This document shows, piece by piece, positions 1 to 64,000 of a stretch of 64,000 bases of DNA. The stretch is from a candidate division WOR-3 bacterium (GTDB lineage Bacteria; Hydrothermota; Tepidihabitantia; SM23-42). Location of the stretch: positions 138,637 through 202,636 of the forward strand of contig JAOUFJ010000002.1 of NCBI GenBank assembly GCA_029858255.1, in the 5' to 3' direction. Positions within the stretch are counted from its first letter, which is position 1. Each line of letters starts with the position of its first letter. The notes under the pieces are model-generated. The model had not been told where the DNA came from and did not search any database. It saw nothing but the letters and a program-made list of their open reading frames with translations. The position numbers were made by a program, and so were the translations under genes.

Positions 1-719
1 CCGGTCAGGGACTCGACGGCCGCGCAAGAAACTGGCTCTACGGTGTTTGCGGTATTTTCACATACTGCATCGAGGTATGCACGACAACGATACCACCGGG
101 ATCGATGGTGGATGACCTCTGTCAGAGAAATCTCCCGGGAGCATACTATCTATTGGAAAGAGTATCGGAATGTGGTATAACGGGCCACATATACGATTCA
201 TTGACCGGCGAGCCGTTGACTGCCGAGGTCATTATCCACAACTACTACGACCCGAACTTGCCTCCACGCAGGAGCGACGCCGTATATGGCCGTTTCCTGA
301 GAATATTGAAGCCAGGAATATATGATATCGAAATACGCAAACACGGTTACGCCCCTGTATACTACGATGATATGCAAATCATTGACGGACAAATGACCGA
401 ATTCGATATAATGATGAGCAGGACCGGAGGTGAAATGCCGGCACCGGTCCTTCAAAAAAAAATCAAGGTGCGTCCGAATCCCAGCAGTAACAACGTATTC
501 ATTGAACTCGACGACGGGATGGCGCTTACTTCACTGGCTGTATACGATGTAACCGGACGTCTGGTGAAGAATTTTGAAAATCCAGATCGTCGTATGATCT
601 GGCAGGGCGTGGACGAGCAAAACCGTGCCGTTGCCGAAGGTATTTACTGGCTATTGGGAGAGAATGAAGGAAACCAAACAATACAGAAGGTCGTTCTGAT
701 CAAGGGTTCGGTGAATTAG
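1..719 (+). CDS. T9SS (Por) C-terminal sorting-domain protein, 5'-partial. The reading frame is open to the window start. It has a CarboxypepD_reg-like segment and a C-terminal T9SS CTD.
   Basis: Frame of ORF 105..719 has no stop back to nt 3. C-terminus 'KVRPNPSSNNVFIEL...LAVYDVTGRLV...GIYWL' matches the T9SS C-terminal domain pattern. 'GHIYDSLTGEPLTAEVII' is Cna-B/CarboxypepD_reg-like. Confidence 0.55.
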   Translation, partial: GQGLDGRARNWLYGVCGIFTYCIEVCTTTIPPGSMVDDLCQRNLPGAYYLLERVSECGITGHIYDSLTGEPLTAEVIIHNYYDPNLPPRRSDAVYGRFLRILKPGIYDIEIRKHGYAPVYYDDMQIIDGQMTEFDIMMSRTGGEMPAPVLQKKIKVRPNPSSNNVFIELDDGMALTSLAVYDVTGRLVKNFENPDRRMIWQGVDEQNRAVAEGIYWLLGENEGNQTIQKVVLIKGSVN

Positions 720-743
720 AAATAGAAATAAATCTCTCTATTT

Positions 744-1613
744 TCAGACAAACGCGATAATCAACACGCATGCAAGAACCCAGGAAACAAGACACAACTG
801 AAGAGGCAGGTCGCTGAACAGCACCCTTTCTGGAATATCCGTCTCCTGCTTCTGGTATGTTATGTATAGATACCTGAATATACCGTAGATCACGAAAGGT
901 ATCGTAAAGATCAAGTTTTTTGTACCGAACTTGGTAACGGTTTCAGGCGCGAGCGTGTACAGACAATAGGCAACTATGCATGCAGCAGTGACAACGGCGA
1001 TCATCTGGTTCAAGAGTGGCAGTGAATATTGTGACAATATTTTGCGATGTTTTGCTGCATCTTCACCAAGAAGAACGATCTCTGTCCGTCGCTTCGCGAC
1101 CGCGAGAAAGAGTGCTATCAACAAGGTACAAAGCAGTAGCCATGACGATATTTCCACATCTATCACCACCGCGCCGGCAATTGCTCTCAAGACATATCCA
1201 AATGCCACGAACAATACATCGAGTATCACTATCTGCTTCACTCCGAAAGAATAAACCAGCATTAGCAGACCGTAAATGCAGCAAACAATAAAAAAATTAG
1301 TGCCGAGAGAATAACTGCCGGCGAGAGATACGAACATTAGCACAATAGCAATAGCGCCCGCCGGCAACCTCTTTATCCTGCCGGCCGCAATCGGGCGCTT
1401 TGATTTGGCTGGGTGCTGCAGGTCCTCTCTGTAGTCAATTATATCGTTTATGATATATCCGCTGCTACTCAGCAAAGAGAAAACTATGAAAGCAATAATA
1501 CTTTTCTCAACGCTCTCAGGAATGAAAAAGTGTCGACTGAAGATGAGCCCGGCAAATACAAAAACATTCTTTAACCACTGCCGCGGGCGTAGCAATCTAA
1601 CATACACTATCAA
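744..1613 (-). CDS. UbiA-family prenyltransferase, decaprenyl-phosphate phosphoribosyltransferase-like
   Basis: Polytopic membrane protein. Motif 'NDIIDYREDLQHPAKSKRPIAAGRI' is the UbiA NDxxDxxxD plus RP(I/L)A signature. Confidence 0.7.
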   Translation of the reverse strand: MIVYVRLLRPRQWLKNVFVFAGLIFSRHFFIPESVEKSIIAFIVFSLLSSSGYIINDIIDYREDLQHPAKSKRPIAAGRIKRLPAGAIAIVLMFVSLAGSYSLGTNFFIVCCIYGLLMLVYSFGVKQIVILDVLFVAFGYVLRAIAGAVVIDVEISSWLLLCTLLIALFLAVAKRRTEIVLLGEDAAKHRKILSQYSLPLLNQMIAVVTAACIVAYCLYTLAPETVTKFGTKNLIFTIPFVIYGIFRYLYITYQKQETDIPERVLFSDLPLQLCLVSWVLACVLIIAFV

Positions 1614-1645
1614 TAACCCTCCTCCACCTGAGAATCGGAATTTAC

Positions 1646-3010
1646 TTAGAAATCTGTGGCACTTGTGAAAGTAAAGTCACGTACCTTCAATGCGGGGACT
1701 ACTGTGCCGGTCGCGAAACGCGGTCCATAACCCGGATCACCCGCAACCAATTCCGGACGATTCGAAATACTGTGTACTCTATTCATAACATCGATGATAT
1801 TCTCGGTGAATCTCAAATTCTTTACACCCTTTGTGAGTTTACCGTTCTCTATGAGAAAAGTACCATCTCTCGTCATTCCGGTAAAGATCAGTTTGTGAGG
1901 ATCGATTATGTTGGTGTAGTGAAAACGCGTCACCAATATGCCGTGATCAGTCTCCCGAATCATCTCATCTACACTTTTCCCACCAGGCTTCATTACGATG
2001 TTCAAGGGTATAGGGCCGAACGGGTTGGGCGCGCCAAGTGCATGCCCGGTCGATTTCTTCTTCTCTTTATACGCCGCAAGTGAGTCATAGACCACGTTTT
2101 CGGCAACGCCTTTGTCGATGAGCACAAGACGTTTTTTTGGAACACCTTCAAAATCAAAAGGAAACGTAAACCCATTCCTGGCGAAAGGATCATCGACCAC
2201 CGTAATCCTATCATCAACGATCTTCGAACCCAATTTTCCGGTTAGATAAGAACGCTCTTCCTGAAATATCTTACCATTAAATGCATAAAATGACATGTAA
2301 TCAATGAACTCGCTAGCGGCAAGCGGCTCGAATATCGTGGTATAGCTACCCGGACTGAGGTCCACGGGATCTCTTGAGAGCAATGCTTTCTTTGCTGCAA
2401 TTTCTGCCAGTTTTTTGAAATCAACATCTCGAACATCACGGGCACCGATCTGAGCATATCCAGTTGAGTTACCGGTTGACATGACAATATTGGTGAAAAT
2501 ATCACCGCAGACCGAATAGGCAAAAATACCTAACGAATTTCCAACACATATCTCTGCACTACCATTCGAAACGGAACCAAAAGCATCGAGATCATTCTGT
2601 CGGGCAATGCCCACGATCACTCCAACAGCTCTCGCACGATCACGCTCAGAAAATGACCCAGTACTTTTCACACTGGATTTGAGCACGCGGTACTTGCTTG
2701 AAGGGGCTTTTGGCAGTGATACGAAATCCTTATTTTCTCTTTGATGGTGGGCGATCCTCTCAGCCCAGGCAACGGTTTCGCGTATCTTCTTAAGGTCGAG
2801 AGAATTAGTTGAAGCAATACCAAGCTTTTTCCCGAGTACGACCCGAATTGAAATACTACTGTTGGACTCACTGACATTCTGATGGATATAGTTGTTCGCA
2901 AAACGAGTAAGGGCTTGTTCATGATTCAAGATAGACACCTCAACCTGATCGGCCTTTGAGTTATCTTTCACAAAATTAACGATTCTTCTGGCTTCTCTTT
3001 TTCCAATCAT
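1646..3010 (-). CDS. TldD/PmbA family metallopeptidase
   Basis: 454 aa, overall TldD/PmbA family similarity. No partner gene is adjacent. Confidence 0.7.
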   Translation of the reverse strand: MIGKREARRIVNFVKDNSKADQVEVSILNHEQALTRFANNYIHQNVSESNSSISIRVVLGKKLGIASTNSLDLKKIRETVAWAERIAHHQRENKDFVSLPKAPSSKYRVLKSSVKSTGSFSERDRARAVGVIVGIARQNDLDAFGSVSNGSAEICVGNSLGIFAYSVCGDIFTNIVMSTGNSTGYAQIGARDVRDVDFKKLAEIAAKKALLSRDPVDLSPGSYTTIFEPLAASEFIDYMSFYAFNGKIFQEERSYLTGKLGSKIVDDRITVVDDPFARNGFTFPFDFEGVPKKRLVLIDKGVAENVVYDSLAAYKEKKKSTGHALGAPNPFGPIPLNIVMKPGGKSVDEMIRETDHGILVTRFHYTNIIDPHKLIFTGMTRDGTFLIENGKLTKGVKNLRFTENIIDVMNRVHSISNRPELVAGDPGYGPRFATGTVVPALKVRDFTFTSATDF

Positions 3011-3139
3011 ACAACTCCTTTTCTGTGATAATGCATGTCATATTCTATATGGAATCCCATCTAAGTCAATCAATATTTATACCCATGCGAGCATTAATAT
3101 TAATGCCTATTGTTCGATTACTGGTATCTGTCGTGACTA

Positions 3140-3694
3140 CTAGAGATGTTCGATGAGTATCTTCACACCAATCAGTATTAACATTAAACCACCAACGACC
3201 CTTATCCGAGCTTTGAAAAATATACCCAATTTATCACCAAGGTAATATCCGATAAAAGAGAGCAAGAAGGTAACTGCGCCAATAATGAGTACAGTACGTA
3301 AGATGGCCGCATCTAATAATGCTAAACTGACACCCGCTGCCAGGGCATCAATACTCGTCGCAATGGAAAGGAGCAAAAGAATATGAAAATCAAGTGGATT
3401 AGTACCGGACCGCTGGGATTCAGTCTGCAAGGACTCGTATATCATGTGTAACCCGATGAAGCAGAGCAGAATGAAAGAAACCCAGTGATCGATGCCGCTT
3501 ATGATGTTCCTGAATAATGAACCCGCCGCCCAACCTATTAAGGGCATGCCGGCCTGAAAAAAACCAAAGAATATACCTATCCTTAGAGCATGCCTTAATC
3601 GTACCCGGGTGGCAACAATACCGCTGCTAATAGCAACGGCAAATGCATCGAGGGCAAGCCCAATAGCCATGAAAAATGTCACATATATGTTCAT
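3140..3694 (-). CDS. mntP: Manganese efflux pump MntP (DUF204 duplicated domain)
   Basis: 184 aa, 6 TM. N-terminus 'MNIYVTFFMAIGLALDAFAVAISSG' is typical MntP. Confidence 0.65.
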   Translation of the reverse strand: MNIYVTFFMAIGLALDAFAVAISSGIVATRVRLRHALRIGIFFGFFQAGMPLIGWAAGSLFRNIISGIDHWVSFILLCFIGLHMIYESLQTESQRSGTNPLDFHILLLLSIATSIDALAAGVSLALLDAAILRTVLIIGAVTFLLSFIGYYLGDKLGIFFKARIRVVGGLMLILIGVKILIEHL

Positions 3695-3842
3695 AAATAA
3701 AAAATAATGCCATGTTGTCTAATCACATCTAAATCTGCCTTACCTAAAAGATTGGATTCAATGTCCGATTCGAATACAAGGTGGATTATACATTGCATTT
3801 TATGACTGTCAACAAATATCAAATAGTGCGATTTTCGATTTA

Positions 3843-4526
3843 CTACGATGTGTTCCGGGGAGTCAACACGAAAAATAGACTCGACTCATCGACTTCTTCG
3901 ATGTGAATACCAACCGGCAGATCTTTCACAATAGCACGAAACTGCTCGGGAACAACCGTCGTCGCTGCGAAGCCGTCCTTGCAGACGATGAGACCGTCAC
4001 GCGTCTTATCGAGATCAATCTCACCGATCAACCCTTCTTGGGCTTGCAGTTCAAACCAACACAGACGATCTGCCCATATTTTTGGTGAATAACTGGAAAA
4101 AAATATTTTTCCATTTTCTTTTACTACGCGGAGGCTCTCGCGTACAAGTTCTTTCTCATCGACATGAAATGCAGAGATACCATTCTGGATACAAAATACA
4201 TGTTCAAATGAATTGTCGGCAAATCCCATTCTCATTGCATCCATAACTGCCAGGTGACAATTGCCATACCCCTGCATGAAACGCAGAGCATATTCAATAT
4301 TCGAAACTGATATATCTACACCGTATATTGCTCCGGACCTTGCCGACAGGTATTGCAGAACACGTCCGTATCCGCACCCTAGTTCAAGCACGCTATCGCC
4401 GGGTGCTATGTGGCGTGCTACATAACCCATCTCAGACACCAGATACTGCCGGATGCGCGGCGGCGCCAAGTCATAGCAGCGTCTCAATCGAGTACCAGAC
4501 AATTTATCCCGGTAGTATCCAATCAT
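3843..4526 (-). CDS. Class I SAM-dependent methyltransferase
   Basis: Motif I 'VLELGCGYGRV'. Confidence 0.6.
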   Translation of the reverse strand: MIGYYRDKLSGTRLRRCYDLAPPRIRQYLVSEMGYVARHIAPGDSVLELGCGYGRVLQYLSARSGAIYGVDISVSNIEYALRFMQGYGNCHLAVMDAMRMGFADNSFEHVFCIQNGISAFHVDEKELVRESLRVVKENGKIFFSSYSPKIWADRLCWFELQAQEGLIGEIDLDKTRDGLIVCKDGFAATTVVPEQFRAIVKDLPVGIHIEEVDESSLFFVLTPRNTS

Positions 4527-4565
4527 CGAACCCTTGAAAGGAAGGTCTTCGTATCTCTGATGTGG

Positions 4566-5732
4566 CTATTCCAATTCGTCGAGCCAGCCGGCTGTCGCTA
4601 CAAGCCTGCGTTTGAAGAATTTGCCCAGATTATCCGGGTCCTTAGCCTGATGGTATCTGAAGTACATGTAGCCATCCAGAAGACCCAATATCTCGATCTT
4701 CCCGGTTCTGTGAGACATGACGTATCTGAACCGCTTGCTTGGACCATCTAGCATCTTCTTCGCGTTCTCGACTACCTGCAGTCCTTTGTGAAGTAGCAGC
4801 TGAAAGTTGTGTTTCACACGCTTCACCGGTCGGCATTGGAATACATAGTACGGTTGTATACCCACCCTCAGTAATTCCTTCTGAAGGGCAGCCAGCACGT
4901 CTGGTGTATCGTTCACGCCTTTAAGGAGAACGGTCTGGTTGCTAACCGTAACCGAGGCACGCTCAAGAGCCTTAACCGCGGCTATGGTCTTCTCCGAAAT
5001 CTCACGGGGGTGATTTATATGCGCTACCACAATGATCCTCTTCTTACGTAGTGCATAATACCTGAACAATGCAATAAGGTGCTTATCCTGAAGAATCCTA
5101 TCTGGCAACGCGACTGTAATCTTTGTGCCAAACCTGATGAAATTGAGATGGTCGATAGCAGAGAGTTTCTGCAAGAAACGTTCAATAATATCCGTGGTAA
5201 GAATCAATGGATCGCCACCGCTTATCAAGACATTGGTGATCTCAGTATGCTTTTCAATATATTTTACCGCATCATTGAACCGTTTCAGTATTTCACCAGT
5301 TTCCAATCCGATCAACCTCTTCCTGAAACAATAACGGCAGTAGGTGGCACAGCGGTTTGTCGCGAGTATCAGTGCCGTCTGCGCATACTTGTGTTGAAGT
5401 CCAGGCATTTTTGTGTTGGACAACTCACCGCTTGTATCATACTGTCCAAGAAGATTGAACTCCTCGGCCGACGGCACGATCATCTTCCTTATCGGATCAT
5501 CAGGATCATTCCGATTAACGAGAGAAAGATAATGATGGGTGATACGCATGGGATGTCTCTCAATGACATCTGAGATCTGTCTTTTTTCCCGTTGAGAAAG
5601 TCTAAGGTGTCTATCCAAATGCTCCACACTTCGTACGCTTTCTCTTAGCTCGCGACGCCACACATCGTCGACAGGTATCTTCTCGCGGTTTGTATTTGCT
5701 CTAATCAATATGGTCACCTCATTTCCTGGCAT
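4566..5732 (-). CDS. KamA-family radical SAM aminomutase (lysine 2,3-aminomutase-like)
   Basis: 'CATYCRYCFRKR' CxxxCxxC radical-SAM motif in a KamA-like context; ~390 aa. Confidence 0.75.
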   Translation of the reverse strand: MPGNEVTILIRANTNREKIPVDDVWRRELRESVRSVEHLDRHLRLSQREKRQISDVIERHPMRITHHYLSLVNRNDPDDPIRKMIVPSAEEFNLLGQYDTSGELSNTKMPGLQHKYAQTALILATNRCATYCRYCFRKRLIGLETGEILKRFNDAVKYIEKHTEITNVLISGGDPLILTTDIIERFLQKLSAIDHLNFIRFGTKITVALPDRILQDKHLIALFRYYALRKKRIIVVAHINHPREISEKTIAAVKALERASVTVSNQTVLLKGVNDTPDVLAALQKELLRVGIQPYYVFQCRPVKRVKHNFQLLLHKGLQVVENAKKMLDGPSKRFRYVMSHRTGKIEILGLLDGYMYFRYHQAKDPDNLGKFFKRRLVATAGWLDELE

Positions 5733-5917
5733 ACTTACGCTCTATGATCCATACTAGTGCGAAAGAAATTTTACGTACGTTTATTATAAACAATATAAAG
5801 CATCGTGTCAATGCTCTAAAGCATTACATATTGACCAAATTATCAAATTGGGAGTGATATTATGCTACAGGACGTACATGTCCTTCAAAGTCGGGACGAC
5901 ATGCACTTGGATCACGG

Positions 5918-7906
5918 TCACGATCGGAAAGTCATCTCAAAAACAGTTCCAGTGTTCTTATGACTTGTTATGCTGATATTACCACCGTGATCCTTGATTA
6001 TTTTTTGTGCTATATACAAGCCCAGACCAGTTCCACTTTTCTTCGTGCTATAATATGGACTGAATACACGCTTTTTTTCTTCTTCGTCCATACCGATGCC
6101 GTTATCAGCGACAATGAGCCTTATTCCTCCTCGAGACCCGGTCAGACTGATATCAATTCTTGGTTTACGGTCCTTCACCGAACCCACCGCGTCGATGGCA
6201 TTCAGCACGATGTTCAAAATAGCCCTTCTAAAATCGTCCGGACTACCAACAAGATTTGTGTCAGTCTCAACGTTCTTCTTCATGTCTATGTTCTGCTCCC
6301 GAATATTGTTCTCTACCAACGGTTCCATATCCCTCAGAATCCCGGCAATGCTGAACGACGTCTTTTCTCTCATCCTTGGTCTTGCAAGCATCAAGAAATC
6401 ATTGACCGTTTTCGTAAGAACCTCTATCTCATGCTTCAGGCTCTCCGTAATGCGCATATAGTCAGCGTCCTCATTGGGAAATTCTTTGGTCAACCTCTGT
6501 ATTCCAATCGACAGACCGTTCAACGGGTTCTTTATCTCATGAGCGAGATTCGCTACCAGATTACCGAGGAAAACAAGCCGCTCTGCCTCTTCCCTCTCCC
6601 TCTCAAACTCCCGTATTTTCGTAACGTCGTGCAGTATGGTAATAGCTCCCGAAATTCTTTGTCGATCATCGAATAGCGGATATGCTGCATATCGGATGTC
6701 CCTGCCAAAAACCCGCTTCTCATCGGCGATCTTCTTGCCCTCCTTCATCACTTTTTCGATATCAAAAGGATCATCAGAGAATACTCTGTCATAGTTGTTA
6801 CCGACGAGGAAATCCTCACCGAAGGCAGACAGTGTGCAGAACATCTCGTTAACTGCACTGATCGCCTTCTTTTGGTCGATCAACAATACACCATCCTCTA
6901 CTGCTCCGAGGGTCTTATGGAACAGATCTTTGATATTTGCGTAAGATTGATAGTTCATCAGCCAGAGAATCAGAAAAAAACTCGCGCCGAATATGATCAC
7001 GAACAGAGCGATAAGCTGCCCTTCTGTCCTCCTAACATGCCGATAATAGCTATCGAGGCTTATCCCAATTCTGAAGATACCAACCATCTCGTCCTCGATG
7101 ATAAACGGGCGGACCAACTCAAGCACATTCTTATCATTGAATTCCTCGATGCGGCTGGTCTCAGTCCTGTTTTCAATAACCTTGACCAGCTCCGGATCAT
7201 CTTCAATCCTACTTATCGTCTCAACATTGGGCGTGGCAAATAATATGCCTTCGGTGTCCTGAAGCACAAGGTAATTCAACATCGGATTTGCCGCCATTTG
7301 ACTTATGATCTTATTAATACCATATTCAGTGCGAAATTCTTTGATACCCTCAGCGGGTAGTTCGATCTGATATATACGTTCGGTAATCACGTAAACAAAC
7401 CGCATGAGTGTTTCGTTCCCAACATCAAAATACTCAAAAGATATCGGCTCAGCTTGTTCGAATATTCTATCGCTGATAAGAAACGGCGTTCCCGAAGCCA
7501 TGATCATTTTTCTGGTGCTCCTACTGAACACCGCGACCGAGCGAAAACCAAAACTCAGTCTCACATTTGCGGTATTTGTTGTTGTCAGGTCGGCATCGAG
7601 CGCACTACAAGCGCCGATCAACTTATTGATGAGTTCATCCTCCAGGCGGGCTTCTGCAAAGATCAAATTCTCCTGGGTCGAGGCAATAACCGAGAGGAAG
7701 GAACGTGCCTGTTCTTTGATCAGATCGAGCATTATCCTTCGGCCACTAATCAAGCCGAGTGTCAAAAAAGTTCCAAGCAGCAATAGAAGTATAATTGCCA
7801 ACAAAAAATAACGCTTCATGCCTTTACCCATTTCCATTTCATAATAACCAAAAGATGCAATGAAGTCAACTAGATGTCTAGTAAGAACGCCTTGCAATTG
7901 CAGCAA
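5918..7906 (-). CDS. Sensor histidine kinase (extracytoplasmic sensor, PAS, HisKA, HATPase_c). The true start is probably the internal 'MKRYFLL' at about 7822.
   Basis: HisKA H-box 'LAHEIKNPLNG'. HATPase 'VADNGIGMDEEE...GTGLGL'. N-terminal TM helices. Confidence 0.75.
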   Translation of the reverse strand: MLQLQGVLTRHLVDFIASFGYYEMEMGKGMKRYFLLAIILLLLLGTFLTLGLISGRRIMLDLIKEQARSFLSVIASTQENLIFAEARLEDELINKLIGACSALDADLTTTNTANVRLSFGFRSVAVFSRSTRKMIMASGTPFLISDRIFEQAEPISFEYFDVGNETLMRFVYVITERIYQIELPAEGIKEFRTEYGINKIISQMAANPMLNYLVLQDTEGILFATPNVETISRIEDDPELVKVIENRTETSRIEEFNDKNVLELVRPFIIEDEMVGIFRIGISLDSYYRHVRRTEGQLIALFVIIFGASFFLILWLMNYQSYANIKDLFHKTLGAVEDGVLLIDQKKAISAVNEMFCTLSAFGEDFLVGNNYDRVFSDDPFDIEKVMKEGKKIADEKRVFGRDIRYAAYPLFDDRQRISGAITILHDVTKIREFEREREEAERLVFLGNLVANLAHEIKNPLNGLSIGIQRLTKEFPNEDADYMRITESLKHEIEVLTKTVNDFLMLARPRMREKTSFSIAGILRDMEPLVENNIREQNIDMKKNVETDTNLVGSPDDFRRAILNIVLNAIDAVGSVKDRKPRIDISLTGSRGGIRLIVADNGIGMDEEEKKRVFSPYYSTKKSGTGLGLYIAQKIIKDHGGNISITSHKNTGTVFEMTFRS

Positions 7907-7959
7907 TCAAAGGTATAATCGGACAGTGCTGCAATCAATTAAAGCAAGGAGGTAATATA

Positions 7960-8523
7960 ATGGCCAAGAAAAAAATTGCATCTAAAATACCAGTCTACCC
8001 GATGCCGGTTATGATTGTCGGTGCAGAAGTAGAGAACAAACCCAATTTTCTAACTGTGGTATGGTTCAGTATGGTCAATTTCAAACCACCGACCATTGCT
8101 GTCATCCTCAACAAAGCACATTATACTAATAAAGGCATATACAAGAATAAAACATTCAGTATCAACATCCCGACGACACAACTGATCGAGGCCACTGACT
8201 ACTGCAGTGTTGTCTCTGGCTATGACCATGATAAATCAAAAGTATTCGACGTATTCTACGGTGAATTGAAGAACGCACCGATGATTCAGGAATGCCCGCT
8301 CACTGCTGAGTGTCGGGTCATACAAACACTTCAATTCGCGACGCATGAGGTGTTCGTGGGCGAAATCGTCAAAACCTATGCAGATGACGCGGTATTAACC
8401 CACGAACATCCTGACATAGCAAAAATCAAACCGATCCTCTATTCAATGTATGACAACTGTTATTGGGAAATGGGCAAAAGTATCGGACGAGCGATGCATA
8501 TTGGCAAACGGTTAAAAACATAG
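7960..8523 (+). CDS. Flavin reductase-like (FMN-binding split-barrel) protein
   Basis: 187 aa. 'PVMIVGAEVENKPNFLTVVWFSMVN' is typical of the flavin reductase domain. Confidence 0.55.
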   Translation: MAKKKIASKIPVYPMPVMIVGAEVENKPNFLTVVWFSMVNFKPPTIAVILNKAHYTNKGIYKNKTFSINIPTTQLIEATDYCSVVSGYDHDKSKVFDVFYGELKNAPMIQECPLTAECRVIQTLQFATHEVFVGEIVKTYADDAVLTHEHPDIAKIKPILYSMYDNCYWEMGKSIGRAMHIGKRLKT

Positions 8524-8680
8524 GTCGCTCAAGACTACACTAAATGGAAATCAGCACTTCTCCCGTTTGCCCGGCAAACAAACCGGACAAACCCACGCTG
8601 ATCGATTTAGCTAGCAAAAAACACAACATCACATAATTGACTAACACTAGAAAATCGATAATATATAGCACGGAGGCATA

Positions 8681-9583
8681 ATGAAAAGAGACTTTCTCAC
8701 CATGTTCGATCTGACGAAAGACGAGATTTTCGATATATTTGAGCTCGCGAAGACCCTTAAAGATTCGCAGAAGAAAGGAGTGGAACATCGTATTCTCAAA
8801 GACAAAACCCTGGCCATGGTCTTTGAAAAACCCTCCCTGAGAACCAGGGTGACATTTGAAACAGGCATGACGCAGCTTGGCGGACACGCAATATACCTTG
8901 CACCTTCTGATATCCAGCTGGGAAAACGCGAATCTGTGCCTGACGCTGCTCATAACCTTTCCCGCTGGGTTGACATGGTCATGGCCCGTGTCTTTGCTCA
9001 TAAAACGGTTGAAGATTTGGCAGAAAATGCAATGATACCGGTAATTAACGGCCTTTCTGATCTGGAGCATCCATGCCAGGTCATGGCCGACCTTTTCACC
9101 ATAATCGAAAAGAAGGAACACCTCGACAATATCACCCTTGCGTACGTGGGCGATGGTAACAACGTATGTAATTCATTCGTGGCAGCTTCCATAGTACTCG
9201 GCTTCAGACTCAAGATCGCAACACCAGCTGGTTATGAGCCGAACAATGACTATACCGCGAAGGCAAGGACCACGACCCTGACGACTGATCCACGTGACGC
9301 AGTGACCGATGCCGATATCGTATACACCGATGTATGGGCTTCCATGGGACAGGAAAAAGAGGCTGCCCAGAGGAAAAAGATATTCAATAGGTTTCAGCTC
9401 AACGCCGAACTGCTGACGCACGCGAAAAAAGAGTATCTCGTAATGCATTGTCTGCCTGCACACCGTGGTGAGGAAATTACCGATGAAGTAATTGACGGAC
9501 CGCATTCGATTGTGTTCGATGAAGCGGAGAACAGACTGCATGTTCAGAAAAGCATAATGGCCTGGCTCGTTCAACAACGCTAA
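8681..9583 (+). CDS. argF: Ornithine carbamoyltransferase
   Basis: 'SLRTRVTFE' (STRTR carbamoyl-phosphate site), 'DVWASMGQE' (ornithine site) and 'HCLPAHRGEE' motifs. Confidence 0.85.
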   Translation: MKRDFLTMFDLTKDEIFDIFELAKTLKDSQKKGVEHRILKDKTLAMVFEKPSLRTRVTFETGMTQLGGHAIYLAPSDIQLGKRESVPDAAHNLSRWVDMVMARVFAHKTVEDLAENAMIPVINGLSDLEHPCQVMADLFTIIEKKEHLDNITLAYVGDGNNVCNSFVAASIVLGFRLKIATPAGYEPNNDYTAKARTTTLTTDPRDAVTDADIVYTDVWASMGQEKEAAQRKKIFNRFQLNAELLTHAKKEYLVMHCLPAHRGEEITDEVIDGPHSIVFDEAENRLHVQKSIMAWLVQQR

Positions 9584-9590
9584 TCACGTT

Positions 9591-10862
9591 ATGTCGGCCC
9601 AACAGATACTCTGTCTCATAATCTTCGTAATCACCTATGTCGCGATAATTTCATTCCACAAGTACAAATTTCTCATAGCCTGGATCGGGATTGGTTTCAT
9701 ATTAATTTTCGGCATCCTGTCTCCTCCCAAACTGCTCCAGTATATTAACTGGAATATACTCGGCATATTCTGGGGCAGCCTCGTTGTCGCTGAACTATTC
9801 ATACACTCAAGAATACCAGCATATCTTGCAGAAATAATCATCGACCGGTCGAAGAATCTTGTCTGGGCGATAATCTGGCTCTCGGCCTTCAGTGGCGTAA
9901 TTTCGGCATTTGTCGAGAATGTAGCTACTGTTATGATCGTAGCACCGATTGCATTTGAGGTTTCCCGCAAACTAAAGGTTTCACCAGTACCCTTCATCCT
10001 CGGTATCTGCCTCTCCTCGAATCTCCAGGGTACAGCAACGCTGGTTGGTGACCCACCCAGCATGATACTTGCAAGTTATACACGTATGACGTTTAACGAC
10101 TTCTTCTTCTTCAATGGACGACCTGGCCTTTTCTTCGCAGTCGAGGTTGCCGCGATCGTTTCACTCATCGTTCTGTATTTTCTCTTTAGAAAACACAAGG
10201 AGCCCATCCAGCCTATCCGCCCGGAGAAAATCGTCAGCAAATTCCCTGGTTTTCTGCTTATCGGTCTAATCCTGGCTCTTGCTATCGCATCATTCTTTGG
10301 TGGATTCATGGACTATCTGGGTGGTCTTGTGTGCCTGATCTTTGGTGCCATCGGCATAGCCTGGAGCTTCTTTTCTGCTAAGATCAAGACATTTCACATA
10401 CTCAGAGACATGGATTGGGAAACCCTTTTTTTTCTGGCTGCAATATTCGGCATTGTCGGCTCATTGACCGAAACTGAAACTACCACTTTCCTTGCCCATG
10501 CTGTAGGCAAATTGACTTCAGGTAATCTGGTAGTGACCTATCTTATCCTGGTGGTGTTTTCGGTTTTCATCTCGGCGTTTGTTGACAATGTCCCCTATTT
10601 TACCGCTCTGGTCGGCATAATACCGATGCTTGCCTCGTCATATGGATACCCGGTGCACCTTCTGCTGTTCGGTGCAATAATCGGAACGACCGTCGGTGGA
10701 AATATAACACCGATCGGAGCATCAGCAAATATTGTTGGTGTAGGGCTACTAAAGAAACATGGCCATGCTGTGAACTTTTATGATTTCATAAGGATAGGCC
10801 TCCCCTTCTCAATTTTCGCAGTCGCCGCAGGAGCAATCTTTGTCTGGATATTCTGGGCGTAG
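9591..10862 (+). CDS. Polytopic membrane permease (ArsB/NhaD/CitMHS-type ion-transporter superfamily)
   Basis: 423 aa with 10 or more TM helices and an internal repeat architecture. It follows argF directly and may be an ornithine/arginine-related carrier. Confidence 0.45.
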   Translation: MSAQQILCLIIFVITYVAIISFHKYKFLIAWIGIGFILIFGILSPPKLLQYINWNILGIFWGSLVVAELFIHSRIPAYLAEIIIDRSKNLVWAIIWLSAFSGVISAFVENVATVMIVAPIAFEVSRKLKVSPVPFILGICLSSNLQGTATLVGDPPSMILASYTRMTFNDFFFFNGRPGLFFAVEVAAIVSLIVLYFLFRKHKEPIQPIRPEKIVSKFPGFLLIGLILALAIASFFGGFMDYLGGLVCLIFGAIGIAWSFFSAKIKTFHILRDMDWETLFFLAAIFGIVGSLTETETTTFLAHAVGKLTSGNLVVTYLILVVFSVFISAFVDNVPYFTALVGIIPMLASSYGYPVHLLLFGAIIGTTVGGNITPIGASANIVGVGLLKKHGHAVNFYDFIRIGLPFSIFAVAAGAIFVWIFWA

Positions 10863-10951
10863 CACAATTGTCATCGCTGCCACCGATCATGATCGCCCTT
10901 GTTTTGGATATACTACTTGATTTATGACCACTGATATATATAATTTTCTCG

Positions 10952-11863
10952 ATGCTGTATAATATCATATCCTATATCACGCGGGATCCAATGAGAAAAA
11001 TATTCGCTACTATATTCGCCTTCGGCCTATGGATATACGTGGCGATCGGCAACAACTACTCATATCAAAAGCAGATAAAGGTAGTGTACACCAACCTGTC
11101 TGACACTCTCATCATTGTAGATTCAGTGTCCAGTATCAAAGTGACTTTTTCCGGTCGTGGTGGTGCTCTTTTCAGTATATGGGCTGCTCCGCCAAAGGCA
11201 CAGTGTGACCTGAGGGAAAAGGAAAGCGGGCAATTTGAGATATCTACAAAAGACCTAAAAATACCAGTGGGCTACGGACCTCTCAGAGTTGATTTTGACA
11301 AACCTGCGTTAGCAGTATCAATTGATCGAAAGATCATGAAAACGATCGCGGTGCGAGTTCCGATAAAGGGTACTTTAAAAAAGGGATACGCGATCAGCGA
11401 TATGATCGTTCTTGATACAATAGACCTGACCGGCCCCCAAGAAGTGCTCGACCAGGTCAGTGAACTCATGACCGAGTCGCTGAATGTACGAAATCGAAGC
11501 ATTTCTTTCGAAAAAGACCTGAGACTTGAAATACCTTCCCCCATGCTTGACGTTAAGAAGAAAAGTGTCAAGGTAAAGACAATAATTAAAGAAAGCATGA
11601 GAAAGACGTTGACCGACATACCACTGGTCCTCATATACGCACCTGGACAAAGTGCAAGGTCAGAAAGAGATGCCCTCGATACTTTGATCGTTGAGGGTAC
11701 GACGGAGCGAATAAATCGACTATCGAATACTGACATCGAAGTTAGGGTCAAACTAACAAAGCTTGGGCCAGGCGAGTACCTGCTGCCAGCCGAGATTGAT
11801 CCACCCGAATATGTCACACCGGTGAAATCTGTTCCGCAAAAATTCAAGATCACGATCTACTGA
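10952..11863 (+). CDS. Hypothetical membrane-anchored/exported protein
   Basis: N-terminal TM 'IFATIFAFGLWIYVAI'. No recognisable motif. Confidence 0.35.
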   Translation: MLYNIISYITRDPMRKIFATIFAFGLWIYVAIGNNYSYQKQIKVVYTNLSDTLIIVDSVSSIKVTFSGRGGALFSIWAAPPKAQCDLREKESGQFEISTKDLKIPVGYGPLRVDFDKPALAVSIDRKIMKTIAVRVPIKGTLKKGYAISDMIVLDTIDLTGPQEVLDQVSELMTESLNVRNRSISFEKDLRLEIPSPMLDVKKKSVKVKTIIKESMRKTLTDIPLVLIYAPGQSARSERDALDTLIVEGTTERINRLSNTDIEVRVKLTKLGPGEYLLPAEIDPPEYVTPVKSVPQKFKITIY

Positions 11864-12023
11864 GAATACACACATATATTTCATAGATTCAGCCTAGACC
11901 CCAACACAGTATAGCTAGTTTGAATGCGAAAAGGGTATCTACTTTGCATCCCAGACCGGGGAAACTTGACATCCTTGGGTTTTGGATTATAATTTTGATG
12001 GAATTGTTGCCGCAATTACATTC

Positions 12024-12106
12024 GCGAGGATGGCGGAACAGGCAGACGCACTGGATTTAGGATCCAGCCCCGAACAGGGATGGGGGTTCAACTCCCCCTC
12101 CTCGCA
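12024..12106 (+). tRNA. tRNA-Leu (anticodon TAG), long variable arm, CCA not encoded
   Basis: Acceptor GCGAGGA/TCCTCGC. Anticodon stem CTGGA/TCCAG with loop TTTAGGA (anticodon UAG). T-arm GGGGG-TTCAACT-CCCCC. A long variable arm is consistent with Leu. Confidence 0.8.
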
Positions 12107-12124
12107 CATTGAGGAGAAAAATCT

Positions 12125-13336
12125 TTGGAATACAAAATATTGAAGGAAACAGATACAACTAAGGAAATCGAAATAACCGTTCCCCGCGCCGAGCTCGAAA
12201 GACTCATCAACGAGGAAACCGATAGTGTTCGCAAAGATCTGACTATCGATGGATTCCGCAAAGGCCGTGTCCCCAGAACTTTGATAAGAAGCAAGTATGC
12301 AGACAGTCTCAAAGCACAGGCCATGGATAGACTCGCCAGGCAGGCGTATCTCTCCGTTGTCAGAGAAAAAGAATGGCAGATCGCCGGGCAATCTGAAATC
12401 AGGAATATTGAAGATACCGACCCAATAAGCATCACACTCTACGTTGAAGTAATACCTGAATTTAATGTCGATAGCTACCTAAATATCGAAATTTTCAAAG
12501 AAGCACCTTCTCCTGATGATTTCCTTCTTCAACAGGGCATGAACGCATTGAGAGAGCAGCATGCAACAATAAAGGCGGTCGACCGACCGGCAGTGGTAGA
12601 CGACCTCGTAACAATGGACATAGAAATCAAGGAAAAAGGCAATTCCAGAAAGGAATCTGACCAGACCGTGCGAATAGGCGATCGTTCTCTTCCCGATGAA
12701 TTGAACAGAACGCTCGTTGGCATGAAAACATCAGAAAAAAAAGAGGTCAAGATCGAAGAAAAAGACTACGTGATTTCGGTCAAGAAAATCGAGGAGAAAA
12801 TCCAACCAAAGATCGATGATGAATTCGCCAGCAAACTGAAATTGGCCGATGCGGAAGAGCTCAAGAAGAAAATCCTCGAAAGCGTCAAGCAACAGGAAGA
12901 AAAAAGGATTGAAGAAGACTTGAAGGAGTCAATCTCTGAGATCCTTCTGGAAAGAATAAAATTCAAGGTGCCAGACACCCTGACAAATAAGGAATACGAA
13001 AAAATCCTCAAGGATTACGGTATTCCTGACTCCGAATCAAACAAGGAAAGATTCTGGACCGTTGCCGAAAAAAGGATACGATTTAATCTTATACTGAACA
13101 AAATCACTGCAAAAGAGAACCTCCAGGTAGGTGAACCAGAAATAATGGATCTTGTTACAAAGATTGGGATAAAGCTAAACGACCAGAACCGTAGCGATGT
13201 CGTTGAATATCTTGGCAGTCTTCTTAACAGGGAAAAAACACTGGACTTCCTCTATAAGAATGCCAAGATCAGTGAGAAGAGTCGCATTTTGACTCCAAAG
13301 GAGGTAGCTGATGATACCCATACCGTTCGTCATTGA
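12125..13336 (+). CDS. tig: Trigger factor (TTG start, RBS GAGGAG 8 nt upstream)
   Basis: 'DGFRKGRVP' N-terminal ribosome-binding signature region. Gene order tig-clpP-clpX. Confidence 0.85.
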
Positions 13337-13898
13337 GCAAACCGGTCGGGGTGAGCGTGCATACGATATCTACTCCCGCCTTCTCAAAGAACGGATCATT
13401 TTCATCGGAACGCCGATAGATGATAATATCGCGAACCTAGTAATGGCTCAATTACTTTTCCTCGCAGCGGAGGATGCTGCAAAGGATATCAACCTCTACA
13501 TTAATTCGCCAGGAGGCATTGTCTCATCGGGATTGGCAGTATATGATACAATGCAATTCGTTAAGCCCCAAGTTTCGACGATATGTATTGGCATGGCGGC
13601 AAGCATGGCCGCACTGCTATTGACAGCTGGCGCCACCGGCAAAAGATATGCATTACCGCACGCACGAGTGATGATACATCAACCAGAGGGAGCCTTTCAG
13701 GGACAGGCATCAGATATTGCTATCCACGCAAAAGAAGTACTGACGATCAGGGAAGTATTGAACAACCTATTCGCGAAGCACACCGGGCAGACAGAGGACA
13801 AGATAGGCAAGGATACCGACCGCAACTACTTTATGTCTGCACTAGAAGCGAAGAAATATGGCATAATCGACGAGATCCTCGACAAGGGGAAACAATAA
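13311..13898 (+). CDS. clpP: ATP-dependent Clp protease proteolytic subunit
   Basis: 'IYINSPGG' and Ser-His-Asp context ('[11 protein letters not shown]', 'HQP'), typical ClpP. Confidence 0.9.
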
Positions 13899-15113
13899 GT
13901 GCCACGTATCGTTTGTTCGTTCTGTCAAAGACCAAAACCAGTGGTCAAAAGAATGTTTCGTGGTCACCGGTCTTATATTTGCGACGAGTGTATTAAGGTT
14001 TGCAGCAGTATCATGAAAGATGAGACAGAATTCTCCCCCCTGAGTGATTTTATTCTGCCGAAACCTGCTGAAATCAAATCTTTTCTTGATCAATACGTGA
14101 TCGGACAGGAAAGGGCAAAAAAGGCGATCTCGGTTTCAGTATATAATCACTACAAAAGGATCAAAAATAGGAAGAATGATATTGAAATACAGAAAAGCAA
14201 CATATTGCTGATGGGTCCCACCGGTACGGGTAAAACGCTTATCGCACAGACACTTGCCCGTTTACTGCATGTGCCTTTTTCCATCTCCGATGCGACACCG
14301 CTTACCGAAGCCGGTTATGTTGGCGAGGATGTTGAGAATATTCTGCTCCGGCTACTCCAGGCTGCGAACTACAATATACAAAACGCTGAGATCGGCATCA
14401 TTTACCTCGATGAGATCGACAAAATCACAAGAAAATCCGACTCGCCATCGATCACCAGGGATGTATCCGGCGAGGGCGTGCAGCAGGCTCTTCTAAAAAT
14501 CCTCGAAGGCACGGAAGCTAACGTTCCCCCGCAAGGAGGAAGGAAACATCCTGAACAGGAGTACATCCGGATCAACACATCTAATATATTATTCATCCTG
14601 GGCGGGACATTCACGGGTATCGAGGAAACAATCTCGAGGAGACTCGACCGCTCGGCCATGGGATTTTTGGGTATAACAAATGACAGAAAAAACAACTACG
14701 ACCAGGTTATCGAATCTATAGAACCGGATGACCTGGTGAAGTACGGATTGCTTCCGGAATTCGTAGGACGGGTCCCCGTGATTGCTACTCTCCACAAGTT
14801 GTCAAAGGATGCACTGGCTGAAATCCTCGTCAAGCCAAAGAACTCCTTGCTGAGACAGTATTCAAGATATTTCCAGATGGAAGGCGTGGTCCTCGAATTT
14901 ACCGACGATGCGATCGATGAACTAACTGAACAAGCACTGAAGTATAACACAGGAGCAAGAGCTCTAAGGTCAATAATGGAAAATCATATGCTGGACGTAA
15001 TGTTCCATCTTCCTGATAAGAAGGGTGTTGAGAAGTGCATCATCACACGCGAGGTCCTGCAACGAAAAGCAAACCCGGAATACATTGCGAAGAAAAGGAA
15101 AAAAGCACTATGA
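13899..15113 (+). CDS. clpX: ATP-dependent Clp protease ATP-binding subunit ClpX
   Basis: N-terminal C4 zinc finger 'CSFC...CDEC'. Walker A 'GPTGTGKT'. Follows clpP. Confidence 0.9.
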   Translation: MPRIVCSFCQRPKPVVKRMFRGHRSYICDECIKVCSSIMKDETEFSPLSDFILPKPAEIKSFLDQYVIGQERAKKAISVSVYNHYKRIKNRKNDIEIQKSNILLMGPTGTGKTLIAQTLARLLHVPFSISDATPLTEAGYVGEDVENILLRLLQAANYNIQNAEIGIIYLDEIDKITRKSDSPSITRDVSGEGVQQALLKILEGTEANVPPQGGRKHPEQEYIRINTSNILFILGGTFTGIEETISRRLDRSAMGFLGITNDRKNNYDQVIESIEPDDLVKYGLLPEFVGRVPVIATLHKLSKDALAEILVKPKNSLLRQYSRYFQMEGVVLEFTDDAIDELTEQALKYNTGARALRSIMENHMLDVMFHLPDKKGVEKCIITREVLQRKANPEYIAKKRKKAL

Positions 15114-15853
15114 ACATCTTCATGCCGCTCTATCTCAAACTGAGTAAGAAAAGGTTTTACCGCCCTTTTAAACCCCTCGGGACAAAGAAAAAATTGTGGC
15201 ACCTGGTATCTGTCCCCGGAAGCCCTGCGGAATTCTTCAGAGCGACGCCTTTTCTGGTAGGTCTGAGCAAGATTGGAAGTGTCGTTATGTTGATGCCAAA
15301 GAACCTTGAAACCATACGATCGTTTATGAAAACGAAACAATTCGAAATAATTCTATACGAGAAGAAACCGTCCCTCTTCTCAGAGGATTATAAACGCGTG
15401 GCCGTACAACTTGGTAACCGACATTTCCATTTTCTCATCGAACTGAACCAACCGGCGAACGTATCACTGCCCTACCTCGGCAATATCCAGAGGAGGGTAT
15501 CATTCTTTGACAAAAACATCTTTCCTTATTACAACATCCTTGTAAAAGACAGCTATACATCCTTGCTGGAATTTTTTGACATTGAATCAACAAATGGTCA
15601 AGAAATGTTCCACTTTTACAGCCGTGAACTGAAAACAACCGAAAAGAACATCCATAAATCACGTCCGTTACTATTCATCAACGAAGCCACCCCGATTGAT
15701 TGGGATGGTGGTAGCATTATCGTCGGAAAAGACATAATGCCCGATGATCCAGAAATCTGGAAGGTTTTGTATATCGCCGACGCCTATTATGGTAAGCAGG
15801 ATGCTTTCTACGAATTTGCTTTGCTACATAACAAGGAAATAGTGAAGAAGTAG
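15110..15853 (+). CDS. Hypothetical protein (start moved to ATG 15110; the ORF-track N-terminus overlaps clpX)
   Basis: ATGA overlap with the clpX stop. No clear motif. Confidence 0.4.
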   Translation: MNIFMPLYLKLSKKRFYRPFKPLGTKKKLWHLVSVPGSPAEFFRATPFLVGLSKIGSVVMLMPKNLETIRSFMKTKQFEIILYEKKPSLFSEDYKRVAVQLGNRHFHFLIELNQPANVSLPYLGNIQRRVSFFDKNIFPYYNILVKDSYTSLLEFFDIESTNGQEMFHFYSRELKTTEKNIHKSRPLLFINEATPIDWDGGSIIVGKDIMPDDPEIWKVLYIADAYYGKQDAFYEFALLHNKEIVKK

Positions 15854-15856
15854 ATC

Positions 15857-17014
15857 ATGATAATCAGACACCGCTTGAGTTCAAGAGCCCTGGCAATATA
15901 CTTCCTGATCGGCATTGCACTCATAGGCATCGTTACTTACATTTATTCGAACTACCTGATTCAGCGCATAAGAACGGAAACGGAAACGACTTCACGCCTC
16001 TTCGCAGAATTTGCACGTGGACCCAGTATCGACGAAGAGCGTCTTCTGGAGCTATTCTACGAAATGGTTATCAAGCGGATCGATTTTCCCGTGATACTGA
16101 CCGATGCCGAAGGGACACCCTATTCATCCAAGAATGTAGAAGAAAAAGACCTGGACAAAGCCGTGGAGAAGCTGGATCGCGTGCAAAGACCAATCCCCAT
16201 GGTGATCCGACAGGGTGCAGATTCGACACTACTCGGCCACGTGCACTGGGGATTGTCCCCCTTCACCAAATCACTGCAGATCCTGCCATTTGTTGAAACC
16301 GTATTTCTGATAGCTTTTCTCTTTCTTGGCTTTTGGGGCTATCTGATTTACCGCAAGAGCATCGAAGAAAAAATTTGGAATTCCCTCGCAAAAGAAACGG
16401 CTCATCAACTGGCAACACCTTTGTCTTCGCTCATTGGCTGGCTTGAGACGATAAAAGGAAACATAGATATTGAGGTATACAAGGGGATTCATGAAGACGC
16501 TATGCGGATGCGTGAAGTTCTCGAGAAATTCTCCCGTATCGGTCTCCCGCCGCGATTAGTTGAGAAAGACCCAACCGACGCGGTGAAAAACTCGGTGGAC
16601 TACATAAGGAGACGTGCCCATTCAAAAATAAAATTCACCGAGAAATACGGACGATTGCCCGCAGTCAGATTCGATGATGTTCTACTTGGATGGGCAATAG
16701 AAAATATTTTGAAAAACGGGTTGGATGCAATTGGTGACCAGTCCGGTGAAATATCAATTAAAACCAGAAAATATGAAACTTCTGGAGCGATTATCGAGAT
16801 AACGGACACTGGGAGGGGCATCAAAAGCAGCGGGAACATATTCAAACCGGGTTATACGACGAAGAAGTACGGGTGGGGACTGGGTCTGGTTCTTACAAAG
16901 AGGATCATCGAGGAATACCACGAAGGAAAATTATCTCTAAAGGAAACAAGTTCAAAGGGAACATGTTTTGAAATCTACATACCGGGAGTGAAAAATGAAA
17001 ATTCTTTGGATTGA
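15857..17014 (+). CDS. Sensor histidine kinase (2 TM plus HisKA/HATPase), PorY-like partner of the downstream PorX-like regulator
   Basis: H-box 'HQLATPLSSLIGW'. G-boxes 'DTGRGI...GWGLGL'. Overlaps the regulator gene by 20 nt (translational coupling). Confidence 0.7.
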   Translation: MIIRHRLSSRALAIYFLIGIALIGIVTYIYSNYLIQRIRTETETTSRLFAEFARGPSIDEERLLELFYEMVIKRIDFPVILTDAEGTPYSSKNVEEKDLDKAVEKLDRVQRPIPMVIRQGADSTLLGHVHWGLSPFTKSLQILPFVETVFLIAFLFLGFWGYLIYRKSIEEKIWNSLAKETAHQLATPLSSLIGWLETIKGNIDIEVYKGIHEDAMRMREVLEKFSRIGLPPRLVEKDPTDAVKNSVDYIRRRAHSKIKFTEKYGRLPAVRFDDVLLGWAIENILKNGLDAIGDQSGEISIKTRKYETSGAIIEITDTGRGIKSSGNIFKPGYTTKKYGWGLGLVLTKRIIEEYHEGKLSLKETSSKGTCFEIYIPGVKNENSLD

Positions 17015-18503
17015 TGACGAAATAGATCTGCTGAAACCATTCATCTACCTCCTGCAGAAAGAGGGCTACGAGGTGAAAACAGCACCCAGCGGAGAAGACG
17101 GTGTGAATATGGCAAACAAGGAACAATTTGACCTGATTTTCTTAGATGAAATAATGCCCGGAGTTGACGGTCTGGAGGTGCTTAGAAAAATAAAAAGCGA
17201 GAGCTCACAACAACTCGTTGTAATGGTTACAAAAAGCGAAGAAGAAGATCTGATGACTCAGGCATATGGCGGTTGGGTCGATGACTATATAACAAAACCA
17301 TTCAGTTTCAACCAGTTACTTTCAGTATTGAATCGCACATTAAAACGCCGCGTGATTATCGAAGAAAAAATGGCGGAAGAGTATTCAACCCAGCTACGGA
17401 CAATGATAGAACCGACCGGATATAGCGACTGGATTGAATATTATCGAAATATTGTATCATGGGACACGCGCCTTTTAGAATTCGGAAGCAAAGATCTTAA
17501 GACGATCCATGAGGAGAAAAAACGGGAAGGCAACGCCGGCTTCGCCAAATTCATTGAGAGCCAGTACTCCAGTTTTCTCAAAGGCAAAGGACCCATCTTG
17601 TCTCACCAGATCTTCTCGCACCTTGTTTTTCCTACATTAAACGACGGGCCAATCTACTTTGTAATCTTTGATTCGATGCGCCTCGACCAGTACATGAAGT
17701 TGATCCCCTTTCTGAAAGACTACTATGAGATAAACAATCACTACTACTATTCGATACTGCCGACTGCCACACCGTACTCAAGGAACTCTATATTCGCAGG
17801 ATTGCTGCCTCTCGATATTGTACAGCTGTATCCTCAATACTGGACTTACGATGAGAAAGGGCAGAACAGATTCGAACGCGATCTGTTCAATGAGCAATTG
17901 AAGCGCAACAACTTACGGGTTAATTTCTCCTTCTACAAACTATCGTCAATTTCCGAAATAGAGAGAAGCATTGAAAAAATAAAGGGAGAATCAACCGAGA
18001 TAGTCATCATAGTCATTAACTTCTTTGACATGCTTATCCATTCCATTCCCGGCAGAGGCGATATGAAAGGTATACTTGACGATGAACGTGTACTGCTGAA
18101 TATACTGGCATATTGGTTCCCCCTGTCGCCGATTTTCGAATTATTCAAGAGTCTACTGGTCAATGATAGGAGGGTCATACTGACCACCGACCATGGTTTC
18201 ATAAGGGTGCGCCGGCCTACCATTATCTACGGGGGACGCGAGATATCGCCAAACCTTCGCTACAAATACGGCCCGGCTTTGAGGGTAGACAAGAAAACTG
18301 CGTTGCTCCTGAACAGTCCAGGAGACATCTGCTTGCCGAGTGAAGATCCTTCGGTCCGATTTGCCATTGCCAAAGAAGATCACTACTTCATCTATCCAAC
18401 GAAGCCGACCGAGTACGAAAGGGAATTCAAGTACACATTCCAGCACGGCGGTATATCCACCGAGGAAATGATCCTTCCGGTAGGAATACTGAAACCAAGA
18501 TAA
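16995..18503 (+). CDS. Response regulator with CheY-like receiver and C-terminal PglZ/alkaline-phosphatase-superfamily domain (PorX-like T9SS regulator)
   Basis: Receiver 'KILWIDDEIDLL...DLIFLDEIMPG'. The 350-aa C-terminal domain resembles PglZ, as in Porphyromonas PorX. Confidence 0.7.
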   Translation: MKILWIDDEIDLLKPFIYLLQKEGYEVKTAPSGEDGVNMANKEQFDLIFLDEIMPGVDGLEVLRKIKSESSQQLVVMVTKSEEEDLMTQAYGGWVDDYITKPFSFNQLLSVLNRTLKRRVIIEEKMAEEYSTQLRTMIEPTGYSDWIEYYRNIVSWDTRLLEFGSKDLKTIHEEKKREGNAGFAKFIESQYSSFLKGKGPILSHQIFSHLVFPTLNDGPIYFVIFDSMRLDQYMKLIPFLKDYYEINNHYYYSILPTATPYSRNSIFAGLLPLDIVQLYPQYWTYDEKGQNRFERDLFNEQLKRNNLRVNFSFYKLSSISEIERSIEKIKGESTEIVIIVINFFDMLIHSIPGRGDMKGILDDERVLLNILAYWFPLSPIFELFKSLLVNDRRVILTTDHGFIRVRRPTIIYGGREISPNLRYKYGPALRVDKKTALLLNSPGDICLPSEDPSVRFAIAKEDHYFIYPTKPTEYEREFKYTFQHGGISTEEMILPVGILKPR

Positions 18504-18588
18504 ACAGATCGTTACACGGATAATGGTTTCGAAAAACGAATCGGACAACGGCATCGTCTGACGTCTCACGGCACAATAACACACCGCC

Positions 18589-18632
18589 AGTTTCGTTAAT
18601 CTCGTTAGTATCGTTATTCCCGTTGGAAAACC
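18589..18632. repeat. Family A intergenic repeat ('CGTTAATCTCGTTA...ATCGTTATTCCCG') inside a 540-bp gene-free convergent intergenic region
   Basis: Shares a 35-40 nt motif with 35779-35820 and 60204-60242. An inverted copy is at 60385-60420. Confidence 0.55.
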
Positions 18633-18867
18633 GGATCTCGATTCACGATATTGAACCTGCACGTATCTAGTATCTTTCACTACCTGAAGTAATACGAATA
18701 CGAAATACGATCAACGATTACGAAACCGTATCGCTTCTCCGAACCGTCAAGCGTTACACGATTCGTTTTGAACGTCCCGACCCAACAACCATCTGCGTCA
18801 TTATTGGTGCCGATTATATCTGGCTCCCCATGCGCCACGATATTAACGGGCAAAACGTCGTTGTTTA

Positions 18868-18935
18868 TGTCATTTGTATTTAAGATTTTGAATTTGTTTA
18901 GTAATTCGATATTAGGATTTCGGATTTGAGGTCCC
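18868..18935. repeat. Dispersed AT-rich intergenic repeat, family B, copy 1
   Basis: 'CATTTGTATTTAAGATTTTGAATTTGTTTAGTAATTCGATATTAGGATTTCGGATTTGAGG'. Compare 28903, 46755 and 58062. Confidence 0.6.
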
Positions 18936-19042
18936 GGGTTTCGTTACCGTAACCGCCCAATGTCGCCTGTCAAAAATGTGGGGTCTCTACCGGAGGGCGA
19001 AATATCAAATTACCAAAAAAATAAAGTAGAGACCCCGATTTT

Positions 19043-21112
19043 CTATTCTGGAGCAAAAGTGAAAGGAATTGACACCCTCTGTTCAAAAGAAGTGCCGTCT
19101 TTCGTAGCAGGATTGAATTCCCACTGACGGGCGGCAGCCAGTGCAGCCTGCTCACACGCTGGATTGCCAAAACTCTTGATGATTGTAGCATCCTTGACCG
19201 ACCCGTTAGTACCAACGAGAACTCGTACAACAATCGTACCAGAAGCTGCAAACTCGAGAGCGGCAGCAGGATACTTGGGCTGGACGCGCCTGACAGCCTC
19301 CGCACGTGTGATGACGGAAGGTTTAGGAGGTGCGGGCGGCAGCTCGGCCACAAGCGACGCGGACCCGGTATCGGCAACCGCTGTATCACTTTGTGCTGCT
19401 GCCTCAAGAAGTCTCTCAGGTGCGATCACTGAAGGCGGTTCCTCCCTGGCCGTTCCTGTGGTTTCGAGGACAGCTGGCAGAGATGTAACACCCGACGTCC
19501 CTTCTGTTGACGTCTCGGTTGGAGGAATTGCCGATGCCAGGCTGACTCTACGTTCTGCTTCAGGGATCCAATACTCGGTTGCGTTCGCCAATCGCACCTC
19601 ATGGTCAATACCCCTTACTCGCTTGTAAGTCGCGGCGATCCTGTCAGGTACTACAAGAAAAGAATAGGGTTGTTCCTCATAAACGACCTTCTGGAACTCA
19701 TTCCAGACGGCTCTTGCCTTATTACGATCCAGCATGGAAATGCCTGCATCGATTAATGAATCTACAAGCGCGTTGGAATAGGACACAAGGTTATACCGAC
19801 CTTTTGAATGCCAATACAGGGTCGGGTCGATTTTATCACCGACGCGCCAGCCCATCACGAAACCATCGAATTGCCTGTCCACAAGAACGTTCACAAAATC
19901 ATTTGCCGCGAGTGTCTGCGTAATCACTCTTATACCAATCTTCTGCAGATCATCTGCAATGTAGCGCAATATGGCGAGTCGGTCAGGGTTTTCCGAGTTG
20001 GTGATGATTCTGACCGTAAAGTCCGTTCGATCCTTGTCAATTACCCTATTACGATTGTAGTCCACGAAACCCTGTTCCCGCAATAGAGAACGGGCTCCTT
20101 CTATATCATAGATAATAGGATGAACTTCAGAATTATATGCCCACGACGATGGGGGTAACGGTCCCAATGAAATCTCCCCCCTACTGCCGTAGATGTCGCT
20201 CAGTATCCGCTGTCTGTCAATAGCCATCGCTAATGCCTTACGCACGCGCACATCCTTCAGAAACGGATGAGTCAGGTTCCATCCAATATAAAGATAGGAA
20301 CTACCAGGTTCAGAATAGATACCGACATTATCATTATTCCTAATTGCTTCTGCAGTACTGGGTGTAATATTAAACATCATTTCCAGATCGCCGTCCCGAA
20401 AATCTTCCAGCATTTCATTTGTGCTCCTGTAATGCCTGATCCGTATCTCATCTAGGGGTGGCCGGCCGTCATAATAGGTTTCGTTGGCAACCAGTATCAT
20501 CACTGAACCCCGAACCCATTCTTCCACACGATAAGGTCCATTACCAGTAGGCGATGCACCGAACTCACTACCGAGTTGTTCGTTGATATGTCTGGGCACT
20601 GGCATGATGTCCGAATCAGTCAAAATATCCGCGTATACCTTGTCAAATGTGAATTTTATCGCGTAATCACCGAGCACCTCAACCTTATTAATAAAACGGA
20701 GCGCATTGATATTCGGATAATTATTCGAGGGCTCCTTCATCTGCTCGTAAGTGTAGAGCACATCATACGCTGTCACCGGTTCCCCATCCCACCATTCAAC
20801 ACCTTTTCTTAAATAATACGTAATTGATTTCAAGTCTTCCGAAAATTCCCATGACTCAGCAAGAACTGGCCTCATTTTGCCGGTTCCCGGATCGATCTCA
20901 TGGAGGCGCAAGAAAAGTAAGTCGAGGATTTCATTGGACGTGAATACCGACGGTTCAAGCGGACTGATTACCGCAGGGATTTCCATAGTACCTACAGTCA
21001 AAATTCCACCGGGCTCACCGTCGAATCTTTCGACCTTACCCTGGCAGGAAAAAAACACGAATACAAGAAGCACAGTGGCAATTGGCAAACGTCGCATATC
21101 AGCCTCCTTCAT
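19043..21112 (-). CDS. Lipoprotein fusion: signal peptide with lipobox, family-5 solute-binding domain (SBP_bac_5, oligopeptide-type), Pro/Ala-rich linker and TonB C-terminal domain
   Basis: N-terminus 'LLVFVFFSC'. C-terminus 'PPAPPKPS...VQPKYPAAALEFAASGTIVVRVLVGTNGSVKDATIIKSFGNPACEQAALAAARQWEFNPA' matches the TonB_C consensus. Confidence 0.65.
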   Translation of the reverse strand: MKEADMRRLPIATVLLVFVFFSCQGKVERFDGEPGGILTVGTMEIPAVISPLEPSVFTSNEILDLLFLRLHEIDPGTGKMRPVLAESWEFSEDLKSITYYLRKGVEWWDGEPVTAYDVLYTYEQMKEPSNNYPNINALRFINKVEVLGDYAIKFTFDKVYADILTDSDIMPVPRHINEQLGSEFGASPTGNGPYRVEEWVRGSVMILVANETYYDGRPPLDEIRIRHYRSTNEMLEDFRDGDLEMMFNITPSTAEAIRNNDNVGIYSEPGSSYLYIGWNLTHPFLKDVRVRKALAMAIDRQRILSDIYGSRGEISLGPLPPSSWAYNSEVHPIIYDIEGARSLLREQGFVDYNRNRVIDKDRTDFTVRIITNSENPDRLAILRYIADDLQKIGIRVITQTLAANDFVNVLVDRQFDGFVMGWRVGDKIDPTLYWHSKGRYNLVSYSNALVDSLIDAGISMLDRNKARAVWNEFQKVVYEEQPYSFLVVPDRIAATYKRVRGIDHEVRLANATEYWIPEAERRVSLASAIPPTETSTEGTSGVTSLPAVLETTGTAREEPPSVIAPERLLEAAAQSDTAVADTGSASLVAELPPAPPKPSVITRAEAVRRVQPKYPAAALEFAASGTIVVRVLVGTNGSVKDATIIKSFGNPACEQAALAAARQWEFNPATKDGTSFEQRVSIPFTFAPE

Positions 21113-21158
21113 CCTATCTAATCAAATTATATTGGGGATATGAATTATGTCAAGAGAC

Positions 21159-22019
21159 TTAATTCTCGACCATCTTATTACCGAAAAAGACCTTCATATG
21201 GGGCCACGGTATCTCAATACCTTCCCGGTCAAATTCTGTTTTTATGCGCTTGCGCAATTCACCCATGACTTCCCACTGCACGAGCGGCTTTGTGTCCCCA
21301 AGAATCTTGATATCAATGCCTGAACTGCCAAGTGCATCTACCCTCAGAACCTGTGGTGCCTTGATTATTTTCTTTTTCCAGTCAGGCTCCTCGTACATCT
21401 GAAGGCATACGCGGTTGATGACACCGATAACACGCTCTAGATCCTCGCCATAACCAACTGAGATATTCAAATTCACGCGGGAGTATTCCTTGGTGAAATT
21501 ACTCGCAATAGAAATCTCGCTGTTCGGAATATAGTGGACAATACCATCAAGATCGCGAAGAACAGTCCGCCGCAGATTGACCTCCTCAACTAGACCGCTG
21601 ACACCTCCCACCTTTACAACATCGCCGATTCCGTACTGATTTTCCAGTAATATGAAAAGACCGTTTAAGACATCCTTTATCAAACCCTGTGCCCCGAAAC
21701 TAATAGCCAGTCCGACGACGCCAAGACTGGCCAAAGCAGGTCCGATATTCACACCGATCTGTCCCAATACCGTGAAGAGCACTATCACACCAATCACTAT
21801 TCCAATTGTGTTGGTTATAACATGCGAAATCGTCTTGCTCCTGGTTTTTATCATTATTTCTGGTTTGTCTCTCATCCTGAAATGAATCGTTCGCCTAATA
21901 ACACGAGGAACTAAACGTGTCGACAACAACCAGCCGACAAATCCCAAAACGACGATAATGGCGATCTTAATGCCAAAAGCTTGCAGCCATTCAATCATCT
22001 TTCCTCCTGAACCATTCAA
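21159..22019 (-). CDS. Mechanosensitive channel, MscS family
   Basis: TM3/beta-domain region 'GVVGLAISFGAQGLIKDVLNGLFILLENQYGIGDVV' is typical MscS. Confidence 0.75.
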   Translation of the reverse strand: MNGSGGKMIEWLQAFGIKIAIIVVLGFVGWLLSTRLVPRVIRRTIHFRMRDKPEIMIKTRSKTISHVITNTIGIVIGVIVLFTVLGQIGVNIGPALASLGVVGLAISFGAQGLIKDVLNGLFILLENQYGIGDVVKVGGVSGLVEEVNLRRTVLRDLDGIVHYIPNSEISIASNFTKEYSRVNLNISVGYGEDLERVIGVINRVCLQMYEEPDWKKKIIKAPQVLRVDALGSSGIDIKILGDTKPLVQWEVMGELRKRIKTEFDREGIEIPWPHMKVFFGNKMVEN

Positions 22020-22923
22020 TGATCCGGATCAAACCGGCATTCAGGTCGACCTTGGGGGTCCAACCAAGTATCTCTTTTGCTTTCGCTATATCAGGTTTTC
22101 TCCTCTTAGGGTCATTTTCCGGCAGTGGCAGGAATTCCAATCCCGATGTGCTTAAGCACAACTTCTTTATGATATCAGCGACCTCAAGCATGGTGTATTC
22201 CTTTGGATTACCAATGTTAATCGGATAGGCATATCCAATTTTGACCGCCTTTGTTATGGCCTCAACCATATCGCTGATGTAGCAGAAACTCCTGGTTTGT
22301 TTGCCATCGCCGAAAATTGTCAGCGGCTCGTTCTTCAATGCCTGACTGATGAAAGTCGGGACTACCCGTCCATCTTCTTCCTTCATCCGTTCGCCGTAGG
22401 TGTTGAATATCCTGACGATCGTTGTTTCCACCTTATGCTCCCGGTTATACGCAGCAGTCAGCGCTTCAGCAAATCTCTTCCCTTCATCATATACCGCTCT
22501 CGGTCCAACCGGATTAACGTTTCCCCAGTAATCTTCTTTCTGTGGGTGTTGCTCGGGATCGCCATAAACCTCGCTAGTCGAAGCCAGCAGAAACTTTGCA
22601 TGTTCCCGCCTGCTTAGTTCAAGCATGTTGAATGTCCCCACTGATGAGGTACGCATTGTTTCGATCGGATATCTTAGGTAGTCAAACGGACTGGCGGGCG
22701 ATGCAAGATGCATAATGACATCGATCCCATCCGAGATCATATCAACATTACAAACATCTTCCTCGAGAAAAGTGATGCTCCCTCTGTTCAAGTGGTCTGC
22801 AATGTTCTCCCTGCGCCCGGTAATCAGACTGTCAATGACAATCACCTCATCACCAGCCGCAACATAATGATCAACAAGATGTGATCCGATGAAACCTGCG
22901 CCACCTGTTATCAAAACCTTCAT
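21991..22923 (-). CDS. UDP-glucuronate decarboxylase (UDP-xylose synthase, SDR family)
   Basis: 'ITGGAGFIGSHL' Rossmann motif, 'YDEGKR' and 'RIFNTYG' UXS signatures. Confidence 0.8.
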   Translation of the reverse strand: MKVLITGGAGFIGSHLVDHYVAAGDEVIVIDSLITGRRENIADHLNRGSITFLEEDVCNVDMISDGIDVIMHLASPASPFDYLRYPIETMRTSSVGTFNMLELSRREHAKFLLASTSEVYGDPEQHPQKEDYWGNVNPVGPRAVYDEGKRFAEALTAAYNREHKVETTIVRIFNTYGERMKEEDGRVVPTFISQALKNEPLTIFGDGKQTRSFCYISDMVEAITKAVKIGYAYPINIGNPKEYTMLEVADIIKKLCLSTSGLEFLPLPENDPKRRKPDIAKAKEILGWTPKVDLNAGLIRIIEWFRRKDD

Positions 22924-24212
22924 CGGCCTATTCCACTATAGATGAACCCCAACTCCTTCATCTTCTCCGGTTGAAATACATTACGCCCGTCGACAAATAC
23001 TGGTTGACGCATGGCTTTCTTCACCTTCTGTAAATCCATTTTTTCAAATTCCGCCCATTCGGTAACGAGCACTATCGCATCGACATCCTCTGCTACATCA
23101 TAAGCATTATCACAATAATCGATATCCGGCATTATTTTCTTTGCTCTTTCCATGGCCACAGGATCGTACGCTTTGACGGTCGCACCCTCGCTCATTAATT
23201 GGCTAATAATCGTAATAGACGGCGCAAATCTCATGTCATCTGTGTTGGGTTTGAAAGCAAGGCCCAAAACTCCAATCTTCTTGCCCCTGAGATTCCACAG
23301 CAATTCTTCGGTCTTCTTGACGACCCTGCGCATCTGTTCCTCATTGATATTTTCAACTTCTTTCAAAAGACGAAAGTCATAACCAAGTTTTGCTGATATG
23401 CCGATGAAAGCCTTCAGATCCTTGGGAAAACAGAATCCACCGAAACCAGCACCGGCGTTCAAAAAATCACGTCCGATTCTCTTGTCCAACCCCATTCCTT
23501 CGGCTACCTTTGTAACATCGCCACCCGATCTCTCACAAATGATCGAAAGCGCGTTCATGAAGGATATCTTAGTTGAAAGAAAAGAATTTGATGCGTGCTT
23601 TATCAACTCGGCACTCGCTATATCAGTGACTATCTTCGGCGATTCAATGGGACGGTAAAGCTCAAGGAGTTTCTCCTCTGCCCGTTTGCTTTCAACACCC
23701 AGAACGATCCGGTCCGCGTATAAGAAATCATTTATTGCAGAACCTTCCCGCAGGAACTCAGGATTCGAAGCCACATCGAACTCGCTACCGTGTTTGTTAA
23801 ATCTTTCGACCACCATGCGTACCCATTGACCTGTCTGTACGGGTACCGTACTCTTCTCGATTATGATCTTGTAATCACGCATAGCTGCGCCGATCTCTAT
23901 CGCCACCTGTTCGATGCTCGACAGATCAGGTTCTCCATTATCCTTGGGAGGAGTACCCACGGCAATGAATACGAAGAATGACTTATCGACACCTTCACCA
24001 GTATTGCTCGTGAAACTGAGCCTGCCGGCTTTCACGTTCTTCTTCACCAATTCCTCAAGCCCCGGCTCATAGATGGGTATACCGCCGTTTTTCAACACAT
24101 CGATTTTACTTGTGTCGTTATCAACACAAATGACTTCGTGACCGATCTCAGCAAAGCAAGTTCCCGAAACAAGACCAACATAACCCGTGCCTATCATGCA
24201 CACCTTCATCAA
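22920..24212 (-). CDS. ugd: UDP-glucose 6-dehydrogenase
   Basis: 'VCMIGTGYVGLVSGTCFAEIGHEVICVD' N-terminal NAD motif and catalytic Cys region 'GGFCFPKD'. Confidence 0.85.
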   Translation of the reverse strand: MMKVCMIGTGYVGLVSGTCFAEIGHEVICVDNDTSKIDVLKNGGIPIYEPGLEELVKKNVKAGRLSFTSNTGEGVDKSFFVFIAVGTPPKDNGEPDLSSIEQVAIEIGAAMRDYKIIIEKSTVPVQTGQWVRMVVERFNKHGSEFDVASNPEFLREGSAINDFLYADRIVLGVESKRAEEKLLELYRPIESPKIVTDIASAELIKHASNSFLSTKISFMNALSIICERSGGDVTKVAEGMGLDKRIGRDFLNAGAGFGGFCFPKDLKAFIGISAKLGYDFRLLKEVENINEEQMRRVVKKTEELLWNLRGKKIGVLGLAFKPNTDDMRFAPSITIISQLMSEGATVKAYDPVAMERAKKIMPDIDYCDNAYDVAEDVDAIVLVTEWAEFEKMDLQKVKKAMRQPVFVDGRNVFQPEKMKELGFIYSGIGR

Positions 24213-24251
24213 AATCCTCCTTCCAATATAATCTTGTTCAATAATCCAATT

Positions 24252-25199
24252 TTAACGCCGTCTGTAAAACAGAAACAACACACCGCCGATGAGGGAATAG
24301 ACAAAAATAATAAAAAATGATAATAGCGACATAGCCAGAGAAACCTCACCGTCAAGCCCTACTCGCGAAAATAGAAGAACATAGGAATTCTCCCGTATAC
24401 CGAGTCCATTAAGTGACACCGGGATCATGGATACGACGTTTATGATGGGAACATAAAGAAAAAAAGGAATGATCCCGACCTCGGTATGCCCCATGCCCAA
24501 CAAGACAAAGAACGGGGCGATCGCCAGTGTTGTTTGTATGATGACTGAATGAACAATACACAATGCGATCGTACCCCAAGCTCCACCGAATTCGGTTCCT
24601 GCCGCATGTAACCGGTTGAGCCTCTCACCGAGTTGTAATAACCTCATCCTGCTGATAAGCGGTGAGAAAGTATTGTAAGCTTTTTGTGAAAAGAAAACGT
24701 ATGTAACCAGCAGAACAATACTCAGTCCAACTACCATGAAAGGAAGAAATTCAGTATCGTTTCTCATTACTAACAGATAAAAAACCGCAATCAGAGCAAA
24801 AATGAACAGACCGACAAAACCCAGTATTCGATCGACGATAACCGTTGCCAGTGAATCAGCTCGGCGGTCCTTCATTGTATATACTACACGCATCATATCA
24901 CCGCCGACTGTTGTCGGTAGAAAGTTGTTGAAAAAAAGAGAAATAAAGTATATCACCAGCGTACGCCCAAAAGGTATGTTGAATTTTTTGAAATCAAGCA
25001 ACACTTGCCAGCGCCATGCTGAAACGAGGATAAAAATAAGATAAGGTACCGACGCATAAAGAAGATACCTTCCGCTGACACCACGAATATTTACCAGTAT
25101 TTCCTTTATATCGAGTGCCCAGAAAAGGAATATGATCAGGCCTAAACCAACAACGACCCGGGCAATCGTCAACAATGTTCTAAACTTTGGGTTTTTCAA
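24252..25199 (-). CDS. Flippase-like polytopic membrane protein (lysyl-PG synthase TM-region/UPF0104-like)
   Basis: 8 or more TM. Commonly paired with polyprenyl-phosphate GT2 enzymes. Confidence 0.5.
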   Translation of the reverse strand: MKNPKFRTLLTIARVVVGLGLIIFLFWALDIKEILVNIRGVSGRYLLYASVPYLIFILVSAWRWQVLLDFKKFNIPFGRTLVIYFISLFFNNFLPTTVGGDMMRVVYTMKDRRADSLATVIVDRILGFVGLFIFALIAVFYLLVMRNDTEFLPFMVVGLSIVLLVTYVFFSQKAYNTFSPLISRMRLLQLGERLNRLHAAGTEFGGAWGTIALCIVHSVIIQTTLAIAPFFVLLGMGHTEVGIIPFFLYVPIINVVSMIPVSLNGLGIRENSYVLLFSRVGLDGEVSLAMSLLSFFIIFVYSLIGGVLFLFYRRR

Positions 25200-26064
25200 G
25201 ATGGTCCAGTATAGCGCGTATCGATTCTCCTATTAGCGCCAGTGAAAAGAAAAGGATGCCAGATATAACTAATAGAATAACCAGATACAGGAGAGGACGA
25301 AAGCCATATCCAAAAAGCCTCAGGACGATCGACAAAATTCCTACGGCAACTCCTGCAAGGACCGAGAAAAGACCGATGGTGCCAAAATAGAGCAAAGGTT
25401 TCTTCATGAAAGACAGCTGAAATTTCACTGCAAGCAAATCAAAGAACCCAATTAAAATGCGTGACTTCTGCTGGTATTTCGGAAGACCGTACTTCCGGGG
25501 GCGAATGTCCACTTTTATTTCACCGATCCGGTAGCCGGCTTCCTTTGCCAGAGGCACCAGAAAGCGATGCCAATCCTTGCGCAGCGGTATATCGTTAAGA
25601 ACATCTTTCCTTACCGCTTTGATCGCGTTCATATCGTGTACCTCGAGACCGAACAGCTTCTTCGCCCATAAATTATACGTATTTGACACAAATTTCTTAT
25701 CGTATTTCCCTTGTTTCCAACCTGTGGCAATATCGAATCCGTTATCGATCAGCGCGATCAATCTGGGAATGTCGTTTGGGTCATATTGCATATCGGCGTC
25801 AAATATCACTATGACATCGCCTTTCGCCGCCTTCGCTCCGGACATTATAGCTTGCGTTTTGCCCATATTCCTTTTATGCCGGACGCAACGTAAATAACGT
25901 CTCTTATGCTTTTTCAATATATCGGACGTTCCGTCTTCGGAGCCGTCGTCGACTAAGATAACCTCATAGTTTCGCTTCTTTTCAACAAATTTGTCGAATT
26001 CCTCGATGAGAAGCGGTATGTTTACTGCTTCATTATATGCAGGAACTACAACAGAAACCTTCAT
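25180..26064 (-). CDS. GT2 polyprenyl-phosphate glycosyltransferase (ArnC/GtrB/DPM-synthase-like) with two C-terminal TM helices
   Basis: 'VVVPAYNEAVNI', 'DDGSEDGT' and 'DADMQYDP' motifs. C-terminal TM pair. Confidence 0.75.
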   Translation of the reverse strand: MKVSVVVPAYNEAVNIPLLIEEFDKFVEKKRNYEVILVDDGSEDGTSDILKKHKRRYLRCVRHKRNMGKTQAIMSGAKAAKGDVIVIFDADMQYDPNDIPRLIALIDNGFDIATGWKQGKYDKKFVSNTYNLWAKKLFGLEVHDMNAIKAVRKDVLNDIPLRKDWHRFLVPLAKEAGYRIGEIKVDIRPRKYGLPKYQQKSRILIGFFDLLAVKFQLSFMKKPLLYFGTIGLFSVLAGVAVGILSIVLRLFGYGFRPLLYLVILLVISGILFFSLALIGESIRAILDHLEKPKV

Positions 26065-26127
26065 GTCTGATTATATGAAATCTCGTTACTTAGTCAAGAG
26101 GAGAACCAAAAATACAGCTTTCACTTC

Positions 26128-26724
26128 TCATACAGCAGGCAAAGTATCTGACAGCGCTATGATGGTAAGCTGACAGATCCTCTTGAGCGTCTCTAATATA
26201 CCGATGTTTCTAATTGCGACGCTCTCGAAATACTGATAATCTTCATTATTCAATTGTGTTTGGAGCTCTTTGATCTCCATGATGTTCGGTAGATCACGTT
26301 TGTTGTACTGAATTATCATCGGAATATCCTTCAGGATTAAATCATACGCTCTCAGATTATCCTGCAGGTTGTACATACTCTCGATGTTCTCCTCCAACCG
26401 TTCCCGCTGAGAATCGACCACAAAAACCAATCCATCGACGTTTCTCAAAACCAGTCTGCGCGATGCATTATAGTAAACCTGACCAGGTACCGTATACAGA
26501 TGGAACCGTAGTTTCCAACCCTTGATCTCACCCACATCAATAGGCAGGAAATCAAAGAATATTGTTTGGTCCAGATCGGTTGCAAGACTCATCATCTGGC
26601 CCTTTCGGTCAGACGATAATTTAGCATATATCGAACGCAAATTGGTCGTCTTGCCACCCAGGCTCGTCCCGTAGTACACGATCTTGAGGTTGAGCTCTTT
26701 ATTGGCGTAGTTTAAGTTCGCCAT
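26128..26724 (-). CDS. mglA: MglA-like Ras-superfamily GTPase (motility/polarity regulator family)
   Basis: Near end-to-end match to MglA: 'KIVYYGTSLGGKTTNL', 'LFFDFLP', 'RFHLYTVPGQVYY' and 'IQYNKRDLPN'. Confidence 0.8.
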   Translation of the reverse strand: MANLNYANKELNLKIVYYGTSLGGKTTNLRSIYAKLSSDRKGQMMSLATDLDQTIFFDFLPIDVGEIKGWKLRFHLYTVPGQVYYNASRRLVLRNVDGLVFVVDSQRERLEENIESMYNLQDNLRAYDLILKDIPMIIQYNKRDLPNIMEIKELQTQLNNEDYQYFESVAIRNIGILETLKRICQLTIIALSDTLPAV

Positions 26725-26727
26725 AGT

Positions 26728-28215
26728 TCAGGTTATTTCAACAAGATTAAGTGAATTATCCACCGTAAACGTACTAATACCGTCGGTCAGGACCGGTGCC
26801 GGGTTACCTTCTCCAAAAGGCACCAGGGTCTTGAGCATGGCCACGTCTGATTTACGCAAGAAAGCCTCGGGTTTAGGCTCCATCGATTTACAGTCATCCA
26901 AAATATCAGGAGCTTGATGCTCTACATATTCTTTGAACTCACGAAGGAAAACTTCAAGATACCTTTTCTCCATCGAAAAACCAGCCGCTTTCTTATGCCC
27001 TCCGAAATCCAGGAAAAACTTTCGCATCCGGTAGAGCAACTTGTACAGGTCGAAATCGCAACTCCGTAATTCACCTATGCATTTTTCATTTCTTATGCCA
27101 ATTATCAAAGAATTGCGCTTAAAATAATCGCGTAGACGCGCTGCAACAGAACCAAGAAAGTGCTGCTTAGAAAGGGGCACGAGCGAAATAACCAGCCTCG
27201 ACGTCACCTCGGCACTCGATATCACCTCACTGAACATGTTGTCAATTTCCTGCCGGCGTCTTTGATCCGTGTCTTTCAGAGTAGAGTAGATGTCTCGGAC
27301 CCTACTCAAATCATTTTCAACAAAGAAATCGACACCCAATCTCGGATCGATATAAGCTGCCGAGCCGATTGTCGGCAAGACTTCTTTGAGTACCCTGTGC
27401 ATTTCGACCTCACCATACTCTCTAAGACACACAGCCCACGCTTCATCGACATGATTGACCAAACTCAACCCATGGATACAGAATACCCTGTTCTCGTCAC
27501 ATAACGCGACACGGTCTGCAAAAGTGCCGATACAAACGATGGGATAGAATGATTTCTTCAAACCATAGAATTCATTCGCGCTCATGCTGAAAAACTCCTG
27601 ATAGAGGAACTGCGCGAGTTTAAAGGCAACACCAACACCAGCCAGGTCCCGGAAAGGATATCGTGAATCCTGTCGCTTCGGGTTCACTGCAGCAATCGGA
27701 AAATCGGTGCGCTTAGTCTCATGGTGGTCGCAAATAATCGCCTTCAATCCCTCTTGTTCGGCAATACGAAAGTTCTCTTCATTGCTGATGCCAAAATCTA
27801 CGGTCAGAAGCAACCTAACTCCCTTCTCTCGATACGAAGAAAGAACCTGAGGATTCAATACGTAACCATCCTTCTCACGAATGATCGGGTAAACATGCAC
27901 GGCGCCGCTGCCCTTGGTAATATCATCCAATGCCTTGTACATGACTGCGGCCGATGTATATCCGTCTACATCGTCGTGCGTGTAAATGAGTATCCCCTCC
28001 CCACCTTTTGCCGCGGTTATGATCTCTTCAGCAGCACGGGCGATGTCCGGCAACAAACCAGGATCGTGGAGCTGTGAAGAATCCGGATAGAGATACCTTT
28101 TTGCCTCGCTATACTCTGGATAGCGTCGGGCAATAATTTCTGCCACCTCCCGCGGAATCGAAAAATCGGTGGCATATTTTTCAACGAGCATTTTGTCGGC
28201 ATCACGCAGTGACAT
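26728..28215 (-). CDS. RecJ-like DHH/DHHA1 phosphoesterase (single-stranded-DNA exonuclease RecJ family, short form)
   Basis: 'ILIYTHDDVDGYTSAAV', 'LLLTVDFGISN', 'ICDHH' and 'GGHKKAAGFS' (DHHA1) motifs. Confidence 0.7.
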   Translation of the reverse strand: MSLRDADKMLVEKYATDFSIPREVAEIIARRYPEYSEAKRYLYPDSSQLHDPGLLPDIARAAEEIITAAKGGEGILIYTHDDVDGYTSAAVMYKALDDITKGSGAVHVYPIIREKDGYVLNPQVLSSYREKGVRLLLTVDFGISNEENFRIAEQEGLKAIICDHHETKRTDFPIAAVNPKRQDSRYPFRDLAGVGVAFKLAQFLYQEFFSMSANEFYGLKKSFYPIVCIGTFADRVALCDENRVFCIHGLSLVNHVDEAWAVCLREYGEVEMHRVLKEVLPTIGSAAYIDPRLGVDFFVENDLSRVRDIYSTLKDTDQRRRQEIDNMFSEVISSAEVTSRLVISLVPLSKQHFLGSVAARLRDYFKRNSLIIGIRNEKCIGELRSCDFDLYKLLYRMRKFFLDFGGHKKAAGFSMEKRYLEVFLREFKEYVEHQAPDILDDCKSMEPKPEAFLRKSDVAMLKTLVPFGEGNPAPVLTDGISTFTVDNSLNLVEIT

Positions 28216-28642
28216 TTTTGCCTAACTCCCGCGATTTACCTTCCCCTGACTTGTCGGGCTCAATACGCGCCCGGAGGAAAGTCAGTATCTCTTCGTGTTC
28301 CTCGGGCATGAGTACGAACACGCCCCTGAATTGATTCAGAAACGTCTTGCGGCGAAACGGGCTGAGAAGTACCCCATTCTTTCCCACATAAACCCGTCTG
28401 AATTCCGATAATTTTCGTTTCTGAGTCATGAAAATATTCTTTATTATGATCTCCTCATCGTTGATATCATACGCAGTTGGGAAGAAATAAGAATGCACGG
28501 ATACGAAGAGTATGATGAAACCAAAGAGACTCCAGAAAAGACCGTAAAACACAGCCACGATGACAACGAAGGCGACGATGAAAATAGCACTCAACACTGC
28601 TTTGTTGAGATTCCGCTTGGCAGGATGTACATTCCAATTCAT
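28202..28642 (-). CDS. Small membrane protein with bacterial PH-like domain
   Basis: Two N-terminal TM helices followed by a bPH_2-like segment. The 3' end overlaps the RecJ-like gene start. Confidence 0.35.
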   Translation of the reverse strand: MNWNVHPAKRNLNKAVLSAIFIVAFVVIVAVFYGLFWSLFGFIILFVSVHSYFFPTAYDINDEEIIIKNIFMTQKRKLSEFRRVYVGKNGVLLSPFRRKTFLNQFRGVFVLMPEEHEEILTFLRARIEPDKSGEGKSRELGKNVTA

Positions 28643-28760
28643 AGGCTTTGCCTTGTGCTATTTCCCACCATGATAGTCGTCTATACTCTGTTTTAGCATT
28701 CCTAACTCAAAACTCTGAAATCATCAAGATAGATAAGGAGATAAGAAAACCCATAGAAAA

Positions 28761-28835
28761 TGGGCCCGGAGGGACTCGAACCCCCGACCCGCTGATTATG
28801 AGTCAGCTGCTCTAACCAACTGAGCTACAGGCCCC
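28761..28835 (-). tRNA. tRNA-Met (anticodon CAT). It could alternatively be lysidine-modified tRNA-Ile2.
   Basis: Minus-strand sequence GGGGCCTGTAGCTCAGTTGGTTAGAGCAGCTGACTCATAATCAGC...GGGGGTTCGAGTCCCTCCGGGCCCA. Standard cloverleaf. Loop CTCATAA. Confidence 0.8.
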
Positions 28836-28902
28836 ACTACCATACGGCAAATTATAGTCAAGAACAGAGTTTTGTCAATCAACCACTCAAAATCTAGAAG
28901 AT

Positions 28903-28975
28903 GCTGTTTTGATCATTTGAATTTTGAGATTCGTATTTGTTTAGTATTTAGAATTTCTGATTTAGGACTTGGCTT
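28903..28975. repeat. Family B repeat, copy 2, next to tRNA-Met
   Basis: 'TGTTTTGATCATTTGAATTTTGAGATTCGTATTTGTTTAGTATTTAGAATTTCTGATTTAGGACTT'. Confidence 0.65.
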
Positions 28976-29045
28976 GGCCAGCCATAGCCATTGGCCTAAT
29001 TAACTCGGGTGAGGCCGTCTTGACTAGCACTCGTATTGTTTTATA

Positions 29046-29879
29046 ATGTCCCAGGCTAAGCCAATGTTAGTAAACGAAGTCAAATGCAAATCAATACTCA
29101 ATAAATCAGGCATTTCAGTCATTGACTACGCAATTAACCCCTATTATGGATGTGCCCACAAATGCCAATACTGCTATGCCGTCTTCATGAAGAGATTCAC
29201 CGGACATACAGAACCTTGGGGTGACTTTGTCGATGCAAAGGTGAACGGTCCGGAAGTGCTGGCACAGCAGCTCCAAAGACTGAAAAAGCGCAGCCGGATC
29301 TCATTCGGCACAGTCTGCGACCCTTACCAACCACTTGAATTAAAATATCAAATAACTCGAAAATGTCTTGAAATATTAATACCTTACCGCCATCGTGTAT
29401 CCATTTTGACAAAGTCGGCGATCGTCATTCGTGATGCCGACGTTCTGCGTAGGCTTTACAAGGTAAGGGTTAGTTTCACAATAACATCTATGGAAGAGAA
29501 GGTCAGAAAAGTATTTGAGCCGGCCACGCCTTCAGCAGAAATGAGATTCAAGGCGCTCCGAACACTCAGTCAGGATGGGATAAACACCAGCGTATTTGTC
29601 GCACCTGTCATCCCCTATATCTCTGATTCGCCCACTGCAATTGCTGATATCTTTAAAGCAGCCAGAAGTGCCGGCGCCGATTATGTGATGTTTGATACTC
29701 TGAATCCTTACCCAAAGGTGTGGCGCAATGTCCAGAGGCTCGTTAAGAACCAATTTCCTGACAAATTCGAATCCTTCAATACGTATTATACAAACCGGAA
29801 AATGTACAAAGTGCGCTTGCGGGAAAGGATCCGTAGTCTCGGAGAGAAATATCGCATAGACTACAGATTCGCTTTTTAG
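29046..29879 (+). CDS. Radical SAM protein, SPL/DNA-photolyase-like (COG1533-type)
   Basis: 'GCAHKCQYCYA' cluster-binding motif near the N-terminus. Confidence 0.55.
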   Translation: MSQAKPMLVNEVKCKSILNKSGISVIDYAINPYYGCAHKCQYCYAVFMKRFTGHTEPWGDFVDAKVNGPEVLAQQLQRLKKRSRISFGTVCDPYQPLELKYQITRKCLEILIPYRHRVSILTKSAIVIRDADVLRRLYKVRVSFTITSMEEKVRKVFEPATPSAEMRFKALRTLSQDGINTSVFVAPVIPYISDSPTAIADIFKAARSAGADYVMFDTLNPYPKVWRNVQRLVKNQFPDKFESFNTYYTNRKMYKVRLRERIRSLGEKYRIDYRFAF

Positions 29880-29939
29880 TCACCCCTGTCAGCGTTGCCG
29901 GATATCGTATGTGCAAATACCGTTGATCTACCGGAATCG

Positions 29940-30788
29940 TCATGACTCCCCGTAGGAAAGCAATTTCTCAATCGTATAATGCTTCCCGTCCTCTGCCGCC
30001 AGCACGGTGATCCCGGTTCTTTCTTTCAATTGCCGCGCAACATTCCAAGGGCCAGTTCTTAACATCGTCATGCCGAAATGTGTGATGATCGCCACCTTTG
30101 GCTTGATCCCGGATATTATTTCGGCACAATCATCGACAGATAAATGGTCTATCTCAGAGGGCCCCAACTTAATCAAATTCATTATGATCACGTCCGCCCG
30201 ATACGCGGAAATGAGTTCTGGGAAATACTTCGTATCTGTTACGTAGGAGATGGTGTGTTCCTTATACGAAAGTCTGAATCCGTAAGTTTCCACACGGTGC
30301 TCATGTCTGACAGGAAATAGGAATTGTAGGTTTCCAAGTCTGAAGTTAAGGTCCTTTCTGATAATAATGGTCTCATCGAGAAATCCGAGAAGGTATTTAT
30401 GAATGACGCCATCTTCTCCAAAGGCATCAGAAGGAGCCAACAAAAGACCACGTCTGTTATTACCGCCCTTGGTCATGACATCGAGATAGACGTTAACATC
30501 CCCACTGTGGTCGATGTGCTTGTGTGTAAGGATTATGGCGTCGATTCTTTCTGGGCTGAATTCTGGCAGGTAGGTCAGAAGCCGATACAGTGATTCGGGA
30601 CCAGGATCAACGAGCACATTCCTGCCCCCGATTCTGAACAACATACCACCAGTTGCCCTTAACTGCTTAGCGATTACATATCGCGCGCCGCCAGTACCAA
30701 GAAAAACAATCTCGTCTGTATCGGCACGTTCCAGATTGTTATTAGCCGACGGTCCGGTTATTCTTTTCTTCCCCGATGTTTTTTTCAT
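29940..30788 (-). CDS. MBL-fold metallo-hydrolase
   Basis: 'HKHIDHSGD' (HxHxDH). Confidence 0.65.
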   Translation of the reverse strand: MKKTSGKKRITGPSANNNLERADTDEIVFLGTGGARYVIAKQLRATGGMLFRIGGRNVLVDPGPESLYRLLTYLPEFSPERIDAIILTHKHIDHSGDVNVYLDVMTKGGNNRRGLLLAPSDAFGEDGVIHKYLLGFLDETIIIRKDLNFRLGNLQFLFPVRHEHRVETYGFRLSYKEHTISYVTDTKYFPELISAYRADVIIMNLIKLGPSEIDHLSVDDCAEIISGIKPKVAIITHFGMTMLRTGPWNVARQLKERTGITVLAAEDGKHYTIEKLLSYGES

Positions 30789-30831
30789 CCGTTAAGTTGC
30801 GGTAAAGTGTCAGTTAATGAACTCTGCGATC

Positions 30832-31899
30832 TCAGGACTGCCCATCAGTACCGAGTCGTTTTCTAATGTATTCGGCGCGTCTGATGTCCCTGTCCTGTTC
30901 TTCCAATAACTCGCCGAAATAAAGTTGAATGTTTGCTGGCCTTGATATGACCATTATTTCATTGAGCGTCTGTAGTGTTATGTCTTTGACAATCCCAACG
31001 CCGACACCGAACCTTAACGCAGACAGCAAATTGAGAACTTCGATACTGTTAATGGTCCGTGCAGCTCTTAGAATCGCCACGCTGCGAAAAATCTTGTCTT
31101 CAAACTCACTGCGTGCCTTCGTCATTATGACATCACGAGCTTTTTTCTCAATATCGATAATCATCTTCGCCAGTTTCGTTATTCTCTCGAGCAGATCATC
31201 CTCTTTGAAACCAATCGTATACTGGTTCGATATTTGAAAAAGGCTTCCCCTGATCTCACTTCCCTCTCCATAAATGCCTCTAACGGTCATACCTATCTGA
31301 AGTGCACCCTTCAATACCTTCTCGACCTCATTCGTAAAAACCAGACCGGGAAGATGCATGAACACCGATGCCCTCATCCCCGTCCCGATATTGGTGAGGC
31401 ATGAGGTAAGAAAACCATAGCCATCATTATATGCAAAACTGACGTTGTCACCGATGAACTCTTCGGTTCTGAACACTTCGCTTGAGAGATTGGTGAAATT
31501 CAGGCCGCAACCGATGCCTTGAAACCGCAAGTGGTCTTCTTCATTTATCATCACTGAAAGATTTCCGCCCTCACTTATGAATACGCTTGTGGGTTTCTCC
31601 TTGGTGATAAAACCAGGCGAAACAAGATGGCATTCGAGTAGTGATTCTCTCTCCAACGGTTTCAACTCACGCAAATTCAGGAACTCACCATTTATTTTGC
31701 CATCTATTATCGAACGTATCAAACCGATCAGATATTCAGCATCGGATTGTTTCATCTTCAATTCAAAAGGAATACTGTCAAGGTTCCGGGCGATTCTTAT
31801 GCGTGATGACACGACGATCTCACTCTCCTCCCCGCACGGCAGTGTTTTGTCCGATGAGGGGATCAGCCAGCGGATATTATCAAACATCTTCGACACCAT
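30832..31899 (-). CDS. mcsB: Protein arginine kinase McsB (ATP:guanido phosphotransferase)
   Basis: Phosphagen-kinase-like catalytic domain. It sits downstream of a McsA-like zinc-finger/UVR protein. Confidence 0.75.
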   Translation of the reverse strand: MVSKMFDNIRWLIPSSDKTLPCGEESEIVVSSRIRIARNLDSIPFELKMKQSDAEYLIGLIRSIIDGKINGEFLNLRELKPLERESLLECHLVSPGFITKEKPTSVFISEGGNLSVMINEEDHLRFQGIGCGLNFTNLSSEVFRTEEFIGDNVSFAYNDGYGFLTSCLTNIGTGMRASVFMHLPGLVFTNEVEKVLKGALQIGMTVRGIYGEGSEIRGSLFQISNQYTIGFKEDDLLERITKLAKMIIDIEKKARDVIMTKARSEFEDKIFRSVAILRAARTINSIEVLNLLSALRFGVGVGIVKDITLQTLNEIMVISRPANIQLYFGELLEEQDRDIRRAEYIRKRLGTDGQS

Positions 31900-32353
31900 A
31901 GCCCTTGAGTTTATCCCTTATCTTAGCAGCATCTTCATACGCTTCACTGTCCAGGGCTTTCTTGAGGTCTTCTCGTAACTTGTAGATCTCAAACCCTTCC
32001 TTGGTGCCGGAAGAAGACTTCCTGCCTATATGACGATCGCTCTGATGGATCTGCTTGATTAGATGCCTGATGTGATCATCAAACGTAGCAACGCATTGAG
32101 CACAACCGAACCGTCCCACTCTCTTGAATTCAGCCAAAGACATGTAACAACTCGGGCAGATCACTTTTTCGTCCTGGGCACTCTTCTGCCTAAGCAGCTT
32201 CTGAAGAATCTCCAGGGGCGATAATTTCTTAGTTCCAAGCAGTCCTCGTTTGGATGCACACTCATCGCAGAGATGCAATTCAACAGTTTTATCGGGCAGT
32301 ACTTCCTTAAAAAAAATCGAGGCCGGCTTGTTCTTACAGTCGTCACACAGCAT
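31880..32353 (-). CDS. mcsA: McsA-like activator (CxxC zinc fingers plus UVR domain)
   Basis: 'CDDCKN', 'CDEC', 'CPSC' and 'CAQC' pairs. C-terminal UVR motif 'ALDSEAYEDAAKIRDKL'. Confidence 0.6.
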   Translation of the reverse strand: MLCDDCKNKPASIFFKEVLPDKTVELHLCDECASKRGLLGTKKLSPLEILQKLLRQKSAQDEKVICPSCYMSLAEFKRVGRFGCAQCVATFDDHIRHLIKQIHQSDRHIGRKSSSGTKEGFEIYKLREDLKKALDSEAYEDAAKIRDKLKGYGVEDV

Positions 32354-33083
32354 ATAGCCTTCCTTCCTTCAACCTGTAAACCTGAGTGCCCACCTTCGCA
32401 ATATCCAACGAATGTGTAACAAGGACGATCGTCCTATCTTCGTCTTTTAGACTGCCAAATACTTCGAGCAGTTTATTCGTATTACCCTCGTCGAGATTGC
32501 CTGTCGGCTCATCAGCGAAGATTATCAGAGGGTCATTGACCATCGCCCTGGCTATTGCCACTCGCTGACGCTCCCCACCGGAGATCTCATCGGGTAGACG
32601 GTGCTGTTTATCTCCGATGTCGAATCTCTCCAGCAAATCGAGTGCTTTTTGATACGCGATCGGCGGCGTAACGCCGTTGACCAATGCCGGTAAAGCGACA
32701 TTTTCCAGACATGAAAATTCGGATAGAAGGTGATGAAACTGAAAGACGAATCCCATCTTTTTATTCCTGACCTGCGATAGACGAATATCATCGTGAGAAG
32801 TGATATCAACAGAATCAAAGACAACGGTCCCGCCGGTCGGCCGGTCAAGACCACTTATTAGATGCAACAAGGTCGATTTGCCGCTCCCCGAAGGGCCGAG
32901 AATCACTACAAAACTGCCTTTCTTGACCTTAAGGTCAACACCATGGAGAACATCGATAGTCTCGTTCTTCAGATAATATGTCTTGCTAAGATCGGAGGTG
33001 TCGAGGATGATATCACTCATTACGCAATGCCTCAACGGCGGTGAGTTCGGTCGCTCTTTTTGCCGGGTATATGGTCGAAACAA
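32343..33083 (-). CDS. ABC transporter ATP-binding protein (LolD/MacB-type)
   Basis: Walker A 'GPSGSGKST'. Signature 'ISGGERQRVAIARA'. Confidence 0.8.
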   Translation of the reverse strand: MFRPYTRQKERPNSPPLRHCVMSDIILDTSDLSKTYYLKNETIDVLHGVDLKVKKGSFVVILGPSGSGKSTLLHLISGLDRPTGGTVVFDSVDITSHDDIRLSQVRNKKMGFVFQFHHLLSEFSCLENVALPALVNGVTPPIAYQKALDLLERFDIGDKQHRLPDEISGGERQRVAIARAMVNDPLIIFADEPTGNLDEGNTNKLLEVFGSLKDEDRTIVLVTHSLDIAKVGTQVYRLKEGRLYAV

Positions 33084-34209
33084 AACTTATCAAGATCGCT
33101 GCCACTGCAGTTATAATGAAGTCATTCACATCCATTTCCACAGGTAGTGTTTCAATGAAATAGATATCGCCAGGCAAAGAAACCTGATACTTATCAAGAA
33201 TCGTACACGCGAAAAATGCGAACGCCAACCCGAGAGTTGTCCCGATGAGACCGATGATGCTACCATGATATATGAACACCCGCATGATCTGCCGGGCAGT
33301 AAAACCAAACGACCGCATGATTCCTATCTCTTTTGTCTTCTTCTTCACCATATTTATTAGCGTGCCCACAATATTGAAACCAGCAACTATTATGATCAAG
33401 ACCAACACAATAAAAGTAATGATTTTTTCTATCTTCAGTGCGGCAAAAACAGACCGGTTGGATTCAATCCAATCTTGTGCACGGTACGGATAGCCAAGGT
33501 CGTTCTCAATACGCCGGGAATATTGCGGAGCTCTGTATATATCATCGACCTTCACCGCAACACCGCTTATGCTTTTGCCCATTTCGAATAATGACTGGAC
33601 ATCCTTCAGATCCATGAAAATTAGAGTGGCATTGTAATCATAATAACCAAAATCGAATATACCGTTGAGAATAACTCTTTTCGCCCGAGGCACCAAACCA
33701 AGTTGATCCCCGAAAGGCAAGGCGATAACAAGCGAATCGCCAATACTCACGCCAAGACTATGGGCGAGTTCAACTCCGATGACACAGCCGCCGTCAAGTT
33801 TGAAGGCTCCACTGATCATCTTCTGCCCTATCTCGGTGATATCCGTCTCCAACTTATCATCAACACCCTTTATGACAACCCCGTCAAGGTGTTGCCTGTA
33901 TTTGATGACCGACTTCTGGTACACAAATGGCGCCGAGGCTTGAATAAAATCGTATTTTTCCAATGTTTGCATCACACTGCCATAATCGCGAATGGGTTCG
34001 TTGAAGTATTTGCGAACAATAATGTGCGGTGTTCCGCCAAGTATCCGTCGACGCAGTTCGTTCTGGAAACCGTTCATCATCGAAAGTGTAATCAAGAGCG
34101 CGGCAACACCGACGAAAATCCCGCCGATGGCAATTATCGTAGAGAACGAAAGGAATTTTCTCCTGCGTGACAGCAGGTAACGACGTGCGACAAAGAATTC
34201 AGTGTTCAC
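33013..34209 (-). CDS. ABC transporter permease, FtsX/LolCE family (MacB-like periplasmic domain)
   Basis: N-terminal TM, large periplasmic domain and a C-terminal 3-TM FtsX domain. Paired with the upstream ATPase. Confidence 0.7.
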   Translation of the reverse strand: MNTEFFVARRYLLSRRRKFLSFSTIIAIGGIFVGVAALLITLSMMNGFQNELRRRILGGTPHIIVRKYFNEPIRDYGSVMQTLEKYDFIQASAPFVYQKSVIKYRQHLDGVVIKGVDDKLETDITEIGQKMISGAFKLDGGCVIGVELAHSLGVSIGDSLVIALPFGDQLGLVPRAKRVILNGIFDFGYYDYNATLIFMDLKDVQSLFEMGKSISGVAVKVDDIYRAPQYSRRIENDLGYPYRAQDWIESNRSVFAALKIEKIITFIVLVLIIIVAGFNIVGTLINMVKKKTKEIGIMRSFGFTARQIMRVFIYHGSIIGLIGTTLGLAFAFFACTILDKYQVSLPGDIYFIETLPVEMDVNDFIITAVAAILISFVSTIYPAKRATELTAVEALRNE

Positions 34210-34297
34210 TAAACACGAGGCCCGAAGGGCAATCTAAGGCAATTGACGGTTATATGACATGAACACGTAGAAAACATGATGGGGCGTTTGAAGGCAA

Positions 34298-35764
34298 TCA
34301 AGGATTATCCGTGGTTTCCTTCCGCAATTGCGGAAAGAGTATGACATCGCGGATCGATGGAAGGTTGAGGAGAACCATGCACAGACGGTCAATACCGATA
34401 CCAATACCGCCCGTCGGTGGCATACCATGTTCGAGGGCACGAATGAAGTCCTCATCGATCTGCCGAATACCATCTTCATGGTGCGCAATTTGAGCCTCGA
34501 AACGTATTCGCTGCTCCATTGGGTCATTCAGTTCGGAAAACGCGTTGGCAATCTCCACCCCGAACATAATGAATTCAAATCGTTCGACAAGACGCTCATC
34601 AGTGCGATGCGTCTTGGCAAGGGGCGATATCATCTTAGGATAGTCGATCACGAAAGTGGGCTCCATGAGCTCTTTCTGCACCAGTTCACCGAAGAGTTTG
34701 TCGATCTTCGAACCAAGCGAGAGTTTTTTGCAGTCTATACCGTGGCGCTCGCATTGCCTGTCAATTTCGGAGTCTTGCACATCAAGCACATCTATCCCCA
34801 ATTTGCTTTTCAGGGCTTCAGTGTATTTCACTCTCCTGAATGGCCGTCGAAATTCGATCTCCCTCTCCAGGAATTTCAACCTATTTTCATTACTTCTCTG
34901 TTTTACAAGGAACTCCATTAAATGTTCAACCAATTCCATTATGTCATTATAGTCTGAATATGCCTGGTACAATTCGAGCATTGTGAATTCGGGATTATGC
35001 ATGCGGTCTATACCTTCGTTACGGAAATCACGACACACTTCGTAGACTTTTTCTAGGCCTCCGACGATCAACCTTTTTAAGTATAATTCATCCGCGATCC
35101 GCAGGAACATATCCTGTTCAAGGGCATTGTAGTATGTCTTGAAAGGATTAGCCGCCGCACCCCCGTATATCGATTGAAGCACCGGCGTCTCGACTTCCAT
35201 AAACCCGCGTTCGTCCAGGAAAGTGCGCATCAAAGATATCAATTGAGTTCTTTTCCTGAAACTATCCCTGACTTCGGGATTAGCGATCAGATCAAGATAA
35301 CGCTGGCGATAGCGGATCTCGATATCCTTCAGGCCATGCCATTTTTCTGGTAATGGACGCAAAGCCTTAGAAAGAAGCACATAGTCGTCGACAAGCACGG
35401 TTATTTCACCCGTCTTCGTTTTGAAAACACTGCCGTTCACCCCGACAAAATCACCAGCATCGAAATACTGAAAAAGTTCGAACTTTTCCGCAAGTTTGTC
35501 CTTTCTGAAATACAACTGTACACGCTCAGATTCATCAGACAGTGTAGCAAAGAGAGTCTTGCCGTGGCCGCGAACTGTAATAATTCGTCCACATGTCCGG
35601 ATCTTCTCTTCAGTTTTACTCAATGTCTCGAACTGCGTTTTTATCTGTTGAAAATTGTGTGAACGGTCGAATTTGTAGGGATATGGATTTACTCCTAATT
35701 CTTTCAATTTATTGAGTTTTTTCAGCCGCTCTTCCATCCCAGAATGATACACCAAATCAACCAA
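34298..35764 (-). CDS. lysS: Lysine--tRNA ligase (class II)
   Basis: Motif 2 'RDFRNEGIDRMHNPEFTMLELYQAY'. OB-fold N-terminal region. ~490 aa. Confidence 0.85.
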   Translation of the reverse strand: MVDLVYHSGMEERLKKLNKLKELGVNPYPYKFDRSHNFQQIKTQFETLSKTEEKIRTCGRIITVRGHGKTLFATLSDESERVQLYFRKDKLAEKFELFQYFDAGDFVGVNGSVFKTKTGEITVLVDDYVLLSKALRPLPEKWHGLKDIEIRYRQRYLDLIANPEVRDSFRKRTQLISLMRTFLDERGFMEVETPVLQSIYGGAAANPFKTYYNALEQDMFLRIADELYLKRLIVGGLEKVYEVCRDFRNEGIDRMHNPEFTMLELYQAYSDYNDIMELVEHLMEFLVKQRSNENRLKFLEREIEFRRPFRRVKYTEALKSKLGIDVLDVQDSEIDRQCERHGIDCKKLSLGSKIDKLFGELVQKELMEPTFVIDYPKMISPLAKTHRTDERLVERFEFIMFGVEIANAFSELNDPMEQRIRFEAQIAHHEDGIRQIDEDFIRALEHGMPPTGGIGIGIDRLCMVLLNLPSIRDVILFPQLRKETTDNP

Positions 35765-35778
35765 AAGTCAATACGAAA

Positions 35779-35820
35779 ACGTTAATTGCGTTACTTTCGT
35801 TAATCTCGTTAATTTCGTTT
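35779..35820. repeat. Family A repeat copy in the lysS / hypothetical divergent promoter region
   Basis: 'CGTTAATTGCGTTACTTTCGTTAATCTCGTTAATTTCGTT'. Confidence 0.5.
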
Positions 35821-35930
35821 CTCATCTTCATATCCTCTCATCTTCTTAACTTCTGTGTTTCTCCGTACCACCGTGTCTTCCAGTCTCAGCTTCTCCGTTT
35901 CTCAGTGGCCTTTACGGGACGTACCTTCTC

Positions 35931-36533
35931 TTGACTACAGAGACGTTATACATACAATTTCCTATGAATAACAATGAAATTCGGCGGAAGATCCTACAGA
36001 TATTATATGAAAGCTTCACAGAACATCCATATAACAGAGTAACTCCAAAGGAATTCAAAGATACACTGAACATTAGTCTGAAGGAATTGCATTTCAACAT
36101 CATCTACCTCGAGGAAAAAGGATACGTCGAATTGTCGAAACCGCTCGAAGGCAGCGTGTTCGTCGGTGCCCGGATCACACCGAGAGGTGTCGACCTTGTC
36201 GAAGATGAATGTGAGTTCAATGTGCACTTTCCGCTGCAACCTACTACCCGGCATGTCTCCACCGACATACTCCGACAGTTCGATGCCCTATCAAAACAGG
36301 CGAGTGAACTTACAGACCTGGGGGATGATTCGAAGGAACTGATAATCGAGGAAATTAGATCAATTCAGGACGAACTCAACAAGAGTGAACCCATCTATTC
36401 GGAAATAAAGAAAAACGTCGACCGCATAAAAGAACGCAATTTCGACACCTGGCAGAAATTGATCGAAATACTCAGGGACCCGGTAATCACAACTATCCTT
36501 AGCCATGCTGCCAGGAACGAACTCGGAATATAA
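35931..36533 (+). CDS. Hypothetical protein (possibly winged-helix-like; the true start may be the internal 'MNNNEIRRK')
   Basis: Open frame only. Confidence 0.3.
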   Translation: MTTETLYIQFPMNNNEIRRKILQILYESFTEHPYNRVTPKEFKDTLNISLKELHFNIIYLEEKGYVELSKPLEGSVFVGARITPRGVDLVEDECEFNVHFPLQPTTRHVSTDILRQFDALSKQASELTDLGDDSKELIIEEIRSIQDELNKSEPIYSEIKKNVDRIKERNFDTWQKLIEILRDPVITTILSHAARNELGI

Positions 36534-36569
36534 ACCTTCACGCAATTGCGCGCGAAGTAATCCCACCGT

Positions 36570-37010
36570 CTATATTCTCGCTAGATTCTTCGCCGGCACC
36601 GCATAAAACTCAACTGTATCAGAAAAAGGACCTCTCTGCGGCGTCTCCTGCCTTACCTCGATCCGAACCGGCTCAGCATTTTTAGTCACAAATGTATCAA
36701 TTGATCTTGTCATGGTAACACCCAGGAGGAAGGCACCGAACGCATAGACTAAACTCCTTGGGACACCCAGGAGTCGTGCACTCCTGGGCTTTTGCACGCG
36801 GAGCTGACTCCTGATTTTAGCATAGATATCGGGTGATGGTCTAAACCTAGCCGAGTTCTTGAAGGCAGAAACCGTCGCCTCCACATGTCTCATTTCAGCG
36901 TGACATTTCTGACAGGTCGCGATGTGTTCATTCACCTGTATCTGGAGTTCTGCGGGCAATTCTTCAAGAACATTATCAAGCATATATTTACTAATCTCTG
37001 TGCATTTCAT
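36570..37010 (-). CDS. Putative zinc-finger anti-sigma factor (one TM)
   Basis: 'HIATCQKCHAEMRHVE' HxxxCxxC motif plus a single TM. Sits downstream of the ECF sigma gene. Confidence 0.5.
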   Translation of the reverse strand: MKCTEISKYMLDNVLEELPAELQIQVNEHIATCQKCHAEMRHVEATVSAFKNSARFRPSPDIYAKIRSQLRVQKPRSARLLGVPRSLVYAFGAFLLGVTMTRSIDTFVTKNAEPVRIEVRQETPQRGPFSDTVEFYAVPAKNLARI

Positions 37011-37078
37011 ACTGTTCTCCTATCCTGATTTTGTCGAAGGACTTGATACCCTGACAGACCTTATCATCGAAAATATCT

Positions 37079-37603
37079 TTACTTCTCAATCAAACTCCTC
37101 AACTTTTTCAAACCATTATGCATCCTTGATTTCACCGTTCCTACTGGGCAGCACAAAACCTCAGCTATATCGTTATAAGTCATGTGCTCGTAAAACTTCA
37201 AAACAACCACAATCCTTTGATATTCGGGCAGCGTATCAAGAAATTTCTGAACCCTCAGTTCCTCGGTGAAATCATGGCCCGGGTTCGACACAAAATTATG
37301 CAGCTGCTGCTCAAAACATTTCGATTCAGTTTTCTTCTTTCTAAAGTAACTGTAGCAACAGTTGGTCGCGACACGATATAACCATGCTTTGAGATTTCCC
37401 CGCTCATCGAGGTCCGAATGGGCCAGTTTGGTAAAAGTCTGCACAAGGATGTCCTCCGCATAATACCAGTCTCCTATTAATCGAACGCAATAGTTGAAAA
37501 GGCTTCCGCTCAATCGCCCATAAAGATCTTCGAAAGCCTTCTCATCGCCCTTTTTAAACTTCTTATACAGTTCAAAGAGAACCGAACCGGAGTAACCGAT
37601 CAC
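37079..37603 (-). CDS. RNA polymerase ECF-type sigma-70 factor
   Basis: Region 2/4 layout. 'YQRIVVVLKFYEHMTYNDIAEVLCCPVGTVKSRMHNGLKKLR' is the region 4 HTH. Confidence 0.8.
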   Translation of the reverse strand: MIGYSGSVLFELYKKFKKGDEKAFEDLYGRLSGSLFNYCVRLIGDWYYAEDILVQTFTKLAHSDLDERGNLKAWLYRVATNCCYSYFRKKKTESKCFEQQLHNFVSNPGHDFTEELRVQKFLDTLPEYQRIVVVLKFYEHMTYNDIAEVLCCPVGTVKSRMHNGLKKLRSLIEK

Positions 37604-39783
37604 TCCTCCTGGTATTTCCGTATCAAATCAGTCAATTCCTTGTCTTCCGGATTATCCCTCAAGAGATTAGCCAGAAGCGCCACAGCCTTTCCACTCATAT
37701 CATTGTCATGATACATCCGCGCCACTTCCTTTGTCAACTTCGTGTCTCCTGCTTCAAGTCGTAATAACCTTTCGAGCACATCAGCAGCCATATCTTTCTT
37801 ACCCATTTTGAAATACATCTTTGCTTCGTTATAATAAAAAGTCGGCTCTTCACCGAACCGACGTGCAAACTCCAGCATTTCGATCGCTTCTGAGTATCTT
37901 CCTGAATCTTCCAGAGCAGCTGCAAGTTGATATGCTATCGCGGCATAGTTTTTTATCATATTCCGCAGATTAATATCAACGGAATCGATCGACCTGGAAA
38001 ACAACCTCTCAAATTTGAATTCTTCGAGCAAGAGACGTTTCGTGCGAACAACGTCGATGTCAGATTCAATTAATTCATACACCAAACCTGACAATTTAAG
38101 CGGATATCCATATTTTTCAGGCTGGTACAGGGTTGTCGAGAAAACGACTGGTCTAACTTTCTGCATCAAGAGAGCATGCATCAATTGATCGGAAATGGTT
38201 ACCATGCTGCCGTTTTCTCTCTTATGCTCGATCCTATCCAACTCCTCGTCAGACATAGCGAGAGGTAACCCTACTAGTATCAGGTAGCGCGCGTAATCTC
38301 TAATATTCAAAAGACTACGGTTCACGATGATGACATCATTACGGATACCCTTCTCCTGTAAATACCACGCAGGGTATGTGTCGTAGTCACCGTTAGTGAT
38401 GAGAATCGCATTCTGTGGTGCAGAATTCAGCATGTTCTCGTTGAATTCAAGCAAGATGTCGAAATCTGTATCATCACGGAAATGGAGTTTTACTTCCCTC
38501 TCCCAGGTATTGTTGATCTTCACGTAGGATTCCCGGCCATTCCATGCCGCTGAAAACAGCATGGGCCAACTATAGTCTCGATACAATACGACAAAATTAG
38601 CAGCAACTTCATGGACATTTGCGCTTTCATATAGATCAAAGTGATGCAGTTCAAAAACCGCCGGTTCAATTGCGGTCAGCATTGCTGACCTCATCGACAC
38701 TAGCCCATCACCAGAAACCTCCTCAGCAAGATTGCCATCGAAGCTCCTCTGACCACGCAGAGACACAAAGTTCTTATTCTCTGTGGGGTCATCATAATAA
38801 TGGAACCCTGGCAGATTTCTTCTCTCCTGCACACGGGCAATAAATTCTGAGCCGGGTACTAATGCCCGAGCATTATCACCCATTCCATCTATGAAGAAAA
38901 ACCGGAAAGGACTGTTTCCTTCAAGTGCATATTCCAGATCAGCAAAATTTGACCCAGCGAAGGGCGTGCCGATCGCAATGACTGCGGATGAAATGTCTTT
39001 CTGATAATACGAGGTATCGGTCAGATAGCGATGTGTGACTAGACCACCGATCCCGAAGCTGACGACGTCCATACGGAATTGTCCATATTCATCGTGCAGC
39101 CTCTTGAGCTCGTCATGCAAGAACCTGGCATTATCCTCAATGGTTTGCTTGTGATTGTAACGGAATACCCAGACCGGCAGAGTATATCCATTCTGTTTCA
39201 GAGTTTTCTTGAAATTCTCAATGTAGTCGCCAACATAAATATCAGCGACGACCAACAAACCCTCTTTGGTTTTCGTGTGCTCAACAATACCGTATTTGTC
39301 AGGGTTCTTTGTCAAAACATATTCACCACCATGCCACAATCGCGCAGTCAGTGTACTGCCTTTGACCTGCGTATTGGCTAATGGAACAAATCCATTGCTG
39401 ACCATTACTCCAAGACCTATATCTCCGTTTCCTGTGTCGAGCACGATTTCGACGGGTTTATCAAATACAAGCGTCTCAGGCTCAATGACATAGGACTCCC
39501 CTAAGAAAACAAAACCCTGTGCACGAACCCGTTTTCCGAACACATGTTTCCCGAACCTTATCAGCGTTGAATCAGTTACGCTATTTGGCGGGATCTCAAA
39601 CCTTGCTCCATTCACTTCAACAACAGCACCCTGATTTGTTACAATCTTCTCGACGTATGTTTTTTCGACATATCCAGGTGAACAACCAAGAACGCAGACA
39701 ATGATGCCAAAAATCAAGTATTCGATTGTTCTTTGCATGCTACCTCCTATAATAACAACTCGCTCGGAGGCAAAAAGGTTCAA
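37600..39783 (-). CDS. Large lipoprotein with hydrolase-like central region and C-terminal TPR repeats, co-directional with the ECF sigma/anti-sigma pair
   Basis: Lipobox 'VLGCS'. TPR-like C-terminus ('YYNEAKMYFKMGKKDMAADVLERLLRLEAGD'). Confidence 0.45.
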   Translation of the reverse strand: MNLFASERVVIIGGSMQRTIEYLIFGIIVCVLGCSPGYVEKTYVEKIVTNQGAVVEVNGARFEIPPNSVTDSTLIRFGKHVFGKRVRAQGFVFLGESYVIEPETLVFDKPVEIVLDTGNGDIGLGVMVSNGFVPLANTQVKGSTLTARLWHGGEYVLTKNPDKYGIVEHTKTKEGLLVVADIYVGDYIENFKKTLKQNGYTLPVWVFRYNHKQTIEDNARFLHDELKRLHDEYGQFRMDVVSFGIGGLVTHRYLTDTSYYQKDISSAVIAIGTPFAGSNFADLEYALEGNSPFRFFFIDGMGDNARALVPGSEFIARVQERRNLPGFHYYDDPTENKNFVSLRGQRSFDGNLAEEVSGDGLVSMRSAMLTAIEPAVFELHHFDLYESANVHEVAANFVVLYRDYSWPMLFSAAWNGRESYVKINNTWEREVKLHFRDDTDFDILLEFNENMLNSAPQNAILITNGDYDTYPAWYLQEKGIRNDVIIVNRSLLNIRDYARYLILVGLPLAMSDEELDRIEHKRENGSMVTISDQLMHALLMQKVRPVVFSTTLYQPEKYGYPLKLSGLVYELIESDIDVVRTKRLLLEEFKFERLFSRSIDSVDINLRNMIKNYAAIAYQLAAALEDSGRYSEAIEMLEFARRFGEEPTFYYNEAKMYFKMGKKDMAADVLERLLRLEAGDTKLTKEVARMYHDNDMSGKAVALLANLLRDNPEDKELTDLIRKYQEE

Positions 39784-39791
39784 ATTTTGAG

Positions 39792-40130
39792 TTATTCGCT
39801 ATTGAGCCTGCGCAGATCCGTTTCACTGAATCCAAAATAGTGACCAATCTCATGGATGAGCACCTCATGCACCCATTCCTTTATCTCTTCATCGGTTCGG
39901 CTTATGCGCTCGATATTTCTCTTGAAAAGGGTTATGCGGTCAGGCAAAACGTTCCCATACCAGATGCCGCGGTGCTTGAATGGCACACCTTGATAAAGAC
40001 CCAGCAAACTGTCTTGTTCTATGGGCTCTTCTTCAACAACAACTTGAATATTGCTTATTTTCTTACGGAATATTGGAGGTAAACCATCAAGTGCTTCACG
40101 CACCAGTTCAGCAAATCTCTCGCGCTCCAT
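39792..40130 (-). CDS. Small zincin-like metallopeptidase-family protein
   Basis: 'HEVLIHEIGHYFG' HExxHExGH-type motif. Confidence 0.5.
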   Translation of the reverse strand: MERERFAELVREALDGLPPIFRKKISNIQVVVEEEPIEQDSLLGLYQGVPFKHRGIWYGNVLPDRITLFKRNIERISRTDEEIKEWVHEVLIHEIGHYFGFSETDLRRLNSE

Positions 40131-40842
40131 AATAGGGACAGGCTACTTTTTTTTAGGCCTCCCCCTGGGCCTGATCGTTATCTCTATCCCCAATTCCCTG
40201 CATACTTCGGCACGCCATTCTTCATCACCATAAGGTCCTTGTCGCCGAATGCATGTCCTTAATTGCTCAAGCTCAATTCCCGGCAGTGGCTCGTCGACCA
40301 ACTCTCCCCAATTTTCAGGCAAATGCACTGGCAATTCATCTGTTAGGACACACTTCTCACCCGCAATTCTAAACGAATGGGAAGACCATCGCCAGTCCGC
40401 CGCTGTTGTAACCAAACCTGCTCTCACGGGATTCCCTTCAACATATCTGACCAGATTTATCAGATGCTCATCCTGTTTCGCAATGAAACTCTTGAAGCGG
40501 CCCTGCCAAACATGTCCGCACGTACGATAGTGACCATGATAACGCCGAACATGGCTTGTCATAAACCACTGCATCCATCTACTGAGATCTTCTCCCCTCT
40601 CGGGCATGACGACGAAGTGGAAGTGATTTGGCATTACGCAATAAGCAAAAATAGATATCGGTATCCTTGTCTTAGCTTCCTCCGCCAAGTACAAAAAAGC
40701 ATCGTAGTCTTTCTCTTTGTGAAATACTTGTTGTTTTCCATTACCTCGATTCAGAACATGGTAAACGAATCCATCGGCAAGACCTCTTGCGATGCGGGGC
40801 ATGATTCTGAAGGCCTTAAAAAAAGTAGCCTGTCCCTATTAT
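40128..40842. mobile_element. IS200/RAYT-type element: a Y1 HUH transposase gene flanked by 33-bp inverted repeats
   Basis: 40128-40160 'ATAATAGGGACAGGCTACTTTTTTTTAGGCC' is the reverse complement of 40810-40842, with one T-run indel. Confidence 0.75.
40143..40802 (-). CDS. IS200-like / REP-associated tyrosine transposase (Y1 HUH)
   Basis: HUH 'MPNHFHFVV'. Catalytic Tyr motif 'LVRYVEGNPVRAGLV'. 219 aa. Confidence 0.8.
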   Translation of the reverse strand: MPRIARGLADGFVYHVLNRGNGKQQVFHKEKDYDAFLYLAEEAKTRIPISIFAYCVMPNHFHFVVMPERGEDLSRWMQWFMTSHVRRYHGHYRTCGHVWQGRFKSFIAKQDEHLINLVRYVEGNPVRAGLVTTAADWRWSSHSFRIAGEKCVLTDELPVHLPENWGELVDEPLPGIELEQLRTCIRRQGPYGDEEWRAEVCRELGIEITIRPRGRPKKK

Positions 40843-41913
40843 CGTTCGGGCAATATTGATCGCTGTTTTCTTTTTCCCGATACGCCGCAGATTCACGCGC
40901 ATTTGGTCCATCTGCTGCTTATCAGCCAACAACTCTCCCATGACCTGACTGGCATTTTCTTTATCTATCACACGCGCGGCGCCGTGCTTTACAAAGAAAT
41001 CTTCGTTCTTGTCCTCAAGCCCGGCGATCGAGTTGGCAAATAGAAGTACTGGTGCTGCCTGGGAAGCTTCAGTGCTCGTGATACCACCGGCCTTGGTTAT
41101 CAAGATATCAGTCGTCCCGATCAAATCATATATACGTTCGACCATACCCAGAACCTTTAAATTTGATTTGCTCTTCAGTTTACTAATCTTGTCAGCGACT
41201 TCCTTGTTATCACCACACAATACCAGTAGATCGTAATCGAAATCTACCAGTTCACGCGTTACTTCGAACCATTCGCCGCCAAACACGCGACTGCCCATTA
41301 TTGTTGCCGAAATCCTATCGCGGGAGAGGCCGAATCTCTTACGCGCAGCATTCTTGTCGATCCCGGCTTCAAGCTCAAGGCCGATTGGGATGCCATAAGG
41401 AAACACCTGTTCTCTCCCGGCACCGTATGCTACGATTTGATCAACCAGATTTTCATGAGGGATAAAGTAGTGGTCCATTTCTTTGTTCACCCAATGAGGA
41501 TGAACGTAATAATCAGTAACTACAATACCCATTCTGTATCCAAAATCCTTCTTGAAAAGAGCCGAAAAATAGCCCGGCGAGAAATGCGTGGACAGTACAT
41601 AATCCGGTTGATATTCTTTGAGCAATAAAGAGAACCTGCCGGCCAGGATTTTGTGGTAGTCGTACATGAATTGTGAAGAACCAGACTCTACCCCCACCCC
41701 CCCGTAAAAGAATTTTATCAAACCTAGTGCATTCTTCTGCGCAAAATCATATATCTTCTTGTATGCTTTTCCGTAAAGGGGGTACACCCAATCAAAGCAA
41801 TTTTCAAACCTTATTGTAGTGTGTGGGGCGATCTCTTGAAGTGCCTGCATTATTGCCTTTGCCGCCTTCATGTGACCAGCCCCGATTGGAACTGCCAAGA
41901 CCAATACCTTCAT
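40816..41913 (-). CDS. GT28/MGDG-synthase-like glycosyltransferase (MurG/UgtP-like diacylglycerol glycosyltransferase family). Its last 8 codons lie inside the right inverted repeat of the transposase element.
   Basis: 'MKVLVLAVPIGAGHMKAAKAI' N-terminal G-loop. MGDG-synthase-like layout. Confidence 0.6.
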   Translation of the reverse strand: MKVLVLAVPIGAGHMKAAKAIMQALQEIAPHTTIRFENCFDWVYPLYGKAYKKIYDFAQKNALGLIKFFYGGVGVESGSSQFMYDYHKILAGRFSLLLKEYQPDYVLSTHFSPGYFSALFKKDFGYRMGIVVTDYYVHPHWVNKEMDHYFIPHENLVDQIVAYGAGREQVFPYGIPIGLELEAGIDKNAARKRFGLSRDRISATIMGSRVFGGEWFEVTRELVDFDYDLLVLCGDNKEVADKISKLKSKSNLKVLGMVERIYDLIGTTDILITKAGGITSTEASQAAPVLLFANSIAGLEDKNEDFFVKHGAARVIDKENASQVMGELLADKQQMDQMRVNLRRIGKKKTAINIARTIIGTGYFF

Positions 41914-41975
41914 ACAGATCCCATTATATTCAAACGCCTTGACTTTGCAAGTGTGATATTTATACTAGCCATGAG

Positions 41976-42386
41976 GTGCTTATGAAAAAAGTTCTGTTGT
42001 TTGCAATCATTCTAATATCCATCGTCGTCATAGGCTGCACAGAAGAAGAAGAAATTCCGTTCATTTGTCATCTGTACGGCTATATACGAGACAATGATAC
42101 ACAACTGGGCGTTGACGGCATGATAATCCAGATAGTCGAGCTGATCAATCCGTACGATATAAACAGCAATAGAATTCGTTACGACACAACAATGACGCAG
42201 GATTCAATCCCTGGTTTCTTTGAAATGGACAGCGTATGCTACGGTACAAACAAGAGACAGGGAACGGGCATGGTTATCATCGGAATTGACAGCACACTGA
42301 ATCCTGGCTGGTTACAAGGTAGCTATCCGATCGATGTTACAGGTTCAGTAGATACTGTGTATGTATATATCCTGCGTGCGAACTAG
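41976..42386 (+). CDS. Small lipoprotein
   Basis: 'LLFAIILISIVVIGC' signal/lipobox. Confidence 0.4.
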   Translation: MLMKKVLLFAIILISIVVIGCTEEEEIPFICHLYGYIRDNDTQLGVDGMIIQIVELINPYDINSNRIRYDTTMTQDSIPGFFEMDSVCYGTNKRQGTGMVIIGIDSTLNPGWLQGSYPIDVTGSVDTVYVYILRAN

Positions 42387-43577
42387 ATGGAGAAAAAAAA
42401 TAACCAGAGAATAAGATGGCTCGGTAAGAACATCCTGTCTCTCGGTCTGGTTAGCTTATTCACTGACCTCTCGACCGAGATGGCCTACCCCATTATCCCG
42501 GTATTCTTGAAAGAAGTACTTAAGGTTCAACCTTTGTTCATAGGTCTGATCGAAGCGATCGCTGAGTCAACCGCAAGCATTCTCAAAACCTTCTCGGGTT
42601 ACATATCAGACCGCCTCAAAAAGAGGAAGTTGTTCATCATAATCGGCTATAGTCTATCTGCTTTAGTGAAACCACTGCTCGCCTTTGCTATTCAGGGATG
42701 GCATGTCCTCATGCTCCGTTTCTCTGATCGGGTGGGCAAAGGTATCAGAACTGCACCACGCGATGCCCTGATCGCCGATTCTTCGAAGGATGCATATTTC
42801 GGACGCACATACGGGTTCCACCGAACACTGGATACCCTCGGTGCAATGCTCGGCCCATTGACTGCATTCATAGTTCTTGCACTATCAGGAGATAACTACA
42901 GGCTGCTATTCGGTCTTGCGATCGTGCCAGGAATCGTAGCCATCGCTATCATCCTTCTTGGCGTTCGTGAAATAGTACCGGAAGCAAAGCGGGTATTCAA
43001 ATTTTCCCTGAGGCAGATAGATTCACGCCTGAAGGTATTCCTGATAATTATGGTGATTTTCACTCTCGGCAACTCCTCCGATGCATTTCTATTATTGAGA
43101 GCAAGAAATATTGGAGTATCCGCAACGATGATACCGCTGGTCTGGCTTGCATTCAATGTCTCGTACTTCCTATGGGCTTTTCCGGCAGGCGTGCTGTCAG
43201 ACCGTATTGGCCGGCGCAAAACGATCTTCCTGGGTTTCATCATTTTTTCAATCTGCTACAGCGCATTCTCTTTCAATCACAGCCCCGTAGTTATCTGGTT
43301 CATATTCATAATCTACGGTTTGTATTATGGATTCACCGAGGGAAACTTGCGTGCATACGTTGCCGATCTGACCACATCAGAAATACGCGCAACAGCGTTC
43401 GGAGTATACCACACTGTTGTAGGTATAACACTGCTTCCTGCCAATCTGCTGATGGGTTATTTGTGGCAGAAATTTGGTTTTCAGACAGCCCTTTTGCTCG
43501 GTGCTTCCTTATCTCTGATCTCAGGGATCGCGCTCATCCTTTCGGGAAGATGTCCGGCGAAGGGAATAAATTTGTAA
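42387..43577 (+). CDS. MFS transporter
   Basis: 12-TM layout. 'DRIGRRK' loop motif. Confidence 0.75.
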   Translation: MEKKNNQRIRWLGKNILSLGLVSLFTDLSTEMAYPIIPVFLKEVLKVQPLFIGLIEAIAESTASILKTFSGYISDRLKKRKLFIIIGYSLSALVKPLLAFAIQGWHVLMLRFSDRVGKGIRTAPRDALIADSSKDAYFGRTYGFHRTLDTLGAMLGPLTAFIVLALSGDNYRLLFGLAIVPGIVAIAIILLGVREIVPEAKRVFKFSLRQIDSRLKVFLIIMVIFTLGNSSDAFLLLRARNIGVSATMIPLVWLAFNVSYFLWAFPAGVLSDRIGRRKTIFLGFIIFSICYSAFSFNHSPVVIWFIFIIYGLYYGFTEGNLRAYVADLTTSEIRATAFGVYHTVVGITLLPANLLMGYLWQKFGFQTALLLGASLSLISGIALILSGRCPAKGINL

Positions 43578-43653
43578 ATGAATAATAAGAGGCCGTCTCA
43601 ATATTGGCACAATATCGGGTTCGGCTATCATCGACCAGAAAAGGAGGTTCGAT

Positions 43654-45468
43654 ATGAAAAAAATACTTATTTTGTGCCTGCTGTTGACTGCAGTAGCATA
43701 TAGCAGTCAACGAACGGTTGTAGTCGAGGAATTCACGGCTACGACGTGACCATACTGTCCAGGTACGGCAAGAGGTCTTGCCGAAATATATCCCCGTGCT
43801 TATGATACATTGACGGTAATATCGTACCATGTATGGTCCAGTGACCCGTTCAACACTGCTGAAGCCGAAGCGCGTGAAGCTTACTATGGTATATCCGGAA
43901 CACCTACTACTTGGTTCGATGGGGCAATATCCGAGGTCGGCGGGCTAAACACGGGCACCATGTACCCGTTTTTCCGGCATCACGTGACAACACGCGCAGC
44001 AGTCGATAGTCCGTTGGAGATTACACTGACCTGTGATTACGATTCAACAACGAACCAGGGAAATATCGAAGCAACAGTAACCAACACCACTGGAAGTCCG
44101 GTGAGCGGAAACATACACTTTGCCCTTGTCGAGGACAATATTCCCTACAATTGGGGTGGCGGGATGACCGAACTCGATCAGGTAATGCGCGATATGATCC
44201 CCGATGCAACAGGTGAAGCGGTCACAGTACCAGCCTCGGATACGATCATGCGCTCGAGGGATTTCACCGTCCAGGCGAGCTGGAACGAAGTCAATTGTCG
44301 CATCATCGTCTTTGTCCAGGCGTCGAACCGTCTGATATACCAGGGAGCTGAGATATCCATCATCCCTGAATCTCAGATGGTGTACTATGGCATGACCGTG
44401 ACAGAGCTTACAGGTAATGGTAACGGTTACGGAGAACCAGGCGAAGAGATCGAAGTCACAGCCCATGCCAAGAACATGGGAAGCAGTGTGTACACGCTTC
44501 CGGTTACGGTGGAATGTACCGACCCGAATATCACCGTCACTTCCTCCTACGTCGACACTTTTGAAATAGAGCCGGGTGATGTGGACAATGTCATAACATG
44601 GACTTTTGATATCAGTGCGGCTTGTCCTGATCCGCACCTTGCAGAATTCAATCTTGTCTTCGGTGATGGAAACGAGTCAACGGTGCCTTATCTAGTGACA
44701 ACACAATCAGGATTCAGCGACGACATGGAGTCTGGCGAAGGAGAATGGACACACTCGGGGACTTACGACAATTGGCACCTGACCGAGCACAAGAGCAATT
44801 CTCCAACACATTCCTGGTACTGTGGCGTAGAGAACATCTGGCACTATCTGAACCAAAATGATCTTTCACTCGTGTCCCCATATTTCATTGTATCACAGGA
44901 TAGCATATTATCCTTTTATCACCAATACAACTTAGAAACGAACTGGGATTATACGTACGCGGAGATCGAGAACGGTTCGGGTTGGTGGCAGACCCTCGAC
45001 GAATACAACGGTCTTCAATCGACATGGTCACAGGAAGCGTTTTCTCTTGCCAGTTTACAAGGCCAGACCGTACGCGTGCGATTCAGACTCGTCAGTGATT
45101 ACAGCACCTACGCTGAAGGCTGGTACATTGATGATGTCTGGGTGTCCATGACAGGAATAAACGATCTGAACACTCCGGAGGAACTTAACGCCATTTCCCT
45201 GAGCGTATCTCCTACCCTATTCTCCAGGCAAACGACCATCAGCTTCGGCATCGAACAGAGCGCAGGACAGATAGCGCTCAAGATATACGACGCTGCAGGA
45301 CGCCTGGTAAAAGATTTTTCTTACACTATACCCAATGCCCCATGCGCTATGCAGATTAGTTGGGATGGTACAGACCAAACTAATCGAAAATTACCAAGTG
45401 GTGTCTATTTCATATCCATGCAAGACTCCAATAGCAAAATCGTCGAGAAAGCGGTCCTTCTGAAATAG
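43654..45468 (+). CDS. Exported thioredoxin-fold SELENOPROTEIN with T9SS C-terminal sorting domain. In-frame TGA (43747-43749) read as Sec in a 'T-U-P-Y-C-P' redox motif. Signal peptide at the N-terminus.
   Basis: ATG 43654 'MKKILILCLLLTAVAYSSQ', then 'RTVVVEEFTATT[TGA]PYCPG...YYGISGTPTTWFDG' (Trx beta1, then CxxC position, then cis-Pro loop). Same frame as ORF 43810..45468, which ends in a T9SS CTD ('ALKIYDAAGRLV...GVYFISMQD'). Confidence 0.7.
43766..43783 (+). promoter_or_regulatory. SECIS-like hairpin 17 nt downstream of the UGA of the Trx-like selenoprotein
   Basis: ACGGCAAG-AGGT-CTTGCCG. Loop contains G-U, about 24-27 nt from the UGA. Confidence 0.55.
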
Positions 45469-45486
45469 CATCTCCAAAAAACACAA

Positions 45487-45518
45487 GGGCAGCACGTTTC
45501 AGCGTGCTGCCCTTTTTT
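45487..45518 (+). terminator. Rho-independent terminator after the T9SS selenoprotein gene
   Basis: GGGCAGCACG-tttcag-CGTGCTGCCC followed by TTTTTT. Confidence 0.75.
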
Positions 45519-45564
45519 CGTCTGTATCAGTTGACACTTAGCCGCCAATGACTATAATAAAACC

Positions 45565-46599
45565 ATGACTGAAAGCAAGAAGAAAGGCATACTTGCCACG
45601 GTCAAATGCGCGGGCTGAGCTTCGAAACTCTCAGCTGCGCAGTTGGCGCAGGCACTAGCATATTTGCCATCGGTTGAGGATCCTGACCTGCTGGTTGGTA
45701 CGAATACCGCAGACGACGCAGGTGTCTACCGTCTGAACGACGAGCTTGCATTGGTTAAAACGATCGACATTCTCACACCCGTCGTCGAGGACGCGCACAC
45801 TTTCGGCATGATCGCTGCAGCGAACTGCATATCGGACATCTACGCAATGGGCGGTGATCCCAAGTTGGCGCTCAACATCGTTGGGTATCCGGGCATGGGT
45901 GACCCCAAAATCCTCGGTGAAATGCTAAAAGGCGGCAATGACAAGGCGCGGGAAGCCAGCGTCACGACCATCGGCGGTCACACCTTTGCCTCGCCCGAAG
46001 TTATGTATGGTCTTTCAGTTTTAGGCTATATCCATCCCCTGAAAATAATCACGAATGCAGGGGCAAAAACTGACGATGTAATTATCCTGACGAAACCAGT
46101 TGGCGTTGGCACCATAATCCAGGCAATGCTTTTGGATAAAGATGAGGGTATAGACATGAAATCCGTTATAGATTCAATGACCACATTGAATCGAGATGCG
46201 TCAATTGCTATGCGCGCGGCCGGTGCGCACGGTGCGACCGACGTCACGGGATACGGTCTTATCGGTCACCTCGTTGAAATGAGCGAAGCGAGCAAATCAG
46301 GTATCGAAATTTCGCTGCAAAAAATACCAGTACACAAAGGGGCCGTGGAAATTCTGGATCGAGGCATCTTCGAACCAGGTATCACGATGAATCTGAATTC
46401 TTTCAGCAACCGCGTGGATAAGGGCGATAGTGATTCAAATCTTGTCAATTTGATCTTCGGCTCGGAGACTTCTGGCGGGTTGATCATTGCCCTGCCTGAA
46501 GAACGGCTCGAAGTATTCAAACAAAACTACAAAAAAGATTTTGCTGTCATTGGCCGCGTGACAAAGGAAAACGCCGGCCGGGTGACACTGATCCCGTAA
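45565..46599 (+). CDS. selD: Selenide, water dikinase (selenophosphate synthetase), Sec-containing form. In-frame TGA at 45616-45618.
   Basis: ATG 45565 gives 'MTESKKKGILATVKCAG[U]ASKLS...LLVGTNTADDAGVY...AAANCISDIYAMGGDP...DVTGYGLIGHL'. The TGA aligns with Cys17/Sec of SelD 'GAGCGCK'. The ORF-track TTG start at 45643 lies downstream of the catalytic residue. Confidence 0.85.
45619..45651 (+). promoter_or_regulatory. SECIS-like stem-loops immediately 3' of the selD UGA
   Basis: GCTGAG-cttcgaaact-CTCAGC (45614-45635), then CTGCGC-AGTTG-GCGCAG (45635-45651). Loop with G-U about 23-27 nt from the UGA. Confidence 0.55.
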
Positions 46600-46754
46600 C
46601 GACGCGAACCTAATTTCCCAAAAATTTGCCATCGCAGGACTAGAAAGAAATTTCGAATCCGTCACACAGGTCGTAACTCGTATTCGTAATTCGTATTCGT
46701 GAATGTCAAAATAGAGAAGAGTAGTAATGTAAGTTTCGTTGTCCACTGTTTCGG

Positions 46755-46815
46755 TCATTAGAATTTTGGTATTGGTTATTGTTTAGCATTTCGTGCTTCG
46801 AATTTAGAATTTGGC
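46755..46815. repeat. Family B repeat, copy 3 (more diverged), downstream of selD
   Basis: '...TTGTTTAGCATTTCGTGCTTCGAATTTAGAATTTGG'. Confidence 0.45.
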
Positions 46816-46905
46816 GAGCAGACCACATTAATTGGCTGGAGCAATCAGCTGCAGATTGTCCTTGACACATTCATAATCCGGGCTATAGTTAGACAGGAGG
46901 TGGTT

Positions 46906-47145
46906 ATGCCAAAATATCTAATTACCCTTCCAAAAATGCCCAAAGAGCAAATAATCACATCTTGAAAGGCGGTTGTTACCGCTTCCGGAGGAAGCAAAAT
47001 CTGCATGGACAAAGCTTATATAGACGAAGAAAACAGTCAGGCGATCTGCTGTTGGAGTGCTCCTGACCGCAAAAGCCTCGAAGAATTATTCGCCAAGGCG
47101 AATGTGCACGTGGAATCAATAAGGAGCGTCACCGAATACAAATAA
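46906..47145 (+). CDS. Candidate small selenoprotein (79 codons, DUF4242-like C-terminal half), in-frame TGA at 46963-46965
   Basis: GGAGG RBS 5 nt before ATG. 'MPKYLITLPKMPKEQIITS[TGA]KAVVTASGGSKICMDKAYIDEENSQAICCWSAPDRKSLEELFAKANVHVESIRSVTEYK'. Hairpin AGGCGGT-TGTT-ACCGCTT just after the TGA. A terminator follows. Confidence 0.4.
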
Positions 47146-47166
47146 TATCCGCTTTGAGTCAATATT

Positions 47167-47196
47167 AAGGGGCGGCGCAAGCCGCCCCTTCTGTTC
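47167..47196 (+). terminator. Rho-independent terminator
   Basis: GGGGCGGC-GCAA-GCCGCCCC followed by TTCTGTT. Confidence 0.7.
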
Positions 47197-47633
47197 CATC
47201 CGACCCCTGACACCCTTTCCTACACAGTACCCCCGTGCAGTCTGTGTAAATCGAACCTGAACGCACAAAAAAATAGACCATTGACATCATTTCTCAATTG
47301 AGTATTCTCTATAGGATGAATTTGCATGTTCTGTACCACAACGGAGGAAAGATATGAAGTGCATCTTATCGCAACCCGGTCGGGTGCGAAATCATATCAA
47401 CCTCTATTTCATCAGAATAACCCCTTCAAAAACACAGTCACATAAATCAATGAATTTCTGCCTTTGTGGAGATGTTCATTCTTATGGTGGTAGAAAGTGA
47501 CTCTGCACAACCGAGGGCTCGGTCGAGTCCATTCACAACCACCCCACAAGAATCATCTAACAAATCCGTCAAAAACTGCACGCTGCTTAACAGCAGCCAT
47601 ACAAAATTATGATCAACAAAAGGAGGTTCGGTA

Positions 47634-47930
47634 ATGGCAAATAAATGGGATACGGTCGTAGGCACCACAGAGTACGCTGAAAATCTCGCGAGGATCAATA
47701 AAATAGCACAGGACAATGGGTACGTACTCAATCCCGATGAAGATAGACTCCGAAAAGTAATCGGCCTCATGACTATGAATAACACTGAATTCGGTAAATA
47801 TTATTGTCCATGTAAGCAAAACCACCCGCTGAATCCCCACAAGGATACCCCTTGTCCCTGTCCTGAAATGAAGAATGAGATCTTCAAAGACGGGCATTGT
47901 TTTTGCAGACTATTTTACAGAAGAACGTAG
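47634..47930 (+). CDS. Ferredoxin:thioredoxin-reductase catalytic-subunit-like protein (FTR-like CPC...CPC...CHC protein)
   Basis: 'YYCPCKQNHPLNPHKDTPCPCPEMKNEIFKDGHCFCRLF'. Strong RBS AAAGGAGG. Confidence 0.6.
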   Translation: MANKWDTVVGTTEYAENLARINKIAQDNGYVLNPDEDRLRKVIGLMTMNNTEFGKYYCPCKQNHPLNPHKDTPCPCPEMKNEIFKDGHCFCRLFYRRT

Positions 47931-47940
47931 GAGAAAGAAA

Positions 47941-49200
47941 ATGAACAATCATGAGCAAATGTGGAAGGAATTAGGTCTTGATGTCGAACTACACAAGGAA
48001 TTGCTCAGATCAATCGACAATACTTTCCAACAAACGGTCGGGAAGCAAAACGAACGCCCTGCTTCCATGGCATACTTCGATCATGTCCTACACGAGTCAC
48101 ACGGCGGCCGAGTTGCTGAACTCATCGAAGCCAGAAAAACAGGTAAAAAATTCATCGGCACATTCTGTATCTATGTACCCGACGAGATCGCCATGGCTGC
48201 TGATGCGATCCCAGTGGCGCTTTGCGGCGGAACACAATTCTCTATCCCGTATGGTGAGAAGATGTTTCCTAGGAACATTTGCCCGCTGATCAAATCAACA
48301 TTTGGACTCGCCCTCTCGAAAACCTGCCCCTACGGTCCGATCAAAGACCTGGGCGTTGGCGAAACTACATGCGATGCAAAAAAGAAGGCCTGGGATGTGG
48401 TAAATTTCCACGTTATGGAAGTCCCCCAGAAGAAGACCGATCTGGATTTCAAATTATGGTATCAGGCCGTTTTGGATTTTAAGAACAGGGTTGAAGAACT
48501 CACGGGGAAGAAGGTGGAAGCAAACAGATTGGCTGAAACAATAAATATCATGAATGACAAACGACGCGCGCTTCAGAAATTGAACGAGTATCGCAAATTG
48601 GACCCGCCGACTATCAGCGGTCTCGATGCGCTTGTCGTCATGCAGGCTGCACTCAACGACGATCCTGCCCGGTTCACTGAACATCTTATAGAACTCAACA
48701 ATGAACTCGATGACCGTGTGCACCGGAGTATTTCGCCATTCAGTAAAGGCGTCAAGCGTATTATGATATCAGGTTGTCCTTCTGTCATGGGTAACTGGAA
48801 AGTGCACTCACTGATAGAAAAATCAGGCGCTGCAATTGTTGTGGACGAAACGTGCACCGGGACGCGCTATTTCAACGATCTGGTCGAAGACGGAGCCCAC
48901 GAAATAGATAAACAACTCCGTGCGTTGGCCGACCGTTACATGAAGATAGATTGCGCCTGCTTCTCTCCGAACAACGAGCGTATGAAGTCGATCGAGAGAA
49001 TTGTCGATGACCGCACCGTCGACGGCGTCGTACAATATATTCTTCAATACTGTCACGGTTACAATGTTGAAGCAATAAGGGTCGCCGGCATTCTGAGCAA
49101 GAAAAGCATCCCCAATATCAAAATCGAAACCGATTACGCTGAAGAAGACATGGGACAACTCCGCACGCGTATCGACGCTTTTCTCGAGCAACTAAGTTAA
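47941..49200 (+). CDS. 2-hydroxyacyl-CoA dehydratase / benzoyl-CoA reductase BcrBC-like (HgdAB family, double-cubane-type) protein. Start moved to ATG 47941 after the FTR-like stop.
   Basis: Family-typical C-terminus '...GQLRTRIDAFLEQL'. Cys-rich N-terminal part. Confidence 0.65.
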   Translation: MNNHEQMWKELGLDVELHKELLRSIDNTFQQTVGKQNERPASMAYFDHVLHESHGGRVAELIEARKTGKKFIGTFCIYVPDEIAMAADAIPVALCGGTQFSIPYGEKMFPRNICPLIKSTFGLALSKTCPYGPIKDLGVGETTCDAKKKAWDVVNFHVMEVPQKKTDLDFKLWYQAVLDFKNRVEELTGKKVEANRLAETINIMNDKRRALQKLNEYRKLDPPTISGLDALVVMQAALNDDPARFTEHLIELNNELDDRVHRSISPFSKGVKRIMISGCPSVMGNWKVHSLIEKSGAAIVVDETCTGTRYFNDLVEDGAHEIDKQLRALADRYMKIDCACFSPNNERMKSIERIVDDRTVDGVVQYILQYCHGYNVEAIRVAGILSKKSIPNIKIETDYAEEDMGQLRTRIDAFLEQLS

Positions 49201-49212
49201 GGAGGAACAATA

Positions 49213-49989
49213 ATAACGGCGGGTATCGATATCGGCTCACGCACAATAAAAAGAGTCCTGATGGATGGAAATAAGGTCATTGATTACGCAATAACAGATA
49301 CTGGCGTCGATCTTCCAAAAAATTTCCAGAGCGTATTAGGCGACCAAAAATATGATGCCCTTGTCGCCACTGGATACGGAAGATATCTTGCACAATCGCA
49401 CCTTAATTGCCGTATCATTACGGAAATCAAAGCCTATGCAATCGGCGCTCATTTCCTATTCCCGGACGTGCGCACCATCCTCGATATAGGCGGACAGGAC
49501 AGCAAGGTAATACGTGTGCACGGCGGCAAGGTAAAGGAATTTGAAATGAATGATAAATGCGCCGCTGGAACAGGAAAGTTTCTCGAAGTCATGGCAACCA
49601 CACTTGGATACACTCTGGATGAATTCAGTACCGCTGCTGCAGAAGCCAATGAAGCCGTGGCAATCAATTCTATGTGCACGGTATTTGCCGAGTCTGAAGT
49701 CGTATCTCTGATATCACGCGGAGAAGAACGCGAGAATATCGCGCTCGGTTTACACCAGTCAATACTCAACCGCATTTTGTCCCTCATGGGCAGAACAGGA
49801 TTCGAGGACCCACTGGTTTTTGCCGGAGGCGTGGCAAAGAACGGATGCATGACCATGCTATTGAAAAAGAAATTGAATATGAAAATACTGTCACCGGCCG
49901 AACCCCAGATAGTGGGTGCGATAGGAGCCGCTTTAATGGCAAAACATAAAGACGATGGTCATGGTCCACAAAAAACGAAAGGAGAGTAG
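49213..49989 (+). CDS. HgdC/BcrAD-type ATP-dependent activase (CoA-substrate-specific enzyme activase, ASKHA). It probably starts at a non-ATG codon about 49213.
   Basis: 'GIDIGSRTIK' phosphate-1 motif is encoded upstream of the first ATG (49261). 'NDKCAAGTGKF' is the cluster-ligand motif. GGAGG at 49201. Confidence 0.7.
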   Translation: MTAGIDIGSRTIKRVLMDGNKVIDYAITDTGVDLPKNFQSVLGDQKYDALVATGYGRYLAQSHLNCRIITEIKAYAIGAHFLFPDVRTILDIGGQDSKVIRVHGGKVKEFEMNDKCAAGTGKFLEVMATTLGYTLDEFSTAAAEANEAVAINSMCTVFAESEVVSLISRGEERENIALGLHQSILNRILSLMGRTGFEDPLVFAGGVAKNGCMTMLLKKKLNMKILSPAEPQIVGAIGAALMAKHKDDGHGPQKTKGE

Positions 49990-49990
49990 C

Positions 49991-50782
49991 ATGAAGTACA
50001 TAAAGGACTTCACGATAAAAGACGTGCAGGACGTGTATGATGGTCCTGGAGGACTACTGTGGGAAGCAGTAATGGGAGAACAGATCCACTCAGGCGGTCC
50101 AGAGGCAACCGACGCACTGGCACAAAAGGTTGGGCTCAAGAAAGGTATGGTCGTATGTGACATATGCAGCGCTTTGGGTGCACCGGCACGCCACCTCGCC
50201 TCAAAATACGGTGTCAAGGTCAAAGGCGTCGATGCTACGAAAACGATGCTTGACAAGGCACGACAGCGCACAAAGGAAGCGAAACTCGAAGAACTCATAG
50301 AATACTATGAAGGCAATGCCCTGGACCTTCCTTTCAAGAAAGAAACCTTTGATGTAGTATGGGGTCAGGAAGCATGGTGCTATGTCACTGACAAAAACAG
50401 GCTTATCCAGGAAGCGCACCGCGTGCTCAAGCCAGGTGGCAAGATCGCCTTCACCGACTGGATAATCACTGGAGAGATATCAAAGCAAGAACTCGACCCA
50501 TTGCTCGAGACTATGGCTTTCCCGTACATGGAATCTTTTCAAGGCTATCAGGACCTGCTGAAACAGAACGGCTTTAATGTACTTGAAGCAAGAGACCAGA
50601 CCGACGAATATGCAGAGTGTTTTGATGATTACTACGAAAAAGTGCACGTTGATTTGAAACCTACGATTCTGGATAATTTTGGGAAGGACCTGTTCGACTT
50701 TGCCTCGAACCTGGTAACGATCTGGCAAAAAGCTTCTCACGAACATAAAGTCGGTAGGGGCCTTTTTATCGGACAAAAATAA
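49991..50782 (+). CDS. Class I SAM-dependent methyltransferase
   Basis: 'MVCDICSALGAPARHLA' motif I. 'VLKPGGKIAFTD' motif. Confidence 0.6.
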   Translation: MKYIKDFTIKDVQDVYDGPGGLLWEAVMGEQIHSGGPEATDALAQKVGLKKGMVVCDICSALGAPARHLASKYGVKVKGVDATKTMLDKARQRTKEAKLEELIEYYEGNALDLPFKKETFDVVWGQEAWCYVTDKNRLIQEAHRVLKPGGKIAFTDWIITGEISKQELDPLLETMAFPYMESFQGYQDLLKQNGFNVLEARDQTDEYAECFDDYYEKVHVDLKPTILDNFGKDLFDFASNLVTIWQKASHEHKVGRGLFIGQK

Positions 50783-50895
50783 CGAATACCGGGGCGTCTT
50801 CAATTTTACACAGAGGCACCCCGCAATTGAACCACGTCACGAAAAAAAGTCAGGCTAAACACTTGACTGGGGCATGACGTACCATTATTATACAC

Positions 50896-51543
50896 GTGTT
50901 ATCTGGAGGTTCATTGCTTGAATCGATAAAAGAAGCAGTCATAGAAATGGATGAGGAGAAAGTAAGTGAGCTGGTATCCAGTGCGCTGAACGAAAAGATC
51001 GAGCCGGTTGACATCCTTGAAAAAGGGTTGATCTCCGGAATGCAGGAGGTAGCATCGCTATTCGCACGCAAGGAATACTACGTGCCCGAAGTCCTACTCT
51101 GCTCTGAAGCATTCTACGCGGGATTCGATATATTAAAACCGCTCATCGGAAAATCATCCCGTAAGCCCAAAGCAAGAATTGTGTTTGGCGTAGTGGAAGG
51201 AGACATACACGATATCGGCAAGAATATCGTTAAGGTCATGATGGAAGCAGCAGGCTACGAAGTCGTTGACCTGGGACGTGACGTACCCGTTGAGGACTTC
51301 ATCAAGGCAGTAGACAAAGAAAGACCGGATATACTCGCATTGTCGAGCCTAATGACCACCACAATGACACTTATGGCTGATATACTAAAGGAATTGGAGA
51401 AACGCAACTTGCGTCGTGGATTAAAGGTCATCGTCGGAGGGGCACCGGTGAATGAGGAATTCGCTGCAAGTATCAAGGCCGATGGCTACAGCCCGGATGG
51501 ACCTTCTGCAGTTAGACTGATCGAGAAACTGCTCAGTGGATAG
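50896..51543 (+). CDS. Cobalamin-binding corrinoid protein (MtaC/MtbC-type, B12-binding domain with N-terminal cap)
   Basis: 'GDIHDIGKNIV' DxHxxG motif. Downstream 'SSLM' and 'VGGAP' motifs. Confidence 0.8.
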   Translation: MLSGGSLLESIKEAVIEMDEEKVSELVSSALNEKIEPVDILEKGLISGMQEVASLFARKEYYVPEVLLCSEAFYAGFDILKPLIGKSSRKPKARIVFGVVEGDIHDIGKNIVKVMMEAAGYEVVDLGRDVPVEDFIKAVDKERPDILALSSLMTTTMTLMADILKELEKRNLRRGLKVIVGGAPVNEEFAASIKADGYSPDGPSAVRLIEKLLSG

Positions 51544-52468
51544 AATCTCTGCCGTCATAAATCATCAAAAATATTTTGCCGTATTTCCGATGGTCTGCGC
51601 TGACCACGGCGCGTATCTACTAAACCTCAAATTCAAGGAGGTTGCAGAAGATGGAGAAAAACTCGCCCATGTCCTGCAGTACACCTATGAACTCTATGGC
51701 TACGATATGGTGCTGGTTTTCTCGGATCCCTACGTTGAAGCACAGGCGCTTGGCTGCCCGGTCGAACTTGACCCTTACCCCGCTCTGATCGGATCTGCAA
51801 CGGTGCATTCTGTCGATCGCACTGAAGAGATCATCCATGCGGCGGACATTCTAAGGAGCAGCATCGACGTTCCGATATTCGTTTCCATCAAAGGTCCCTT
51901 CACTCTCGCTGCCTTCCTCGATGGCATCGAGCATTATCTGAAGATAGTTTTGAAAAAAGAAACAGAGGCCTCGCAGCTCTTGCAGGAAGCACTACAATAC
52001 CAACTGGGATATTTGGAGAGAATTTTGTCCGTCGGTGTCAACATTATGATCGGAGACCCCCTCGCATCATCGAGCGTAATATCGCCCGCAATATTCCTGA
52101 AATATGCATTCACAGGGCTAAAGACGATGGTGGCAAAAGCAAAAACTAGCGGCGCAATCGTTGGCGTCCACATCTGTGGAGACGTAGGCGCAATATCAGA
52201 ATATCTTGATGACCTGGACGCTGATATCCTGAGTATAGAAGGCATCAACATTCGGACAGAGACTTTAAAAATGGGTGGTGTAGGAACCGATACGATATTG
52301 AACGGAGACCTGAAATGCATGAGATCAGAGGTGGAAAATGCGTTCAAAAATGAATTCATAATCCTGTCCACAGCGTGCGACGTTCCACCCCACACAGAGC
52401 CGGCAAATATCAAGGCCATGCTCCGATTCGCCCGTGAGTGCGGCCGTGAATATGGAGTACAAAAATGA
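51536..52468 (+). CDS. URO-D-family methyltransferase (MtaA/MtbA/CmuA-like, methylcobamide methyltransferase type)
   Basis: Uroporphyrinogen-decarboxylase-like fold signature regions. Adjacent to the corrinoid protein. Confidence 0.65.
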   Translation: MDRISAVINHQKYFAVFPMVCADHGAYLLNLKFKEVAEDGEKLAHVLQYTYELYGYDMVLVFSDPYVEAQALGCPVELDPYPALIGSATVHSVDRTEEIIHAADILRSSIDVPIFVSIKGPFTLAAFLDGIEHYLKIVLKKETEASQLLQEALQYQLGYLERILSVGVNIMIGDPLASSSVISPAIFLKYAFTGLKTMVAKAKTSGAIVGVHICGDVGAISEYLDDLDADILSIEGINIRTETLKMGGVGTDTILNGDLKCMRSEVENAFKNEFIILSTACDVPPHTEPANIKAMLRFARECGREYGVQK

Positions 52469-53451
52469 AGTTGATCGGCTATGCGTGCTCTTACATACCA
52501 GTCGAAATACTCTCCGCTACTGGATTGCAGCCATACCGACTCCTCCATGGCGATATAGACCTTTCGAAGCAAGGGGAACGCTTCGTAAGGGTAGATGCTT
52601 GTCCCATGGTGAAATCAAATCTCGCTTATGCCATCCAGAATGCAGACAAATTCGCCGCGCTGATTGGTACAACCGGGTGCGACATGTCTCGCAGAATGTT
52701 CGATGTCCTGAGCGAACAGACGAACATACCAGTGTATATGGTGAATAACCCGAGAACCGACAACCCTGCGATGTATAATGATGAAATTGACTGGCTGGTA
52801 AAACAACTCGAACACTTTTCCCATATGAAATTCACCGACGAGATGATCCGGGAAGAAATATCCAAATGGGAAGGAATGCGCGCAGAATTACGGATCATCG
52901 ACGAAAAGAGAGCAGCCCACCCGTCACTCGTATCGACGACAGACTTCCATAGCGTAATGGCCGGCTATCATAAAGGGTCGTTTGATGAGAATGTCACTTT
53001 CTGTCAGAACCCCTCAGATAGACCAAGGTTATACTTATTAGGCAGCGCTATCACGTACGAGGCAAATCATATCCTTCAATTGATAGAAGAAAATCTCCGT
53101 ATTGTAGGTGATTTCAATTGCGGACTTTCTCGACCCCTTCACATCAAGATCGAAGGACAGAGTATCGACGGCATCAAGAAAGCGTATTACAACCAACCGC
53201 CGTGCCTGTACAAAAGACCGCATCAGAAGTACTACGACTTCGTAGCCATGGAGATTGCCAGACTGAGATGCATCGGTATAATTGCATGGACACTGGATTA
53301 CTGCGATGTTCATGAGTTCGAACTGCAGAAGATCGAAAAGGTATTCAACCTCCCGGTATTAAGGATACGGAGTGATTTTTCCTATCAGGGTAACAGCCAG
53401 TTGAGGACACGAATCGAGGCCTTTGCGGAGATGCTATGTTCGAGGATCTAA
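52465..53451 (+). CDS. HgdB/BcrC-like (2-hydroxyacyl-CoA dehydratase family) protein
   Basis: 'MKLIGYACSYIPVEIL' N-terminus. '...QLRTRIEAFAEML' C-terminus. Confidence 0.65.
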   Translation: MKLIGYACSYIPVEILSATGLQPYRLLHGDIDLSKQGERFVRVDACPMVKSNLAYAIQNADKFAALIGTTGCDMSRRMFDVLSEQTNIPVYMVNNPRTDNPAMYNDEIDWLVKQLEHFSHMKFTDEMIREEISKWEGMRAELRIIDEKRAAHPSLVSTTDFHSVMAGYHKGSFDENVTFCQNPSDRPRLYLLGSAITYEANHILQLIEENLRIVGDFNCGLSRPLHIKIEGQSIDGIKKAYYNQPPCLYKRPHQKYYDFVAMEIARLRCIGIIAWTLDYCDVHEFELQKIEKVFNLPVLRIRSDFSYQGNSQLRTRIEAFAEMLCSRI

Positions 53452-54827
53452 TTCCGCAGAAGATCAGTCTCAAGGAGTGGAGCAGACAGTTCCGTATGCT
53501 CGACGATTCGCAAATAAAAAAGTACAGGTATTACACTAATGATGAGTGGGGTCATTATCTGTCTCCGCCGGCAACGTTCATGGTCTACGGTGCCAGGGAA
53601 CTCAGAAAATTGAAATTCGACAATTCACTAGCCGCGCTCAGGCTCTGGGGGTTTACGCTCAATGAATCTGAAAGACTGTTCAGGGCGCGGCAGAGCGGTA
53701 AACGCATAATCGCAACAATGGGCGACCTTGGGACGATACCCGTTATCGCCATGGCGTTTCCTGACTGTATTCCGTTCTACCCCGACTGCACATGGTGGAC
53801 GCCGTTCTTCAACGAATCTACGGTGCTTCTCGATAAGGCGAGTGAACTCGGCACGCCCGAAGCCAGTTGTTTTGTACGTTCAACACTTGCTGCTTTTTAC
53901 AAAATGGCATACTTCCCAAAACCGGATCTGTTGTTTGCATCAACTGGCGCATCCTGCGATGATTACTCGTGTATCATGCAGATGGTTGCAGACCTCGGTT
54001 ATGAATTGAACTGGCTCGAAATCCCCTATCGCAGGAAATTGCGGGACTACCACGCGGAGGAAAAATATTCTGGAACAGAGCATGGTTTTCAATATCCCGA
54101 ACGTTTCGAAACATACTTGGTGAATGAATACAAGCGCGTCTGGCAAAAAATGCAGGCGCTGACCAATATTGGTGATCTCGAAAAACTCAGAGAAAGTATC
54201 AAAAAGAACAACAGACTGCGCCGATTGGTAGATGATATAAAAAACCTTACAACTGAGGCCGACACCGCACCATTTCCCGGTCTTGAGATGATGGTCATAG
54301 AATTCGGCAATCTATATGGCTACGCGGATACCGATGAATGGTTGGACATCCTGGAGATGATCAAAGAAACGGTCACCGGTCGTGTCAAAAAAGGAATCGG
54401 AGTCCTTCATTCGGATGCGATACCACTTGCGTGGGTCACCCCTACCGCAGACCCATTGCTGCTAAATATTGTTGAGGACATGGGCGGCCGTGTCGTGGCG
54501 ACCGAATATGTCATCAACCAGGCACTTACCGAGATCGAGGAAGATATCGAACCCTTCCGCGCCCTTGCCAGGTCGTTCATGAACGCCTCCCTCATCGGTT
54601 CAACCGAAGAGAGAATCCGTCATATTTCCGAAAACATTGCTTCCGGCAGGATCGCAGGAGTCATCATCACCAACATGTTGGGTTGTTCCCATTGTTCAAT
54701 GGAGACTAGGCTAATCGAACAAAATTTGAAAAACGTGCCCGTGCTCGCGATCGACATCCCTGCGCCACTGGGAATAACCGAACAGCTCAAGACACGAATC
54801 GCTGCCTTCATCGAGATGCTGAAATGA
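53436..54827 (+). CDS. HgdA/BcrB-like (2-hydroxyacyl-CoA dehydratase family) protein
   Basis: '...EQLKTRIAAFIEML' C-terminus. 463 aa. Confidence 0.65.
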   Translation: MFEDLIPQKISLKEWSRQFRMLDDSQIKKYRYYTNDEWGHYLSPPATFMVYGARELRKLKFDNSLAALRLWGFTLNESERLFRARQSGKRIIATMGDLGTIPVIAMAFPDCIPFYPDCTWWTPFFNESTVLLDKASELGTPEASCFVRSTLAAFYKMAYFPKPDLLFASTGASCDDYSCIMQMVADLGYELNWLEIPYRRKLRDYHAEEKYSGTEHGFQYPERFETYLVNEYKRVWQKMQALTNIGDLEKLRESIKKNNRLRRLVDDIKNLTTEADTAPFPGLEMMVIEFGNLYGYADTDEWLDILEMIKETVTGRVKKGIGVLHSDAIPLAWVTPTADPLLLNIVEDMGGRVVATEYVINQALTEIEEDIEPFRALARSFMNASLIGSTEERIRHISENIASGRIAGVIITNMLGCSHCSMETRLIEQNLKNVPVLAIDIPAPLGITEQLKTRIAAFIEMLK

Positions 54828-55855
54828 GCGATATTCTGACCCCACGTGAAAGATTTGGACTGCTGGTGATCGATGAAAAACCCGACCGCTGCAATACAAT
54901 ACCATTAATCACATCGCACGCCGCCACGGTCAAAGGTATGAAGCTCAGAGATTATTACACGAATGGTGAGAACATGGCGCGTGCGCAGATAGCAGCAATT
55001 GAAAAATACGGGCACGATGCGATATCAATTTTCTCAGAAGTAGGTATCATCGCTGAAGCAATGGGGACGGAATTCGAATATCCAGAGAACGACCTGCCGA
55101 TCCAGAGGATACCGGCCCTCCAGAAACAGGATATCGAAGAAATCGAGATACCGATCCCGACCTCAGATGCGAGACTCCCGGTGTATCTCGATGCGATTGA
55201 ATATGCTTACGACGCACTCGGCGACAGAATCCCCATACTGGCCTACATTCCTGCTCCATTCACGACCGGAATGATGCTCTCCGACCCGAACAAATTTCTC
55301 ATCCAAACAATCAAGGAACCGGATCATGTCGCGGCGGTCATGGAGAAATCCCTCGCAGCGGCAATCGAATTATGTTACCATGTCATAGATGTCGGTGGAC
55401 TGCCCATTATCGTTGATCCCCTTGCGTCGTCGAGCGTCATTAGCCCCAAAGCATATCAACAATACGCTCTCCCCTATGAAAGAAAACTCATCGATTTTCT
55501 ACACCGTTACGACCTCGATGTTATACTACATATTTGTGGAGACACTACGCCAATTATCCATATCCTTCCGGAGACGCACGCCGACCTTATCAGTATTGAC
55601 CGTGTGAGCCTAGCGGATACAATTGAAAAATTATCTATGAAAATTCGCGTGATCGGCAACTATGACACATCGCTGCTCGCCTTTTCATCCCCGGACGTCA
55701 TAGCACGCGAAGTAAAAGAAATGGTGAAGCTCTCGATGAATGCGCACAAGGGTTACATCGCAGCAACAGGCTGCGAGGTTCCCATCCACGCCCCTTTCGA
55801 AAACGTGACAGCTTTCATAAATGCAGCGAAGGAGAACGGATGGTATTGGGATTAG
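54824..55855 (+). CDS. Second URO-D-family (MtaA-like) methyltransferase
   Basis: Paralogous to 51536..52468. 'DPLASSSVISP' is shared between both. Confidence 0.65.
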   Translation: MSDILTPRERFGLLVIDEKPDRCNTIPLITSHAATVKGMKLRDYYTNGENMARAQIAAIEKYGHDAISIFSEVGIIAEAMGTEFEYPENDLPIQRIPALQKQDIEEIEIPIPTSDARLPVYLDAIEYAYDALGDRIPILAYIPAPFTTGMMLSDPNKFLIQTIKEPDHVAAVMEKSLAAAIELCYHVIDVGGLPIIVDPLASSSVISPKAYQQYALPYERKLIDFLHRYDLDVILHICGDTTPIIHILPETHADLISIDRVSLADTIEKLSMKIRVIGNYDTSLLAFSSPDVIAREVKEMVKLSMNAHKGYIAATGCEVPIHAPFENVTAFINAAKENGWYWD

Positions 55856-56562
55856 ACGTTGGGTCCAGCTACACAAAAGGAATTGTGTTTGACGGCCGGA
55901 TAAGGGACAAGATCGTTTTCAAAACATCATTCAAGCCAAAACTGGCGGTCGAGAGAGCACTGAATGAACTCCGAGGCTACGACAGCATAGTCGCTACTGG
56001 ATTCGGACGGGAGCTCGTCACGACGGCCGACAAGACGATAACGGAAATCACGGCATTTGCCAAAGGTGCATCTTATTTCGAACCTCAGCTTCGAACTATC
56101 ATCGATATCGGCGGGCAGGATAGCAAGATCATCAAAGTCAAAGATGGGCGCGTCGACCGATTTGTCATGAATGACCGCTGTGCGGCTGGGACCGGAAATT
56201 TCGTTGAGAAAATCGCGCAAGCCCTTGACCTAAGCCTGGCCGAATTCGGCGAGTTGGCCGTGCATGCAGACCGTGCTGAAATCATTGATTCACTTTGCGT
56301 GGTCATGGCCGAAACAGAGATTCTTAGTCTCGTTGGAGAAGGTAAACGGCTTGAAGACATCGTTGCCGGGGTGTGCGACGCGCTCGTTCGGCGAATCGAT
56401 GGTATAGGCAGCCAGATAGGCATTGAGGAACCAATATTGTTCTGCGGCGGCGGCGCCCTTAATCCCGGTCTTGTCAAATCGATGAGACGCATATTCAAGG
56501 AAGTCACCATTCCAGAGTATCCCCAATATGTCGGGGCAATTGGCGCTGCACTGTCGCTCTGA
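55840..56562 (+). CDS. Second HgdC/BcrAD-type ATP-dependent activase
   Basis: 'LGLDVGSSYTKG' and 'NDRCAAGTGNF'. ~240 aa. Confidence 0.75.
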   Translation: MVLGLDVGSSYTKGIVFDGRIRDKIVFKTSFKPKLAVERALNELRGYDSIVATGFGRELVTTADKTITEITAFAKGASYFEPQLRTIIDIGGQDSKIIKVKDGRVDRFVMNDRCAAGTGNFVEKIAQALDLSLAEFGELAVHADRAEIIDSLCVVMAETEILSLVGEGKRLEDIVAGVCDALVRRIDGIGSQIGIEEPILFCGGGALNPGLVKSMRRIFKEVTIPEYPQYVGAIGAALSL

Positions 56563-56657
56563 CAGAGTTCATCGATTGTCCGTGCATATGGACTGGAGAT
56601 AGACCATCATTTCCGACCCCAACCTTGACATCATTATACATATCACTATAATTTCAC

Positions 56658-58058
56658 GTGAAGGATGCCATGAAAACTAAAGAAATACTGAGAAATATTC
56701 CATCGGTGGATAAAATCCTTAACTGGGATGAAATAAAGGAATCTCTCAAAATCCTCAACCAAGACCATATAACCAGGATCATACGCGATAACGTAGAAAA
56801 CTACCGAAAACTTCTGATTGCCGGTGAAAAAATCGACGATAGTCGTTTGAAAAAAGCAATCTTAGCCGATATCCAGGATCTTATCACTCCCTATTTCTGC
56901 TATGCGGTCAATGCGCTCGGTATTGTTTTGCATACGGGATTGGGCCGTGCACCGTTTAACAAACACATTGCAGAAGTCATCCATGATATGTCCATGGGCT
57001 ATTCACGGTTGCAAATCGATGATGATGGAAAGCGGGCTGACCGCTACAAGAAGATCAATCGCTTGCTTCAGATCTTAACCGGGGCCGAAGCCGGGATCAT
57101 CGTCAACAACAACGCTGCCGCAACAATGCTCATCCTCAGTGCAATGGCAAAAGGCAAAGAGGTAATCGTGTCAAGGGGTCAACTCATTGAGATCGGTGGA
57201 GCATATCGTATTCCAGACATAATGGCGCAGAGCGGTGCGATAATGCACGAAATAGGCACAACCAATAGAACACATCTTAAGGACTATACAGGAGCAATAA
57301 ATGAGAACACAGGTGCGATACTGCGCGTGCACCAGTCAAACTACCGTATTATTGGCTTCACCAAAGAAGTCCCATTGGATGAGCTTGTCGAACTGGGGAG
57401 AAAACACAATATCCCGGTTATCGATGACCTGGGAAGCGGAGCGCTGATCGATTTTGCCGCATATGGACTGCCCAAAGAACCTATGGTACAAGAGAGCATC
57501 GCCACGGGAGCTGACGTAGTCTGTTTCAGCGGCGATAAACTGATCGGCGGACCACAATGCGGAATTATTATCGGTAAGAGGCAACATATAGAGTTAATAA
57601 AGAAAAACCCGCTTACCCGGGCGCTGAGATGCGATAAACTAACTAATGCTGCATTAGAAGCCACGCTTCAAATGTTTCTGCTCAAAGAGGAAGATTTAGT
57701 ATTAAATCACGCCGTTTTGGGCATTTTACTTAAACCATTAGATGAAATAAAATCTCGCGCGAAGCGTTGTGCGAGAGGTCTGAAAGCTGCATTTGGCAGC
57801 ATCCTCGAGGTATCTGTACGCTCGGGCGTCAGTGAGATTGGCGGAGGTTCACTCAGTACAGAACAGCTGCCCACCTATCTGGTGGCTATCAAATCACAAG
57901 ATATCGCGGCAAGCGATCTGGCACATGCCCTGCGGCGATACCAAACACCGGTTTTTACCAGGGTTGCCGAAGACAGTGTTCTCCTCGACTTCCGCACCGT
58001 TGTGAAGGGCGAGGAAAAGATAATACTTGAAGCCTTCAAGACAGTCCTCAAAATCTGA
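56658..58058 (+). CDS. selA: L-seryl-tRNA(Sec) selenium transferase
   Basis: 'IIVNNNAAATMLILSAMAKGKEVIVSRGQLIEIGGAYRIPD...HEIGTTNRTH...FSGDKLIGGPQCGII' aligns with SelA, including the PLP-lysine region. Confidence 0.9.
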   Translation: MKDAMKTKEILRNIPSVDKILNWDEIKESLKILNQDHITRIIRDNVENYRKLLIAGEKIDDSRLKKAILADIQDLITPYFCYAVNALGIVLHTGLGRAPFNKHIAEVIHDMSMGYSRLQIDDDGKRADRYKKINRLLQILTGAEAGIIVNNNAAATMLILSAMAKGKEVIVSRGQLIEIGGAYRIPDIMAQSGAIMHEIGTTNRTHLKDYTGAINENTGAILRVHQSNYRIIGFTKEVPLDELVELGRKHNIPVIDDLGSGALIDFAAYGLPKEPMVQESIATGADVVCFSGDKLIGGPQCGIIIGKRQHIELIKKNPLTRALRCDKLTNAALEATLQMFLLKEEDLVLNHAVLGILLKPLDEIKSRAKRCARGLKAAFGSILEVSVRSGVSEIGGGSLSTEQLPTYLVAIKSQDIAASDLAHALRRYQTPVFTRVAEDSVLLDFRTVVKGEEKIILEAFKTVLKI

Positions 58059-58061
58059 TCA

Positions 58062-58130
58062 TGTGTTTTGATCATTTGTATTTTACATTTTGGATTTGCT
58101 TAGTATTTAGATATTCGAATTTAGGATTTT
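58062..58130. repeat. Family B repeat, copy 4, in the selA-selB spacer
   Basis: 'TGTTTTGATCATTTGTATTTTACATTTTGGATTTGCTTAGTATTTAGATATTCGAATTTAGGATTTT', about 80% identical to copy 2. Confidence 0.65.
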
Positions 58131-58191
58131 CAGCAAACGGTCAGTATTATCTAATAATAACAACCGCGAGCAAGAACGAAGGAATCTGAAG

Positions 58192-60114
58192 GTGATGGAT
58201 ACGAGAAAGAAACACATCGTTATCGGTACCGCGGGACACATTGATCACGGAAAGAGCGCTTTGATAAAAGCACTCACCGGTGTCGACCCGGACCGGCTCA
58301 AGGAGGAGAAAGAGCGAGGTATGACCACAGACCTCGGCTTTGTTTTTTACAGCGCCGATGTAACTATCATCGACGTACCGGGTCATGAAAAATTCGTTCG
58401 GCATATGGTAGCCGGAGCATCGACTATTGACTTCGTGATCTTCGTGGTCGCCGCTGACGATGGAGTAATGCCACAAACGCACGAACACCTTGAGATTCTT
58501 AAACTACTCGGAATAAAAAAGGGTATCGTTGTAATTACAAAGAAAGACCTTGTTGAGAAAGACATGCTGGAAGTAGTAATAGACGATGTGAAGCGTGCCC
58601 TGACTAATTCTTTTCTGGAGAATGCGCCGATCATTAAGGTTTCAAATATCACCAAAGACGGTATCGAAGAACTCAGGAAATGCCTCGACGAGCTGATCAC
58701 TCAGATCGAGCCAAAAACCGACCGTGGTATATTCAGGATGCCTATTGACCGCCGGTTCGTGATAAAAGGATTTGGCACCGTGGTTGCGGGCACGGTTTTA
58801 TCAGGCAAAGTCAAAATAGGGGATACTGTCGAGCTACTACCCGAGAAAAAAAGTGTCAAAGTCAGGGGGATCGAAGTCCATAATGAAAAAGTAGATACCG
58901 TGGGCACTGGATTCCGCGCAGCCATCAACCTTGTAGGCGCTGACAAAGATGAGATCGACCGCGGTGATGTGCTCGCCCAGCCCGGTTTTTATGAACCATC
59001 GGAATACCTGAATGCATCTTTATACCTATTGTCTTCCGCTGGCAAGCCACTGAAGAATTTCAGCAGATTGCGGATACACGTCGGGACAAATGAAATATTC
59101 GGCCGCGTTGTGTTACTCGATAAAAAAACACTCGGACCAGGGCAAAAAGCAATGGTTCAGTTCAGATTGGAATCCCCGGCTGTCTGCGACATCAACGATA
59201 ATTACGTAATAAGATCCTATTCGCCACAAATGACCATTGGTGGCGGCCTCATAATCGAGCCCAAAGCGACAAAAGCAAAGGGGTTTGATGAGGAACTGAT
59301 CAGCCATTTGCAGCGCATGGAAGTCGGTGAACCCGTTGTGATCGTAGAAGAGGATCTATTGGCGAATTTCGATCTTCCAAGGAAACCCGAGGAAATCGCT
59401 CATGATGTTAACCTCCCCCTCGCAGAGACGAAAAACCTCATAGAAAATCTGATACAGCAGGGAAAGATAATATGTCTTGACGAAAAACGCGGGTTTTACT
59501 ATCACCAGAAGAACCATGAAAAACTGAAGGCGCAAATCGTCGAAAATCTTGGCACCTACCACAAGGCGAATCCGACCGGCGTCGGGCTTTCCGCCCTTGA
59601 ACTATTGAAGAATATCAGCCGCGGTCTCGATAAAGTTCTCCTGGACCGTACACTCGCAAAAATGGAAAAGGAGAAAATCGTACGCCTCACGCCAGACGGA
59701 AAGATCAATCTATTCGAGCACAAAGTAGTGGTCGACAAAGACCTCGATGCCACGATCAAAAAAATCGAGCAGCTCTTCATTGAAGGCGGCTATAAACCGC
59801 CCTCTTACCAGGATGTGGTTACCCGCAACCTAGATCCTGAGAACGTCGTAAAGAAAGCGTACCGTTATATGCTCGATACCGGGCTCCTGGTAAATGCCGG
59901 CGAGGGCATTGTCTTGCACCAGAATTATGTTAAAGCAGCAGAGCAAAAACTCATCGAATTCTTGAAGACAAATAAGGAAATAAGAGTCTCCCAGTTCCGC
60001 GACCTGCTCGATGCAAGCCGCAAGTTTGTCCTGCCGCTTCTGATATATTTCGACACGCGCGGTGTCACGATCAAACGAGGCGACGTAAGGGTGTTGGGAC
60101 AAAAATACCGCTAA
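58192..60114 (+). CDS. selB: Selenocysteine-specific elongation factor
   Basis: G-domain 'GTAGHIDHGKSAL', 'DVPGHEKF', 'TKKD'. ~640 aa with C-terminal winged-helix extension. Sits next to selA. Confidence 0.9.
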   Translation: MMDTRKKHIVIGTAGHIDHGKSALIKALTGVDPDRLKEEKERGMTTDLGFVFYSADVTIIDVPGHEKFVRHMVAGASTIDFVIFVVAADDGVMPQTHEHLEILKLLGIKKGIVVITKKDLVEKDMLEVVIDDVKRALTNSFLENAPIIKVSNITKDGIEELRKCLDELITQIEPKTDRGIFRMPIDRRFVIKGFGTVVAGTVLSGKVKIGDTVELLPEKKSVKVRGIEVHNEKVDTVGTGFRAAINLVGADKDEIDRGDVLAQPGFYEPSEYLNASLYLLSSAGKPLKNFSRLRIHVGTNEIFGRVVLLDKKTLGPGQKAMVQFRLESPAVCDINDNYVIRSYSPQMTIGGGLIIEPKATKAKGFDEELISHLQRMEVGEPVVIVEEDLLANFDLPRKPEEIAHDVNLPLAETKNLIENLIQQGKIICLDEKRGFYYHQKNHEKLKAQIVENLGTYHKANPTGVGLSALELLKNISRGLDKVLLDRTLAKMEKEKIVRLTPDGKINLFEHKVVVDKDLDATIKKIEQLFIEGGYKPPSYQDVVTRNLDPENVVKKAYRYMLDTGLLVNAGEGIVLHQNYVKAAEQKLIEFLKTNKEIRVSQFRDLLDASRKFVLPLLIYFDTRGVTIKRGDVRVLGQKYR

Positions 60115-60203
60115 CACTTCAGGTTGCGTACAACGAATAACGAAGTCCAGCATCATACGGTCACGAAACCCGTACAACGGTAATATCACACAGCACACGA
60201 GCA

Positions 60204-60420
60204 CGCCGTTAATCCCGTTATTATCGTTATTCCCGCTAACGACTTATACCTCTGCCCTCACGGCAAGAAACGAATATCTTCGATGGAGTATCTAAACACG
60301 AAATGCTGTTCTACCCTTATGAACAATTGGAACGAATACGATCTACGAACACGAATTACAAAGGCATATCGTAACGAAGCCACAACGATACTAGCGATAT
60401 TAACGATAATAACGAACAAA
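60204..60420. repeat. Family A repeat pair in inverted orientation (60204-60242 forward, 60385-60420 reverse) within the 360-bp selB-M48 intergenic region
   Basis: 'CGCCGTTAATCCCGTTATTATCGTTATTCCCGCTAACG' versus the reverse complement of 'TAGCGATATTAACGATAATAACGAAC'. Confidence 0.5.
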
Positions 60421-60474
60421 ACGTTTTCGTACCATTGGGTCTTGATTTCCCCGATTTATCCATTATAATTATGT

Positions 60475-61260
60475 ATGAAGAGGCTATTAATTGTACCCAT
60501 ATTGTTTGTTTTTATTATTAGCTGTGCCACCACCGGGCCTGGTGGTAAGAAAAGCTTGATCCTGATCCCGACCGATACAGAAGTCGAACTTGGCAAAGAA
60601 GTCGTAAAGGAAGTCGAGTCAACGGAAAAAATACTCAATAATTCGGAAGTTCAGAATTACGTCAGTAAAGTTGGACGCAAGGTTGCCAAAGTCTGCGATA
60701 GAAAGGACGTCACATACTCCTTCAAAGTACTCGATAACGAAGAAATAAACGCGTTTGCATGCCCTGGCGGTTTCATCTACATTTACAAAGGCTTGATGAA
60801 AAAAATGGATAATGAAGCACAGCTTGCTGCGGTCCTGGCTCACGAAGTTGGACATATTGTGGCAAGGCATTCAGTGAAAAGGCTCCAGGCAGCATACGGC
60901 TACAGCATCGTAATGGAAGTTGCTCTCGGCGAAAAAATGGGGCAAACAGCACGACAAATGGTCGACGCCGCAGCAGGAGTCATTCTGCTTGGTTATGGCA
61001 GAGATAATGAATACGAAGCTGATGATTACGGAATTCTGTATTCAAAGAAAGCTGGTTACAATCCGAAAGGGATGGTGCAGATTTTTGAGAAATTCAAACA
61101 AATGGAAGGACGTCCCCCCAATACCTTTGAGAAACTGTTGATGTCCCATCCACCTGCGGGCGACCGTATAAATAACGGAAATAAAGAAATACAGAAAATC
61201 GGCGGTACCAATCTTCCCTATTACGAAACCGAATACGCTGCGATAAAGGCGAAACTGTAA
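60475..61260 (+). CDS. M48-family zinc metallopeptidase lipoprotein
   Basis: Lipobox 'FIISC'. 'HEVGHIVARH' HExxH. Confidence 0.7.
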   Translation: MKRLLIVPILFVFIISCATTGPGGKKSLILIPTDTEVELGKEVVKEVESTEKILNNSEVQNYVSKVGRKVAKVCDRKDVTYSFKVLDNEEINAFACPGGFIYIYKGLMKKMDNEAQLAAVLAHEVGHIVARHSVKRLQAAYGYSIVMEVALGEKMGQTARQMVDAAAGVILLGYGRDNEYEADDYGILYSKKAGYNPKGMVQIFEKFKQMEGRPPNTFEKLLMSHPPAGDRINNGNKEIQKIGGTNLPYYETEYAAIKAKL

Positions 61261-61292
61261 GAAAGTCAGGTCATAGCGTGTAGTAAACAATC

Positions 61293-61706
61293 CTAAGCAT
61301 CTTCGGTCTTAGGCGTGGTCTTTGCTCTCTCCTCGAGTTTTCGCATGAGAGAATTAAGCATCTTCCCTACATCAGTGCACGTCTCAATCCACGGTTTCAC
61401 GATTTCGTTTTCCATACAATGACAATCGGCAAGTTTGATAAGCCAATTCTCTGTTTCTGCAGCACTGCAGTGCGCCGTTTCAAGGTATCGAACATATTTT
61501 CTGCGGCCCCTCGAATAGAATCCCTCAGCAATGCTCGCACTGATGTTCCCGGAGCTCCTCAGTAGCTGCTCAAGGATGATCCCAGCTGTTGTCGTCCGCG
61601 GCAGTTTGTCTATCGTATGGTATATCGACACGAATAGATCATGTGACTTCTGCCACACTCTCAGGTCTGTAAAATGCTTTATCGTTTTGTGCTCATTAGG
61701 TTCCAT
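61293..61706 (-). CDS. Four-helix-bundle protein (23S rRNA intervening-sequence-protein family). Start taken at the internal 'MEPNEHK'.
   Basis: Family-typical 'FTDLRVWQKSHDL...RSSGNISASIAEGFYSRGRRKYVRYLETAHCSAAETENWL'. Confidence 0.55.
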   Translation of the reverse strand: MEPNEHKTIKHFTDLRVWQKSHDLFVSIYHTIDKLPRTTTAGIILEQLLRSSGNISASIAEGFYSRGRRKYVRYLETAHCSAAETENWLIKLADCHCMENEIVKPWIETCTDVGKMLNSLMRKLEERAKTTPKTEDA

Positions 61707-61851
61707 AGTGTTTCCTCCTAATATTAATACAAGTTCCAGGAAGGTAATAACAACACTCGACCGTTGAGTGCTTTCCATACGGTATGGTTCTGTCCAATTT
61801 TAGGATTCGATGTGAGAAAATGAGTCTGTATTTGTGTTCTTAATAGAAGAG

Positions 61852-61945
61852 TGGCGGAGGCGTGTAGGAATCGAACCTACCGTCCCCCTTTCGAAGGACA
61901 TCCGGGTTTGAAGCCCGTCAGGCACACCAGCACCCATCCGCCTCC
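61852..61945 (-). tRNA. selC: tRNA-Sec (anticodon UCA), about 94 nt, CCA encoded
   Basis: Minus strand GGAGGCGG-A-TGGGTGCTGGTGTGCC-TGA-CGGG-CTTCAAA-CCCG-...-GTCC-TTCGAAAGG-GGAC-GG-TAGG-TTCGATT-CCTA-CA-CGCCTCC-G-CCA. Long acceptor, long variable arm, anticodon TCA. Confidence 0.85.
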
Positions 61946-62300
61946 ACGAAATTTCCCCAAATCTTTGATTTGGCTGGAAATTTCAGTGGCCTCGTTCCAA
62001 TCCTTCTGGAATGAGGCATCCTCAATCTTAAAACCCCAAATCTTTGATCTGCCTACAAATTTCAGTGGCCTCGTTCCAATCCTTCTGGAATGAGGCATCC
62101 TCAATCTTAAAACCCCAAATCTTTGATCTGCCTACAAATTTCAGTGGCCTCGTTCCAATCCTTCTGGAATGAGGCATCTTTAATTTCAATATCCCAAATC
62201 TTCGATCTGCCTACAAATTTCAGTGGCCTCGTTCCAATCCTTCTGGAATGAGGCATCTTTAATTTCAAAAATCCACCAAATTTCATATTTAGCTACAAAT
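61946..62300. repeat. Tandem direct repeat, 79-bp unit x about 4.4 copies, abutting the 5' end of selC. Each unit has a 10-bp hairpin.
   Basis: 'CAGTGGCCTCGTTCCAATCCTTCTGGAATGAGGCATC' recurs at 61984, 62063, 62142 and 62221. Inter-unit segments are near-identical. Confidence 0.8.
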
Positions 62301-62388
62301 TTTAACCTCCCAACCTCATCTAGGGACCGCTACTTGGATTCTACCGAAAATCGGGTATAAAGTCAAGATACGCAGTCGAAGAGTCACA

Positions 62389-63489
62389 TCACCTGCCCCA
62401 ACCGACGCCGAGCGGCACATATTGAACAGTCATGCCAAATACCCATTCTTTGCTGCCTGAAATGAAAACCCCTGGACTGAACGGCCCCAACTTAAGAATA
62501 CCGGGGTAAATGTTCAATCTAATCCTGTATTCTGGCGCCGTGGAGACCATAAGAGCAGCAAGAAGTGAATTGTTACGATCATAGAACACTCCCGCGCGCC
62601 AGGTCAGAACCGCAGTGAGCACCCTGCCCGTATCCTCTTGTGCTACTCTGACGAGATTCTCCACCAAGAAGCCGCCAGCGATGCTGAGAGCTTGTCCATC
62701 AACCCAGCGATGCGTGACCCCGAACATACCATGTAGACCGAAATGTGTCATCAAATGCCAGTTTTTTTCTTTCGTAAGGGGATATTTTGCGACATAAAAC
62801 TGTCCCATATTCTCAAGATTGCCGTTTCTGAGATTGATAACGGGCTGCATCGACCACTCGGCAAGGTTCAATTTCTCGGAGAAGAAACGACAAAGCCTAT
62901 CACTGGAAAAGAGCAGCATGCCGGCGGGATCAAAAATGAACAAATCCGCAAGATGATCTACGCTCAACTCTTCATTGCCTCTATTCTCAATGATCTCTGA
63001 TAGGGCATGATAAGCCAGCATCGTACCAACAGACCAGAGCCTCGGGACTCCGAATCCGTGATACCGGTACCACTCCTCTGTTGCCCGGAAGTGCATACCG
63101 CCACCTATCACATGCAGAAAATAGTTGGGAACCCATTGATTACCCCTCTCCTTAACTGTCAGAGGCAGAACCTCAGTGGATATGAAACGCCACCATCCAA
63201 AACCGTTTATCGTACGCAGCGGATGCCGCACGGTTTCCCACACGTTTCTACCCCATTCTCCGTAAGGATACGTAAAGATCATCCTATCGTACTCATCGTA
63301 TTTAGGAATTTGCAGAATACCATACCCACCGTTAATAATAACGTTCATGGGATTATAGTTCGCCTGTGTTCCGTAGGGCAATGCATGATAAAAAAAGTAT
63401 GGGATCGTATCACTTGTCGGAAATACGTCAGTCTTCCCCTGCTCGGCGGCAGGATGAGCGACCGATACCACCTGAGCAGATAGCAGCAA
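62389..63489 (-). CDS. Hypothetical exported protein
   Basis: Long ORF with hydrophobic N-terminus. No motif recognised. Confidence 0.35.
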   Translation of the reverse strand: MLLSAQVVSVAHPAAEQGKTDVFPTSDTIPYFFYHALPYGTQANYNPMNVIINGGYGILQIPKYDEYDRMIFTYPYGEWGRNVWETVRHPLRTINGFGWWRFISTEVLPLTVKERGNQWVPNYFLHVIGGGMHFRATEEWYRYHGFGVPRLWSVGTMLAYHALSEIIENRGNEELSVDHLADLFIFDPAGMLLFSSDRLCRFFSEKLNLAEWSMQPVINLRNGNLENMGQFYVAKYPLTKEKNWHLMTHFGLHGMFGVTHRWVDGQALSIAGGFLVENLVRVAQEDTGRVLTAVLTWRAGVFYDRNNSLLAALMVSTAPEYRIRLNIYPGILKLGPFSPGVFISGSKEWVFGMTVQYVPLGVGWGR

Positions 63490-63623
63490 TATAATACCCG
63501 GGAAAATTACCTTAATGTTGATTACTCATTCTACACGTTTTTAGTAATTGGTCAAGGGCATGGGTATGAGTTGACATGACGTAGCATAATGATTATCATT
63601 AGTCCGAATGAGGAGGCAAGAAA

Positions 63624-64000
63624 ATGCTCAGCCGATATAAGTCTATTTTTTTGATACTTAACATAAGCGCAATACTGGGATTTTCAATACCATCGATAAT
63701 CTTTGCCATGCCGGCGCAGCATCAAGTTGATGCACCTCACTCTTGCATAGTGGGCAGGGCACTGGAACATCCAAAGAACCTACGCGACTACACAATTGAG
63801 ACTTGCGCGATATTGATACAATTCAGCGACAACCCGGCTAACACAACCGAGCACTCGCCGGCAAGATATGACAGCATGTTCTTTTCAACCGGTGTCTACA
63901 ATGGTCAGTACCGCGTCGGTAGTTTGAATGACTTCTTCCTAGAAAATTCATATGGTACAACCGATGTTACGGGTGGCATTGCCGGAAATCAATGGCACAT
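63624..64000 (+). CDS. Exported protein, 3'-partial (runs off the window end). It is not in the ORF track.
   Basis: RBS AGGAGG then ATG. 'MLSRYKSIFLILNISAILGFSIPSIIFAMPA' signal-like N-terminus. Open to nt 64000. Confidence 0.4.
   Translation, partial: MLSRYKSIFLILNISAILGFSIPSIIFAMPAQHQVDAPHSCIVGRALEHPKNLRDYTIETCAILIQFSDNPANTTEHSPARYDSMFFSTGVYNGQYRVGSLNDFFLENSYGTTDVTGGIAGNQWH

Follow-up and report, generated by a model that had tools for sequence, protein, structure and literature searches.

The window, a 64,000-nucleotide stretch of DNA from a candidate division WOR-3 bacterium, contains a minus-strand open reading frame at positions 19043-21112, mechanically called at 689 aa. In one continuous reading frame, it joins a signal peptide, a family-5 solute-binding domain, a spacer, and a TonB C-terminal domain (Table 1). 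The true start is probably the second ATG (M6, nt 21097), which would give a protein of 684 aa, since a Shine-Dalgarno sequence precedes M6 and the homologues (670-705 aa) begin there, with MRR or MKK at their N-termini. GGAGG-type sites are found at the equivalent position in most orthologous loci.

Table 1 Features of the fusion gene and its flanking elements (positions in the window)
Feature	Position	Strand	Residues	Remarks
Sigma-70 promoter (predicted), TTGACA-16 nt-TATAAT	21126..21153	(-)		12/12 consensus match; inside the 46-bp gap after the MscS gene
Shine-Dalgarno sequence AAGGAGG	21103..21109	(-)		5 nt ahead of the second ATG; read from the sequence
Coding sequence, probable start M6 to stop	19043..21097	(-)		684 aa; mechanical ORF start 21112 (689 aa)
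Signal peptide, lipobox-like end VFFS-C	21044..21097	(-)		Cys23 is the probable lipidated first mature residue
Family-5 solute-binding domain (oligopeptide/dipeptide/nickel type)	19544..21010	(-)	aa 35-523	PF00496, AF2, Foldseek
Spacer, hypervariable, rich in Pro/Thr/Ala/Val/Glu	19325..19543	(-)	aa 524-596	Predicted disordered; pLDDT <50 (AF2)
Spacer helix motif A-P-E-R-L-L-E-A-A-A-Q-S	19388..19423	(-)	aa 564-575	Conserved; AF2 helix 567-575
TonB C-terminal domain and lead-in strand	19046..19324	(-)	aa 597-689	YP motif Y614-P615; last strand VSIPFTF
Terminator-like hairpin, 11-bp perfect stem GGGGUCUCUAC/GUAGAGACCCC, then ACAUUUUUG	18980..19036	(-)		Begins 7 nt past the stop codon

In 35 of the 39 main-clade WOR-3 loci, a perfect TTGACA-16 nt-TATAAT motif precedes the orthologue by 50-90 nt. 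The idea that an exceptionally strong promoter makes the protein very abundant was withdrawn, because the perfect consensus is the norm in this organism: seven such promoters occur in the 64-kb window, compared with 0.03 expected, and each heads a gene. The hairpin behind the stop codon has a fold energy of -23.2 kcal/mol (z = -3.1 against shuffled sequences). Neither the gene nor the 540-bp gap downstream of it gave matches in Rfam. With its own promoter and terminator, as far as these can be read from the sequence, the fusion gene forms a separate transcription unit. An operon with the upstream UDP-sugar and MscS genes was also considered and is weakened by these two flanking elements.

The presence of a family-5 substrate-binding domain, which had been proposed from the sequence, is well supported. 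The SBP_bac_5 model (PF00496, Pfam) matches aa 79-433 over profile positions 1-357 of 368 with 268.7 bits, far above the cutoff of 32.4. AF2 models aa 35-523 as a two-lobe periplasmic-binding-protein fold with pLDDT mostly 80-96, and the best PDB match of this model in Foldseek is AppA of B. subtilis (1XOC; E 2.5e-48, TM 0.84 on target). The family profile matches the same protein with E 1.8e-82, and AppA has an Asp at the position aligned with the invariant D429. The fusion thus shares the fold and sequence family of the AppA/OppA/DppA-type solute-binding proteins (SBPs) over this domain, as well as the lipoprotein-type N-terminus found in many such binders. In contrast, the latter end after the binding domain and lie beside OppBCDF-type genes (e.g., in Haliea), while the fusion continues into a TonB spacer and C-domain and remains an orphan throughout the WOR-3 loci examined. 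As for the ligand, a peptide is suggested by the nearest homologue, AppA, which binds a nonapeptide. It stays a guess because nickel, haem, opines, sugars, and murein peptides are also among the ligands of family-5 SBPs.

The C-terminus had been described as a textbook TonB_C domain, and it deserves this description. The quoted peptide is present, and the models TonB_C (PF03544, Pfam; aa 611-687) and tonB_Cterm (TIGR01352, NCBIfam) score 67.5 and 65.1 bits against cutoffs of 24.6 and 27.1, respectively, so that the HMM scores of both domains of the protein exceed their thresholds. The domain matches the solved TonB C-domains 2K9K, 1XX3, 1U07, 2GRX, and 2GSK, is modelled with pLDDT 85-93 (AF2), and carries the YP motif in every family member examined. 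The 'PPAPPKPS' linker noted ahead of it exists as a string but forms just the tail of a longer spacer, about 75 residues in all, with low AF2 confidence. Identity among family members is 9-54% in this spacer versus 27-83% in the domains. From the end of the SBP domain to the YP motif, the median distance is 90 aa (range 72-110; 18.7% Pro); the corresponding stretch of canonical WOR-3 TonB, from the end of the transmembrane (TM) helix to YP, measures 95 aa. Within the spacer, one helical motif is conserved: in a 28-sequence main-clade alignment, P565, E566, and A571 never vary, conservation of L569 and E570 is at least 90%, and deep branches keep a degenerate form, (P/A)E-x-[IL]-L. Since the rate of evolution of TonB_C does not exceed that of the SBP domain and the spacer varies freely save for this motif, both ends of the protein are under selection.

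A homology search returned 772 matches. The 120 best-scoring cluster representatives among these are without exception near full length and contain both domains. In an exhaustive search, about 16 family clusters at 50% identity were followed by a sharp drop to plain SBPs. The fusion was found only in WOR-3, Stahlbacteria, and Hydrothermus genomes and in unnamed MAGs, and it occurs in every sampled WOR-3 branch, including Stahlbacteria and Hydrothermae; matches in other named phyla covered the SBP part only. One locus was detected in each of the seven closed genomes with the fusion, and the gene appears to be a single-copy core gene. Closed WOR-3 genomes include CP070802, CP070686, CP070705, CP070664, CP070795, and CP070834. 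An artefact, whether a frameshift, a chimeric assembly, or two separate genes mistaken for one, can practically be dismissed. The frame is continuous in more than 120 independent assemblies, the seven closed genomes included, down to 27-31% identity, and purifying selection acts on both domains and on the junction motif. Indeed, the site near 19420 at which a frameshift had been suspected encodes the conserved PExLLEAAA motif.

According to the original prediction, the protein has a lipoprotein signal in place of the TM anchor of TonB. The N-terminus is indeed of the lipoprotein type, a cleavable-type signal peptide that ends in a Cys. Each of the 119 full-length homologues analysed has a Cys behind the hydrophobic region, and the 28-sequence alignment shows no exception at this position; the protein is therefore a probable lipoprotein. 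The residue at -1 is S, A, or G in 57% of the homologues, while the others have V, T, F, Y, L, or I. Deep-branching members often have canonical lipoboxes (LSSC, IAGC, LAGC), and the sequence of the h-region is not conserved across homologues. A disulfide between the two invariant cysteines, C23 and C653, in place of lipidation was considered and rejected, as the Hydrothermae branch keeps the N-terminal Cys with a Leu at the position of C653; canonical TonB also has Leu there.

The residues after the Cys raise the question of surface exposure. In most members they read A-K-K-E-E or similar (family consensus C-A-K-K-E-E), resembling the Bacteroidota lipoprotein export signal C-X-K-(D/E)2, and the window encodes proteins with T9SS-type tails, which implies FCB-like envelope machinery. 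A lipoprotein on the cell surface, similar to SusD/RagB, which would supply a TonB-dependent transporter (TBDT) with peptides captured outside the cell, is nevertheless highly improbable. The export signal as tested in its defining study has no K at +4, its position is critical, and it was validated in Bacteroidota only. The window protein itself reads C-Q-G-K-V-E, and a TonB_C domain with a TonB-length spacer has no known role outside the cell.

No Opp-type ABC permease or ATPase, ExbB/ExbD, or TBDT gene lies within the 64-kb window. The lack of adjacent ABC permease and ATPase genes, first noted for the window, extends to about 45 orthologous WOR-3 loci, in which no Opp-type permease or ATPase was found by tblastn within 10 kb; the control locus from Haliea (L053) has Opp-type ABC genes beside its SBP gene. 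A regex signature scan was set aside, as it missed the LolD-like ATPase encoded in the window. TBDT genes are located 2-7 kb downstream of the fusion in six loci, in two different arrangements. A conserved linkage to a TBDT or the Ton operon was considered but is unsupported: it is limited to these six loci, the TBDT gene is convergent, and in CP070686 about 300 kb separate the fusion gene from the Ton operon.

Upstream, the main-clade gene always follows a same-strand cell-envelope block (GT2, LPG_synthase_TM, UDP-glucose dehydrogenase, UXS, with or without MscS), and in the Hydrothermae branch an M23 (LytM-type) peptidase gene ends 4-45 bp ahead of the fusion gene. This neighbourhood would suit an envelope tether or peptidoglycan-linked structural protein, in which the lipid anchor is inserted in one membrane, the SBP domain binds murein stem peptides like MppA, and TonB_C docks on an outer-membrane protein, so that the layers are stapled together as by Lpp, Pal, or OmpA in other phyla. 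MppA is among the structural matches (Foldseek, rank 28), an apparent single-copy core gene is what would be expected of a structural component, and an unusually thick wall is described in the paper on the WOR-3 isolate. Such a structural role appears unlikely, however. With a separate promoter and terminator, the upstream synteny need not be functional; the nearest solved relatives are free-peptide binders and not MppA, and the protein has no peptidoglycan-binding domain.

A comparable orphan is LpqW of mycobacteria, a family-5 SBP lipoprotein recruited to cell-envelope glycolipid biosynthesis. It, too, is an SBP-fold lipoprotein with no known cognate ABC transporter and adjoins envelope sugar genes, but it is not known to have a TonB_C domain and belongs to a different type of envelope. 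The separate promoter of the fusion gene makes a functional link to the sugar genes beside it doubtful.

Directly downstream, in convergent orientation, the window and about 25 main-clade loci encode a receiver-PglZ regulator and a histidine kinase that has a periplasmic loop. Other systems have kinases that depend on SBPs, and the fusion could be a sensor module whose SBP domain signals the presence of a ligand in the periplasm to a signalling protein of the membrane, e.g., this kinase/PglZ pair, with TonB_C as the docking part. This is very unlikely, as convergent genes are not co-transcribed and the pair is missing from the Sec362/TBDT-type loci and the Hydrothermae branch, where the fusion is kept. 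A brief inspection of the kinase also revealed no TonB-box-like element.

More can be learned from the comparison with the phylum's own TonB. The canonical WOR-3 TonB (204 aa, e.g., L039:17411-18031) is 36% identical to the fusion over 140 aa (E 6e-19). The alignment spans the spacer and the C-domain, including AALAAARQW-F-PA and VSIP-x-F, and the terminal strand is conserved (VSIPFTF in the fusion vs. VSIPVNF). With TonB, the energy transducer of the Ton system in E. coli and WOR-3, the fusion shares a homologous Pro-rich spacer, equal in length to that of the canonical WOR-3 protein, and a C-domain with the YP motif and terminal strand. In contrast to TonB, it has no SHLS-type TM helix for ExbB binding, no conserved Ser/His pattern at the N-terminus, no D-box, and no conserved exbBD linkage. 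In canonical WOR-3 TonB, the D-box 'EIITMVEE' stands right after the TM helix and matches ISVTMVT of E. coli. In the fusion, the SBP domain takes this place, and the sole conserved spacer motif (PExLLEAAA) is helical and not a Pro-flanked strand. Because the TM helix and the D-box are missing, ExbBD-driven force cannot be transmitted in the known way; going by its primary structure, the protein cannot act as an ExbBD-driven transducer. The database name 'TonB family protein' is a domain label, not a function. Most likely, the fusion would have originated when a family-5 SBP lipoprotein replaced the TM helix and D-box in a copy of the phylum's own TonB.

ExbBD and TBDT genes do exist elsewhere, as a canonical Ton operon (ExbB-ExbD-ExbD-TonB-lipoprotein-TBDT) in WOR-3 genomes that carry the fusion. 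The N-terminal 30-40 residues of the operon TBDT include PPTVIEVKGVTAVAE, and those of the L030-type TBDT include NVYVFTADEI. A probe for WOR-3 TBDTs with the OMP_b-brl_3 fragment of locus L002 gave four partial proteins only.

The best explanation, put forward tentatively and at somewhat less than an even chance, is that of a peptide binder, anchored by a lipid and tethered to outer-membrane transporters through their TonB boxes. The lipid would hold the protein in a membrane of the envelope, and TonB_C would dock by beta-strand addition on the TonB box of TBDTs or, alternatively, on a TonB-box-like strand of another envelope protein. As the motor-coupling module is missing, the fusion would be a passive tether and not be pulled by ExbBD. 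The TonB-length spacer would keep the ligand-binding domain within reach of the transporters' periplasmic exit, so that imported peptides could be caught at once and then kept or passed to a carrier in the inner membrane whose genes lie elsewhere. Yeast extract is the only substrate on which the cultured WOR-3 strain, a diderm, grows (isolate paper), and oligopeptide import by TBDT-type systems such as RagAB is known from the FCB group. A periplasm-spanning peptide binder that touches TonB-dependent receptors, as first suggested, is thus plausible in view of the canonical Ton operon in WOR-3, the homology to its TonB, and the equal spacer length. The signalling role offered as an alternative found no specific support.

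Several points count against the tether. The TBDT linkage is neither conserved nor operonic, no locus has a nearby Opp-type permease, and few ABC transporters are reported in the isolate. Furthermore, a motor-less TonB_C would be expected to compete for TonB boxes with the true TonB. In E. coli, overproduced periplasmic TonB fragments inhibit transport. The protein might accordingly be a decoy or regulator of TonB-dependent uptake, which fills TonB boxes and throttles transport, perhaps as set by the loading of the SBP domain, giving feedback from the periplasmic peptide level to outer-membrane import. The loss of the TM helix and D-box that canonical WOR-3 TonB has would fit, and with a C-domain so close to that of the resident TonB, competition for the same sites is the default physical expectation. 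Regulation of this kind is still quite unlikely: a pure inhibitor needs no 490-aa binding domain conserved as strongly as TonB_C throughout the phylum, and no features of a regulated promoter were seen at the gene, only the standard consensus promoter of the organism.

The tether has a non-covalent counterpart in the reported contacts of TonB with FhuD and BtuF in E. coli (Carter et al. 2006; James et al. 2009; both cited in PMC3813593). In both cases, a periplasmic binding protein and the periplasmic part of TonB are brought together near a TBDT, in the WOR-3 protein covalently. The E. coli contacts are weak and formed by separate proteins, with SBPs of the siderophore/B12 class and a motor-coupled TonB, whereas the SBP of the fusion belongs to family 5 and replaces the motor-coupling end. 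A further idea, rather doubtful at present, is that TonB_C recognises TonB boxes exposed on loaded TBDTs and would recruit the lipoprotein only to transporters about to deliver, as a covalent form of the disputed scaffold model. If true, the fusion would be an energy-independent relay from outer-membrane import to periplasmic capture and core equipment of a phylum with few ABC transporters.

TonB_C is also used as a portable docking module in MxcH-type TBDTs (at the N-terminus), in the tail of myxobacterial AgmX/PglI, and in LIC_10042-like proteins. Their NCBIfam models match aa 607-687 weakly, far below the family cutoffs, and none of them pairs TonB_C with a solute-binding domain. Literature searches on the SBP-TonB_C fusion and on Ton and peptide transport in WOR-3 yielded nothing specific. 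The architecture is already auto-annotated in databases, as 'TonB family protein' or 'peptide/nickel transport system substrate-binding protein'. Neither name describes the protein, and the present findings bear on its annotation.

The periplasmic pick-up of cargo released by TBDTs is poorly understood, and the question whether TonB helps to position binding proteins has so far been addressed by just a few interaction studies, done in vitro with E. coli. A phylum-conserved fusion under selection is 'Rosetta-stone' evidence that both functions belong together, and it indicates that the TonB spacer and C-domain can be reused without the motor-coupling end. As one polypeptide with two separable domains, it would make a simple test construct. 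For the phylum WOR-3, of which a single member has been cultured, the fusion provides a conserved marker gene and a physiological clue on peptide scavenging, and it hints at a so far unstudied route by which outer-membrane transporters could hand nutrients over to a binding protein in the periplasm.

The single ORF of the original prediction, joining a family-5 SBP to a TonB_C domain, is present in the window, and its translation is 689 aa. Both PF00496 and PF03544 lie over their curated cutoffs (see table), and NCBIfam agrees with Pfam (tonB_Cterm, 65.1 bits). Opp4A, NikA, DppA and similar NCBIfam models gave partial matches, far under their equivalog cutoffs. The true start is probably M6 (nt 21097), not nt 21112, because a Shine-Dalgarno sequence (AAGGAGG) lies within the first five codons of the mechanical ORF, right ahead of this second ATG, and homologues begin with MRR or MKK at the same position. 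Such a start gives 684 aa, the length of the closest relatives. A 145-aa ORF on the same strand and a 154-aa antisense ORF overlap the coding sequence; both are most likely spurious, as by-products of the gene's GC-richer, Ala/Pro-rich 3' part.

The fusion is a phylum-specific family and no artefact. Among 5.8 billion proteins searched, 772 matched. The best 120 cluster representatives all contain both Pfam domains, with 51-90% identity to the fusion, and 116 of them reach at least 97% query cover, the other four being shorter entries. Those of the 120 with a name carry the label 'TonB family protein' or 'peptide/nickel transport system substrate-binding protein', and their stated source is candidate division WOR-3 or TA06 DG_78. 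An exhaustive HMMER search of 1.84 billion representatives yielded only about 16 full-length fusion clusters at 50% identity (658-716 aa); beyond them the score drops from 861 bits to about 280, the level at which ordinary SBPs of 520-560 aa start. Scanning GTDB at one genome per species yielded 53 loci. Full-length fusions occurred there only in WOR-3, Candidatus Stahlbacteria, Candidatus Hydrothermus pacificus and unnamed MAGs, and the Haliea, Gemmatimonadetes and Dehalococcoidia matches covered the SBP part only. The suggested search in other genomes has located the fusion across WOR-3, with one locus in each of seven closed genomes. These sequences are already public and auto-annotated. 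No description of the architecture was found in the literature on the fusion or on WOR-3 Ton and peptide transport, nor do SBP fusions appear in a 2025 survey of periplasmic force transducers.

A Pfam scan of the roughly 50 window ORFs detected no Opp-type permease or ATPase, ExbB/ExbD or TBDT in the 64 kb, the sole ABC pair being LolCDE/MacB-like. In 0.9 Mb of locus DNA searched by tblastn with an ABC ATPase probe, the WOR-3 loci matched only at an ABC-2 exporter pair (locus L041) and an MsbA-like half transporter (locus L032); the Haliea control locus showed the expected SBP, OppB, OppC, OppDF row. The claim that no cognate ABC permease or ATPase is adjacent holds for the window and for these loci. 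In the main clade, GT2, LPG_synthase_TM, UDP-glucose dehydrogenase and UXS genes, with or without MscS, lie 41-140 bp upstream on the same strand, and in the Hydrothermae branch the fusion gene is preceded by two M42 aminopeptidase genes and an M23 peptidase gene. The cell-envelope block and the M23 peptidase speak for a structural or murein-linked envelope tether, which we regard as unlikely. Downstream, main-clade loci come in two forms: some have a PglZ response regulator and a histidine kinase in convergent orientation, others a secreted protein of 362 aa with a convergent TBDT beyond it. That the fusion acts as a sensor with the neighbouring kinase is very unlikely.

In most main-clade WOR-3 genomes, the regulator, the kinase and a conserved 272-aa protein form a trio that separates ClpX from the fusion gene. 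In one subclade, the gene for the 362-aa protein, on the strand of the fusion gene and directly 3' of it, replaces the kinase/regulator pair (L030:12244-13332), with equivalents at L013, L014, L016, L024, L026, L033, L035, L036 and L038; a convergent Plug-domain TBDT follows in five of the ten loci. The 362-aa protein has a weak, sub-threshold FlgD_ig match near the C-terminus, which may be a T9SS-type tail. Several WOR-3 genomes keep an Arf/Ras-like GTPase gene and its neighbour ahead of the GT2/UDP-sugar block.

Transcription signals probably set the gene apart from this upstream block. A perfect promoter lies in the 46-bp upstream gap and, despite varying flanks, is kept at 12/12 positions in 35 of 39 main-clade loci, and an 11-bp terminator-like hairpin with a U-run (z = -3.1) follows the stop codon. 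The upstream synteny therefore probably reflects no operon. The window holds seven such perfect promoters against 0.03 expected by chance, each just 5' of a gene or operon start. Near-perfect sigma-70 consensus promoters seem to be standard in the source organism, so the fusion promoter marks an independent transcription unit and not exceptional strength. The stretch between the hairpin and the end of the convergent regulator gene matched no Rfam family and contains no notable ORF; other loci have 40-820 bp at this place.

Elsewhere in the window, an McsB/McsA-like pair, typical of Gram-positive protein-arginine kinase systems and here in a diderm genome, lies directly beside the ABC pair. Selenocysteine machinery is encoded as well, and the organism probably makes selenoproteins.

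Features of the window and of the WOR-3 Ton operon
Feature	Position	Strand	Match or remark
Fusion ORF	19043-21112	-
SBP_bac_5	aa 79-433		PF00496, 268.7 bits (cutoff 32.4)
TonB_C	aa 611-687		PF03544, 67.5 bits (cutoff 24.6)
Overlapping ORF, 145 aa	18970-19407	-
Overlapping ORF, 154 aa	19164-19628	+
Conserved 272-aa protein	15035-15853	+	no Pfam match
Histidine kinase	15857-17014	+	no recognisable HisKA
PglZ-output response regulator	16995-18503	+	alkaline-phosphatase-like
Non-coding gap	18504-18979		about 480 bp
Arf/Ras-like small GTPase	26128-26724	-	L001 orthologue matches PF00025
495-aa protein	26728-28215	-	RecJ-like by eye only
McsB-like ATP:guanido phosphotransferase, UVR-motif (McsA-like) protein	30832-32353	-
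LolD/LolC-like pair	32343-34209	-	ABC_tran, FtsX/MacB_PCD
IS200/Y1-type transposase	40143-40802	-	only obvious mobile element
SelA	45643-46599	+
SelB	56658-58058	+
AIRS/AIRS_C protein	58192-60114	+	could be selenophosphate synthetase
Three HGD-D (2-hydroxyacyl-CoA dehydratase-type), two BcrAD/BadFG-type activator ATPases, two URO-D-family, B12-binding corrinoid protein, SAM methyltransferase	47875-56562	+	looks like a corrinoid-dependent methyltransfer or dehydratase module
Perfect promoter	3785-3812	-	TTGACA-N16/17-TATAAT
Perfect promoter	5783-5811	-	TTGACA-N16/17-TATAAT
Perfect promoter	11966-11993	+	TTGACA-N16/17-TATAAT
Perfect promoter, fusion gene	21126-21153	-	TTGACA-16-TATAAT
Perfect promoter	28851-28878	-	TTGACA-N16/17-TATAAT
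Perfect promoter	45531-45558	+	TTGACA-N16/17-TATAAT
Perfect promoter	56625-56652	+	TTGACA-N16/17-TATAAT
Ton operon, CP070705.1	L039:14146-19540		2-7 kb from fusion gene
Ton operon, CP070686.1	L058:8477-16863		about 300 kb from fusion gene
ExbB	L039 operon		PF01618
Two ExbD	L039 operon		PF02472
TonB, 206 aa, N-terminal TM	L039 operon		PF03544, 89 bits
Lipoprotein, 360 aa	L039/L058 operon, after TonB		no Pfam match
TBDT	L039/L058 operon, after lipoprotein		CarboxypepD_reg-Plug-barrel (Pfam)
728-aa protein	L039/L058 operon, after TBDT		no Pfam match

Conservation was read from one alignment of 28 main-clade members and another of 23 members that reaches down to the deepest branches (27-41% identity). 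The sequence of the hydrophobic N-terminal segment varies, yet a Cys terminates it in 119 of 119 proteins (invariant C23); 57% have S, A or G at position -1, and textbook lipoboxes are frequent in deep branches. A TonB-type TM helix requires a conserved face. A variable segment with a constant Cys is instead the pattern of a lipoprotein signal peptide, so that the predicted lipoprotein-type N-terminus stands and the fusion protein is, judging from sequence, likely a lipoprotein. The acidic stretch after the Cys points towards a surface-exposed SusD-like lipoprotein, a role that we consider most improbable. The only cysteines of the window protein are C23 and C653, the latter at the position of a Leu in the canonical TonB motif. 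A C23-C653 disulfide was rejected as the reason for the invariant C23, since the Hydrothermae branch lacks C653.

The nearest relative of the SBP domain is B. subtilis AppA, both in profile comparison (E 1.8e-82) and in fold (Foldseek match to 1XOC, E 2.5e-48; AF2 model mean pLDDT 78). The fusion is thus a family-5 member by sequence and fold, but its gene lacks the family's usual operon. The expected Pro/Ala-rich linker is a predicted disordered spacer rich in Pro, Thr, Ala, Val and Glu, nearly unconstrained (9-54% identity between members) except for a short helix motif, PExLLEAAA, whose P565, E566 and A571 are invariant in the main-clade alignment and which is recognisable in every deep branch. 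A Pro-flanked lead-in (PPKPSVITRA) and TonB_C with its YP motif follow. Conservation in the main clade is unusually high for the core SFGNPACE-x2-A-x2-AA-x2-W-x-F-x-PA. In nearly all sequence pairs, TonB_C is conserved no less than the SBP domain, which indicates selection on both ends.

Ton genes were sought by motif scan and then Pfam in the closed genome CP070705. The proposed search for TBDT and ExbBD genes elsewhere uncovered a conserved ExbB-ExbD-ExbD-TonB-TBDT operon there and in CP070686, and orphan TonB paralogues occur elsewhere. Canonical TonB is very conserved across the phylum (73-100% identity among the best 120 of 422 matches) and co-occurs with the fusion in CP070705, CP070686, CP070664 and SM23_42. 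The two align at 36% identity over 140 residues (E 6e-19), spanning spacer and C-domain and including AALAAARQW-F-PA and the final strand VSIP-x-F. In solved complexes (TonB-BtuB/FhuA), the final strand pairs with the TonB box. Immediately after its TM, canonical TonB carries EIITMVEE, which closely resembles ISVTMVT, the E. coli D-box gripped by the ExbD dimer. The fusion has its SBP exactly where canonical TonB has TM and D-box. The distance from the SBP end to YP has a median of 90 aa (range 72-110), against 95 aa from the TM end in canonical TonB. The most economical reading of these sequences is that the fusion derives from WOR-3's own Ton system. Despite its TonB_C and TonB spacer, it should not be filed as a TonB energy transducer, since the defining TM anchor and D-box are both missing. 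A TBDT lies close to the fusion gene in six loci; this may be chance, because several TBDTs per 2.3-2.8-Mb genome would place one near a few per cent of loci.

A TonB copy would have lost its motor-coupling head, and a lipid-anchored peptide binder would have taken that position. The resulting motor-less protein would be unable to transmit force and would retain all parts for spanning the periplasm and docking on TonB boxes. With the head lost and these parts kept, we tentatively favour a passive tether that parks the binding protein at the periplasmic mouth of TBDTs; for it we infer lipidation, membrane of anchoring, ligand and TonB-box binding alike. The chief obstacle to this reading is the competition with real TonB that is to be expected of a motor-less TonB_C. 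A decoy or regulator of TonB-dependent uptake builds on this competition and appears rather improbable, somewhat more so than the envelope tether; both rank above the sensor and SusD-like readings. The passive tether echoes the non-covalent contacts reported for TonB-FhuD and TonB-BtuF (PMC3813593). It fits a diderm phylum whose sole isolate grows on yeast extract alone and has few ABC transporters, and oligopeptide import via a TBDT is known in the related FCB group, e.g., RagAB.

What the first reader, a model, noticed from the sequence alone, without database searches (positions are those of the whole stretch)
43654..45468. T9SS-exported thioredoxin-fold selenoprotein with a U-x-x-C active site
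ATG 43654 opens a signal peptide, then a classical thioredoxin core: beta-strand 'VVVEEFTATT', redox motif position, cis-Pro loop 'YYGISGTPTTWFDG'. The codon at the first active-site cysteine position is TGA (43747-43749). Translation stays in frame through a ~450-aa middle region to a Por/T9SS C-terminal sorting domain ending at 45468. The ORF track starts this gene only after the TGA (43810). Reading TGA as Sec gives a 604-aa exported 'T-U-P-Y-C-P' seleno-thioredoxin. A 7-bp hairpin with an AGGU loop follows the UGA at +17, and selA, selB, selC and selD are all in the same window. Sec-containing Trx-like proteins are known; a T9SS cargo protein carrying Sec is unusual.
Basis: partly seen in the sequence, partly recalled or inferred. 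Interest (0 to 1): 0.9.

Follow-up and report, generated by a model that had tools for sequence, protein, structure and literature searches.

The report
Secreted thioredoxin-like selenoprotein, HBP35 relative
This is a real but mis-annotated gene from an uncultured WOR-3 bacterium for an exported thioredoxin-like enzyme that uses selenocysteine in place of its first active-site cysteine and carries a type IX secretion tag. It is a new branch of an already predicted selenoprotein group, not a new kind of thing.

Summary
ATG 43654 opens a 604-residue frame with one in-frame TGA (43747-43749) in a T-U-P-Y-C-P motif. The same codon is TGA in 22 of 30 homologous loci and Cys in the other 8. Every Sec locus has a SECIS-type hairpin 14-26 nt downstream, and no Cys locus does. 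The window also holds selA, selB, tRNA-Sec and selD, and it uses TGA as its commonest ordinary stop.

The kind is not new. NCBIfam NF045500, 'Omp28-related selenoprotein', is the 'GOS_C' family of Zhang and Gladyshev (2008) and has the same UxxC site. The window protein scores 75.5 bits against a cutoff of 200. It is therefore a distant, longer, WOR-3-specific relative.

Public annotation (MDH4210211.1) truncates the gene after the TGA. T9SS machinery and enzyme activity could not be tested. Interest is moderate.

The parts
43604..43631 (+). Promoter-like site (TTGGCA-16-TATCAT), 23 nt upstream of the start codon
   Evidence: It matches 10 of 12 consensus positions. This is a consensus match only.
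43640..43647 (+). Ribosome-binding site AAAGGAGG, 6 nt before the ATG
   Evidence: Sequence read.
43654..45468 (+). Full coding sequence: 604 residues with U at residue 32, stop TAG 45466-68
   Evidence: Full-length orthologs of 598-620 aa have the same architecture.
43654..43707 (+). Sec-type signal peptide (MKKILILCLLLTAVAYSS); no conserved lipobox
   Evidence: By inspection. An equivalent N-terminus is conserved in frame upstream of the TGA in all loci. No signal-peptide predictor was available.
43747..43749 (+). UGA selenocysteine codon (residue 32), first position of U-P-Y-C
   Evidence: The codon is TGA in 22 loci and TGC/TGT in 8. The column is invariant U/C.
43766..43783 (+). bSECIS hairpin: 7-bp stem, AGGU loop, 23 nt between the UGA and the loop, -10.1 kcal/mol
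   Evidence: It meets the four published bSECIS criteria. It is paired in 96% of cells against 22-55% in slid controls, and one pair alternates A-U (9) with G-C (6).
43711..43998 (+). Thioredoxin-fold domain (residues ~20-115), with U32-x-x-C35 at the N-cap of helix 1 and invariant P84 (cis-Pro position)
   Evidence: AF2 model of the Cys ortholog P0001. Profile hits to thioredoxins, with 1FO5 at 4e-8.
44005..44364 (+). Beta-sandwich domain (residues ~118-237), covered by the Pfam Omp28 PF11551 match (residues 75-239)
44377..44697 (+). Second Ig-like beta domain (residues ~242-348)
   Evidence: AF2 model 2, pLDDT about 85-95.
44713..45144 (+). MAM-like / choice-of-anchor-J-like jelly-roll domain (residues ~354-497)
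   Evidence: InhA-like_MAM 23.7 bits and choice_anch_J 22.8 bits, both just under cutoff. PF20773 is precomputed on the orthologs. Foldseek finds MAM-containing structures.
45193..45465 (+). Type A T9SS C-terminal sorting domain (residues ~514-604)
   Evidence: TIGR04183 scores 26.7 bits (cutoff 23) when the last 110 aa are scanned alone. Nine of nine orthologs score 30-48 bits. FlgD_ig scores 39.4 bits.
45485..45520 (+). Intrinsic terminator: 13-bp stem followed by a T-run, 17 nt after the stop codon
   Evidence: sequence.
45565..46599 (+). selD, itself a selenoprotein (TGA 45616-18, motif U-A-S-K), directly downstream with its own perfect consensus promoter (45531-58)
   Evidence: The adjacency is conserved in two WOR-3 clades.
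56658..58058 (+). selA (Sec synthase)
   Evidence: TIGR00474, 545 bits.
58192..60114 (+). selB (Sec-specific elongation factor that reads the SECIS)
   Evidence: TIGR00475, 352 bits.
61852..61945 (-). selC, tRNA-Sec (anticodon UCA)

Best explanation
The gene encodes a 604-residue exported selenoprotein.

Shown or directly inferred from sequence:
- Translation starts at ATG 43654.
- At UGA 43747, SelB carrying Sec-tRNA(Sec) is recruited by the hairpin at 43766-83 and inserts selenocysteine.
- This gives a U32-P-Y-C35 redox site at the N-terminus of helix 1 of a thioredoxin fold. That fold is packed against a beta-sandwich, the same two-domain module as P. gingivalis HBP35.

Inferred:
- The signal peptide sends the chain through SecYEG into the periplasm.
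- The C-terminal type A domain then hands the folded protein to a type IX secretion system for release or attachment at the cell surface.
- There the selenolate acts as the attacking nucleophile of a selenol/thiol-disulfide oxidoreductase.
- The Ig-like and MAM-like domains act as spacer and binding modules.

The physiological substrate is unknown.
For: Sec decoding:
- TGA is at the same column in 22 of 30 loci and Cys in 8, with in-frame conservation of the signal peptide and strand beta1 upstream.
- U/C32 and C35 are invariant.
- All 22 Sec loci have a hairpin of -6.2 to -13.1 kcal/mol with a G in the first two loop positions, in at least 6 different sequences. The 8 Cys loci reach only -0.4 to -4.5, even where they encode the same A-A-R-G-L peptide.
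- One stem pair switches cleanly between G-C and A-U.
- The published bSECIS criteria are met.
- selA, selB, selC and selD are present.
- TGA is the commonest normal stop, used by 21 of 53 genes.

Fold:
- The AF2 model has pLDDT 84 and beta-alpha-beta-alpha-beta-beta-alpha topology.
- HBP35 C48-G-Y-C51 aligns with U-P-Y-C.
- HBP35 has cysteine-dependent thioredoxin activity and complements an E. coli dsbA mutant (PMC2907840).

Export:
- The CTD passes TIGR04183 in the window protein and in 9 of 9 orthologs.
- A second CTD protein lies in the window.
Against: - There is no experimental evidence for selenium incorporation, secretion or activity.
- No T9SS machinery gene lies within the 64 kb, and I found no paper on T9SS in WOR-3.
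- In the full-length scan the CTD is just under cutoff (22.4 vs 23, and 24.3 vs 27).
- The hairpin alone is not statistically unusual, and its covariation rests on essentially one compensatory event among related sequences.
- The first structure model is of the 55%-identical Cys ortholog, not of the window protein.
- A surface thioredoxin has no obvious electron donor.
Confidence: 0.85

Rival explanations
1. The TGA is an ordinary stop. The real gene is the 552-aa ORF from TTG 43810, as in the public annotation. The 31-codon upstream ORF is then an unrelated leader peptide.
For: The public record MDH4210211.1 has exactly this 552-aa product, and orthologs are recorded at 467-507 aa. TGA is a normal stop elsewhere in the window.
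Against: - The truncated product would carry a secretion CTD but no signal peptide. It would also lack strand beta1 and the active site of its own Trx fold.
- The upstream 31 codons are conserved in frame in 22 loci, down to 30% identity.
- Full-length homologs have Cys at exactly this codon.
- The hairpin tracks the TGA.
- Gene callers cannot read Sec, so the truncated records are expected.
Confidence: 0.04
2. The gene is a pseudogene, or the TGA is a sequencing or assembly error for TGC/TGT.
For: A single-base change separates TGA from TGC or TGT.
Against: The same TGA appears in 22 independent assemblies from different studies and lineages, always with an intact frame of about 600 codons and a downstream hairpin. 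The neighbouring selD also has a canonical UxxK Sec codon.
Confidence: 0.02
3. Sec is decoded, but the U-x-x-C pair serves mainly as a ligand-binding site (haem as in HBP35, or a soft metal or metalloid) on a surface receptor, rather than as a catalytic redox centre.
For: - HBP35 binds hemin and is needed for growth under hemin limitation.
- Several recently predicted selenoproteins are proposed metal binders.
- The MAM-like and Ig-like domains suggest a binding role.
- A few homologs have SxxC.
Against: - HBP35's hemin binding was also shown for its 27-kDa form.
- The active-site geometry is that of a canonical thioredoxin, including the invariant cis-Pro position.
- HBP35's CxxC is catalytically active.
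- The two roles are not mutually exclusive.
Confidence: 0.2
4. The protein is exported only to the periplasm or outer membrane and is not a T9SS substrate. The C-terminal domain would then be just another Ig-like (FlgD_ig-type) module in a lineage that may lack T9SS.
For: The best Pfam hit for the tail is FlgD_ig (39.4 bits), while Por_Secre_tail is under GA. No T9SS genes lie in the window, and I found no literature on T9SS in WOR-3.
Against: - The curated TIGR04183 model is passed by the window tail and by 9 of 9 orthologs at 30-48 bits.
- The tail sits at the extreme C-terminus and ends in the typical K-x-[VIL]-[VIL]-[LV]-[KR] pattern.
- Of 22 likely Sec-form representatives, 16 also hit TIGR04183.
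- Another protein in the window has Por_Secre_tail above GA.
- WOR-3 is usually placed in the FCB group (my own knowledge), where T9SS occurs (PMC12398890).
Confidence: 0.2

Closest known systems
Hypothetical protein GOS_C = NCBIfam NF045500 'Omp28-related selenoprotein' (Zhang & Gladyshev 2008, PMC2398784; Table 1 of PMC13188914)
   Same: Both have a Trx-like fold with a UxxC motif near the N-terminus and many Cys homologs. NF045500 is the best NCBIfam hit of the window protein, aligning residues 15-235 with model positions 34-267. Function is unknown in both.
   Different: The score is 75.5 bits against a cutoff of 200. None of 11 family members tested individually comes closer, and in a pooled scan of 22 N-truncated representatives (5 of them among the 11) the best NF045500 E-value is 6.7e-17. 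The window clade is from WOR-3/TA06 rather than marine samples. It is about 600 aa rather than the model's 377, with an added Ig-like domain and MAM-like domain. Neither paper mentions HBP35 or T9SS.
HBP35 of Porphyromonas gingivalis (PDB 5Y1A; PMC2907840)
   Different: HBP35 has Cys, not Sec. Sequence identity is only about 16%. HBP35 lacks the extra Ig-like and MAM-like domains (344 aa vs 604 aa). Haem binding was not assessed here.
Omp28 family (Pfam PF11551; NF033782 lipoprotein; PDB 2R2C)
   Different: The solved Omp28 fragment covers the sandwich only. The NF033782 lipoprotein model is not passed (59 vs 150), and the signal peptide has no lipobox.
Sec-containing thioredoxin, thiol:disulfide interchange and DsbA-like selenoproteins (UxxC; Table 1 of PMC13188914)
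   Same: Sec replaces the N-terminal nucleophilic Cys of a Trx-fold CxxC, and Cys orthologs are common.
   Different: Those are small single-domain cytoplasmic or periplasmic proteins. This one is a five-domain protein with an outer-membrane secretion tag.
DUF1223 / Atu2684 (PDB 2AXO)
   Different: It has a different second domain and no CTD, and it has not been reported as a selenoprotein.

Membership tests
Bacterial selenoprotein gene (SelB/SECIS-dependent UGA decoding) | In-frame UGA conserved among orthologs and aligned with Cys in homologs | tested here: met
   22 loci have TGA and 8 have Cys at one invariant column.
Bacterial selenoprotein gene (SelB/SECIS-dependent UGA decoding) | bSECIS: 3-9 nt loop, 4-16 bp stem, G in the first two loop positions, 16-37 nt from the UGA, <= -7.5 kcal/mol (PMC13188914, Fig. 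2) | tested here: met
   The window hairpin has an AGGU loop, 7 bp, 23 nt spacing and -10.1 kcal/mol. By my reading of the table, 20 of 22 Sec loci meet all four criteria and 2 reach only -6.2. It is absent from all 8 Cys loci. No Rfam SECIS family matches.
Bacterial selenoprotein gene (SelB/SECIS-dependent UGA decoding) | Genome encodes selA, selB, selC and selD | tested here: met
   All four are in the window and above curated cutoffs.
Bacterial selenoprotein gene (SelB/SECIS-dependent UGA decoding) | Selenium physically incorporated at the UGA position | not testable with these tools
   This needs 75Se labelling or mass spectrometry.
NF045500 Omp28-related selenoprotein (GOS_C) | HMM score at or above the curated cutoff of 200 bits | tested here: not met
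   The window protein scores 75.5 bits. Eight of ten relatives tested reach 29.5-64.6 bits and two give no hit. It is therefore not filed as a member.
NF045500 Omp28-related selenoprotein (GOS_C) | UxxC motif on a Trx-like fold | tested here: met
Thioredoxin fold | beta-alpha-beta-alpha-beta-beta-alpha topology with CxxC at the N-terminus of helix 1 and a cis-Pro before strand beta3 | tested here: met
   AF2 model of the Cys ortholog. P84 is invariant and aligns with the thioredoxin Pro-Thr in 1FO5 and 2YPM. Pfam Thioredoxin_2 itself scores only 21 bits against GA 27.
HBP35-like T9SS thioredoxin cargo | Two-domain Trx plus beta-sandwich module homologous to 5Y1A, with an aligned active site | tested here: met
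HBP35-like T9SS thioredoxin cargo | Thioredoxin activity and hemin binding | not testable with these tools
   These are known only for HBP35 itself.
Type A T9SS cargo | C-terminal type A sorting domain (TIGR04183 / PF18962) | tested here: met
   The tail alone scores 26.7 against a cutoff of 23, and 9 of 9 orthologs score 30-48. In the full-length scan it scores 22.4 against 23, and PF18962 scores 24.3 against 27.
Type A T9SS cargo | N-terminal Sec signal peptide | tested here: inconclusive
   The MKK-hydrophobic-AYSS pattern was read by eye and is conserved in all loci. No predictor was run.
Type A T9SS cargo | T9SS machinery encoded in the same genome | not testable with these tools
   None was found in the 64-kb window.
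Omp28 (Pfam PF11551) | Score at or above the gathering threshold | tested here: met
   66 bits against 34.9, over residues 75-239.
Omp28 family outer-membrane lipoprotein (NF033782) | Curated cutoff of 150 bits and a lipoprotein signal | tested here: not met
   It scores 59.4 bits. There is no lipobox, and Cys8 is not conserved.

The most novel reading that the evidence does not exclude
The surface-displayed U-x-x-C module may be functionally tied to selenium supply. The Sec-form gene sits immediately upstream of selD in two WOR-3 clades only about 52% identical to each other, and in the window clade it also sits downstream of an MFS transporter. No Cys-form gene in this set has selD as a neighbour. 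On this reading, the protein would capture or reduce extracellular selenium (or related chalcogen or polysulfide) species at the cell surface and feed the SelD pathway. [quoted passage not shown]
Probability: 0.07. Interest if true: 0.8.

Novelty: new variant of a known kind. Interest (0 to 1): 0.4.

Why it matters
- **Annotation.** The public record (MDH4210211.1) and its orthologs, one of them labelled 'immune inhibitor A', lack the signal peptide and active site because the Sec codon was read as a stop. The whole WOR-3/TA06 clade is recorded about 100 residues short.
- **A functional handle.** The finding links an orphan predicted selenoprotein group (GOS_C / NF045500, 'no functional evidence') to the only biochemically characterised relative, HBP35. 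That makes its function testable through thioredoxin or DsbA-like activity, haem binding and T9SS secretion.
- **A possible first.** If secretion is confirmed, it would show a selenoenzyme displayed on a bacterial cell surface by the T9SS, in an uncultured anaerobic phylum. I found no paper describing this.

Tried and rejected
- **Alternative genetic code (UGA = Trp or Gly):** rejected. TGA ends 21 of 53 genes, and only two genes have an internal TGA.
- **Rfam SECIS families:** nothing matched at E <= 10 near either UGA. The weak hits near 45486 are the terminator.
- **Single-sequence fold significance of the hairpin:** weak, z = -0.8 to -2.0. I relied on comparative evidence instead.
- **Membership in NF045500 and NF033782:** tested and failed.
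- **Structure prediction of the U-to-C window sequence:** I modelled the Cys ortholog P0001 and, separately, window residues 33-604. In the second model the Trx part is unreliable (pLDDT about 35) because strand beta1 is missing and the alignment is shallow there.
- **Whole-chain Foldseek of model 2:** only generic multi-beta-domain matches.
- **Search for T9SS machinery in the window:** none among 58 ORFs scanned.
- **Literature:** no paper holds both 'Omp28' and 'selenoprotein'. 'selenoprotein' with 'T9SS' gave only incidental co-mentions. 'WOR-3' with type IX secretion or with selenoproteome gave nothing. A search on T9SS in FCB candidate phyla was uninformative.
- **Other selenoprotein genes in the window:** none found beyond selD.
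- **Not done:** I did not verify upstream TGAs for the roughly 25 N-truncated cluster representatives. Only the 30 loci with DNA were checked.
Full report
**1. Observation**

ATG 43654 lies 6 nt after AAAGGAGG. It opens a frame that runs to TAG 45466-68 with one internal TGA at 43747-49. The product reads MKKILILCLLLTAVAYSSQRTVVVEEFTATT-U-PYCPGTARGL….

The mechanical ORF list begins the gene only at TTG 43810. A 7-bp hairpin with an AGGU loop (CGGCAAG-AGGU-CUUGCCG, 43766-83) begins 17 nt after the UGA.

The Sec machinery is all in the window:
- tRNA-Sec at 61852-61945(-), found by ARAGORN and by Rfam at 75 bits.
- selA at 56658-58058 (TIGR00474, 545 bits).
- selB at 58192-60114 (TIGR00475, 352 bits).
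- selD at 45565-46599 (TIGR00476, 296 bits).

**2. Is the UGA read as selenocysteine?**

*Homologs.* The N-terminal domain has few close relatives in the 5.8-billion-protein collection. One full-length relative from a WOR-3 MAG (P0001, 55% identical) has T-C-P-Y-C-P-G where the window has T-U-P-Y-C-P-G. Three others were called as N-terminally truncated ORFs. Their DNA shows, in frame upstream, a signal peptide, strand beta1 and a TGA at exactly the same column.

*Wider survey.* A scan of species-representative genomes added 26 loci. Over all 30 loci the codon is TGA in 22 and TGC/TGT in 8. In an alignment of 19 diverse members the U/C32 and C35 columns are invariant. E25, R74, Y78, P84, G90, E160, G170, R179, M181, P183 and G187 are invariant too.

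*Genetic code.* The window uses the standard code. TGA ends 21 of 53 genes, and only this gene and selD contain an internal TGA.

**3. SECIS**

The published bacterial SECIS model has four requirements (PMC13188914):
- a 3-9 nt apical loop on a 4-16 bp stem;
- a G in the first two loop positions;
- 16-37 nt between the UGA and the loop;
- a free energy of -7.5 kcal/mol or lower.

The window hairpin meets all four: AGGU loop, 7 bp, 23 nt, -10.1 kcal/mol.

As a single sequence it is not significant (z = -0.8 to -2.0). The comparative evidence is what counts:
- In 16 Sec orthologs the helix is paired in 96% of cells, against 22-55% when the 3' arm is slid. One pair alternates cleanly between A-U (9 sequences) and G-C (6), and another shows a G-U wobble.
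- More distant Sec forms carry different hairpins at the same distance. L002 and L021 have UAAAGGUC-UGRAU-GACCUUUA, L001 has a 10-bp stem with a GUCU loop, and L022, L028 and L029 differ again.
- The Cys forms L010, L012 and L014 encode the same A-A-R-G-L peptide with other codons and have no hairpin.
- Every Sec locus (-6.2 to -13.1 kcal/mol) beats every Cys locus (-0.4 to -4.5). This gives U = 0 and p = 1.6e-5, not corrected for relatedness.

No Rfam family matches, as expected for bacterial SECIS elements.

**4. What the protein is**

*Family hits.* The best Pfam hit is Omp28 (PF11551, 66 bits, residues 75-239), not thioredoxin (Thioredoxin_2 scores 21 bits, below GA).

*Structure of the N-terminal half.* An AlphaFold2 model of the Cys ortholog (pLDDT 84, pTM 0.79) has beta-alpha-beta-alpha-beta-beta-alpha topology. 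The CxxC sits at the N-cap of helix 1, and a beta-sandwich follows.
- Foldseek agrees (E 4.5e-13).
- The family profile finds HBP35 by sequence at E 7e-5. It aligns EVFTAEW-C-GY-C-PG of HBP35 with EEFTATT-U-PY-C-PG of the family.

*What is known about HBP35.* It is a T9SS cargo. It reduces insulin faster than E. coli thioredoxin, needs C48 and C51 for that activity, complements an E. coli dsbA mutant, and binds hemin (PMC2907840).

*The rest of the protein.* A model of window residues 33-604 gives confident all-beta domains:
- sandwich, residues 121-237;
- Ig-like domain, residues 242-348;
- jelly roll, residues 354-497;
- C-terminal domain, residues 514-602.

The jelly roll has near-cutoff hits to InhA-like MAM and choice-of-anchor J. 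Foldseek finds MAM-containing structures. No second catalytic domain is apparent.

**5. Secretion tag**

In the full-length scan the tail is marginal: TIGR04183 scores 22.4 against 23, and PF18962 scores 24.3 against 27. FlgD_ig scores 39.4.

Scanned alone, the last 110 residues pass TIGR04183 at 26.7 bits. All nine orthologs tested pass at 30-48 bits. Another protein in the window (105-719) has Por_Secre_tail above GA. Of 22 N-truncated, likely Sec-form cluster representatives, 16 hit TIGR04183.

'T9SS cargo' is therefore an inference from the tag.

**6. Family size and annotation state**

An exhaustive search with the Cys ortholog finds 2,159 cluster representatives at E <= 1e-3. Among the top 150:
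- about 119 carry CxxC, mostly C[QGTP]YC;
- about 25 start just after the active site, which is the signature of a UGA-truncated call;
- a few have SxxC.

The broader Bacteroidota and Ignavibacteria members are proteins of about 350 aa with E-E-x-T-N-A-S-C-G-P-C and a Por_Secre_tail. That is the HBP35 architecture.

The exact 552-aa truncated product of this window is in GenBank as MDH4210211.1, 'Omp28-related outer membrane protein [candidate division WOR-3 bacterium]', on a 207-kb contig. Orthologs are recorded at 467-507 aa, and one is named 'immune inhibitor A'. The nearest genomic relatives (85-88% identity) are complete WOR-3 MAG chromosomes. The window is therefore from WOR-3.

**7. Comparison with what is known**

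NCBIfam holds NF045500, 'Omp28-related selenoprotein'. It is the window protein's best NCBIfam hit, but at 75.5 bits against a cutoff of 200. None of 11 family members tested individually does better. In a pooled scan of 22 N-truncated representatives, 5 of them among the 11, the best NF045500 E-value is 6.7e-17.

The 2026 review lists NF045500 as 'Hypothetical protein GOS_C, UxxC'. The original paper reports 74 Sec and 312 Cys sequences, a Trx-like fold and 'no functional evidence' (PMC2398784).

So the kind is known: a UxxC Trx-fold selenoprotein of the Omp28-related superfamily. The window protein is a distant relative that fails the family's membership threshold. It comes from a different phylum and carries two extra domains.

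I found no paper connecting these selenoproteins with HBP35 or with T9SS.

**8. Context**

The gene appears to be its own transcription unit. It has a promoter-like site at 43604-31 and a 13-bp terminator at 45485-45514.

selD follows immediately, with a perfect consensus promoter, and it is itself a selenoprotein (U-A-S-K). The Sec-form-gene-then-selD order recurs in two WOR-3 clades that are about 52% identical to each other. It does not occur beside any Cys form in my set. This could reflect co-inheritance of a selenium island, or it could reflect a functional link. I rate the functional link as unlikely but not excluded.

**9. Verdict**

The UGA is, with high probability, a Sec codon in the nucleophilic position of an HBP35-like thioredoxin module on a multidomain protein with a T9SS type A tag.

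- Shown: the codon conservation, the hairpin association, the Sec machinery, the fold, and the tag.
- Inferred: selenium incorporation, secretion route, oxidoreductase activity and substrate.

Novelty is modest: a new, mis-annotated variant of a predicted selenoprotein kind. Its value lies in correcting the annotation of a whole clade and in tying the orphan GOS_C-type selenoproteins to a characterised enzyme.

Noticed in passing
window 45565-46599 (+): selD is itself a selenoprotein. It starts at ATG 45565 and has an in-frame TGA at 45616-18 (…ATVKCAG-U-ASKLS…, the UxxK motif). A CUGCGC-AGUUG-GCGCAG hairpin lies 22 nt from the UGA to the loop. The ORF list starts it only at TTG 45643.
   Followed up: partly
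window 45531-45567 (+): A perfect sigma-70 consensus (TTGACA-16-TATAAT) ends 6 nt before the selD ATG, with no Shine-Dalgarno sequence. selD may therefore be translated from a leaderless mRNA.
   Followed up: no
window 43654-46599; loci L005, L007-L009, L016-L018, L020, L023: selD lies directly downstream of the Sec-form gene in two WOR-3 clades about 52% identical to each other. It is not next to any Cys-form gene, nor in the Sec loci L011, L013 and L015.
   Followed up: partly
window 47634-56562 (+): A gene cluster sits between selD and selA. It holds a 98-aa ferredoxin-thioredoxin-reductase-catalytic-like protein (CPC…CPC…HCxC; PF02943, 52 bits), three HGD-D (2-hydroxyacyl-CoA dehydratase-like) genes, two BcrAD/BadFG activator ATPases, a SAM methyltransferase, a B12-binding protein and two URO-D/MtaA-like genes. 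This is an unusual mix of corrinoid methyltransfer and radical dehydratase parts.
   Followed up: no
window 105-719 (+): A 204-aa protein with a CarboxypepD_reg-like domain and a Por_Secre_tail above Pfam GA (30.6 bits). It is a second T9SS-tagged protein in the window.
   Followed up: no
window 19043-21112 (-): A 689-aa fusion of a family-5 extracellular solute-binding protein (SBP_bac_5, 269 bits) with a C-terminal TonB_C domain (67 bits). This is an uncommon architecture.
   Followed up: no
window 46600-47630: About 1 kb has no convincing ORF, only a 46-aa SCO4226-like fragment at 47005-47145. No Rfam family matches at gathering threshold. Its content is unexplained.
   Followed up: no
window 40143-40802 (-): An IS200-like Y1 transposase lies 3 kb upstream of the selenoprotein gene.
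   Followed up: no
cluster representatives P0075, P0132: A few full-length family members have Ser at the Sec/Cys position (T-W-S-T-L-C, T-W-S-P-F-C). SxxC forms cannot form the intramolecular disulfide.
   Followed up: no
public records MDH4210211.1, UCG29832.1, MBE0432611.1: Public annotation of this gene and its orthologs is N-terminally truncated (467-552 aa). One ortholog is named 'immune inhibitor A', apparently because of the MAM-like domain.
   Followed up: yes

Follow-up and report, generated by a model that had tools for sequence, protein, structure and literature searches.

The selD gene of a candidate division WOR-3 bacterium very probably encodes a selenophosphate synthetase that itself contains selenocysteine (Sec). 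The gene is located on the plus strand at 45565..46599 of a 64,000 nt stretch of genomic DNA, which is called the window in the following. The probability that selD encodes such a Sec-containing enzyme, and that UGA codon 18 (45616..45618) is decoded with the help of a SECIS hairpin at 45635-45651, is estimated to be about 0.93.

The selD Reading Frame and the Identity of the Protein

The selD reading frame extends from ATG 45565 to the stop codon TAA 46597-46599, comprises 344 codons including Sec18, and contains a single in-frame TGA, namely codon 18 (45616-45618). Further upstream the frame is closed by an in-frame TGA at 45532-45534, and ATG 45565 is the sole start codon between that stop and the internal TGA. 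The sequence around the codon reads MTESKKKGILATVKCAG*ASKLS, with the motif VKCAG-U-ASK. A preliminary description of this DNA had proposed that the extension of the frame to ATG 45565 brings the internal TGA to the position of Cys17, and the alignment to Escherichia coli SelD confirmed this, together with the context VKCAG*ASKLS.

With Cys written for the TGA, the protein reached 316.3 bits with the selenophosphate synthetase profile TIGR00476, the cutoff of which is 125. Residues 12-313 were matched to profile positions 5-309 of 311, and the match begins upstream of the TGA and spans it. The two domains of the PurM-like fold were also recovered, i.e., AIRS (PF00586, 80 bits) and AIRS_C (PF02769, 60 bits). 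Full-length alignments were obtained with the structures of SelD from E. coli (3u0o, E = 4e-48) and Aquifex aeolicus (2yye/2zod, E = 3e-53). The segment AG-U-ASK (residues 16-21) aligns with AG-C-GCK of the E. coli protein (chain positions 15-20) and with SSG-C-AAK of the A. aeolicus structure 2yye, and thus Sec18 and Lys21 correspond to Cys17 and Lys20 of the glycine-rich loop in the numbering of E. coli SelD. While Sec is predicted at this position of the WOR-3 protein, Cys is found in E. coli SelD and also in the solved A. aeolicus chain, where it presumably replaces a native Sec. The Asp-containing motifs of the ATP site are also conserved in the alignments with the PDB entries (DDAGVY, TIDILTPVVED, ISDIYAMGG, and TDVTGYGL). 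The predicted activity of the protein is the selenide- and ATP-dependent synthesis of selenophosphate.

Conservation of the UGA Codon in SelD Loci

SelD loci were taken from genome and metagenome collections (160 in total), and the DNA upstream of each match was read. Enough upstream DNA was available for 157 sequences, the window included, and on these the codon count rests. At the aligned position TGA is present in 108 loci, TGT in 35, and TGC in 13, while one sequence has a variant Cys motif. The loci with at least 58% identity to the selD gene of the window are mostly from metagenome-assembled genomes of candidate division WOR-3, and they include three complete chromosomes at 86-87% identity. 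All 21 of them have TGA at the aligned codon and a conserved peptide upstream of it, e.g., KKKGILATVKCAG. The preliminary description had named as a counterexample close relatives that start downstream of this region and have a Cys-containing loop elsewhere; none of the 21 is of this kind. More distantly related SelDs carry TGT or TGC at exactly the codon in question. The pairing of Sec with Cys and the conservation of the protein across the TGA are the standard bioinformatic signature of selenoproteins, and selD therefore qualifies as a selenoprotein gene.

Public annotation treats this gene differently. The mechanical ORF call starts at TTG 45643 and yields a protein of 318 amino acids, the entries P0001 and P0002, which are public calls for the identical sequence, have the same length, and nearly all database calls for relatives have 318 amino acids or fewer. 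Taken at face value, the TGA would be a genuine stop codon and translation of selD would start at the TTG. However, a SelD of 318 amino acids would lack the catalytic loop with the equivalents of Cys17 and Lys20, a consequence that had already been pointed out in the preliminary description and that holds for the mechanical and the public calls alike. In addition, protein-level conservation in all close relatives extends over the 17 codons in front of the TGA, the match to the family profile spans the TGA, a Cys codon is present at exactly this position in 48 loci, and the promoter described below abuts ATG 45565, not TTG 45643. The uniform length of the database calls is readily explained by gene finders that stop at a TGA. 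Termination at codon 18 is therefore regarded as very improbable, and the TGA is treated as a Sec codon in the following.

Two further observations were made in the set of loci. In 15 Sec-type SelD loci the frame upstream of the loop is open; this extends over at least 32 codons with no start codon in view in L008, L009, L010, L086, L087, L089, and L091, and the same open upstream frame is found in L011, L014, L025, L030, L101, L103, L106, and L107. These open frames suggest N-terminal fusions of the respective SelDs, and NADH-dehydrogenase-like fusions to SelD have been described (PMC4561486). The second observation concerns the contig Ga0568894_0000118 (L161), which contains two selD genes about 5 kb apart, a Sec-type gene from position 769 (TGA 808-810) and a Cys-type gene at 6001-7023. 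The Cys-type copy (P0057, with the codon TGC) is located at a position that is syntenic with selD of the window, and it has retained the hairpin CUGCGC-AGUUA-GCGCAG. The retained hairpin points to a recent Sec-to-Cys conversion, i.e., a change from TGA to TGC. It had been considered to use P0057 as a Cys-type negative control that lacks a hairpin, and this was rejected for the same reason. Over approximately 95 residues at the C-terminus the two copies hardly differ, an indication of either gene conversion or a chimeric assembly.

A Hairpin Downstream of the UGA Codon Is Under Selection

The hairpin CUGCGC-AGUUG-GCGCAG is located at 45635..45651 on the plus strand, with a loop that begins 22 nt downstream of the UGA. 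Folded alone, it has a free energy of -9.1 kcal/mol. The folding energy of a 50 nt segment was compared with that of shuffled sequences and was not unusual for the local composition (z = -0.04). As the energy was uninformative, a synonymous-site test and a covariation test were used instead, and the case for the hairpin rests on these two tests.

For the synonymous-site test a codon alignment of selD from 20 relatives was used, which contains 66 conserved four-fold-degenerate columns. The stem (GCGC/GCGC) is made up of two Ala GCG codons, and their third-position entropies, 0.0 and 0.29 bits, are the lowest of all 66 columns. The next-lowest value is 0.99 bits, and most columns have 1.5-2.0 bits. 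GCG accounts for only 26% of the Ala codons in these selD genes. The hairpin overlaps the conserved peptide AAQLAQA, and thus part of its conservation is at the protein level, an overlap that the synonymous-site test addresses. In the 32 sequences with this SECIS type, 88% of the cells pair. The covariation score was 0.185, compared to 0.046 in shuffled alignments (none of 500 reached the observed value) and far lower values in slid-partner controls, with the restriction that the core stem is near-invariant and that the signal comes only from the two outer pairs (CG/GC/AU and UA/AU/GU/GC) among mutually related sequences. In the relative L085 the stem consists of other bases, yet a hairpin is kept in a shifted register, and its loop also begins with AGUU. 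The consensus fold of the relatives includes the hairpin 45635-45651. When all loci were compared, the hairpins 10-37 nt past the codon were better in Sec-type than in Cys-type loci (Mann-Whitney p = 3e-10), and several clade-specific SECIS types were visible. At 45635-45651 an RNA structure is under selection beyond the protein code.

Bacterial SECIS elements have an apical loop about 16-37 nt after the UGA and a G among the first loop bases, according to the criteria of bSECISearch. The stem-loop of selD lies within the ORF and starts its AGUUG loop 22 nt past the UGA, in agreement with criteria of this type. It is therefore predicted to be a SECIS element, which would bind SelB and allow read-through of the UGA. 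Bacterial SECIS elements are not represented by any Rfam family; no such family was matched in a search, whether with the gathering threshold or with E <= 1 as the limit.

The preliminary description had listed two consecutive hairpins after the UGA. Its second one, with the AGUUG loop, is the element described here, while the first (GAG/CUC) consists of only 3 bp, overlaps with the UGA, and lacks conservation among the relatives, and it was thus dropped from the element. An alternative long hairpin at 45601-45647 was also tried, in which codons 15-18 (UGCGCGGGCUGAG) pair with the 5' arm of the SECIS hairpin (141 nt fold, z = -2.1). The third position of the upstream Ala codon varies freely, which indicates that this long hairpin is not under selection, and it is probably incidental.

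The selection on the RNA also bears on the question of whether selD is a functional gene. A single in-frame stop near the 5' end resembles a nonsense mutation, and it could be envisioned that a formerly Cys-type selD has become a pseudogene, or that the stop is an assembly error. However, the same TGA is present in 107 other independent loci, the protein is conserved on both sides of it, and RNA-level selection acts just downstream. Relaxed selection was not observed in the relatives either, in which 60-87% identity is kept over the full length of selD. Gene decay or an assembly error is thus exceedingly improbable, in contrast to a functional selD with an internal Sec codon.

The Window Contains a Complete Set of Sec Machinery Genes

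All four genes of the bacterial Sec pathway, i.e., selA, selB, selC, and selD, are present in the window, and they lie within 16.4 kb. The presence of selA and selB near selD had been part of the preliminary description, and both assignments were borne out by profile scores. The selA gene (56658..58058, plus strand) encodes the L-seryl-tRNA(Sec) selenium transferase (TIGR00474, 545 bits; PF03841 and Se-cys_synth_N). The selB gene (58192..60114, plus strand) encodes the Sec-specific elongation factor (TIGR00475, 352 bits), which includes the C-terminal SECIS-binding winged-helix domain; residues 589-635 match SelB-wing_3 (PF09107). The tRNA-Sec gene selC is located at 61852..61945 on the minus strand. 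The tRNA has the anticodon UCA, a long variable arm, G73, and an encoded CCA end, and its eighth acceptor pair is a G-A mismatch. ARAGORN reported tRNA-SeC with the anticodon tca, and the Rfam model RF01852 matched over its full length (positions 1-91) with 75 bits, well above its gathering score of 47. A tRNA that does not score as tRNA-Sec would have spoken against the preliminary description; in fact, the identity and the anticodon given there were corroborated, and only the strand had to be corrected to minus. Between selD and the selA-selB pair lie about 10 kb with genes for corrinoid methyltransferases and double-cubane-cluster proteins.

A reassignment of TGA to a standard amino acid (Trp or Gly) in the WOR-3 bacterium was considered as an alternative. 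Several database entries seem to point in this direction, because they contain a full-length SelD with W at the site (P0059, P0070, P0079), and the same is true for homologs of the small ORF downstream of selD (P0121, P0125-P0129). However, TGA terminates 18 of the 39 long ORFs of the window, including selA, and is the commonest ordinary stop codon. Therefore, the genetic code is not reassigned. The presence of the complete selA/selB/tRNA-Sec set also argues against reassignment, as does the selected hairpin after the codon, and the site pairs with Cys in homologs, not with Trp or Gly. The W residues stem from gene finders that read TGA as a sense codon. A reassigned TGA is thus extremely unlikely, and decoding as Sec is much preferred.

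A Predicted selD Promoter Abuts the Start Codon

A sigma-70-type promoter with the structure TTGACA-16 nt-TATAAT is present at 45531..45558 on the plus strand and matches the consensus at 12 of 12 positions. It comes after the terminator of the gene that precedes selD. A gap of 6 nt separates the -10 hexamer from ATG 45565, and selD has no Shine-Dalgarno sequence. The same hexamers were found 5-6 nt before the ATG in seven relatives (L001, L003, L004, L081, L082, L083, L085), in which they are separated by unrelated spacers of 16 or 17 nt. The more distant relatives L005, L084, and L088 contain the Shine-Dalgarno sequence GGAGGTG instead. The position of the promoter supports ATG 45565 as the predicted start codon. 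The consensus matches also suggest that the selD mRNA is leaderless, and for selD of the whole clade a leaderless arrangement is a tentative possibility.

Both Genes Flanking selD Are Predicted Selenoprotein Genes

The preliminary description had counted at least two and possibly three selenoprotein genes in this region. The present analysis arrives at three, which are consecutive and on the same strand: in both genes that flank selD an in-frame TGA is conserved, homologs with Cys at the aligned position exist, and a SECIS-like hairpin follows the codon, which identifies both as predicted selenoprotein genes. In all three cases a G-containing loop starts 21-23 nt after the UGA. This common architecture would be expected if a single SelB reads all three elements.

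The upstream gene (43654..45468, plus strand; ATG 43654 to TAG 45468) encodes an Omp28-like protein that carries a signal peptide and, at its C-terminus, a T9SS sorting domain. Its Sec codon is TGA 43747-43749 within the motif T-U-P-Y-C (UxxC), and the SECIS-like hairpin CGGCAAG-AGGU-CUUGCCG is found at 43766-43783 on the plus strand, with a loop that starts 23 nt after the UGA. L003 and L004 share the TGA, and the paralogs in L161 have Cys at this position. With the Pfam model Omp28 the protein scored 66 bits, compared to a threshold of 34.9. It also resembles NF045500, the family of Omp28-related selenoproteins, with 44.4 bits downstream of the TGA and 28.7 bits in the N-terminal part; with a cutoff of 200, it is a relative of this family and falls short of membership. 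In the mechanical ORF, which begins at TTG 43810, the signal peptide and the Sec residue are lost. The product is predicted to be a secreted or outer-membrane protein, and T-U-P-Y-C would be its redox motif.

The downstream gene (46906..47145, plus strand; ATG 46906, TAA 47143-47145) encodes a small SCO4226-like protein of 79 amino acids with a predicted Sec at residue 20 (TGA 46963-46965). The gene possesses a Shine-Dalgarno sequence of its own as well as a site resembling a promoter. The SECIS-like hairpin GCUUCC-GGA-GGAAGC is located at 46981-46995 on the plus strand, and its loop starts 21 nt after the UGA. Across relatives the hairpin has the form GCUUCC-GGN-GGAAGC and includes a compensatory change from U-A to C-G. 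Nine related loci have conserved the TGA together with the peptide segments on both sides of it, and in an exhaustive profile search Cys was found at the aligned position in the homologs P0167, P0170, P0171, and P0177. The protein also contains an invariant pair of cysteines (Cys48-Cys49). Its score with PF14026 (SCO4226-like) was 26 bits and thus slightly below the gathering threshold of 28.5, while relatives carry precomputed hits to this family. A sequence search of the PDB with the small protein yielded nothing relevant. In a fold search, the AlphaFold model of the small protein (pLDDT 89.9) matched the structure of SCO4226 (PDB 4oi6) with a TM score of 0.80. SCO4226 is a nickel-binding protein (PMC4186839). 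SCO4226 itself is not a selenoprotein, and in our literature search no paper was found that links the SCO4226-like family to selenocysteine. The small gene adjoins selD in 11 of the 12 contexts seen. It is conceivable, albeit rather doubtful at present, that it represents an undescribed selD-linked family of selenoproteins, the members of which might handle selenium, e.g., as a carrier of selenide or of a metal.

The window was also scanned for further in-frame TGAs. The scan covered the long read-through ORFs, and of the short genes those at 43.5-47.9 kb were covered exhaustively; the other candidates in the long ORFs were antisense to long ORFs or represented junctions of adjacent genes. The Pfam annotation of the region at 0.7-24 kb revealed housekeeping genes only and no further selenium-related genes.

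A Putative Self-Dependent Synthesis of SelD

The results are compatible with the following mechanism. Transcription from the promoter at 45531-45558 would yield an mRNA that is probably leaderless and is translated from AUG 45565. The hairpin at 45635-45651 would recruit SelB-GTP-Sec-tRNA(Sec), and Sec would be inserted at UGA codon 18 instead of termination. In the enzyme, Sec18 and Lys21 in the mobile N-terminal glycine-rich loop would help to make selenophosphate from selenide and ATP. SelA would use the selenophosphate to convert Ser-tRNA(Sec) to Sec-tRNA(Sec). The synthesis of SelD would thus need the product of SelD itself, a positive feedback loop that we infer, like the Sec insertion at codon 18, from the established bacterial pathway.

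Sec-containing SelDs occur in various bacteria, e.g., in Haemophilus influenzae, in Clostridia, and in Deltaproteobacteria. Together with FdhA, SelD has been reported to be the most widespread bacterial selenoprotein (PMC1794560). It has been described as a selenoprotein in many organisms (PMC12013277), and its Sec and Cys forms as well as its fusions have been mapped across life (PMC4561486). The WOR-3 gene shares with the known Sec-type SelDs the membership in the same family, the UGA at the equivalent of Cys17, the hairpin within the ORF just downstream, and the predicted dependence on its own product. Apart from the WOR-3 lineage, it differs from them in the loop C-A-G-U-A-S-K, which has a Cys three residues before Sec and none two residues after it, in the SECIS type of the clade (GCGC-AGUUR-GCGC), and in the promoter that abuts the start codon. 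The Sec-type selD described here is therefore an ordinary case of a well-known kind, and the potential for novelty is confined to the small SCO4226-like selenoprotein and the leaderless arrangement.

A consensus model of bacterial SECIS elements has been described for bSECISearch (PMC12013277). Like this model and the SECIS element of E. coli fdhF, the selD hairpin forms a stem-loop inside the ORF, immediately on the 3' side of the UGA, with a loop about 20 nt on and G/U at the loop start (AGUUG). However, it has no sequence similarity to the fdhF element, and its stem is short, with 4-6 bp and an optional bulged A. Clustering of Sec machinery genes with a Sec-type selD also has a precedent, the selDABC cluster of Eubacterium acidaminophilum (Gursinsky et al. 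2000, cited in PMC12013277). The WOR-3 arrangement differs in that selD lies about 10 kb from selA-selB and selC is on the opposite strand.

Annotation and Neighboring Genes

In public databases SelD of this clade is called with at most 318 amino acids (P0001-P0056 and others), also in records named "selenide, water dikinase SelD". For the small selenoprotein the databases give a fragment of 46-51 amino acids (P0130-P0165), and both proteins are sometimes called in full length with W at the Sec position. As the misannotation affects both neighboring selenoprotein genes as well, the selenoproteomes of WOR-3 bacteria are under-counted. The practical value of the present results thus lies in the correction of the annotation for a candidate phylum. 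They leave the known picture of selenocysteine decoding unchanged, and they add to it a well-supported case of a SelD that would require its own product, in a candidate phylum that has been little studied, and a clade-specific SECIS type with evidence from synonymous sites.

A gene for a protein similar to the catalytic subunit of ferredoxin-thioredoxin reductase (PF02943) is located at 47634-47930 on the plus strand. It weakly resembles NF041072, the FtrB family double-selenoprotein, but has Cys at the respective positions (CPC...CPC...HCFC). It is followed by genes for a double-cubane-cluster protein, two activase ATPases, corrinoid (B12-binding) proteins, and URO-D-type methyltransferases, and the whole group extends from 47.6 to 56.6 kb. 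A gene for a BcrAD/BadFG-type ATPase lacks the first approximately 63 positions of the family profile when its ORF is read from ATG 49261. The stop codon of the gene in front of it (49198-49200) is immediately followed by the conserved motif GGTIITAGIDIGS, for which no ATG, GTG, or TTG is available. The gene may therefore use a non-canonical start codon, e.g., ATT or ATA.

Follow-up and report, generated by a model that had tools for sequence, protein, structure and literature searches.

The structurally described protein closest to the one considered here is SCO4226 of Streptomyces coelicolor, a low-affinity nickel-binding protein of family PF14026 (DUF4242) for which two structures are available (PDB 4OI3 and 4OI6). 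Its nickel ligands are His23, Asp43, Ser46, Glu74 and His76, and His23 is a ligand of the site designated Ni-2 (PMC4186839). In our text search of the literature, the four papers that mention DUF4242 are concerned with nickel binding or with S. aureus transcriptomics, and none pairs this domain with a selenoprotein. Selenocysteine (Sec) in bacteria is inserted at UGA codons that are followed by a recoding hairpin, the SECIS, and a recent model of this bacterial element (bSECIS) specifies an upper stem of 4-16 bp, a loop of 3-9 nt with a G in its first two positions, mostly in the form N1-G-[G|U]-N-N2, a distance of 16-37 nt from the UGA to the loop and a minimum free energy of -7.5 kcal/mol or lower (PMC13188914). 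Table 1 of the same article, published in May 2026, gives the domain accessions of 119 prokaryotic selenoprotein families and subfamilies (PMC13188914). New selenoprotein families still turn up regularly. Here, we describe a small gene in a 64-kb window, by which we mean the whole 64,000-nucleotide stretch of a candidate division WOR-3 genome that was analysed (contig JAOUFJ010000002.1). Comparative sequence evidence gives us high confidence that it is a genuine selenocysteine-encoding gene, missed by gene callers for its in-frame TGA.

The predicted gene lies next to selD, as the initial annotation had said, and directly downstream of it. All of the coordinates proposed there hold: GGAGG is followed after 5 nt by ATG 46906, 19 sense codons precede the TGA at 46963-46965 and a further 59 separate it from TAA 47143-47145, for a total of 79 codons (Table 1). 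The read-through product is MPKYLITLPKMPKEQIITS-U-KAVVTASGGSKICMDKAYIDEENSQAICCWSAPDRKSLEELFAKANVHVESIRSVTEYK, in which U represents the TGA codon. A mechanical ORF listing returns only a 46-codon ORF from ATG 47005 at this locus, in agreement with the earlier remark that the ORF track was blind to the gene owing to the TGA. An AGGAGG-type site is found at the same distance from the start codon in most of 21 genomic homologues and is weaker in a few of them (GGAGC in L019, GGAGA in L026), and the TATAnT box of the promoter-like site recurs in the upstream sequences of close relatives at equal distance to the AGGAGG. At the other end of the gene, where a terminator had been proposed, the GC-rich hairpin folds with -22.5 kcal/mol (z = -2.5) and is followed by a U-containing tail. 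The T-run in this segment is interrupted, so the terminator consensus scan gave no flag. An Rfam scan of the intergenic region identified no family at the SECIS-like hairpin described below, and its sole hit was an sRNA model that scored below threshold on the terminator hairpin (23 bits, threshold 45).

Table 1. Coordinates of the small gene, its putative signals and the Sec-decoding genes in the window
Feature	Position	Strand	Details and basis
selD (selenophosphate synthetase), Sec-type	45565-46599	+	True start ATG 45565; UGA 45616-45618 in VKCAG-U-ASKL
selD SECIS hairpin	45635-45651	+	CUGCGC-AGUUG-GCGCAG, 22 nt past the UGA; conserved in L007-L011 and L016
Promoter-like site	46862-46889	+	TTGACA, 16 nt, TATAGT; 11 of 12 consensus matches; consensus match only
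Shine-Dalgarno GGAGG	46896-46900	+	5 nt upstream of ATG 46906
Predicted selenoprotein CDS	46906-47145	+	Full-length homologues, dN/dS, single internal stop per relative
Predicted Sec codon UGA, codon 20	46963-46965	+	TGA in all 48 Sec-form loci; 5 Cys-form loci have TGC or TGT
UGUU-loop hairpin	46967-46984	+	AGGCGGU-UGUU-ACCGCUU; local, 4-nt overlap with the SECIS-like stem, not conserved
Conserved SECIS-like hairpin	46981-46995	+	Stem 46981-46986 / 46990-46995, loop GGA 46987-46989; 21 nt past the UGA
Cys48 codon	47047-47049	+	Sole Cys that is invariant in both forms (Sec and Cys); may be the partner of Sec20
Terminator-like GC-rich hairpin and short U-containing tail	47167-47196	+	10 bp, GCAA loop, hairpin 47167-47190
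selA (selenocysteine synthase)	56658-58058	+	PF03841, E = 2e-141
selB (Sec-specific elongation factor binding SECIS)	58192-60114	+	GTP_EFTU, Beta-barrel_SelB and SelB-wing_3 domains, the last a winged helix for SECIS binding
tRNA-Sec, anticodon UCA	61852-61945	-	ARAGORN; Rfam RF01852, 75 bits against a gathering score of 47 bits

The window contains a complete Sec-decoding set (selA, selB, selC and selD), and its Sec-type selD, with a UGA and a SECIS of its own, serves as an internal control. The two strands of the window contain 2,682 TGA triplets, and we scanned the sequence 17-24 nt downstream of each for an N-G-[G/U]-N-N loop closed by a stem of 5 bp or more. Four sites had a SECIS-like hairpin of this kind, and only the Sec codon of selD and codon 20 of the small gene are situated within frames that are long and open on both sides. 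The combination of TGA and hairpin in the small gene is far beyond chance.

To find relatives, we searched 5.8 billion proteins with the product in which Cys was substituted for the TGA codon. The matches were of two kinds: many proteins of 46 aa whose first residue is the Met that follows the TGA, among them NCBI "hypothetical proteins" of candidate division WOR-3 MAGs, and a few full-length proteins (79-86 aa, 55-78% identity) with Trp, and no Cys, at the TGA column. We considered a Trp family that had suffered a nonsense mutation in the window and rejected it, as the DNA of every "W" homologue reads TGA. All of these homologues lie on contigs shorter than 1.7 kb, and the W at column 20 is an artefact that arose when TGA was translated by genetic code 4, to which callers evidently switched on short contigs. 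All of the public gene calls that we retrieved for Sec-form members are systematically wrong, being either truncated to 46 aa or furnished with a spurious Trp, and the latter would mislead a protein-only analysis or a hunt for Cys homologues. The same full-length products could be taken to mean that TGA is a sense codon throughout these genomes (genetic code 4 or 25) and that the gene is an ordinary one. However, TGA is a normal stop in the window, where 49 ORFs are 200 aa or longer and it ends 20 of them, selA among these, and it also terminates the small gene itself in L010, L017, L021, L023, L024 and L026; moreover, there is one internal TGA per gene and it is always at the same codon. This use of TGA as a stop in the window and in relatives excludes a reassigned genetic code, to which we attach virtually no probability.

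A scan of one genome per species identified 21 loci, all of them full-length and all with TGA at codon 20, and their hosts are WOR-3, Stahlbacteria or unnamed MAGs only. Two divergent representatives and a metagenome scan contributed 20 further TGA loci. All 48 Sec-form loci, which comprise 43 distinct gene sequences and extend down to ~40% protein identity, have TGA at the homologous codon, and TGG was never observed at this codon among them. When 1.84 billion cluster representatives were searched exhaustively with a profile, only 34 clusters were recovered, indicating that the selenoprotein family is small; as far as sampled, its members come solely from Stahlbacteria, candidate division WOR-3 and unnamed MAGs. 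The profile search also yielded true Cys forms, P0047 (STCGAV), P0050 (AACTGV), P0051 (SACAGV) and P0056 (KNCEIV), and the metagenome scan, run with the Cys-form alignment, found two more, L033 and L045. These six Cys homologues align exactly with the UGA column. The Cys codon was confirmed in the DNA, with exact translation under table 11, for P0047 (TGC), P0051 (TGT), L033 (TGC) and L045 (TGT), and P0050 and P0056 are known at the protein level only. One further match, the 879-aa P0048 with 15 matched stretches, was discarded as a low-complexity repeat drawn by the artefactual W in the profile. The expectation in the initial annotation that a Cys should occupy the position of the TGA is correct for the closest non-Sec relatives of the subfamily but does not extend to the wider DUF4242 family, in which SCO4226 has His23.

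Homologues span both sides of the TGA and none of them ends there. The dN/dS ratio (NG86) of codons 2-19 is 0.18 and that of codons 21-78 is 0.12, which points to coding sequence before and after the TGA alike. Among 26 aligned genes, synonymous variation at conserved residues is free both upstream of the TGA (Leu5 uses six codons and Pro9 four) and downstream of it (Ala46, Ile47, Leu61 and Val75). Alternative frames contain 3-4 stops per gene and the proposed frame exactly one internal stop, except in L006. These patterns indicate that purifying selection acts in one frame on both sides of the TGA. A pseudogene or a sequencing error, in which a nonsense mutation had struck a former Cys or Trp codon, would require a single base change from TGC, TGT or TGG, and the relative L006 has an additional TGA that resembles such a lesion. 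Yet the same TGA is found in 43 distinct sequences from independent assemblies, dN/dS is well below 1 on either side of it, and the start codon, Shine-Dalgarno sequence and stop codon are intact; we regard degeneration or error at codon 20 as scarcely conceivable. The second TGA of L006 was itself evaluated as a second Sec codon and rejected, since no SECIS-like hairpin accompanies it and the codon is CGA or CAA in relatives; this TGA is probably a lesion of that single contig.

The candidate recoding signal is the hairpin GCUUCC-GGA-GGAAGC at 46981-46995, which was chosen by RNAalifold (alignment columns 33-38 and 44-49). With its 6-bp stem, a C-G pair that closes the GGA loop (and so corresponds to N1-G-G-N-N2), a spacing of 21 nt and an energy of -8.2 kcal/mol alone, or -11.0 kcal/mol with flanking pairs, it falls within every range of the bSECIS model. 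Across relatives, 94-96% of cells are paired compared to 30-62% in slid-partner controls, and the observed pairing or covariation was matched by none of 500 shuffles. Compensatory changes are found at two pairs: U-A is replaced by C-G in L009 and L019, and the outer pair occurs as U-A, C-G, G-C and U-G. Synonymous sites within the hairpin are frozen, with GCT at codon 26 in 24 of 26 genes, GGA at codon 29 in all 26 and AGC at codon 30 in 21 of 22, and the two GCC exceptions at codon 26 co-vary with an AGC to GGC change; the remaining Ala and Gly codons of the gene, by comparison, show 1.4-1.8 bits of variation. In a divergent subfamily (L031 and L048-L052), in which the corresponding peptide is K-A-R-R-T-A-E/G-D, an unrelated CCGCC-GGAC-GGCGG hairpin is located 22 nt past the UGA. 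In Cys forms, the SECIS-like element is absent (L029/L030 and L033/L045) or degraded (L028, GCUUCC GUG GGAACU). The stem core is near-invariant in the main family, and true covariation is limited to the two pairs and the subfamily replacement. In principle, the invariant A-S-x-G-S peptide encoded by the hairpin could be constrained by the protein, but the frozen synonymous sites argue otherwise. It is thus the combination of frozen synonymous sites, subfamily replacement, geometry and the selD internal control that makes the case for a SECIS.

The initial annotation had drawn attention to a different structure, a 7-bp hairpin with a UGUU loop that starts 2 nt after the TGA. This hairpin does exist in the window sequence and, at -8.9 kcal/mol, it is slightly more stable than the SECIS-like hairpin, with which it competes for 4 nt of the stem. 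Across relatives, however, 57-58% of its cells are paired, which is indistinguishable from shuffles, and an apparent compensatory change relative to L001 did not generalise. We therefore reject this local, non-conserved hairpin as the SECIS, a role that we assign to the element at 46981-46995.

The conserved hairpin contains a GGAGG (46987-46991) that sits 13 nt upstream of ATG 47005, raising the possibility that the locus specifies two products, a 19-residue leader that ends at the TGA and a 46-residue protein, with the hairpin acting as a ribosome-binding or regulatory element. The public gene calls are indeed 46-aa proteins that start at this Met34, which is kept in 25 of 26 sequences. Against such an arrangement, purifying selection acts on codons 21-33, which are conserved in frame, and in about half of the relatives GGAGG is swapped for GUUGG, GUAGG or GUGGG while the hairpin is retained. 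In addition, the Cys forms are continuous ORFs and Met34 is also found in three of the four aligned full-length Cys forms, which argues that it is a structural residue. Finally, the AlphaFold2 model described below is one compact domain from which a 46-aa product would lose strand beta-1 and helix alpha-1. We consider a leader and a separate short protein very improbable.

A single full-length product could also be generated if selenocysteine played no part and the UGA were decoded by near-cognate tRNAs as Trp, Cys or Arg, with the hairpin serving as a generic stimulator of read-through. The identity of the inserted residue as Sec is deduced from sequence, and public databases give W at position 20. 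This W, however, is the code-4 translation artefact discussed above, and TGG is never observed; the relatives with a sense codon carry Cys, the usual counterpart of Sec; the hairpin fits both the geometry of a SelB-type SECIS and the selD SECIS of the same genome; and the Sec machinery is encoded in the window. We give this scenario little credence and favor a model in which codon 20 specifies Sec. With its TGA conserved in every Sec-form locus, Cys homologues at that column and a SECIS-like hairpin, the selenoprotein candidate put forward in the initial annotation has withstood each refuting test named there and gained considerable support, and the small gene bears every hallmark of SelB-dependent Sec insertion that can be read from sequence. 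We envision a scenario in which SelB with Sec-tRNA(Sec) binds the intragenic hairpin 21 nt past the UGA and Sec would be delivered as the UGA of codon 20 reaches the ribosomal A site, in keeping with the canonical bacterial route.

The predicted protein had been likened to DUF4242 (SCO4226-like) proteins from its C-terminal half. With the PF14026 HMM, the C-terminal half alone aligns (E = 1e-5), and its score of 26.0 bits is just below the 28.5-bit cut-off; most homologues have a precomputed PF14026 match. The score against NF033706, the equivalog model for SCO4226 nickel-binding proteins, is 14 bits compared to a cut-off of 125 bits (E = 0.037), and no other model in NCBIfam release 20 matches the window protein. 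We built an AlphaFold2 model for the homologue P0001, which shares 78% identity with the window protein. The model has a pLDDT of 90.8 and consists of a strand (residues 3-7), a helix (13-27), two strands (33-40 and 45-51), a second helix (55-64) and a final strand (71-75). In a fold search with this model, the top PDB match was SCO4226 (4oi6_A; E = 9e-6, TM 0.80/0.78, rmsd 2.4 A over 80 columns), and lower matches were generic ferredoxin-like domains and, at TM ~0.6, Atx1/HMA domains. A sequence-only PDB search reached SCO4226 at just E = 0.77, so the fold search was needed. The resemblance to DUF4242 is borne out by these data: the selenoprotein is predicted to be one ferredoxin-like domain (beta-alpha-beta-beta-alpha-beta) with the SCO4226/DUF4242 fold. 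The models support membership of the fold and do not support equivalence to SCO4226.

Two independent alignments place Sec20 at His23 of SCO4226 and Cys48 at Cys51 on strand beta-3; residues named in the SCO4226 paper served to verify the numbering, which is offset by a 7-residue tag in the PDB chain. Among the nickel ligands, only Asp43 is kept (D40); His23 is replaced by Sec, Glu74 by Ser and His76 by Arg or another residue, and the position of Ser46 is variable. M1, V23, A37, C48, W50 and F62 are invariant across Sec and Cys forms, whereas C49, the second Cys of the CC pair, varies. Thus, position 20 (Sec or Cys) and Cys48 are the only conserved chalcogen residues. Sec20 is located midway along helix alpha-1 and would share a helical face with I16/I17 and V23/V24. 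In SCO4226, Tyr50 and Leu52, the neighbours of Cys51, point into the dimer core (PMC4186839), and Cys51, like C48, should therefore face the helices. As argued from this fold topology, helix alpha-1 would pack over, or cross, strand beta-3 and bring Sec20 opposite Cys48, and the two residues probably face each other, close enough for a selenenylsulfide or for soft-ligand chelation. Such an Se-S dyad could support thiol/selenol redox chemistry or bind soft metals or chalcogens, and the protein may function in redox reactions or in the handling of selenium or metals. The Sec/Cys column and the invariant Cys48 are the likely active site, and they provide a testable hypothesis for the uncharacterised DUF4242/SCO4226 fold family.

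The genomic neighbourhood offers a further hint to function. selD is the sole neighbour common to distinct groups, and it is adjacent to 11 Sec-form loci that belong to four groups: on the same strand, it lies 269-316 nt upstream in the clade of the window, 58 nt upstream in L016 and 10 nt upstream in L043 and L046, and it is divergent, on the other strand, in L014. The 10-nt gap suggests an operon or translational coupling. Among loci whose upstream flank reaches 1.2 kb or more, selD is linked in ~10 of 32 and about two thirds have no selD nearby. The neighbours of the selD-less loci (sigma-54 activators, flavodoxin-like proteins, MntP, EPSP synthase and MutL) have no common functional theme, and none of the four Cys-form loci whose upstream flank exceeds 1.2 kb (L029, L030, L033 and L045) has selD nearby. 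The recurrent linkage suggests a selenium-handling role in part of the family; it is not general. A dedicated selenium carrier that holds Se on Sec20 and Cys48, for example as a perselenide or selenotrisulfide, and hands it to SelD would explain why the gene is found beside selD in four groups (10 nt downstream in one and 58 nt in another). We think that such a carrier is unlikely. The recurrent linkage makes the protein a candidate for the step in which selenium is delivered to selenophosphate synthetase. An alternative is a nickel or soft-metal site with Sec as a ligand, since Sec replaces the nickel-binding His.

These findings extend the known selenoproteome of the uncultured WOR-3 lineage, and they add a family that the May 2026 catalogue does not list. 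PF14026, DUF4242, NF033706 and SCO4226 do not appear in the table or text of the article itself (PMC13188914). The family is not among the nine new families of deep-Sep (2025), and we found no report of a Sec form of the SCO4226 family in the literature that we searched, PMC13188914 included.

How does the small gene compare with systems that are already known? SCO4226 and the selenoprotein have the same size (~80 residues) and the same beta-alpha-beta-beta-alpha-beta fold, and they have in common the Cys on beta-3 (Cys51 and C48), an A-P motif after it and an Asp (Asp43 and D40). They differ in sequence, with 15% identity, and in lineage, SCO4226 being from Actinobacteria and the selenoprotein from WOR-3. 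They also differ at both metal sites: the Ni-2 ligand His23 is replaced by Sec or Cys, and the Ni-1 ligands His76, Glu74 and Ser46 correspond to Arg, Ser and a variable residue. A second comparison is with the small catalogued HMA-type selenoproteins, which we take to have a ferredoxin-like/HMA fold. They are likewise small, belong to a related alpha+beta class and have Sec and Cys as likely soft ligands. In these proteins, however, the Cys/Sec motif (MxCxxC) is in the beta1-alpha1 loop, whereas the Sec described here is in the middle of a helix and its Cys is 28 residues away on beta-3, and there is no sequence relationship between the two.

Other genes are also recurrently found next to selD. 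YedF/SirA-like and DUF3343 genes are, we presume, selD-linked genes that have been proposed to serve selenium supply. SclA, which is encoded in a selD operon, is among the selD-linked genes for which such a role has been proposed (PMC13188914). The small gene resembles all three in its recurrent adjacency to selD. Their folds are unrelated to its own, and in its case the linkage, one of gene neighbourhood, is partial (~10 of 32 loci with sufficient flank). The closest parallels in mechanism are the Sec-type selD and the canonical selenoprotein genes with an intragenic SECIS. Like the small gene, these have a UGA followed at 20-22 nt by a GC-rich stem of 5-6 bp with an N-G-[G/U]-N-N loop, and they similarly have Cys orthologues and depend on SelA, SelB, tRNA-Sec and SelD. 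The small gene is distinguished from them by its protein family and by a hairpin that lies near the lower size limits of the model (6 bp with a 3-nt loop) and encodes the conserved A-S-x-G-S. The recoding mechanism is entirely canonical. The novelty lies in the protein family and, as far as can be told, no Sec form of the DUF4242/SCO4226 fold has been described before.

The selD gene next to the small selenoprotein gene is a selenoprotein gene itself, with an in-frame TGA (VKCAG-U-ASKL) and a SECIS hairpin of its own (see table). Mechanical ORF calling returns 45643-46599 only, leaving out the N-terminal 26 residues and with them the catalytic Sec. The public gene calls for the family of the small gene likewise carry two systematic errors (loci L001-L006, L031 and L032; proteins P0001-P0045): 46-aa truncations that begin at Met34, downstream of the Sec codon, as in NCBI JSU64_08285 and JSW49_06665, and full-length products in which codon 20 wrongly appears as Trp, because code 4, reading TGA as Trp, was applied to short contigs. 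Through this Trp artefact the profile search also picked up P0048, a repeat protein of 879 aa, which we rejected as a spurious family match.

At one homologous locus, L006:160-402 (ENA ERZ27256953 k141_4734546), codon 55 is also an in-frame TGA (AAE-TGA-ESVEEL), which we considered as a second Sec codon. No SECIS-like hairpin was found after this TGA and relatives have CGA or CAA at the position. Its probable origin is a C-to-T lesion or a misassembly, not a second Sec.

In the window, the selD-proximal part of the gap between selD and the small gene, upstream of the promoter-like site, contains short imperfect tandem repeats that include two copies of TCGTATTCGT. A corrinoid methyltransferase-type cluster separates the small gene from selA, and the selD and small-gene pair at L016 is likewise followed by the methyltransferase, B12-binding and URO-D part of this cluster. 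Any tie between the cluster and methylated compounds of selenium or sulfur would be purely speculative. Further downstream, the interval from selB to tRNA-Sec holds genes for an M48 peptidase and a "23S rRNA intervening sequence protein".

Features of the window around the small selenoprotein gene
Feature	Coordinates	Strand	Remarks
selD	45565-46599		in-frame TGA 45616-45618
selD SECIS hairpin	45635-45651
Tandem repeats	46670-46701		copies 46678-46687, 46691-46700
Methyltransferase-type cluster	47634-56562
FTR-catalytic-subunit-like	47634-47930		CPC...CPC motifs
HGD-D-like (three)	one listed as 47875-49200
BcrAD/BadFG-type activator ATPases (two)
SAM methyltransferase			~90% identity among relatives
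B12-binding protein
URO-D/MtaA-like (two)
selA	56658-58058		with selB and tRNA-Sec, ~10 kb downstream of selD
selB	58192-60114
tRNA-Sec	61852-61945	minus

Flanking genes at other loci include, in one subclade (L019, L026, L027), a sigma-54-dependent activator (Sigma54_activat + HTH_8) ~250-310 nt upstream on the same strand, which may be a sign of different regulation in those genomes. At L021 and L027 there is a flavodoxin/FMN-reductase-like gene downstream, on the opposite strand.

Within the cluster, the HGD-D-like ORF as listed begins inside the FTR-like ORF, with an overlap of 56 nt, and its true start therefore probably lies further downstream. Ferredoxin-thioredoxin reductase is among the known selenoprotein families (NF041072, CxU); in contrast to this Sec type, the FTR-like copy in the window has Cys.
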